A stretch of 19,314 bases of DNA, taken from IMG/VR virus record IMGVR_UViG_2563366958_000002. One strand, written 5' to 3'. The DNA is from a virus (taxonomy: Duplodnaviria > Heunggongvirae > Uroviricota > Caudoviricetes). The notes beneath the pieces were generated by a model, which was given only the letters and a program-made list of their open reading frames with translations, had not been told where the DNA came from and searched no databases. The translations under genes were made by a program, and so were the position numbers. Numbering within the stretch: position 1 is the first letter of the stretch; the number at the start of each line of letters is the position of its first letter. Below are positions 1 through 19,314 of this stretch, in pieces.

Positions 1-1534
1 TGATTTCACGGTCGAGCGTCAGCGTCCGGGTCTGGCTGTTCACCGCCAGCACGCGACCACCGGTGCTGATACCGGCATAGTCATCATCACAGATTTCAAT
101 GACATCGCCCGGCACATGGCGAAGCCCTTCTGCGCCGACGCTGAAATCCACGGTCTGCGTTTCCAGCAGTTCTGTTTTAATCAGCCACAGCCCGGCGCGG
201 TGTGCCTGCCCCCGACTGGTACAGCCAAAGGCATCCATCTTCGTGACGTTACGACCGTAACGGGCAATGGCCTGCGTGTCCTCCACAAGCTCTGTCGCCG
301 TCTCCCAGCCGTTATCCGGGTCAATCCAGTTCACCTCAACGGCATTATGGCGGTCCTTCAGGGCGCTGAAGCTGTAGCGGAACGGCGCGCCATCATCCGG
401 CATCACCACATTACTGCGGTTATAGGTCCACACCTTATCCGACGGTCGGTCCTGCACGAACGTCAGCGTCTGCCCGTTCCATACCGGCATACAGCGCATC
501 GCCGAGCAGAAATCACTGAGAACATCCCACGCCTTACGCTGTGTGGTCAGGTAGGCATTACAGGAAATGCGCGGCTCCGTGCCACCAAAACCGTCCGGCA
601 CCGACTGGTCGCAATTCTGGCCGATGACATACAGCGCCCATTTGTCCACATCCGCCGCACCAAGACGTTTACCCATGCCGTAGCGCGGGTGGGTCAGCAT
701 ATCCCACAGACACCAGGCCATGTTGTTGCTGTATGCTGGCTTAAACGTTCCGTCCCAGATACCGCTGTATTGCCGCGTCTGCGGGTTATAGTTCGACGGC
801 ACCTGCAGAATGCGCCCGCGAAGATGATAATTACGGCTCACCTGCTGGCTGCCGAACTGTTCCGAGTCCACCTGCACGCCGACCAGTGCCGTGTTCGGGT
901 AGCACTGTTTCACATCGATGATTTCGGTGTATGACGACCAGAGCGTTTTGTTCTGCAGCTGGTCTGTGGTGCTGTCTGGTGTCATCCTGCGCATCCGGAT
1001 ATTAAACGGGCGCGGCGGCAGGTTATCCACCACCACCGAGGCCAGATACTGCGACGTGGTTTTGCCCTTAATGGTGATGTCTTTTTCCGTCACCCAGCCA
1101 CCGTTACGCTGTATCTGAACCAGCAGACGGACTTCCGACGGATTCCTGTCACCCTTTGAGGTGGTTTCCACCAGTGCCTGTACACCGAAGGTAAAGCGCA
1201 GACGGTCGATGTTTGCCGACGTAATGGTGCGGGTGATCGGCGTGTCATATTTCACTTCCGTACCCAGCACCGTCTCGGAACCGGAGGATTCAAATCCCTC
1301 CGGCGGTGACTGCTCCTGCTCGCCTGCCCGGAACACCACCGTGACGCCGGAGATATTGGTATTCCCCTCACTGTCCAGCACCGGCGTACTGTTCAGCAGC
1401 ACGCTTTTTAATCCATCCACCGGACCTTCAATCGGCCCTTCGCTGATGGCATCAATCACACTCAGCAGTTGCGTGGACTTCAGGTTGTCCTTCGCTTCGC
1501 GCGGGGTATGCCCCTTACTGCTTCCTTTGCCCAT
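1..1534 (-). CDS. J: Tail tip / host-specificity protein J, N-terminal part only (about 510 codons); the 3' end, including the receptor-binding C-terminus, lies beyond the window start
   Basis: ATG at 1534..1532 preceded by GGAG; my translation begins MGKGSSKGHTPREAKDNLKSTQLLSVIDAISEGPIEGPVDGL..., recognised as the lambda gpJ N-terminus. The frame reads through to position 1 with no stop in my hand translation. The long plus-strand ORF 116..934 is its antisense shadow. Last gene of the lambda tail order V-G-T-H-M-L-K-I-J. Confidence 0.88.
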   Translation of the reverse strand, partial: MGKGSSKGHTPREAKDNLKSTQLLSVIDAISEGPIEGPVDGLKSVLLNSTPVLDSEGNTNISGVTVVFRAGEQEQSPPEGFESSGSETVLGTEVKYDTPITRTITSANIDRLRFTFGVQALVETTSKGDRNPSEVRLLVQIQRNGGWVTEKDITIKGKTTSQYLASVVVDNLPPRPFNIRMRRMTPDSTTDQLQNKTLWSSYTEIIDVKQCYPNTALVGVQVDSEQFGSQQVSRNYHLRGRILQVPSNYNPQTRQYSGIWDGTFKPAYSNNMAWCLWDMLTHPRYGMGKRLGAADVDKWALYVIGQNCDQSVPDGFGGTEPRISCNAYLTTQRKAWDVLSDFCSAMRCMPVWNGQTLTFVQDRPSDKVWTYNRSNVVMPDDGAPFRYSFSALKDRHNAVEVNWIDPDNGWETATELVEDTQAIARYGRNVTKMDAFGCTSRGQAHRAGLWLIKTELLETQTVDFSVGAEGLRHVPGDVIEICDDDYAGISTGGRVLAVNSQTRTLTLDREI

Positions 1535-1556
1535 TCGTCATGCTCCATAAACGACA

Positions 1557-1576
1557 AAACCGCCCGGAGGCGGTTT
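1557..1576 (-). terminator. Terminator-like GC hairpin with U-rich tail between I and J (transcribed strand)
   Basis: Plus strand AAACCGCC-CGGA-GGCGGTTT. On the minus strand the stem is followed by UUUUGUCGUUUAU, then GGAG and the J start. Function inferred from shape only. Confidence 0.4.
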
Positions 1577-1594
1577 CACATGAAATATTTTGCA

Positions 1595-2242
1595 TCAGCG
1601 GCCAATCACCACAACCTGACCACCGTCCCCTTCATCTGCCGTGCTGATCTCCTGAGAAACCACACGAGACCCCACGCGCATTTCACCGTACAGAACAGGC
1701 AGAACATTGCCCTGGGCAACCATGTTATCCAGTGATGAGAAATAGGTGTTCTGCTTACCGTTATCCGTGCTGGTCGCTGTGGGCGTCCGGGCTTTCGGTG
1801 CCAGCATCTGGGCCACACCACCCAGGATCATACTGGCCCCTGCCGCATACATGCCCGATACAGCCGCGGCACCCAGCCAGCCCACAGGGTTCCACCATGC
1901 CACCGCAATCAGCGCCGCCCCCAGCACCACCTGAAACACACCGCCACTTTTAGCTCCCGCCAGACGCGGCACGATGTGGATCACGGCACCATTTGCCAGC
2001 GGCTCATTAAGACGGGCAGATAATTCGGTTTCACCTGCATCACGCCCGGCAATGCGCACCTGATACCAGCCGTCATTCAGTTTCTGACGAAACGCCGGGA
2101 GCTGTGTGGACAACGCCCGGATGGCTTCAGCCCCCGTTTTTACACGAAGGTCGATGCGGCGGCCAAATCGTTGTAAATCCCCGTAAAGGCAGATGCGTGC
2201 CATGCCCGGTGACGCCAGAGGGAGTGTGTGCGTCGCTGCCAT
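1595..2242 (-). CDS. I: Tail tip assembly protein I
   Basis: 215-aa ORF MAATHTLPLASPGMARICLYGDLQRFGRRIDLRVKTGAEAIRAL... ending ...NVLPVLYGEMRVGSRVVSQEISTADEGDGGQVVVIGR; recognised as near-identical to lambda gpI. Lies between K and J as in lambda. Confidence 0.9.
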   Translation of the reverse strand: MAATHTLPLASPGMARICLYGDLQRFGRRIDLRVKTGAEAIRALSTQLPAFRQKLNDGWYQVRIAGRDAGETELSARLNEPLANGAVIHIVPRLAGAKSGGVFQVVLGAALIAVAWWNPVGWLGAAAVSGMYAAGASMILGGVAQMLAPKARTPTATSTDNGKQNTYFSSLDNMVAQGNVLPVLYGEMRVGSRVVSQEISTADEGDGGQVVVIGR

Positions 2243-2883
2243 TTGTCGGTATACCTCTCTCGTTTGCTCAGTTGTTCAGGAATATGGTGCAACAGCTCAC
2301 CGTCGCCGCAGTAAATGGCGGCATGATTCGGCACCGATGAACCAAAACAGCACAGCAGCACATCGCCCGGCTGCGCCGCTGACAACGGCACCTGATACAG
2401 CCCTGTGGCCTCCAGATTATCCAGATAGAGATTCTGGCCGTTACACCACCAGTCATCCTCACGATGAAAGTCCGGCATCTCAATCCCCGCCAGATGATAA
2501 GCATCCCGGAACAGCGTGTAACAGTCCGTCGCCCCGTGCTCAAAGCGCCGCCCGGTAAGATGCGGCACACAGCGGAATTTATGAATCTCACCCCGGCAGA
2601 CCAGCCACCAAGGCAAATCGCTCTGCACCTGCAGCCGCCTGTCAGCCTCACTCAGCCAGGGCAGGCCACCGGGGTGGCTGTGGACCAGCGCCACAATCTC
2701 ACCCTGCATCTCTGCCCGCAGCCAGTCCTCCGGCGACATCCGGAAATACGCCTCCGGCTCACCGGAGATATTCACGCAGGGAAAATATCTTTCCCCTTCC
2801 GGCGTTCTCACCACGAAGCCGCACGACTCCGCTGGCGCACATCGCCGGGCGTGCGCCAGAATCGCTGATTCTGTCTGTGTCAT
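2140..2883 (-). CDS. K: Tail tip assembly protein K
   Basis: The track ORF 2140..2925 contains MTQTESAILAHARRCAPAESCGFVV...HSHPGG..., recognised as lambda gpK. The likely start is the ATG at 2883, four nt after the L stop. The 3' end overlaps the start of I by 103 nt in another frame. Confidence 0.82.
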   Translation of the reverse strand: MTQTESAILAHARRCAPAESCGFVVRTPEGERYFPCVNISGEPEAYFRMSPEDWLRAEMQGEIVALVHSHPGGLPWLSEADRRLQVQSDLPWWLVCRGEIHKFRCVPHLTGRRFEHGATDCYTLFRDAYHLAGIEMPDFHREDDWWCNGQNLYLDNLEATGLYQVPLSAAQPGDVLLCCFGSSVPNHAAIYCGDGELLHHIPEQLSKRERYTDKWQRRTHSLWRHRAWHASAFTGIYNDLAAASTFV

Positions 2884-2887
2884 GGGA

Positions 2888-3586
2888 TTACTGCGAAAGT
2901 TTGTTAATGGAAAGGAAGCCGCCAAAGTTGCCGACGTTATTGCGAAACTTACAGCCGCTCAGGCATTTGCTGCATTTATCCTTCGTGATATCGGACGTCG
3001 GCTGGTCATATTCATCCGCAACCGCCGGACCGTGATAACCGCACTCATCACCGCGATAGGTCCAGGTGCAGGTGTTGGCCAGCATGGTACGTCCCGGAAA
3101 AACAGCACCATCCGTTTCCGTCGGCGTGGACAGTACAAAAGAGGCACTCACCGCGCTCAGTTCGCTGCACTGCTCGATGCGCCAGCGGCTGATCACCTCC
3201 TGCTCTGGATCGGCTTCGCTGTTTCCGTTGACGAAGTTCACCACATCCAGAAAACGGGCGTAAACCTTACGCCTGACCACCGTTCCGCCGACCAGACTCT
3301 GCAGGTCTTCCGCCATCCCGGTGACCATGCCGTGCAGATTAGAGACTTTCAGCGTTGGCCTTGCACTGGCTCCTTTGCCGTTCATCTCAAATCCACTTCC
3401 CTGAATGGGATAGGCCTGATACTGCCGCCCCTGCCAGGTGACTGGTTCACCTTTTTCGTTCTGCTCATTACAGAAGAAATAACGATCTCCGCCGACCTCT
3501 GTCAGATCAATTTCCCAGAGCACGACCAGCGCGGATTGCTCCGTTTTAGTGCACTCATTGAGTGTTTCCTGCTGTATATCCTGCAT
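2888..3586 (-). CDS. L: Tail tip protein L
   Basis: 232-aa ORF MQDIQQETLNECTKTEQSALVVLWEIDLTEVGGDRYFFCNEQNEKGEPVTWQGRQYQAYPIQGSGFEMNG..., recognised as lambda gpL. Its ATG overlaps the stop of M (ATGA). Confidence 0.9.
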   Translation of the reverse strand: MQDIQQETLNECTKTEQSALVVLWEIDLTEVGGDRYFFCNEQNEKGEPVTWQGRQYQAYPIQGSGFEMNGKGASARPTLKVSNLHGMVTGMAEDLQSLVGGTVVRRKVYARFLDVVNFVNGNSEADPEQEVISRWRIEQCSELSAVSASFVLSTPTETDGAVFPGRTMLANTCTWTYRGDECGYHGPAVADEYDQPTSDITKDKCSKCLSGCKFRNNVGNFGGFLSINKLSQ

Positions 3587-3927
3587 CAGTGAGTGACCTC
3601 TTCAAAGGTACAGTTAAAATCGGTATACATGGCATTATCCGAAATGCTCCACTCCCTGCAGACAACCCGGACAGTCCTGTTGTGTTTTGGCGGACGCCAC
3701 AAAAAAGCACGAACCCCGGCATGACGGGATAAAAAACTGTCCAGCGCGGCACGGGAATATTCATCCGTGACACGAAATACCGGTTTAAACGTTTTCAGAT
3801 CTGCATTCAGACCACCAGCCCGTCGCTGTTCATATCCGTCACCGAACTTTACCGTAATAACAGATGGCTTTCGTGTCGTCTCCATCCCCTCGCGGGGGAT
3901 CCAGTTAAAAACTTCAGACTCAGGCAC
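3586..3927 (-). CDS. M: Minor tail protein M
   Basis: Frame of track ORF 3586..3972 (listed with a TTG start). Contains KFGDGYEQRRAGGLNADLKTFKPVF...FLWRPP, resembling lambda gpM (RFGDGYSQR...). Chosen start is the GTG at 3927 with GGAGG 8 nt upstream, overlapping the last codons of H. The ATG at 3885 is an alternative start. Confidence 0.7.
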   Translation of the reverse strand: MPESEVFNWIPREGMETTRKPSVITVKFGDGYEQRRAGGLNADLKTFKPVFRVTDEYSRAALDSFLSRHAGVRAFLWRPPKHNRTVRVVCREWSISDNAMYTDFNCTFEEVTH

Positions 3928-6900
3928 TGCATAATCCTCCGTCCCGACGTGATGACTGCATAATTGACACAACCCTGCTGTCGATCAGATCCACCAGTCC
4001 CCTGGCTGAGCGCGCATCTATCTCGCCATTGCTCCCTTGATTCTGAATGCTGATGTGATACACGGGAGAATAAACAAATCCACCGCCACCATTCACATTT
4101 CCAATGGCCCTGACCCCAAGAGAGCCGTCCGCTGCCCGTGTCAGTGGCATGATTGCTTCAGGCCCGGCCTCGCCCATCAGCCCGGCACCTTTCGCAAAAG
4201 CAAAATACGTCGGGGTATCCACAATGGTGTTACTGTAAGCACTCAGATTTGCCGATGTATAAACACCACCTTTTGCGTTTGCCACTGCACCGGAAAGCCA
4301 GTCGCCGACTGTACCAAGCCATCCTCCGGCACCGGACATGCTTTTGGAAAGTGACTTCAGCCCGTTAACGATGGCAGCGTTCATCAGAATTTTTGAAACT
4401 TCCTGGAGAATTGAACTCCCCCAGTTTCTCCAGTCCACAACATTTCCGGCCAGTGCATCGGAAATATTTGATACCAGCCCGTCCATAGTGGAAACGACAG
4501 CATCTGCCGCCTGCGAAGCATAATCGGTGGCACTGTCTGCCCAGTTCGTCAGTCCCTCCTGGAGTCCGGCATTCCAGTTACTGCGTAAAGCATCAGCCTT
4601 TGCATAATAATCCTGCTGATCGCTGAGACGCTCTTCCAGATATTTTTCATTCAGAGATTTTTCCTGTTTCCACAGGGCTTCTTCAATTTCTCCGGCCTGA
4701 TACTGTCTCAGTAGCTCGTTATTTTTCTGCTCAAACTCCTGCCGGATGCTCCACATTTCCTGAAGTCGTTCACGCATCCGTGAGCCTTCACCATATCCCA
4801 GTAACTGAGCCTCATTTGATGCTCTGACACTGGCATTACTGTCCGCCAGACTGCTCTCATACGCAGCAAGCTGCTCACGAATCTTTTTCTGGTCGATGAG
4901 TGCTGCATTCTGCAAAAGCGTTTTTTTCTGCGCTTCTGACAGGGTTGATAATTCGCCCTGGCTGACCTGATATTTCATCTTAGCCAGTTCAGTATTCTGC
5001 CCTGCCAGTGCTACTTGCTCTTTTTGCTGTTTAATCAGTTGCTTATAAGTATCTTCTATTTTTTCCGCTTCGGTCTTTTTATGCGCTTTGGGTTTATTTG
5101 CCTGGTTATTTCGCCATGCATCCAGTGAGTTATTTATATAATTCAGTCTTGCTGTCTGATACGCCTCTCCCACAAAGCCGAGATCATCCGCAGCATAACC
5201 CAGGCGGGCACGCTCACGAGCTTCCCCCTTCAGGCGGGACAGAGCCAGTTCGCGCTCGCTGTTATTCAGTGCGGTCTGCTGTTTATCATCCAGGGTTGCC
5301 TGTGGTAGCCGTAACGGTACATTCACCAGCCCCTGTCGCTGCTGAAGTAATTCATTACCGAGCCCGAGAAGGCGATTAAACTCGGTATGCTGCCCATTCA
5401 TGATCAACAGGGACTGATACGCTTTGTTTTGTTCCGCTGCCTGTTGACGGATCAACGCCACCCGTCGCTCCTCCAGCCCGGCAAGCACATCCTGAATGGA
5501 TTGCGCTTTGCCCTGCATTTGAGTGAGGCGAGACTGTTCAACTGCCAGTTGATTTGTTGCTTCTGCAAGCCCTTCTGTGACAGTTTTTACCGACGTCATG
5601 TGGTTAATCATAAAACCGTTATCGGTTGTCCAGCCCGGGTTTGCCAGCACATACTGATAGCCAGCAATTTTTTCCTGTAAGGATTTAATCTTACTTTTCT
5701 GCTCGTCAATTAACCTGTTTTGCTCCTTCAGTGCCTGTCGCGTCTTTTCCTCATTATCTGACGCTTCAGGAAGCGACATTGCCGACGTTTTCTGGCGAAT
5801 TTCGTCGATTGTTGCGGCATACTGGCGTGCAGATTCTCTGGCCTGCTCCTGATTCTGATACATCGTGTACCAGGCCGCAGCCCCCAGCATGACGAGTCCC
5901 GGCACACCACCAACCAGCCCCAGCGCGCCACTTAATAAACGACTCCCCACTGACGTAACATTATTCAGCGTTGTCTGTGCCGCTGTTCTGGCCGCAATAT
6001 TACGGGTAAGTGACACCTGGGCAGCTGTCAGCTTCGCTTCTGCTGCGGCCTGCCTTTCGGTACCGCGAGCAGCAACAACCGCCTGTTGCGCACGATAAAC
6101 CGCCGCACGCGCCCTGGCGGTTGCTATCTGTGTCCCCCGAAGTTGCACTTCAGCAAGAGCCACTTCGTTTCTGGCTGCAGTAATTAATCCGGCAGTTGCA
6201 GATCCAGCAGACGACGCCATATTGCCAAAATATCGGGCTACCCCGACGGCAACCAGAGCACCAGCAGCGGTTGCCACGGTGTCAATATTGCCTGCAATAC
6301 CATTCAGCACACCGGAGAGCGTCTTCGTCACTCCGCTTGCCTCGTTCGCACCACCAACCCAGGCCATAAAGGCGTTTTCAACTTTGGTTGCAGAGGATGA
6401 AACCGTATCAGGCATTGCTGCATATTCATCACGCAACGCCCCAAGCTGACTAATCAGTGCAGGAACAACCTTATCGGCGGTCAGTTTTCCGTTATCCGCC
6501 ATGGCCTTCAGATCCTTACGGGCAACCCCCATTCCCGCAGCCAGCGCACGAATAACACGATCGCCGTTCTCATTCACCGAGTTAAACTCTTCACCGCGCA
6601 GCACTCCCTGCGCCAGTGCCTGACTGAACTGCGTGATCACCGAACTGGCTTCTGCTGTACTGGCACCGGATAATTTCAGGCCCGTGGAGATCGCCTCGGT
6701 GACTTTCAGTACCTCCTCAGAACTGTAACCATACTCCCGCATGGAAGCTGCAGAACGGGCAAAAAGGCTGGCGTTATCAGAAAACGCCGTCCCCGTTCTC
6801 TGGCTGATCGCCATTAATTCACGCTGTGATGACTGAAAATCATCACTGGACTGTGAGGCCTGCTTCAGACGGGCATTTACTGAATTCCACTCATCGGCGA

Positions 6901-7165
6901 GAGAAATAAGATGACCGGTAGCAAAAGCCCCGGCAAATGCCCCCGCCATGTTCAGTGCCGAAGATTTAGCTGTATTTATCTGATCCGTCACTTCTGCCAG
7001 TGCACGCCGCATTTCACGGGATGCAGCAGCGGACTGTCGGCCTCCGTTCTGCATGGTACGGTAGTAATCCTGCCCCATACGCGAAGCCCGGGAGATCTCT
7101 GACTGGAATGACCGGGAATTTGCCGAGATTTTAATAATCAGTTCACGTAATGTCGCCACACTCAT
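3920..7165 (-). CDS. H: Tail length tape measure protein
   Basis: 1081-aa ORF with long Ala/Gln-rich coiled-coil content and a C-terminal Gly-rich region, in the canonical position between GT and M. ATG at 7165 preceded by CCGGAGA. Confidence 0.92.
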   Translation of the reverse strand: MSVATLRELIIKISANSRSFQSEISRASRMGQDYYRTMQNGGRQSAAASREMRRALAEVTDQINTAKSSALNMAGAFAGAFATGHLISLADEWNSVNARLKQASQSSDDFQSSQRELMAISQRTGTAFSDNASLFARSAASMREYGYSSEEVLKVTEAISTGLKLSGASTAEASSVITQFSQALAQGVLRGEEFNSVNENGDRVIRALAAGMGVARKDLKAMADNGKLTADKVVPALISQLGALRDEYAAMPDTVSSSATKVENAFMAWVGGANEASGVTKTLSGVLNGIAGNIDTVATAAGALVAVGVARYFGNMASSAGSATAGLITAARNEVALAEVQLRGTQIATARARAAVYRAQQAVVAARGTERQAAAEAKLTAAQVSLTRNIAARTAAQTTLNNVTSVGSRLLSGALGLVGGVPGLVMLGAAAWYTMYQNQEQARESARQYAATIDEIRQKTSAMSLPEASDNEEKTRQALKEQNRLIDEQKSKIKSLQEKIAGYQYVLANPGWTTDNGFMINHMTSVKTVTEGLAEATNQLAVEQSRLTQMQGKAQSIQDVLAGLEERRVALIRQQAAEQNKAYQSLLIMNGQHTEFNRLLGLGNELLQQRQGLVNVPLRLPQATLDDKQQTALNNSERELALSRLKGEARERARLGYAADDLGFVGEAYQTARLNYINNSLDAWRNNQANKPKAHKKTEAEKIEDTYKQLIKQQKEQVALAGQNTELAKMKYQVSQGELSTLSEAQKKTLLQNAALIDQKKIREQLAAYESSLADSNASVRASNEAQLLGYGEGSRMRERLQEMWSIRQEFEQKNNELLRQYQAGEIEEALWKQEKSLNEKYLEERLSDQQDYYAKADALRSNWNAGLQEGLTNWADSATDYASQAADAVVSTMDGLVSNISDALAGNVVDWRNWGSSILQEVSKILMNAAIVNGLKSLSKSMSGAGGWLGTVGDWLSGAVANAKGGVYTSANLSAYSNTIVDTPTYFAFAKGAGLMGEAGPEAIMPLTRAADGSLGVRAIGNVNGGGGFVYSPVYHISIQNQGSNGEIDARSARGLVDLIDSRVVSIMQSSRRDGGLCSA

Positions 7166-7175
7166 TCTCCGGACG

Positions 7176-7197
7176 AAAAAAAACCGCCGAAGCGGTT
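7176..7197 (-). terminator. Terminator-like hairpin with U8 tract between T and H
   Basis: Minus strand AACCGC-UUCG-GCGGUU followed by UUUUUUUU, then the SD and ATG of H. Plus strand shows aaaaaaaaccgccgaagcggtt. Confidence 0.45.
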
Positions 7198-7205
7198 ATG
7201 TTGAC

Positions 7206-7517
7206 TCACTGAGACACTATTAAAAGCGCGTTTTCCAGTCCAGCAAATGGATCTGATACGCCTTCTGTCTGCTCCTTCTCCCACTGAAGAAGCGCATCAT
7301 TCAGTGGCACTTTGACCCCCTGCGCACCGTAAACAGCTGAAACAATCTGGGCAGCCCGGATATCAGCCCGTTCGTCCCCCAGCGGGCTGAACCTGTCAAA
7401 TTCTGCCCACATCATGATTTCTGATGCGGACATTTCCCGGCGTAACTCTGACAATGTGCGCCCCATCCTGAGCGCCAGCATCATCAGAAAACGCATCCCC
7501 GGAAGCGCTACTTTTTT
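7206..7517 (-). CDS. T: T segment of tail assembly chaperone GT; expressed only as a G-T fusion after a -1 frameshift
   Basis: Track ORF 7206..7496 (MRFLMMLALRMGRTLSELRREMSASEIMMWAEFDRF...) is in the -1 frame relative to G. That frame is closed by TAA at 7520..7518 and opens exactly at the slippery site, reading K-K-V-A-L-P-G-M-R-F... Has no convincing SD of its own. Confidence 0.75.
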   Translation of the reverse strand, partial: KKVALPGMRFLMMLALRMGRTLSELRREMSASEIMMWAEFDRFSPLGDERADIRAAQIVSAVYGAQGVKVPLNDALLQWEKEQTEGVSDPFAGLENALLIVSQ

Positions 7518-7879
7518 TTAACCTCGCCGGCATCACTGATTAGTTCCAGAGACTGCCGAAGAAGCCGCGCATGCACCGGGCCATACACGGCAATCACCTG
7601 TTCACGATCATCCTCTGAAAATACAGGTTGCAGTCCGGTATCACACAGAACATCGATGAACAGTTCAACATCCGCTTCCAGATTTCGGCGGGCGCGCTCC
7701 GCAACGGATAACGGTGTCTCATCATCTTTTGCTTTAACGATCTCCTGCCAGCGCAACCAGGCTTCTGCAGAAGGTTCCCGTAATACAACCGTTGCCCCTT
7801 CCCATTCAGGCACATCAACAGTTTTATGGCGAAACCCCGACATCGTTGCCAGTGCCAGATTACGGATATTTTTAGTCAT
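7508..7879 (-). CDS. G: Tail assembly chaperone G
   Basis: Track ORF 7508..7894. Preferred start is the ATG at 7879 (MTKNIRNLALATMSGFRHKTVDVPEWEGATVVLREP...) with GAGGA upstream. Acidic small protein between the major tail and tape measure genes, ending EVKKK at the slippery run. Confidence 0.8.
   Translation of the reverse strand: MTKNIRNLALATMSGFRHKTVDVPEWEGATVVLREPSAEAWLRWQEIVKAKDDETPLSVAERARRNLEADVELFIDVLCDTGLQPVFSEDDREQVIAVYGPVHARLLRQSLELISDAGEVKKK
7511..7517 (-). promoter_or_regulatory. Programmed -1 ribosomal frameshift site (slippery heptamer A AAA AAG) at the end of G
   Basis: mRNA reads GAG GUU AAA AAA AAG UAG. The heptamer A_AAA_AAG is immediately followed by the G stop codon, and the -1 frame continues into T. 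Confidence 0.75.
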
Positions 7880-7893
7880 CACATCTATCCTCA

Positions 7894-8598
7894 TTAACTG
7901 ACGGTAACAGTGCAGGAAGTAGAGGTCACTTTGTTAACCGGGCTTGCTGAATCAGAAATCTCGCAGGTATATGCACCCGCATCACCGGATACTGCCGATG
8001 CCTTACTGAACGTTGCCGCCGTCTGTCCGGAAACAGGAGAACCACCTTTCTTCCAGACATAAGAATAAGGCGGCACACCACCCGCAGCCTCAACCGCCAT
8101 TTCAAGTTTCGCTCCGGAAGCAACCCGCAGCGTGCTTTTTAAATCGACCTTCACTTTCAGCGGCTCTGTCGTCAGCACAGGTTTACCTTTCAGGCGCAGA
8201 GAAAACGTTGCAGCCACAACACCATTGGTTCCTGCAGACCAGGTATGCTGACGCACCTCTGCCATAAAGGTAAATCCGTTGCCTGACGGAAAAATAACTT
8301 TAAAGCCATACGTGGTGTCATTGTCATAGGCACTGCGCAACGCGTTCTGGGCAGCATTGAGGTAAAAGTTGCCTGACATGGAAATCTCTGAAGCAGCCCC
8401 AAGGCCGTTAATATTTTCCTGCTCAACAGAACACAGCGTGGTGACATCAATATCCTGCTTTTGTCCTGCAGTAAACTGCACCTCTTTGATTGTACAGCTT
8501 AGGCCAAGATAGCTGGCAGAATCCAGGGTTTCTGCTGTTACCGGTGCAGACGAAATCATAATTTTCGTCAGTTGCGAACGCTCAAAATTAGAGGACAT
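7894..8598 (-). CDS. V: Major tail protein with C-terminal Ig-like domain
   Basis: Track ORF 7894..8649. Likely start is the ATG at 8598 (MSSNFERSQLTKIMISSAPVTAETLD...) with AGGAGA 5 nt upstream. C-terminus ...GGVPPYSYVWKKGGSPVSGQTAATFSKASAVSGDAGAYTCEI... resembles the Ig-like domain of lambda gpV. Confidence 0.88.
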   Translation of the reverse strand: MSSNFERSQLTKIMISSAPVTAETLDSASYLGLSCTIKEVQFTAGQKQDIDVTTLCSVEQENINGLGAASEISMSGNFYLNAAQNALRSAYDNDTTYGFKVIFPSGNGFTFMAEVRQHTWSAGTNGVVAATFSLRLKGKPVLTTEPLKVKVDLKSTLRVASGAKLEMAVEAAGGVPPYSYVWKKGGSPVSGQTAATFSKASAVSGDAGAYTCEISDSASPVNKVTSTSCTVTVS

Positions 8599-8610
8599 AC
8601 TCGTCTCCTG

Positions 8611-8636
8611 AAAATAAAAAACCCGCCAGCGGCGGG
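8611..8636 (-). terminator. Terminator-like hairpin with U-tract immediately upstream of the major tail gene SD
   Basis: Minus strand CCCGCC-GCU-GGCGGG followed by UUUUUUAUUUU, then CAGGAGA and the ATG of V. Confidence 0.45.
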
Positions 8637-8657
8637 TGGGTAAAATCATTAACGACC

Positions 8658-9002
8658 TCAGGCTATTACCTGAAATTCAAGCGTGGCTCTGCTCAGACGG
8701 GAGTCAGGATCATACCCCTGCGTTTTAGAAATAACGGAGGGTGCCAGTTTCCTTACTGCATCAAGCGCCTGCTCACGAATATCATCTGCGTCATCAGGTA
8801 CTGTCGCCCAGACATCGATCTGCACGGTAATTCTTGATTCAGCCTGACCATCAAGCACATCAGACGCCGTGTCAGACACCACAGAAAACACCAGCCACGG
8901 CGGAGATACCGCAGGCTTTCCCTCCGTCAGTGGGACCACATAAGGATAAACCTGTCCTCCGGCCAGTTGAGACAGCAGGGAATACAGTGTGGCCTCTCTC
9001 AT
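8658..9002 (-). CDS. Tail terminator / tail completion protein (gpU-like position)
   Basis: 114-aa ORF MREATLYSLLSQLAGGQVYPYVVPLTEGKPAVSPPWLVFSVVSD..., coupled to the upstream gene by ATGA overlap. Assigned by position directly upstream of the major tail gene and by size; family not verified. Confidence 0.6.
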   Translation of the reverse strand: MREATLYSLLSQLAGGQVYPYVVPLTEGKPAVSPPWLVFSVVSDTASDVLDGQAESRITVQIDVWATVPDDADDIREQALDAVRKLAPSVISKTQGYDPDSRLSRATLEFQVIA

Positions 9003-9445
9003 TTACTTAAGACCTCATCAATAGCCTGATTCATTCGCTGTATGGCAATCCGTGCTGCCAGTTCCTCTGTCGTATCGAAAGCCGGGCGAATGAATGGATG
9101 CGCGGGCATGTTTATCGTTCCCAGCTCCACAAAGCGCCAGTAAAATGCATTTCGGGGATCGCTGGCTTTCATGCTGTTATCACTGTTTCCGGTTCGCAGG
9201 TTCCGTCCGCGAATGTGGACACCCGAGATAATTTCCCCCCGACGCTTTGAACGCTGAGTGAGAACAACCACATTTTTCTTCAGTTTCCCGGTTCGCTCCG
9301 GCGCACGTTCAACAACTGCATCCCGCATAACTTCAGCACCGGCACGGGTGGCATCGCGCAGAACCTTATTGTTTTCTGCCCTGCTGAGCGTCTCCAGATC
9401 CCGTGCAATATCCGCCAGGCCGGAAAAATCAAGACTGAAATCCAT
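8999..9445 (-). CDS. Neck / tail-component protein (HK97 gp10-like position)
   Basis: Track ORF 8999..9448 (MMDFSLDFSGLADIARDLETLSRAENNKVLRDATRAGAEV...). The ATG at 9445 overlaps the stop of the upstream gene. Assigned by synteny between head-closure and tail-terminator genes. Confidence 0.6.
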   Translation of the reverse strand: MDFSLDFSGLADIARDLETLSRAENNKVLRDATRAGAEVMRDAVVERAPERTGKLKKNVVVLTQRSKRRGEIISGVHIRGRNLRTGNSDNSMKASDPRNAFYWRFVELGTINMPAHPFIRPAFDTTEELAARIAIQRMNQAIDEVLSK

Positions 9446-9783
9446 CACACATTCCCCTTCAGGCTGCAGAGTATTTCAAGCCGGGTAGCGCGTGCATCCG
9501 GTATTGGTGGACCTTCTATACCCAGAATGGCCCCTTTAAATGCACCGGTCAGCACTTTCAGACGTGAAGTCGCTGTCACATCGCGCCGGAATCTCATCCA
9601 GACTCTGACCGTAGCCTGAGCGGTTTCTGCTCCGCCTGAGATTATCTCCCTCCCGCTGATACCCTTAACTTCTGCCCATACGGTAGCTCCCTCCGTCACC
9701 GTCTCCACCGGATGCCCTGACGGAGAGCGGGCGGTGGTGACATTCAGAATAATTACGCGATCACGTAATCTGCCCGCCTGCAT
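9445..9783 (-). CDS. Head closure / head-tail adaptor protein
   Basis: 112-aa ORF MQAGRLRDRVIILNVTTARSPSGHPVETVTEGATVWAEVKGISGREIISGG..., with AGGAGGAG just upstream. Typical size and position, second gene after the capsid; family inferred. Confidence 0.62.
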   Translation of the reverse strand: MQAGRLRDRVIILNVTTARSPSGHPVETVTEGATVWAEVKGISGREIISGGAETAQATVRVWMRFRRDVTATSRLKVLTGAFKGAILGIEGPPIPDARATRLEILCSLKGNV

Positions 9784-9791
9784 GTCTCCTC

Positions 9792-10109
9792 CTACAAAGG
9801 AATAAAACGATAAGGCTCCAGCAGAGAAGAAAAACCAAACGGGACTGGTGCCTTGCTGACATCTGAGGAATTTTCCCGGTTTTCGTACCAGTGCCCGACC
9901 AGCAACATGAGCGCCAGCAAAACATCATCAGCTATAAGCACCCCTTCAGGATCACCTTCCGGCACCGTCTCCTCATAAAGCTTACGGTTGATAAAATTTT
10001 CTGCCTTGCGGCAGGCAGCCCGGAAATACAGCATCAGTAACTCATCATCAGTTGCATCATCTGTATCAATACGGCACTGCGCCCTGAGTTTTTCCACTAT
10101 TGCTGCCAT
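9792..10109 (-). CDS. Head-tail connector protein (gp6-like)
   Basis: Track ORF 9792..10289 trimmed to the ATG at 10109 (MAAIVEKLRAQCRIDTDDATDDELLMLYFRAACRKAENFINRKLYEE...) with CAGGAG 6 nt upstream. The upstream part of the track ORF overlaps the hairpins and the capsid gene end. Confidence 0.6.
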   Translation of the reverse strand: MAAIVEKLRAQCRIDTDDATDDELLMLYFRAACRKAENFINRKLYEETVPEGDPEGVLIADDVLLALMLLVGHWYENRENSSDVSKAPVPFGFSSLLEPYRFIPL

Positions 10110-10120
10110 CAGAAACTCCT

Positions 10121-10164
10121 GCCCGCAACACTGTGCGGGCATAAAAAAACCGCGTCGGCGCGGT
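10121..10164 (-). terminator. Tandem hairpins after the major capsid gene: a terminator-like hairpin with U7, then a second hairpin abutting the connector SD
   Basis: Minus strand ACCGCG-CCGA-CGCGGU UUUUUUU A U GCCCGCA-CAGUGU-UGCGGGC AGGAG ... AUG. Both stems are perfect inverted repeats. Confidence 0.45.
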
Positions 10165-10185
10165 CTGTAACTGAACAACGAGTGG

Positions 10186-11403
10186 TTATTTGCCAGTGAG
10201 CGCCTTGATGGCTGCCACATCTTCCAGCACACAGTCAAAACGATGGAAAGCCAGAAATGCCACCTGATCAAACTCAGCATAACGCTCAACCAGACGTTTC
10301 AGTTCCATATAAGTAACGCGGCGAATGATAAAGCGGTTGAAATCCCCCAGGAAAATGAATTTTTTTCCGGTACCAATCCCGTCAATAGCCTGATCAATAA
10401 CATAAGGGATCCCCAGCACAGTAGCCGGCGTACCGCCTGCAATATCCGGCAGCCATAACGGGCGTTTCTGCCCATCCTCCATCTCTTCAATAGTCTGCAA
10501 TGTGGCATCATTGAATGCCCAGCGGTATTTCGGCCCACCACGATATGCCGGATCAATGGCATGTTTCAGGGCATTCATTTCTTTCCAGGTGAAAGCGGCA
10601 GAGGCTGCAGTCTGGATGGTTCCCGTCACCGACGCTGCCAGCCCTTTTGGCTGTAACGGTGATCCCGTTCCGGTCCCCTGAACCAGATATTTTGCCTCTC
10701 CACGACCAATACGCTGGGCAATACGGTTTGCCAGATAAGATTCAATATCCACCCCACTGTCCTGGAGCAGCTCATTGGACACACGAATTATTTTTGATGA
10801 CAGCTTTTTAGCCCCCAGAATAGCGGTCCCGAACGTCACATCCTGTTCCGTTGCGGCTGTATTTTCCGCCAGCAGTTCGCCCTCTTCAGTCGTGCCATCA
10901 GACGTTGACCAGGTGATATCCTGCCCGGTTGATGTGGTCAGAAGTTGCGCCACACTGGCAATCCCGCCATAAGCCTTCATGGTGTCAATGATTTTGTTAC
11001 GCATCTGCGTGGGCACCGTATATCCGCCCTGAGAATCCGTTGTTACACTCTGAGCCCGCAGTTCACGCATCAGATTACGCTCTTCAGCATTCAGTTCTGC
11101 AAATCCGGCACGCAGAAAACGGTTAAATGCCGCAGCGCGCTTCTCTTCCACCGCCTTTTTCCCGTTCTCCGCCTCATTATTCTGGCGCTCTTCCGGCCCG
11201 GACTCATCCACATATGCCTGATCCTGACGGCGCAACTCTTCTTCACGGGCGATTTGCTCATCCAGCGCATCCAGCTCAGCTTTCGCCCTGTTCCACTCTG
11301 CCCGTTGCTCATCAGTCCATGCGTTATCACCAATTTTTTCATGCAGTGCACGCATATCCTTTGCAATGGTGTTTCGTTTTTGCTTCATCTCATGAAGTTT
11401 CAT
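10186..11403 (-). CDS. Major capsid protein, HK97 fold
   Basis: 405-aa ORF with an N-terminal charged coiled-coil (delta-domain-like, ...EQRAEWNRAKAELDALDEQIAREEELRRQDQ...) followed by a body I recognise as HK97-family capsid protein. Directly downstream of the prohead protease. Confidence 0.88.
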   Translation of the reverse strand: MKLHEMKQKRNTIAKDMRALHEKIGDNAWTDEQRAEWNRAKAELDALDEQIAREEELRRQDQAYVDESGPEERQNNEAENGKKAVEEKRAAAFNRFLRAGFAELNAEERNLMRELRAQSVTTDSQGGYTVPTQMRNKIIDTMKAYGGIASVAQLLTTSTGQDITWSTSDGTTEEGELLAENTAATEQDVTFGTAILGAKKLSSKIIRVSNELLQDSGVDIESYLANRIAQRIGRGEAKYLVQGTGTGSPLQPKGLAASVTGTIQTAASAAFTWKEMNALKHAIDPAYRGGPKYRWAFNDATLQTIEEMEDGQKRPLWLPDIAGGTPATVLGIPYVIDQAIDGIGTGKKFIFLGDFNRFIIRRVTYMELKRLVERYAEFDQVAFLAFHRFDCVLEDVAAIKALTGK

Positions 11404-11417
11404 CGTCAGTAGTATCC

Positions 11418-12017
11418 TTATGCATTAAGAAGGGTCAAAAGACGCTCACGCGCCATTCGTTCGTTAACAGCTTTCTTCAGCGCACCACTCGCCCGCGCTT
11501 CCTGCCAGGCTTTCATTGAGCGGACACCAGAGTCTGCGTCCTGATAGGCCGGATATGTCACCGGGCTGACGTCATACAGACGAGAAATGCGCGTGATTTC
11601 CCGGATAACAATCCCCTCGTCGTCTTCATACCAGCTCTCTCCGTCACGGGCGACACGAAACGCGAACGAGGACTGATTAATGTCACCACGCAACATTGGA
11701 GACAGCACCAGGTCACAAATAGTCGGAGTATCCGGTGCAACAATGTCATAACGTAAACCGCGTTCATCCACCGACAATGACAACGTGCCGGCAGAACTTC
11801 GTCCGAGAATGAAATTAGGATCATGATTAAACAAGCCACGTACATCATCATTCAGTACATCATCAAAAGCCCCCGGCTTGATGATTTCACGAAATCCCCA
11901 CAGAGGTTCTGAACGACTGTTAAATACCGAGCCATACCCCAGAATGTGGGTCGGGGCATTATCATATTGTTCCGCCCGCACCTCCCCGCTGTAACAGCGC
12001 GTTTCACGGTCATTCAT
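11418..12017 (-). CDS. Prohead maturation protease (HK97 family)
   Basis: 199-aa ORF MNDRETRCYSGEVRAEQYDNAPTHILGYGSVFNSRSEPLWGFREIIKPGAFDD... Overlaps the portal gene end by 8 nt; canonical portal-protease-capsid order. Confidence 0.88.
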   Translation of the reverse strand: MNDRETRCYSGEVRAEQYDNAPTHILGYGSVFNSRSEPLWGFREIIKPGAFDDVLNDDVRGLFNHDPNFILGRSSAGTLSLSVDERGLRYDIVAPDTPTICDLVLSPMLRGDINQSSFAFRVARDGESWYEDDEGIVIREITRISRLYDVSPVTYPAYQDADSGVRSMKAWQEARASGALKKAVNERMARERLLTLLNA

Positions 12018-13236
12018 CGTTCTTTTCCTCTTTGCCTTTCGTATCTTTAAAGTTATTCAACGGATTTGCTGCATTTACGCTGACCAGCATTTCATCCAGA
12101 CCGTCAACCGGGTTCATATCCTCAAATGCCCTGGCTTCATTCCGACTCATCCAGCCATCTGTAATGGCAAAGTGATAGAACTGCGCACGCTCCTGTGGGG
12201 TCCCACGGAGCAACCCCGTGAGGTTGAAACGAACGTAATACCCGGCAGCCCGTTCTGTACGGGTAAACAGGCGACGGTTAAGCTCCTGCTCCCAGTTCGC
12301 AACCCAGGGCATCATCGTGTAGCGAACAAACTGAATCGCCTGCTGCGTAATATTCGAAAATGTGGCTTTTTCCAGGTCATTAATCATGTGCGCCGGGACA
12401 TTAAAAATCCCGGCAATCATCGACCGGTTCAGCTTGGTCATATCAATGATCTGAGCATCCACCGGAGAAACTGTCAGAGCGCGGTAATCCAGTTGCGCAG
12501 GCAGCAACATGGTTTTATTTTCCTGGCTGCGAAGCGCTGTCACCGCCCGCTGCCACATATTTTTAAGCCTGCCCCAGCTTTGTTCGTTCAGTTCATTTTT
12601 CACAGAAATAATACCGGCAGGACGGGCATTACCGTTAAAAAAGGCGCTGGTATACTGCTGGCCACTCATTCCCATACCAATGGTTTCAGCATGCTGCATG
12701 ATCGGGCTCAGTCCCATTTTCTGATTGTTTCCCAGCGCCCTGATATGGATCATGTCGTCCGGACTTACCGCAAATGCACCCTCTTCGTTATACACCCCGT
12801 AAGTATGACGCCCACCGGTGTTAAGTAACGTGGTTTCCCATGGCATACAGCATTCAAGGCTGGTAACCTCTCCACGACGATTACGTTTTACCCACGTATA
12901 ACCATTGCCCCACCCCAGCACATGACGCTGCTTCAGTTCCCGCCACTTATAGCTGGTCTGCCAGGCATTAGGTTCATCATGAACGAGCCAGAACAACGGA
13001 TGATCGCGTGCCGGCTGAACATGCTCATTCGTTTTTCGCATCACATGCAGGGGCATCTGAGCCACACTGGATGAAATAACATAAATACAGGCATAGACAG
13101 CAGCCAGCTTCATGGATGTTTCCGGACTGACATACACATCCCGGGCAAAAATATTATCCGTCTCAGCGGCCTCTCCGGTTACCGGAACCGAGGGATTTTC
13201 CAGAGGCTCACTGCGAAACAGAGCATCAAGAAGCAT
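12010..13236 (-). CDS. Portal protein
   Basis: 408-aa ORF immediately downstream of the terminase large subunit; ATG at 13236 with GAGGAG 5 nt upstream. Size and position typical of HK97-type portals. Confidence 0.88.
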   Translation of the reverse strand: MLLDALFRSEPLENPSVPVTGEAAETDNIFARDVYVSPETSMKLAAVYACIYVISSSVAQMPLHVMRKTNEHVQPARDHPLFWLVHDEPNAWQTSYKWRELKQRHVLGWGNGYTWVKRNRRGEVTSLECCMPWETTLLNTGGRHTYGVYNEEGAFAVSPDDMIHIRALGNNQKMGLSPIMQHAETIGMGMSGQQYTSAFFNGNARPAGIISVKNELNEQSWGRLKNMWQRAVTALRSQENKTMLLPAQLDYRALTVSPVDAQIIDMTKLNRSMIAGIFNVPAHMINDLEKATFSNITQQAIQFVRYTMMPWVANWEQELNRRLFTRTERAAGYYVRFNLTGLLRGTPQERAQFYHFAITDGWMSRNEARAFEDMNPVDGLDEMLVSVNAANPLNNFKDTKGKEEKNDE

Positions 13237-13366
13237 GTTTTCTCCTCATGGACACCACCAGTGCATAAAGCAGCAACAAACAGCCCGACAGCATCAGAGA
13301 CGCTGGCAGACCTGCATACAGATAAACGCCAGCAGTGAGCAAACCGAAACCGATCAGCCCGGTCAT
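13226..13366 (-). CDS. Candidate small hydrophobic protein (46 aa) in the gap between terminase large subunit and portal
   Basis: Hand-translated: MTGLIGFGLLTAGVYLYAGLPASLMLSGCFLLLYALVVSMRRKHAS, with two hydrophobic stretches and a basic C-terminus. Starts 17 nt after the TerL stop and overlaps the portal start by 11 nt. No clear SD. Below the ORF-track size cutoff. Confidence 0.3.
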   Translation of the reverse strand: MTGLIGFGLLTAGVYLYAGLPASLMLSGCLLLLYALVVSMRRKHAS

Positions 13367-13383
13367 ATCAGTAATAAGCTGTT

Positions 13384-15141
13384 TCACAGAATTAACAGGT
13401 CCTCATCAGGATCAAGCGTGGACAGAAAGTCATTCACGCCCCCTCCATTTACCAGAAAGCGGCTCATGGCTGTAAAAAGCGCAACAGGGCCGTCGATTTT
13501 GGCTTCCGGCGTGGATTTATTCGGGAAGATGTTGTCGTTTTTGTCCGGTTTTACAGTAACGTTAGACATCATCCAGTTCATGACCGGATGATTGCTGTGA
13601 TGGAAACGCCCGGCATAAACCAGTGATTCCGTTTCCTTCATGGCCTCTGACAGATTGCGGACCGTCTGCGGAACCTCCACCAGCGGTATCCCTTCTTCAG
13701 CCAGTGCCAGGCTGAACTGCATTGCGCTCCACGGGTCAAATCCCAGTTCCCTGAGGTTTTCACCGCCAATCCATTCCAGTAAGTCACTTTTTATCTGAGC
13801 ATGATCGATAACATCACCATCCGTCAGGATGAGCTTATCCATCTCCGCCCACTTCCGGTAAAGTTCTGCCTGCTGCCGCGAGCATCGTTCCAGCCGTCCT
13901 TCCGGAAGCCAGAATTTAAAATCAGCATGAACATGTCCGTTATCGGTTCGCCAGAGTTTTGCCGCCGCACAGATATCAATCTTATGAGCAAGGTCGACGC
14001 CGACCCACATGGGATATGTTTTCAGCTCATGTTGTGGAGCAATGTATTCGCACTTCTCCCACTTAATCATATCCATCCAGGCAGATTCGGCAGTGACCCA
14101 CACATTCATGTGTTTGGTAAAAAAATTCACCCGCGCAGAGACCTGCTCCTTCGCTTTTTTCGCCAGACGACGCAGATCATCCCAGCGTTTACAGATGCCC
14201 AGGCCAGGATTCGCTTTCTGCCAGACCGTTTCATCAAACGGATCATCTCCCTCATCAAGCGTGTAAATGATCGCAAAGTAAGAGTCGTCTTTTACAGCGC
14301 CCTCCACGTCGCTGTTATAGCCTCGCAATACCTTGATGGCGTAATCACGCTGCTCGTAACAAATCCCTTCCTTGTTAAAGCCAGCCGTGGTGATACCAAA
14401 TAACAGGGACTGCAGACGGGCACCGGTTGCCGTTTCCAGAACGTCCCACACGTCGCGGGTTTTATGTGCATGCAGCTCATCAATAATGGCGCAGTGGATG
14501 TTCAGACCGTCCAGGTTGTTTGCATCCGAGGAAAGCGGTTCAAATTTTGATGCGCTCTGCTCCTGGTAAATCGCCAGCTTGTTGAAATCAAACAACCGCC
14601 CGAGTGTCGACCGGGCTTTTCTGACCATATTTTTGGCGTCTTCAAACACGATTCTGGCCTGGTCAAGCGTGGTTGCGGCTGAATACACCTCAGCTCCGCC
14701 TTCACTATCTGCCCCCGTCATATACAGGCCGATACCCGATGACAGTGTTGATTTTGCGTTTTTACGGGCGACTTCGTTGTACGCCGTCCGGAACCGGCGC
14801 ACCATCACCGGACGTCCGCTGCCATCGCTGCGCATGACAACTTCCCCGGTTTCTTCATTGACCAGCGGAATGACAAAACCAAAAATATTAATGAGGATAA
14901 ATACATGCCAGTCCATCAACTCAATGGGCTGGCCTGCCAGTGCCCCTTTTACATGAGGCACAAATTTGTAGAAATTCAGGATGTGCTGCGCACGGGGTTC
15001 ACTGAAATAAATCCCCCGCTTTTCGCCGTACTTCAGATCATCAAGAAAACGCTGGCAGGCCAGGCGGACAAATTCGCCAGCAACAATTTCTCCTGCAACA
15101 ACACGTTCGGCGTAGCGGATCCCGTCAGCCACTTTTGCCAT
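13384..15141 (-). CDS. Terminase large subunit
   Basis: 585-aa ORF MAKVADGIRYAERVVAGEIVAGEFVRLACQRFLDDLKYGEKRGIYF...; size and position typical. Its ATG overlaps the TerS stop (ATGA). Confidence 0.92.
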   Translation of the reverse strand: MAKVADGIRYAERVVAGEIVAGEFVRLACQRFLDDLKYGEKRGIYFSEPRAQHILNFYKFVPHVKGALAGQPIELMDWHVFILINIFGFVIPLVNEETGEVVMRSDGSGRPVMVRRFRTAYNEVARKNAKSTLSSGIGLYMTGADSEGGAEVYSAATTLDQARIVFEDAKNMVRKARSTLGRLFDFNKLAIYQEQSASKFEPLSSDANNLDGLNIHCAIIDELHAHKTRDVWDVLETATGARLQSLLFGITTAGFNKEGICYEQRDYAIKVLRGYNSDVEGAVKDDSYFAIIYTLDEGDDPFDETVWQKANPGLGICKRWDDLRRLAKKAKEQVSARVNFFTKHMNVWVTAESAWMDMIKWEKCEYIAPQHELKTYPMWVGVDLAHKIDICAAAKLWRTDNGHVHADFKFWLPEGRLERCSRQQAELYRKWAEMDKLILTDGDVIDHAQIKSDLLEWIGGENLRELGFDPWSAMQFSLALAEEGIPLVEVPQTVRNLSEAMKETESLVYAGRFHHSNHPVMNWMMSNVTVKPDKNDNIFPNKSTPEAKIDGPVALFTAMSRFLVNGGGVNDFLSTLDPDEDLLIL

Positions 15142-15623
15142 CAGTCTCTCGCTTTTAAAAGCTCTGCCAGCGGATCAACATTATCCGGTCCGGCGGTATT
15201 TACTTTTGCCCGGCTTGCCGGTGACATACCAAATTCTGCAAGCATCGCCCGGATCCGCTTCCAGGCATCCGCTTTCATCGCAGCAGCCGGGTGTGCCTTA
15301 ATCAGCACATCACCGTTCTGCGTTTCCGAGCGGTAGGTGTACCCCTCAACATCGAGTGTTTCGCAGTGATGCCGGTATTCGGTATAGGCTTCCACCAGTA
15401 GCTCAAGCGCACGCGCATCAAGCTGAGAAATGATCCCTTCCGCATTCAGCTCTTCCGCCATTCGCCTGAACCAGTACTTCCCCTGCGCCCCTAAATGTTG
15501 CGGAATTTTAGGGAGACCTTTTTCATCCTTTTTAGCGGTTTTTTTGAGGTCTTTAACTGGCCGCTTTGAGGGGTTGCCTCGTATCAAATGCAGGCGTGGC
15601 GGGATTTTCGGGTGTCCAGACAT
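15141..15623 (-). CDS. Terminase small subunit (P27-family-like)
   Basis: 160-aa ORF MSGHPKIPPRLHLIRGNPSKRPVKDLKKTAKKDEKGLPKIPQHLGAQGKYWFRRMAEELNAEGIISQLD... Directly upstream of and translationally coupled to the large subunit. Confidence 0.8.
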   Translation of the reverse strand: MSGHPKIPPRLHLIRGNPSKRPVKDLKKTAKKDEKGLPKIPQHLGAQGKYWFRRMAEELNAEGIISQLDARALELLVEAYTEYRHHCETLDVEGYTYRSETQNGDVLIKAHPAAAMKADAWKRIRAMLAEFGMSPASRAKVNTAGPDNVDPLAELLKARD

Positions 15624-15770
15624 AATCGGTTTTACCTATCAATCATTTAATCACATTCCAAAAAAAAGTTTTCGAACCTGCGGCGATGCGAGGAAAGGTC
15701 AGGCGGCGGTACTGAGCAGCCAGGGTTGCAGAGATTTGACCCGCCCCTCCCCTACAGATGGGAACTGTTA
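15624..15770. other. Candidate cos / packaging-initiation region between HNH endonuclease and terminase small subunit
   Basis: 147-bp non-coding spacer with a G+C-rich core (ggcggcggtactgagcagccagggttgcagagatttgacccgcccctcccc). In HK97-like phages cos lies between the terminal HNH gene and the small terminase gene. Positional inference only; no cos consensus verified. Confidence 0.3.
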
Positions 15771-16121
15771 TCAATTGATGCGTTCGCGCGCTGTTTTTGC
15801 TTTATGACAGGGCCAGCACAGACTCTGCAGGTTACTGTCTGCATCTGTGCCACCATGAGCTTTCGGAATGATGTGGTCCACAGTTCTGGCTTCAACGGCT
15901 CTCCCATTGCGCAGGCAGTTCTGACACAGATGATTATCACGCTTCAGTATGCGCGCACGTATGGCATCCCATTTCGAACCATAGCCACGCTGGTGGCGAC
16001 TCAGTCCTCGTTGATGCTGTACCCATCCTTCGCCACGATGTTTATCGCAGTAACCAGAACTGTCTGTGGTTGTTCCTGCACATCCACGCTTACGGCAGGC
16101 ACGTGGGATTAGTGATGGCAT
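15771..16121 (-). CDS. HNH endonuclease (terminase-associated)
   Basis: 116-aa ORF with Cys-rich N-terminus (CRKRGCAG...CDKH) and HNH core ...CQNCLRNGRAVEARTVDHIIPKAHGGTDADSNLQSLCWPCHKAKT. ATG at 16121 with GAGG upstream. Confidence 0.85.
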   Translation of the reverse strand: MPSLIPRACRKRGCAGTTTDSSGYCDKHRGEGWVQHQRGLSRHQRGYGSKWDAIRARILKRDNHLCQNCLRNGRAVEARTVDHIIPKAHGGTDADSNLQSLCWPCHKAKTARERIN

Positions 16122-16163
16122 AAATACCTCATACCCTGCGAAATGTTTACCACGATAAAAAGG

Positions 16164-16628
16164 CTACTTAATGCACTGAGTGCGGATATACTCCTGTGCC
16201 CCTTCCAGTTGCATCTGCATCGTCATCAGCCGCTCTCTGAGGGTGAAATAATCCCGTTCAGCGGTGTCTTCCAGTCGGGGGCTGGTTGCATTATCCACGC
16301 CGGAGGCGGTGGTGGCTTCACGCACTGACTGACAGACTGCTTTGATGTGCAACCGACGACGACCAGCGGCAACATCAGCGCGCAGAGTTTCATTTTCAGC
16401 TTTCGCATTGGCTAATTCTCTCGAGTACTTTGCATCGAGCGCAGCAACATCACGCTGACGCTGCTGCATGTCAGCGATGGTGGCGATCGCCAGCTTCAGC
16501 TCACTGACTTTTTTATCACGCTGTTCTTTGTAGGCGATGGCGTTATCACGGTAATGATTGACCGCCCACGACAGGCAGACGATGATGCAGATAACCAGAG
16601 CATAAATAATCGCGGCGACTCTGCTCAC
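16164..16628 (-). CDS. Rz: Spanin inner-membrane subunit Rz (i-spanin)
   Basis: Track ORF 16164..16643. Translation ...[38 protein letters not shown]...[33 protein letters not shown]...DYFTLRERL... is recognised as very close to lambda Rz. Likely start is the GTG at 16628 overlapping the endolysin stop (GTGA), with GGGGGA upstream. Confidence 0.88.
16226..16408 (-). CDS. Rz1: Spanin outer-membrane lipoprotein subunit Rz1 (o-spanin), embedded within Rz in another frame
   Basis: 60-aa [63 protein letters not shown] with a lipobox (VVGC), proline-rich stretch, and near-identity to lambda Rz1 from memory. Entirely inside Rz. Confidence 0.88.
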
Positions 16629-17158
16629 TGATCTATCCCCCAACAGGCTAATGCGCTTTCCTGGTCACGACGAATAACCTGTCCATAGCAGTTATTTGAA
16701 CGTATGCGGCAATCGCGCCCACCATCTATTATCCACCAGCGAATCGCCTCGCATGCGCCCTTACGATCACCGGCATTCAGCCGCTTATAAAACGTCGACG
16801 GAAAACACTTACCGGGGCCAATGTTATAGGGACAAAATGACGCGATACCCGCTTTTTGTGGTTCAGTCAGTGGTACTTTAATATTGCGCTCCACCCATGC
16901 CAGCGCCTTATCACGCTCAATGGCGTTGACCTGGTCGCATTTTTCCTTCGACAGTTTCATACCGGGAAAAACGGGTTTTCCATCCACCATCGTGGCACCC
17001 CGACAGATGGTCCAGATGCCGGACCCATCGCGGTATGCCGTTGTGTGGTTACCTTCTTTTTCATCCAGAAACTGGTCGAGAATATCAGGCGCGGGCGCAC
17101 CGACGGCAATCAGTGCCAGAACGGCAGCCGACAGGCCGTATCTGATTTTTGCGTTCAT
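16625..17158 (-). CDS. R: SAR endolysin (family 24 lysozyme / muramidase)
   Basis: 177-aa ORF with a Gly/Ala-rich weakly hydrophobic N-terminus ([17 protein letters not shown], signal-anchor-release type) and a T4-lysozyme-like catalytic arrangement E-x8-D-x5-T ([16 protein letters not shown]). Confidence 0.88.
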
Positions 17159-17221
17159 GGATATTTATCAGGATTTATCGGTTTCTGCCCACGGACAGGT
17201 TTATCTGTTCCGGTCAGTGAC

Positions 17222-17572
17222 TTAAGGTTGTGATTCCGGAGGAGTCTTCAGAGAACCAGTAATTCTTCCTGGTAGCTTTCCTTTGTAGGTTATCCACACA
17301 TTCTGCGCATCTAAAATTACGGGGCGCTTTTCCGGCGGCTGCTCATCCCCTTCACATAACCCGGCAGCAACATCCAGGAAGACCTGTCTGATGCTCCTTC
17401 TGGCTGCTGCCTCATAAAACTCCAGCGCGGCACCTTCAACACGGTCCAGCGAGATGTCCAGGTCAAAAATTTCACCGTCAAAGCGTTTTTTGTCCCGTAA
17501 CGCTAAAGTTACCGTAACTTTATTCTCAAAATTGCGGATCCCTTTCACAATCAGTTCATAGTTTTGAGTCAT
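17222..17572 (-). CDS. Hypothetical protein (116 aa) inserted between pinholin and endolysin
   Basis: ORF MTQNYELIVKGIRNFENKVTVTLALRDKKRFDGEIFDLDISLDRVEGAALEFYEAAARRSIRQVFLDVAAGLCEGDEQPPEKRPVILDAQNVWITYKGKLPGRITGSLKTPPESQP. ATG lies 4 nt after the pinholin stop, with GGAGAG upstream. No transmembrane segment or signal peptide. Not recognised. Confidence 0.6.
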   Translation of the reverse strand: MTQNYELIVKGIRNFENKVTVTLALRDKKRFDGEIFDLDISLDRVEGAALEFYEAAARRSIRQVFLDVAAGLCEGDEQPPEKRPVILDAQNVWITYKGKLPGRITGSLKTPPESQP

Positions 17573-17576
17573 TGAA

Positions 17577-17792
17577 TTACTCTCCCCGTGCCGCCTTACG
17601 ACGGTCCTCTCTGATTTTGAAATACAGGTTAGTCAGATATGTCAGCAGCCCAAACAGCAGACTCCCCAGCACGCCTATTGCCGCCCACTGAGACGGGGAA
17701 ACCCTGTCCAGCAACTGCAGGAACCAGTAGCCCGTTCCCACCGCTGACGTGGTGTATGACACACCTGTTGTGATTTTTTCCATCTGGTCCAT
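17577..17792 (-). CDS. S: Pinholin (phage 21 S-type class II holin) with dual-start motif
   Basis: 71-aa product [71 protein letters not shown], recognised as S21-family. Met1 and Met4 give antiholin and holin starts. GGGAGA upstream. The 35 codons upstream in track ORF 17577..17897 are treated as non-coding. Confidence 0.88.
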
Positions 17793-17941
17793 ACCCCGTC
17801 TCCCGTTATCCGGAAGCTGACAACAATAAAAAAGCCACCAGTTAACTACTGATGGCTCTGATAACTCATGCAAGCGTCTCAGACGATCCACTGACACTAC
17901 CGGTGAGTTTAACGATACCTTCCATTTGACTGGCTCACTTT

Positions 17942-18103
17942 TTATGATGATGCCGGTGCATTTATCTCCAGCACCAGACTTTCTATCTCAACGCCATACG
18001 TTGCATTTTTGGTAATATCCGTCAGCGTCAGTACATTTAGTCCCACTGCCAGACTGTCTTTTATGGCCTGGAATGCCGGGCCAGTACGATGACGTAGTAT
18101 CAC
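17942..18103 (-). CDS. Candidate small ORF (about 53 codons, GTG start) overlapping the end of the upstream small gene; possibly the displaced 3' part of a frameshifted gene
   Basis: Hand-translated open frame [53 protein letters not shown]. Its GTG overlaps the TGA of ORF 18100..18288 (GTGA). No ATG and only a weak SD. Confidence 0.22.
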
Positions 18104-18288
18104 TCGGGCTCAGTTGCACCACTGACCACCACATCACCTTCTGCTGCAATCGCCTGCATCAGGGTATAAGGGGTTATGGCCACCGGACTACCAAACGGCT
18201 GCCAGCCCTCTTTCAGTTTATGTGTCAGCTTTTCCGCAAGATCTGACGGCGGCGCCGCCCTGACAACATCATAGTGTTTAAATGCCAT
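18100..18288 (-). CDS. Small hypothetical protein (62-67 aa) upstream of the lysis cassette
   Basis: Track ORF 18100..18303. Internal ATG at 18288 gives [62 protein letters not shown]. Moderate G+C, in contrast to the AT-rich DNA immediately upstream. Family not verified. Confidence 0.5.
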   Translation of the reverse strand: MAFKHYDVVRAAPPSDLAEKLTHKLKEGWQPFGSPVAITPYTLMQAIAAEGDVVVSGATEPE

Positions 18289-18548
18289 GGTTCTTTCCAC
18301 CATCTGAAAAATAATTCTTTAAAATACCAGACATGTAACACAGAAAAAACACAAAACCATACCTTAAATAGAAACCTGATCATCAAGCAGATATGCATGG
18401 ATAAACTACAAGACGAGATATAAACCACCCTGCATTTAAATAAACAATAAACAACATCAGAAAAATAATTCTGCTCTATGGTTTATATTCAAAAATATCA
18501 TTTATACTTTTCAGAACATCACCAGCAAGGCATAAACAAGGAAGCTAA

Positions 18549-18884
18549 ATGAAGTGGATTGTGATTGATACAGTTATCCAGCCATCATGCGGAATATCTT
18601 TTTCAGTCATATGGAGTAAAATAAAATTAATAATCTGGTATCAATCGGATGCTTTCTTACCTCCTGAAAGTATATTTACACTGACTCACACAGGTATCAT
18701 GCTCAATAACAAAGTGCTACCTGTAACCATTTACAACGTAGTACCATTCAATAAAACATTCTGGAATTTAATCAAAAACAGCCAGGAATGTCCTACAAAT
18801 ACAGATAACGTATTGAATGAATGCTTTAATAACCGTTGCACTCTGCAAATATGTCCTTATGGACTAAAACAACAAAGTCCATAA
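18549..18884 (+). CDS. Hypothetical Cys-containing protein (111 aa) in an AT-rich island, opposite in orientation to all phage genes
   Basis: [123 protein letters not shown] 4-6 nt before the ATG; candidate -10 TATACT at 18503..18508. A 111-codon open frame is unlikely by chance in stop-codon-rich AT-rich DNA. Confidence 0.55.
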
Positions 18885-18919
18885 GGAGTTTACTCACATC
18901 TGACAAAATCAATATAAAC

Positions 18920-18939
18920 AGCCCCTCCGGAGAGGGGCT
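18920..18939. other. Perfect 8-bp stem hairpin AGCCCCTC-CGGA-GAGGGGCT
   Basis: Palindromic. On the minus strand it is followed by GUUUAUAUUGAUUUUGU (terminator-like). On the plus strand it sits about 35 nt after the stop of ORF 18549..18884 but with no T-tract. Confidence 0.35.
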
Positions 18940-19135
18940 GGAGAGTGGCGCTATGTGCCATTGCATGGTGCCGGGTGCCTCCCGGTGAATTCAGTACCAG
19001 CACCTGAATCCGCGATTATCCCATATACCTACTCGCTGATTGCCCCTCCGCACAGGGGGATTCACCATGCCAGTTTCTTTTAACAAACTCCCCGCAAAAC
19101 AGACAACTGTCAACCGTCTGAATTGTGAGACATTT

Positions 19136-19160
19136 AAAAAAAGGCCCGCAAAAGCGAGCC
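19136..19160 (-). terminator. Intrinsic terminator downstream of tRNA-Arg
   Basis: Minus strand GGCUCGC-UUUU-GCGGGCC (7 bp, one G-U pair) followed by UUUUUUU, 14 nt after the tRNA 3' end. Confidence 0.6.
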
Positions 19161-19174
19161 GGGAAAAATAAGTC

Positions 19175-19251
19175 TGGCGCGTTGTACTGGATTCGAACCA
19201 GTGACCGATTGCTTAGAAGGCAATTGCTCTGTCCGGTTGAGCTAACAACGC
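19175..19251 (-). tRNA. tRNA-Arg (anticodon UCU)
   Basis: 77-nt cloverleaf folded by hand: acceptor GCGTTGT/ACAACGC, D-arm GCTC-AACCGGACA-GAGC, anticodon arm ATTGC-CTTCTAA-GCAAT, variable CGGTC, T-arm ACTGG-TTCGAAT-CCAGT, discriminator G, encoded CCA. Confidence 0.85.
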
Positions 19252-19264
19252 AGGGTACAGATAA

Positions 19265-19314
19265 TGGACCGCCATCGAGGACTCGAACCCCGCGCAACCA
19301 GCTTCGAAGGCTGG
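19265..19314 (-). tRNA. Partial tRNA (3' 50 nt; 5' end beyond window), anticodon stem-loop suggests UCG (Arg)
   Basis: Minus strand CCAGC-CTTCGAA-GCTGG (anticodon arm), variable TTGCG, T-arm CGGGG-TTCGAGT-CCTCG, acceptor 3' strand ATGGCGG, discriminator T, CCA. Lies 13 nt upstream of tRNA-Arg(UCU). Anticodon call is tentative because the 5' half is missing. Confidence 0.6.

Follow-up and report, generated by a model that had tools for sequence, protein, structure and literature searches.

Terminator-like hairpins in the non-coding spacers of a lambdoid prophage structural operon

Related systems and the locus

Hairpins can act as 3′ stabilisers in polycistronic mRNAs, as in the malE-malF REP, and phage T7 carries the Tphi terminator after its major capsid gene 10. 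For lambdoid phages, the idea of terminators at late gene junctions is not new; it has reportedly been in the literature since the HK97/HK022 genome analysis of Juhala et al. 2000 (J Mol Biol 299:27), and orthologous sites are already annotated. The HK97 record (NC_002167) lists "terminator, putative" at MCP/gp6, gp11/V (6692-6719), V/G, gp15/H and K/I and before J. The late genes of lambda form one 27-kb Q-dependent mRNA (bioRxiv 10.1101/2023.05.14.540688). Under processive antitermination, polymerase passes multiple terminators whose stems are of ordinary length, about 7-11 bp, and for the pLS20 operon the combination of internal terminators with antitermination was proposed to act against spurious transcription and for differential expression (PMC10325885). 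Morons are described as having their own promoter and terminator, and one of them, HK97 gene 15, lies exactly at the T/H junction (PMC3594210).

The stretch analysed here (the window, 19,314 nucleotides; IMG/VR record IMGVR_UViG_2563366958_000002) comes from a lambdoid E. coli prophage resembling HK97 and represents its late region. It is transcribed on the minus strand, and its gene order was confirmed with Pfam and with the annotation of relatives. The Q gene is not within the window. In ON470612, a 97%-identical phage, Q is annotated immediately upstream of the operon and is followed by a tRNA, as present also in the window; from this close relative we infer that Q lies upstream of the window operon, in agreement with the Q-dependent context assumed in the first-pass annotation.

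From terS to J only four non-coding spacers reach at least 40 nt, and each of them holds a GC-rich hairpin with a T-run behind it; the SD and start codon of the next gene follow within 13-22 nt 3′ of the hairpin. These spacers measure 40-76 nt each (235 nt summed) and contain no ORF. The remaining junctions are overlaps or gaps of at most 14 nt, so that the tight gene packing described earlier was confirmed; the 147-nt terL/portal gap is occupied by a 53-aa ORF. V and G overlap (ATGA), and no hairpin follows V in the window.

Hairpin anatomy and distribution

All hairpins reported in the first-pass annotation were found in place on the transcribed strand (Table 1). The four U-tailed ones have 6-8 perfect pairs, loops of 3-4 nt and free energies, calculated as that annotation had proposed, of -8.0 to -13.6 kcal/mol; the stems are comparable to those of the average E. 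coli terminator, with a 7-8 bp stem and a 3-4 nt loop (PMC10325885). The claim that each hairpin is followed by a U-tract stood for three sites: the tract is uninterrupted at T/H (T8) and hp1 (T7) and reads T6AT4 at tail completion/V (Tc/V), whereas at I/J it is interrupted after only 4 U, 3 of which are paired. With this interruption, I/J has the weakest terminator shape among the sites; both I/J and T/H, the latter with its short stem and low folding energy, may be weak terminators. The second hairpin of the capsid/connector spacer, hp2, which the first-pass annotation had described as directly abutting the connector SD, ends one base ahead of it. The distance from its 3′ arm to the connector start codon is 11-14 nt, inside the ribosome-binding region.

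Table 1. Hairpins, translation signals and tRNA in the window (energies in kcal/mol)
Feature	Position	Strand	Sequence elements	dG	z
I/J spacer hairpin	1557-1576	minus	AAACCGCC-UCCG-GGCGGUUU; stem AAACCGCC/GGCGGTTT, loop UCCG; tail UUUUGUCGUUUAU, to ~1545	about -13 to -13.6	-3.7 (vs. shuffles)
J signals	1543-1546; 1532-1534	minus	SD GGAG; ATG		
T/H spacer hairpin	7182-7197; 7176-7183	minus	AACCGC-UUCG-GCGGUU; T-run of 8	-8.0	
H signals	7167-7170; 7165	minus	SD GGAG; start		
Tail completion/V (Tc/V) spacer hairpin	8621-8637; 8611-8621	minus	ACCCGCC-GCU-GGCGGGU; tail U6AU4	-12.0	
V signals	8604-8609; 8598	minus	strong SD AGGAGA; start		
Capsid/connector hp1	10148-10165; 10143-10149	minus	GACCGCG-CCGA-CGCGGUU; T-run of 7	about -10.7	-3.5
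Capsid/connector hp2	10120-10141	minus	UGCCCGCA-CAGUGU-UGCGGGCA; without U-tail	-17.7 to -18.5	-5.4
Connector signals	10116-10119; 10107-10109	minus	SD GGAG; ATG		
tRNA	19178-19251				

Scanning of the window revealed 15 terminator-like sites on the minus (sense) strand vs. one on the plus strand, and this strand specificity together with the Rho-independent anatomy bears out the terminator-like form ascribed to the hairpins. Of the 12 scan matches between terS and J, 4 are located in the spacers, which total 235 nt; the density of sites there is 33-fold that of coding sequence (binomial P = 2.3e-5). A second, looser terminator scan gave 28 sites vs. 18 ± 4.7 in shuffles. On a rough d'Aubenton-Carafa-style score, the four sites reached +11 to +38, like the trp attenuator and lambda tR2 controls, and hp2 scored negative. 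Three more sense-strand terminators are found upstream of the structural genes in the window, one of them ending the sRNA STnc100.

The stems had also been described as sharing a core. The pattern CCGC...GCGG matches exactly these four sites, although it was built from the sites themselves, which makes its statistic circular. Stems of this type are frequent too among other terminators inspected, and the orthologous positions in relatives use unrelated stems (e.g. AGCCACC, AGCUGC, CCCGGC), so that the shared core is weak evidence of common descent and the proposed family is a weak one.

Features of a classical attenuator were not observed: the whole-spacer folds contain no competing structure that uses the terminator arm, with one marginal alternative of equal energy at T/H as the sole exception; hp1 and hp2 fold next to each other, and a leader peptide is absent. 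Rfam searches of the whole window at E <= 1 returned STnc100, the tRNA and one chance match, none of them in the spacers.

Conservation and exchange among relatives

Comparison with homologous spacers of relatives, also suggested in the first-pass annotation, showed that the hairpins are maintained. Pairing in the stems is retained although loops and flanks differ, and some of the changes are compensatory, indicating that the hairpins are under selection. Among 31 variants of the I/J spacer, 1 of 16 stem positions is variable vs. 4 of 4 in the loop and 15 of 40 elsewhere (P = 0.011). Tc/V is the most widely conserved site of all, with a hairpin in each of the 11 V lineages examined, complete stem replacements across lineages and double changes at 3 pairs. 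The best-conserved hairpin thus precedes the major tail gene V instead of following it. The earlier statement, which placed the hairpins exactly behind the most abundant products, is thereby corrected: it fails for two of the four sites, the other being I/J, where the hairpin follows a low-copy assembly protein.

For the capsid/connector spacer we compared relatives with 65-79% capsid identity. The CCGC/GCGG core and the T7-8 of hp1 are invariant in 39 distinct spacers, and the hp1 loop and the 5′ portion of the spacer are free to vary. Every relative retains the second hairpin, in which 3 pairs show compensatory changes (AU/GC, CG/UA, CG/UA); the covariation in the tandem hairpin after this capsid lineage is real, and the tandem of hp1 and hp2 is kept across about 20 genera. 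In most relatives, the U-tract and hp2 can be extended into a helix over GGAG. This extension is broken in the window itself and consists of U-purine pairs only, and so provides no evidence from covariation.

The T/H hairpin has an ortholog in the Stx1 phage L110 and is absent from lambda, L095 and L098. T/H and I/J are both classic sites of moron insertion: HK97 and other relatives carry morons there, with the same hairpin as terminator of the moron, a property that the first-pass annotation had not considered. Moron genes are found at T/H in relatives L002, L009, L016, L028, L073, L075 and L104; in L009 and L028 the hairpin identical to that of the window follows a 400-nt moron gene, and HK97, L016, L073, L075 and L104 combine a hairpin with a moron as well. 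The T/H inserts of relatives are low-GC genes directly 5′ of the hairpin, and the indel boundary of L009 is the 5′ base of the hairpin. In L039, a mosaic breakpoint lies exactly where hp2 ends on its 3′ side. The relatives showed no moron at either capsid/connector or Tc/V. Near-identical "hairpin-T6-8-AUGGGUGAAA-AUG" units occur at different junctions in different phages.

Possible roles and comparison with known systems

Anatomy, strand bias, restriction to spacers, maintenance and positional orthology with HK97 and lambda are direct observations. Judging from sequence comparisons, we see about an even chance that the four U-tailed hairpins are intrinsic terminators set in the rare non-coding spacers of a late operon under Q antitermination. 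RNA polymerase unmodified by Q would halt at them, including polymerase from spurious initiation in the lysogen and from moron promoters, e.g. those of the T/H and I/J inserts in relatives, which would keep the structural genes silent and insulated. In the lytic cycle, polymerase modified by Q would read through; with 6-8 bp, the stems have the ordinary length that processive antitermination bypasses. Once transcribed, the hairpins would probably serve as 3′-exonuclease barriers as well, and hp2, placed against the SD, would probably make initiation of translation less efficient at the low-copy connector block; a secondary influence of the hairpins on mRNA stability or translation is possible. 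Against this explanation, insulation of the lysogen seems a weak selection deep in a structural operon. Since conservation is strongest at the capsid/connector and Tc/V hairpins, and no relative had morons there, a role in lytic growth is indicated.

An alternative, which we regard as possible though less probable than termination of unmodified polymerase, is that the hairpins are post-transcriptional segment boundaries. Q-modified polymerase would ignore the hairpins, which after endonucleolytic cleavage at the neighbouring U-rich tracts would form exonuclease barriers or 5′-end structures; the outcome would be long-lived mRNA segments for the most abundant proteins, with hp2 throttling connector translation. 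The conserved hairpin upstream of V would be explained in this way, which attenuation cannot do. Bracketing by hairpins is seen for V-G-T in the window (Tc/V and T/H), for gp4-gp5 and V in HK97 and, via the D/E and E/FI hairpins, for E in lambda, but it is anecdotal and comes from few genomes. The absence of a U-tail from hp2, its covariation and the location of its 3′ arm fit the same scheme, as does the potential helix over GGAG in most relatives, although this is limited to U-purine pairs and broken in the window; moreover, an exonuclease barrier needs no U-tract, yet the T7-8 of hp1 never varies. The model of the first-pass annotation, in which even Q-modified polymerase is partly stopped at the hairpins and the step-down after abundant products sets stoichiometry, appears unlikely to us. 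The capsid/connector site does mark a large drop in required copy number, and its terminator with an SD-adjoining covarying hairpin is compatible with a step-down from the ~400-copy capsid to the ~12-copy connectors; the T/H site separates V-G-T from the low-copy tape measure, and T7 Tphi is an established design of this kind. However, once polymerase is loaded with Q, hairpins are kept from forming in its RNA exit channel, the product encoded ahead of the I/J hairpin is not abundant, and the most widely conserved hairpin points in the wrong direction, being directly upstream of V, whose product is needed in the highest tail copy number and would be lowered by attenuation. Although differential expression via internal terminators under antitermination was proposed for pLS20, the stems found here are short, ordinary and of the kind that antitermination bypasses (PMC10325885).

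That the hairpins are terminators left behind by lost morons, or conserved linkers for module exchange, with little present regulation, is quite doubtful. The moron sites at T/H and I/J, the L009 and L039 boundaries at hairpin edges and the recurrence of near-identical units at different junctions are in favor of it. At the same time, capsid/connector and Tc/V are free of morons in every relative and their hairpins outlast spacer sequence that has diverged beyond recognition, with compensatory changes that argue for purifying selection on structure, and the I/J stem is significantly less variable than its loop and flanks. It is very improbable that we are dealing with chance palindromes, REP/BIME-like repeats, dsDNA protein-binding sites or terminators of spacer sRNAs: the stems are short and share CCGC/GCGG, but the strand and location bias is strong, the T-runs are asymmetric, pairing is kept with variable loop lengths, no Rfam family was detected at the spacers, and 40-76 nt are too small for a promoter plus an sRNA. 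Finally, a joint reading combines an undescribed bipartite RNA element at capsid/connector with bracketing of abundant genes and with hairpins as exchange joints; taken as a whole we hold it to be improbable. The element may comprise the terminator hairpin, U7-8, the covarying second hairpin and the SD, across ~20 genera of Enterobacterales. Bracketing may cut stable, highly expressed segments (V-G-T here, E in lambda, gp4-gp5 and V in HK97) from the read-through transcript, with connector translation throttled, and the same hairpins may double as joints for module and moron exchange.

If the preferred explanation, intrinsic terminators bypassed with Q, is true, it would show how a temperate phage silences a 15-kb structural operon without Q and how independently transcribed morons are tolerated inside it; the hairpins might also contribute to ~30-fold differences in protein output from one transcript. 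The practical value is modest, namely that Term-seq studies of lambdoid prophages gain a clean and conserved group of sites to look at; for EHEC Sakai prophages, Term-seq data are publicly available (PMC7547250).

The feature itself is ordinary and already known. As in the lambda N/Q operons and pLS20 conAn, multiple intrinsic terminators of ordinary length are found in a long operon behind an antiterminator gene; here, however, the antiterminator and its loading site are outside the window, and bypass by Q is putative. The capsid/connector site resembles T7 Tphi, a stem-loop directly 3′ of the most abundant structural gene and placed to favour it over downstream genes, but T7 uses its own polymerase without antitermination and the Tphi stem is long. 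REP elements differ in having a defined consensus, which is absent from the window hairpins. The T/H hairpin occupies the position of a moron terminator (HK97 gene 15, between tail chaperone and tape measure), yet it has no moron gene or promoter, the 40-nt spacer consisting of hairpin and SD only. PeSL cassettes of T4-type phages (PMC2839356) are likewise short intergenic stem-loop terminators at insertion, deletion and replacement boundaries; they have a strong early promoter, are highly repeated and lie in hyperplastic regions, whereas the window hairpins are promoterless and limited to four or five sites in a conserved structural operon.

The closest likeness is to HK97 and lambda. The HK97 record has its putative terminators at the same junctions (major capsid/Ad1 connector, tail terminator/major tail, (moron)/tape measure and before J) with the same order of GC-rich stem, 3-4 nt loop, T-run, SD and ATG, and the gp11/V hairpin AACCCGCC-AGAU-GGCGGGUU is a clear ortholog of the window Tc/V hairpin. 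HK97 differs in its capsid lineage (23% identity), with one hairpin after gp5 and no hp2, in its extra hairpins at portal/protease, V/G and K/I, and in its morons at T/H and I/J, which are absent from the window. Lambda lacks T/H and U/V spacer hairpins because its genes abut or overlap there; it has further late hairpins at D/E, E/FI, J/lom and lom/stf, and its late hairpins are unannotated in the two lambda records inspected. The lambda I/J hairpin (15463-15482) has a stem, GAAACCGCC...GGCGGUUUU, identical to that of the window, with the loop UGCG vs. UCCG, and lies at the same position, 22 nt ahead of the J start.

Gene order and spacers of the late region

The ORF listing, Pfam and megablast place the window in an HK97-like lambdoid E. 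coli (pro)phage, of which it is the late region; transcription is from the minus strand. The nearest megablast records were the E. coli phages PhiR49_2 (99%) and vB_EcoS-640R1 (97%); in the latter, the antiterminator Q gene and then a tRNA lie directly upstream of the window-matching region. A junction table for terS to J revealed that, outside the I/J, T/H, tail completion (Tc)/V and major capsid protein (MCP)/connector spacers, neighbouring genes overlap or are separated by at most 14 nt, in agreement with the tight packing described in the first-pass annotation. The 147-nt terL/portal gap is filled by a 53-AA hydrophobic ORF, which overlaps both neighbours, is hypothetical in a relative's annotation and gave no Pfam hit. 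Thus, a terminator-shaped hairpin is present in 4/4 true non-coding spacers of at least 40 nt. An A8G slippery run directly ahead of the G stop codon fits the conserved −1 frameshift giving the G-T tail chaperone fusion.

At the high-coordinate end the tRNA, with its own terminator, stands ahead of the STnc100 sRNA, which ends in a 9-bp terminator, and Q is found just upstream of this region in a 97%-identical phage. By analogy with lambda 6S RNA or StxS, it looks like a PR'-proximal short-RNA/tR' region. The prophage sRNAs of Tree et al. 2014 concern the PR'-proximal region and not the four spacers. A 111-AA ORF on the opposite strand (IraM anti-adapter protein in ON470612, a 97%-identical phage; no Pfam hit) is a candidate reverse-oriented moron, i.e., an extra gene inserted in the late operon. 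Just upstream of the holin start annotated in relatives, within a longer GTG-initiated ORF, a 12-bp hairpin is followed by a U-rich tail.

Features of the window and of compared phages
Feature	Position	Strand	Details
tRNA + sRNA region	18.9-19.3 kb	-	first in gene order (high to low coordinates)
tRNA	19178-19251	-	
STnc100	18910-19099	-	Rfam 133.6 bits
Hairpins, tRNA/STnc100 region	18919-18940, 19143-19160		
111-AA ORF	18549-18884	+	
Lysis genes	16164-17897	-	
Hairpin near holin start	17831-17859	-	
GTG-initiated ORF	17577-17897		
HNH	15771-16121	-	
terS	15141-15623	-	
terL	13384-15141	-	
53-AA ORF	13226-13387	-	
Portal	12010-13236	-	
Protease	11418-12017	-	
MCP	10186-11403	-	
MCP/connector hp1	10148-10165	-	GACCGCG-CCGA-CGCGGUU; about -10.7 kcal/mol, then T7
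MCP/connector hp2	10120-10141	-	UGCCCGCA-CAGUGU-UGCGGGCA; about -18 kcal/mol; no U-tail; SD one base beyond
Ad1 connector	9792-10109	-	
Head closure	9445-9783	-	
gp10-like	8999-9448	-	
Tc	8658-9002	-	
Tc/V hairpin	8621-8637	-	ACCCGCC-GCU-GGCGGGU; -12.0 kcal/mol, then U6AU4
Major tail V	7894-8598	-	
A8G run	7508-7521	-	
G	7508-7894	-	
T	7206-7496	-	entered by frameshift at A8G run
T/H hairpin	7182-7197	-	AACCGC-UUCG-GCGGUU; -8.0 kcal/mol, then T8
Tape measure H	3920-7165	-	
M, L, K	between H and I	-	
I	1595-2242	-	
I/J hairpin	1557-1576	-	AAACCGCC-UCCG-GGCGGUUU; about -13 kcal/mol; U-tract interrupted
J	1-1534	-	
Bracketing hairpins, lambda (L003)	6077-6137, 7158-7204		
Bracketing hairpins, HK97 (L002)	3309-3335, 5192-5213, 6692-6719, 7443-7462		
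Recurring hairpin-SD units, HK97 (L002)	8398-8437, 13799-13836		
Recurring unit, L111	13524-13575		
Recurring units, L098; L016	I/J spacer; T/H spacer		
I/J insert, Stx1 phage (L110)	16063-16308		246 nt

Structure and conservation of the hairpins

A sequence check recovered all five hairpins where the first-pass annotation had placed them. The U-tract it described behind each stem is present at T/H, Tc/V and hp1, but is interrupted at I/J; the second MCP/connector hairpin (hp2) does lie against the connector SD. In our own scan, the sense strand held 15 terminator-shaped sites and the antisense strand 1. Between terS and J, 4 of the 12 matches fall in the 235 nt of spacers (33-fold excess in density; binomial P = 2.3e-5), and the eight in coding regions are weak ones, with tails of 5–6 T. 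Hairpins were assessed by folding energies and z-scores against shuffles. A rough terminator score, which is indicative only, put the four U-tailed hairpins on the positive side, at values like those of classical controls; for hp2 it was negative.

For MCP/connector, IMG/VR contigs together with prophages of 24 GTDB species yielded 39 distinct spacers (MCP identity 65–79%); the sources include Citrobacter, Kosakonia, Kluyvera, Buttiauxella, Edwardsiella, Lonsdalea, Proteus, Providencia, Mixta, Rouxiella and Symbiopectobacterium. The 5′ third of these spacers is unalignable; hp1 (CCGC-loop-GCGG), a T7-8 run and hp2 directly ahead of the SD are kept in 39/39. The hp1 loops are free to vary (CCGA, GAAA, GUAA, GAUA, GUGA, GAGA, UUAAUU, UUAAC, UUAG, UUCG), and the alignment revealed compensatory double changes at three pairs of hp2. 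A genome-contig search gave 24 loci, most with different tail modules, so that tail-spacer comparisons rest on about 11 lineages. In 11/11, a hairpin with a T-run is found just upstream of the SD of V, with stems wholly swapped in some (CCCGGC/GCCGGG, AGCCACC/GGUGGUU, AGCUGC/GCAGCU, GACCGC/GCGGUC). Compensatory-pair counts for hp2 and Tc/V are conservative because MAFFT misaligns the variable loops. Among 31 distinct I/J variants the stem is kept, 1/16 stem positions being variable vs. 4/4 in the loop and 15/40 elsewhere (P = 0.011); the sole variable stem position is a C-to-U change retaining a G.U pair. Comparison with homologous spacers, proposed at first pass, shows the hairpins to be maintained by selection.

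For the stem core noted earlier as shared, CCGC...GCGGKUUU matches exactly the four sites, but the pattern was built from those sites and its statistic is circular. The core was rejected as evidence of common descent, with orthologous sites carrying other stems, and loops and flanks being unrelated. CCGC/GCGG-type stems also occur in several unrelated HK97 terminators. We read the similarity as usual enterobacterial terminator composition plus orthology rather than a repeat family.

Possible roles of the hairpins

The short GC stem, stable tetraloop or triloop, U-run, restriction to the sense strand and invariant T-run argue that the four U-tailed hairpins are probably genuine intrinsic terminators for ordinary RNA polymerase. 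By analogy with lambda late mRNA, and with Q upstream in the 97% relative, the operon is presumably of the Q-antiterminated kind, and under processive antitermination, terminators whose stems are of the ordinary kind are read through (PMC10325885). Given this combination, conditional stops are rated the most likely role, at about an even chance: Q-less transcription (from the lysogen, spurious starts or moron promoters) would be halted at the hairpins, which would be read through in lytic growth.

The moron context of T/H and I/J is a point that the first-pass annotation missed. The first moron to be described, HK97 gene 15, is located at T/H; morons are described as bringing in a promoter and a terminator of their own, by which they are expressed while the prophage is repressed (PMC3594210). 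A low-GC gene of 280–450 nt lies between T and the T/H hairpin in L002 (HK97), L009, L016, L028, L073, L075 and L104; in L009 and L028 the hairpin is exactly as in the window, and the indel stops at its 5′ base. At T/H, both moron and hairpin are missing from lambda, L095 and L098, and only the hairpin is found in the window and the Stx1 phage. At I/J, HK97 has morons and a terminator, and the insert in the Stx1 phage (L110) is accompanied by a sense terminator just before J. An A-run and a hairpin oriented as an antisense-strand terminator were also observed in this expanded spacer and may represent a small gene or RNA in antisense orientation.

Conditional stops poorly explain the strong conservation at MCP/connector and Tc/V, two sites free of morons; this favours a role there in the lytic phase. 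A post-transcriptional role, which we entertain tentatively, fits these two sites better. Abundant genes are bracketed by hairpins (V-G-T in the window, E in lambda, gp4-gp5 and V in HK97), and the 3′ arm of hp2, 11–14 nt from the start codon, would be well placed to lower connector translation. Pairing of the hp1 U-tract with GGAG, extending hp2, is predicted in most relatives and broken in the window; it consists of U-purine pairs only and so gives no covariation signal, and SD sequestration by this tract was kept only as a lead. The attenuation proposed at first pass is in our estimate unlikely: it fits MCP/connector and T/H, but the hairpin upstream of V, which is universally conserved, contradicts it. 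The hairpin claimed to follow V is absent, since V overlaps G and the hairpin at 8621-8637 lies ahead of V. Attenuator-type alternative structures, sought between hp1 and hp2 and in each whole spacer, were not convincing. Overall, the earlier observation stands and its interpretation is partly supported.

That the hairpins are relics or recombination joints is improbable, this reading fitting T/H and I/J and being limited to them. Mosaic breakpoints do coincide with hairpin edges. In L039 (~5215-5300 vs. window 10107-10141) 99.7% identity on the capsid side extends through hp2; exactly at the 3′ end of hp2 it falls from ~100% to ~45%, collapsing at the SD. In L009 (~8195-8640 vs. window 7166-7230) a moron and an alternative T C-terminus replace the sequence up to the 5′ base of the T/H hairpin. 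Near-identical units of the form GC hairpin - T6-8 - AUGGGUGAAA(N) - AUG were seen at differing junctions in differing phages, which suggests portable terminator-plus-SD joints. The strand and spacer bias and the compensatory changes speak against chance, REP elements, DNA-binding palindromes and sRNAs encoded in the spacers. An Rfam search of the whole window at a permissive E-value gave no match at the spacers, and REP-like and known sRNA families were therefore rejected.

Counterparts in known phages

Literature searches turned up no report of 3′ ends mapped within the structural operon of a lambdoid phage. The only mildly new item is the deeply conserved, covarying tandem hairpin behind this capsid lineage. 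Lambda has an I/J stem identical to that of the window and further terminator-shaped hairpins at D/E, E/FI, J/lom and lom/stf, and the pattern recurs in Cronobacter phage ENT39118 and an Stx1 phage. In the Sp prophages of EHEC Sakai, for which public Term-seq and dRNA-seq data exist (GEO GSE143631, cited in PMC7547250), the tail module is about 76% identical; the orthologous Tc/V and T/H hairpins occur in the Stx1 phage L110. The HK97 RefSeq record lists 'terminator, putative' at portal/protease, MCP/gp6, gp11/V, V/G, gp15/H, K/I and just before J. These share the design of the window hairpins, the gp11/V one being a plain ortholog of that at Tc/V; the window hairpins are thus an ordinary feature, already annotated in the type phage HK97.

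Follow-up and report, generated by a model that had tools for sequence, protein, structure and literature searches.

What does a lambdoid prophage keep in a short AT-rich block, set among late genes that all lie on one strand, whose single credible gene points the other way? The question is raised by the stretch of DNA analysed here (the window, 19,314 nt), which is part of a lambdoid (HK97-like) E. coli prophage. To the left of the block the minus strand carries a P21-type holin, DUF1327/YdfR, lysozyme, Rz, HNH, terminase, HK97-type head and tail genes; of the lysis genes in the late operon, the holin (17577-17792) comes first downstream. A prophage of E. coli EC08 is 99.9% identical to the window, and its RefSeq annotation places all genes of the 19 kb on the late strand apart from the ORF of interest and one doubtful pseudogene. 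This agrees with an earlier reading made from the letters alone (the sequence-only reading), which had named that ORF the only credible plus-strand gene. The doubtful call, a 126-nt "hypothetical protein" pseudogene at 18955-19080 (+), overlies an STnc100-family sRNA.

The block is compositionally distinct from everything around it. Its G+C content (0.325 over the 597 nt from 18304 to 18900) lies at z = -6.8 relative to other 597-nt windows, taken so as not to overlap the block, which have a mean of 0.526, a standard deviation of 0.029 and a lowest value of 0.446. Within the island the ORF has a G+C content of 0.339, flat by codon position (0.35/0.35/0.32), and the spacer upstream of it 0.298. 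The sharp fall in G+C that had earlier been judged by eye is borne out by this score and by the abruptness of the edges: in 50-nt bins the value drops from 0.50 (18251-18300) to 0.26 (18301-18350) on the left and rises from 0.36 (18851-18900) to 0.54 (18901-18950) on the right, a profile that puts the borders proposed at the time within about 15 nt.

Comparison with phage PPyecE_EH1910 and phage 1717 shows the full variable slot to be slightly wider, running from the start codon of nanS-p (18288) to the 3' end of the STnc100 sRNA (18910). The left border is the stump of an esterase gene, and the right border is the intrinsic terminator hairpin of STnc100, located by a terminator scan at 18919-18940; the sRNA itself sits between the phage tRNAs and the plus-strand gene, with which it is convergent. 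No direct or inverted repeats that could be an insertion signature were found at the two borders, and an Rfam E-value search of 17500-19314 returned no RNA family inside the island. A 21-nt direct repeat (19 of 21 positions identical), CA[C/A]CATC[T/A]GAAAAATAATTCT, is present on the plus strand at 18298-18318 and 18452-18472, the first at the island's left edge, the second just upstream of the -35 region of the gene; the repeat could represent a site for a regulator, the scar of a duplication or a chance match in AT-rich DNA.

Here we report that the island gene is iraL, whose product, transcription start site and effect on sigma-S were already published in 2014. The ORF at 18549-18884 (+) begins with ATG and encodes 111 aa with five Cys, and its product is identical at 111 of 111 residues to WP_000871291.1, the sole IraM-family protein of uropathogenic E. 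coli CFT073. The sequence-only reading had not recognised a protein that is in fact a characterised RssB anti-adaptor, annotated in RefSeq as "anti-adapter protein IraM"; in a megablast search of complete E. coli genomes with the region, the ORF bore the same label throughout. The CFT073 homologue was described by Hryckowian et al. (2014, mBio 5:e01043-14; PMC4045071) as 58.9% identical to K-12 IraM and as encoded on the potB island of CFT073, K-12 being without iraL; its locus tag is c1429 (PMC12890032). The same authors define iraL by at least 95% identity to the CFT073 gene, from which the present ORF differs at 2 of 336 nt with no change in the protein. Because the feature is IraL itself, the cargo gene is one already known.

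Profile and structural matches point the same way. NCBIfam NF007393 (PRK09919, IraM) scores 162 bits against a cut-off of 121, with residues 1-110 on profile positions 1-113/114; the IraM chain of PDB entry 8TWD matches residues 1-78 at E = 9e-32; and among the PHROGs the protein belongs to phrog_4407 (244 bits), an unannotated family. Pfam hmmscan of 18549-18881 returned no family at E <= 0.1, and identity was therefore settled on the NCBIfam and PDB matches. Precomputed Pfam tables list PF11183 for close homologues, which disagrees with that empty result; PF11183 we take to be PmrD. An AlphaFold2 model of the protein, built from a 16-sequence alignment, reached a pLDDT of 36.9, and for this reason the PmrD-like fold is a prediction from sequence homology. 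The features of the island and its surroundings are collected in Table 1.

Table 1. Features of the iraL island and of the flanking prophage genes, in window coordinates
Feature	Position	Strand	Basis or remark
P21-type class II holin	17577..17792	-	Pfam PF04971, E = 4e-32; RefSeq annotation
nanS-p C-terminal remnant, 53-aa ORF	17942..18103	-	phrog_143 positions 582-632
DUF1737 N-terminal remnant of nanS-p / SASA esterase	18100..18288	-	Pfam DUF1737, E = 4e-17
AT-rich island	18304..18900	.	G+C 0.325, z = -6.8
iraL promoter	18482..18516	+	-10 TATACT at 18503-18508; start equivalent at 18516; likely -35 at 18482-18487
Shine-Dalgarno AAGGAAG	18538..18544	+	4 nt before ATG; from sequence
iraL CDS, IraM-family RssB anti-adaptor	18549..18884	+	CFT073 identity, NF007393, 8TWD, phrog_4407; function from PMC4045071
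Perfect 12-bp inverted repeat, 10-nt loop	18854..18887	+	in MFE and centroid folds
STnc100-family prophage sRNA, full-length	18910..19099	-	Rfam RF02076, 133.6 bits (gathering score 47)
Empty stx slot	19132..19137	.	junction for the ~1.34-kb stx2cAB segment of phage 1717; ~4 nt between blocks
Phage tRNA-Arg (TCT)	19175..19251	-	
Second tRNA, cut by window end	19268..19314	-	

The gene is preceded by expression signals of its own, one of which has been mapped in another strain. A 32-nt iraL leader, ACATCACCAGCAAGGCATAAACAAGGAAACCA, was obtained from CFT073 by 5' RACE (PMC4045071); in the CFT073 locus it is found unchanged at 32 of 32 positions, 33 nt ahead of the ATG, and in the window the agreement covers the first 28 nt, from 18516. 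That position lies 7 nt downstream of the TATACT that the sequence-only reading had singled out as -10-like, and because the leader maps there, the hexamer is the -10 of the published promoter. The Shine-Dalgarno sequence claimed at the same time is likewise present, as AAGGAAG before the ATG. The -35 is our own assignment from sequence and lies most likely at 18482-18487, reading TTTATA here and TTTACA in CFT073 as the result of a single C-to-T difference at 18486. Two further differences, at 18544 and 18546, adjoin the Shine-Dalgarno sequence (GGAAGCTAAATG here and GGAAACCAAATG in CFT073, before the start codon); the -10, the start site and the Shine-Dalgarno core are the same in both. A search by eye for a PhoP box like that reported for K-12 iraM found a single GGTTTA half-site (18480-18485). 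At the other end of the gene, a 12-bp inverted repeat covers the last iraL codons together with the stop codon, and this hairpin is possibly a 3' stabiliser or a weak terminator.

The function of the protein is known from earlier work. [quoted passage not shown] RssB is recovered in pull-downs with IraL, and two-hybrid assays show contacts of IraL with domains of RssB that differ in pattern from those of IraM (all PMC4045071). In the crystal structure of the IraM-RssB complex (8TWD), a PmrD-like beta-barrel formed by residues 1-78 reaches across the two domains of RssB and the helical linker, and the barrel blocks the 4-5-5 face of RssB needed by sigma-S. The 14 residues of IraM that contact RssB in this structure are identical in IraL in ten cases and conservatively replaced in the other four. 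All five residues of contact cluster I are identical, as are three of five in cluster II (the others being T13S and L75I) and two of four in cluster III (with H63N and I64V).

Based on these observations, we propose that a lysogen would transcribe iraL from a sigma-70-type promoter of the gene's own, situated in the AT-rich spacer, against a silent late operon, and that the product, predicted to comprise a PmrD-like beta-barrel (residues 1-78) and a tail with four Cys, would bind the response-regulator-type adaptor RssB. RssB could then no longer hand sigma-S (RpoS) to ClpXP, so that sigma-S would be stabilised in exponential growth and the general stress regulon pre-armed. RssB binding and sigma-S stabilisation are carried over here from the literature on the identical protein, and the activity of this promoter allele, with the same transcription behaviour in the present host, is presumed. 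We are highly confident that the gene is an iraL moron and that its product acts by sequestering RssB, and somewhat less so that this particular allele is active.

The differences around the promoter might instead mean that the gene is iraL by descent and is silent or much weaker here, a passenger with little effect on sigma-S. Such a copy could be accounted for by the change at the likely -35 and the two changes beside the Shine-Dalgarno sequence, and a -35 point mutation has been flagged in iraL2 of JJ1886 and in other strains, whose expression was left open (PMC4045071). Against this, the allele is a common one: the exact 90-nt region from promoter to start codon occurs in 267 complete genomes, as opposed to 32 for the CFT073 version, with other alleles in the remainder. 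The ORF is moreover intact and differs from that of CFT073 at synonymous positions only, and the -10, start and Shine-Dalgarno core are unchanged. We consider a silent copy unlikely, and regard the promoter allele as the chief reservation about function in this prophage.

Somewhat more improbable still is that the island exerts a cis effect on the phage, besides or instead of encoding IraL. An AT-rich block, probably bound by H-NS, together with an opposing promoter could damp transcription running through into the lysis genes of a lysogen, or conversely Q-antiterminated late transcription could shut off the iraL promoter after induction. The layout is compatible with such a role, since transcription of iraL runs towards both the late transcript and STnc100, and the gene lies directly upstream of the nanS-p remnant and the holin, and another antisense-oriented element, AgvB, occurs in the same slot of other phages. 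Levels of iraL mRNA rise by 1.6 log2 on a shift from 23 to 37 C (PMC12890032), which could be in keeping with a silencer loosened at 37 C, an interpretation that is ours and not that of the cited study. Against a cis role stand the purifying selection on the coding sequence, the demonstrated trans function of the protein and the unchanged layout of the late genes in phages whose slot holds a 62-nt sRNA.

That the ORF is a cargo gene for a new kind of Cys-rich protein (such as a toxin, an effector or a factor of anti-phage defence) outside known families, as might have been supposed from the failure to name it and from the empty Pfam hmmscan at E <= 0.1, has a negligible chance of being right and is refuted by the 100% identity to a characterised CFT073 protein, the NCBIfam score above cut-off and the homologue in PDB 8TWD, while PADLOC defence models gave no family at E <= 0.1 for IraL.

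The reading of the island as an iraL moron is also consistent with its distribution. The sequence-only reading had seen a horizontally acquired cargo gene of atypical composition, lying against the late operon and equipped with expression signals of its own, and this view is upheld by the G+C score of z = -6.8, the mapped start with its -10, the orientation and the variable content of the slot in related phages. The comparison suggested with it, for variable presence among relatives, shows the island in 1446 of 5426 complete E. coli genomes (1429 at a coverage of at least 80%, with two to three copies in a few), and some part of a wider 1315-nt region (18000-19314) is matched in 2968. Four phage records hold the island at 99% identity.

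Between 18289 and 18945 the window differs from CFT073 at 12 nt, ten of which fall in the 260 nt upstream of the ATG, as against two in the 336 nt of the coding sequence, both of them synonymous; this is the pattern expected under purifying selection. All nine sampled iraL alleles are intact. At least two promoter or leader alleles were seen in addition to those of the window and CFT073, one shared by loci L009, L010 and L012 and one in L011. Since roughly one in four complete E. coli genomes carries iraL, under several different promoter alleles of which the CFT073 reference is an uncommon one, RpoS set-points may for this reason differ between lineages.

The minus-strand neighbour of the island proved to be of another kind than had been supposed. 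The sequence-only reading had it transcribed divergently from the spacer, as a partner of the plus-strand gene. It is instead the N-terminal stump of nanS-p, lying inside the late operon and called a pseudogene in RefSeq: the ORF at 18100-18288 has 95% nucleotide identity to the first 220 nt of yjhS/nanS-p in phage PPyecE_EH1910 (L006), a gene for a 9-O-acetyl-neuraminic-acid esterase with DUF1737 and SASA domains. A consensus promoter scan of the spacer found no minus-strand promoter-like site, which also fails to favour a divergent partner; the scan is given little weight either way because it missed the experimentally mapped iraL promoter.

What is left of the esterase gene can be traced on both sides of a deletion. 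On phrog_143 (634 positions) the N-terminal stump covers positions 1-58 and the C-terminal stump 582-632, and window positions 17538-18084 align with L006 1469-2016, which holds the 3' end of nanS-p and the holin. The two flanking alignments overlap by 16 nt at 18069-18084, within which the junction lies, and because only the 5' and 3' ends of yjhS/nanS-p are matched, about 1.5 kb has been lost inside the gene. The same deletion is present in CFT073 and in many other prophages. In others again (L010, L011) a full-length esterase gene adjoins iraL.

The sequence-only reading had also placed the island at the position where Stx phages carry their toxin genes, and this holds only approximately: the stx slot itself lies some 230 bp further to the right, on the far side of STnc100. 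Window positions 18131-19132 align with 4214-5193 of Stx2c phage 1717 (L003) at about 70% nucleotide identity, and the tRNA segment at 19137-19313 aligns with L003 6530-6706 at 93%. In phage 1717 the stx2cB and stx2cA genes (L003 5235-6475) fall within the approximately 1.34 kb between these two blocks, and for that reason the stx position corresponds to window 19132/19137. The island does not itself occupy that slot, and in phage 1717 stx2c occurs together with an iraM-like gene.

The iraM-like gene of phage 1717, an ORF of 107 aa (ORF107) at L003:4615-4938 (+), fills the slot that corresponds to the island, immediately downstream of stx2cB and STnc100. The same ORF is found as well in phages 2851, LC159 and 258-320, in many Stx2c and in some Stx2a phage records, mostly unannotated or as "hypothetical". 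Like iraL it lies antisense between STnc100 and nanS-p, and 80 of its 107 residues are identical to IraL and 70 to K-12 IraM; its locus differs in having stx2cAB immediately upstream and a full-length nanS-p. A literature search found no study of ORF107, and an iraM-like gene directly beside stx2c appears to be unstudied. A Stx phage may in this way co-deliver a sigma-S stabiliser.

In phage PPyecE_EH1910 the place held here by iraL is filled by AgvB, the anti-GcvB sRNA (96.5 bits; L006:3875-3936, +). AgvB, known from EHEC prophages, resembles iraL in its slot, in lying on the strand opposite the late genes and in being a host regulator expressed in the lysogen. It differs in that it is a 62-nt RNA sponge and no protein gene, has no sequence similarity to iraL, and sits in a slot of 209 bp with a G+C content of 0.47, compared with the AT-rich island of iraL. 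Because AgvB too occupies the space from the STnc100 terminator to the nanS-p start codon, we view this slot as one used recurrently for antisense cargo that regulates the host. It may be a dedicated "regulatory moron" site, at which lambdoid phages swap iraL, iraM-like genes and AgvB.

A profile search of 1.84 billion representative proteins gave 93 matches, 48 of them at E <= 1e-10, which mostly measure 107-125 aa and align end to end; the named members come from Salmonella, Citrobacter, Enterobacter, Kosakonia, Cronobacter, Intestinirhabdus and Dryocola and are all annotated as IraM. Cys14 of IraL is unconserved and is Thr in most relatives. The other four Cys (C81, C92, C97 and C102) form a CP-x9-C-x4-C-x4-CP motif over residues 81-103 (window 18789-18857, +) and are invariant in 17 close homologues. 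All four are kept in 37 of 45 distant homologues from Enterobacteriaceae; of the eight that depart from this, seven have at most two of these Cys and resemble proteins with frameshifted C-termini. Few columns of the family alignment are conserved as highly as these four Cys and Pro103, and the tail, taken over its whole length, is slightly less conserved than the barrel.

In the work on the 8TWD structure this tail (residues 79-107) was cut off as proteolytically unstable and was termed less conserved and flexible. The conservation of its Cys would be compatible with a small Zn- or redox-sensitive module that may control the stability or activity of the IraM/IraL/RssC family, and such a module, if real, would give prophage-borne anti-adaptors a metal or oxidant input. 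We put forward this reading and that of a dedicated regulatory slot jointly, as two independent proposals, and rate the two as tentative and rather doubtful.

The value of the finding is one of calibration: a reading of raw sequence picked out a real lysogenic-conversion gene together with its -10. The minor new points are the slot common to AgvB and the iraM-like gene of Stx2c phages, the conserved four-Cys tail and the promoter alleles; they leave the classification as the known iraL unchanged.

Among known systems, K-12 IraM (YcgW/ElbA) shares with IraL the family, the four-Cys tail and, as predicted from sequence homology, the class of PmrD-like barrel, with 66 identical residues (about 60% identity) that include 10 of the 14 RssB contacts, and its gene is likewise AT-rich (G+C 0.34) and beside prophage-type genes. 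It differs in measuring 107 aa, without the QQSP end of IraL, and in adjoining icdC/e14 instead of lying in a late operon. The possibility that the present gene is the orthologue of K-12 iraM was ruled out, since nucleotide identity amounts to 71% over the ORF alone and the flanks have no homology to the K-12 locus. Published work describes K-12 iraM as induced by Mg2+ starvation via PhoP, and iraL as a log-phase gene whose product contacts RssB differently (PMC4045071).

The closest counterpart is the CFT073 locus, in which the protein, the -10 and the start site are the same and the leader agrees over the first 28 of 32 nt. The neighbours are the same as well, with STnc100 and the tRNAs on one side and the DUF1737 stump, holin, YdfR and lysozyme on the other. 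The locus differs by the 12 nt described above, including one in the likely -35, and the rest of the prophage is different. An additional stretch of about 620 bp, which includes a small DUF3927 ORF and is absent from the window, separates STnc100 from the tRNAs in CFT073, and an IS200C transposase lies between the tRNAs and Q; the two are found at L001:5141-5784 and 6192-6650, respectively.
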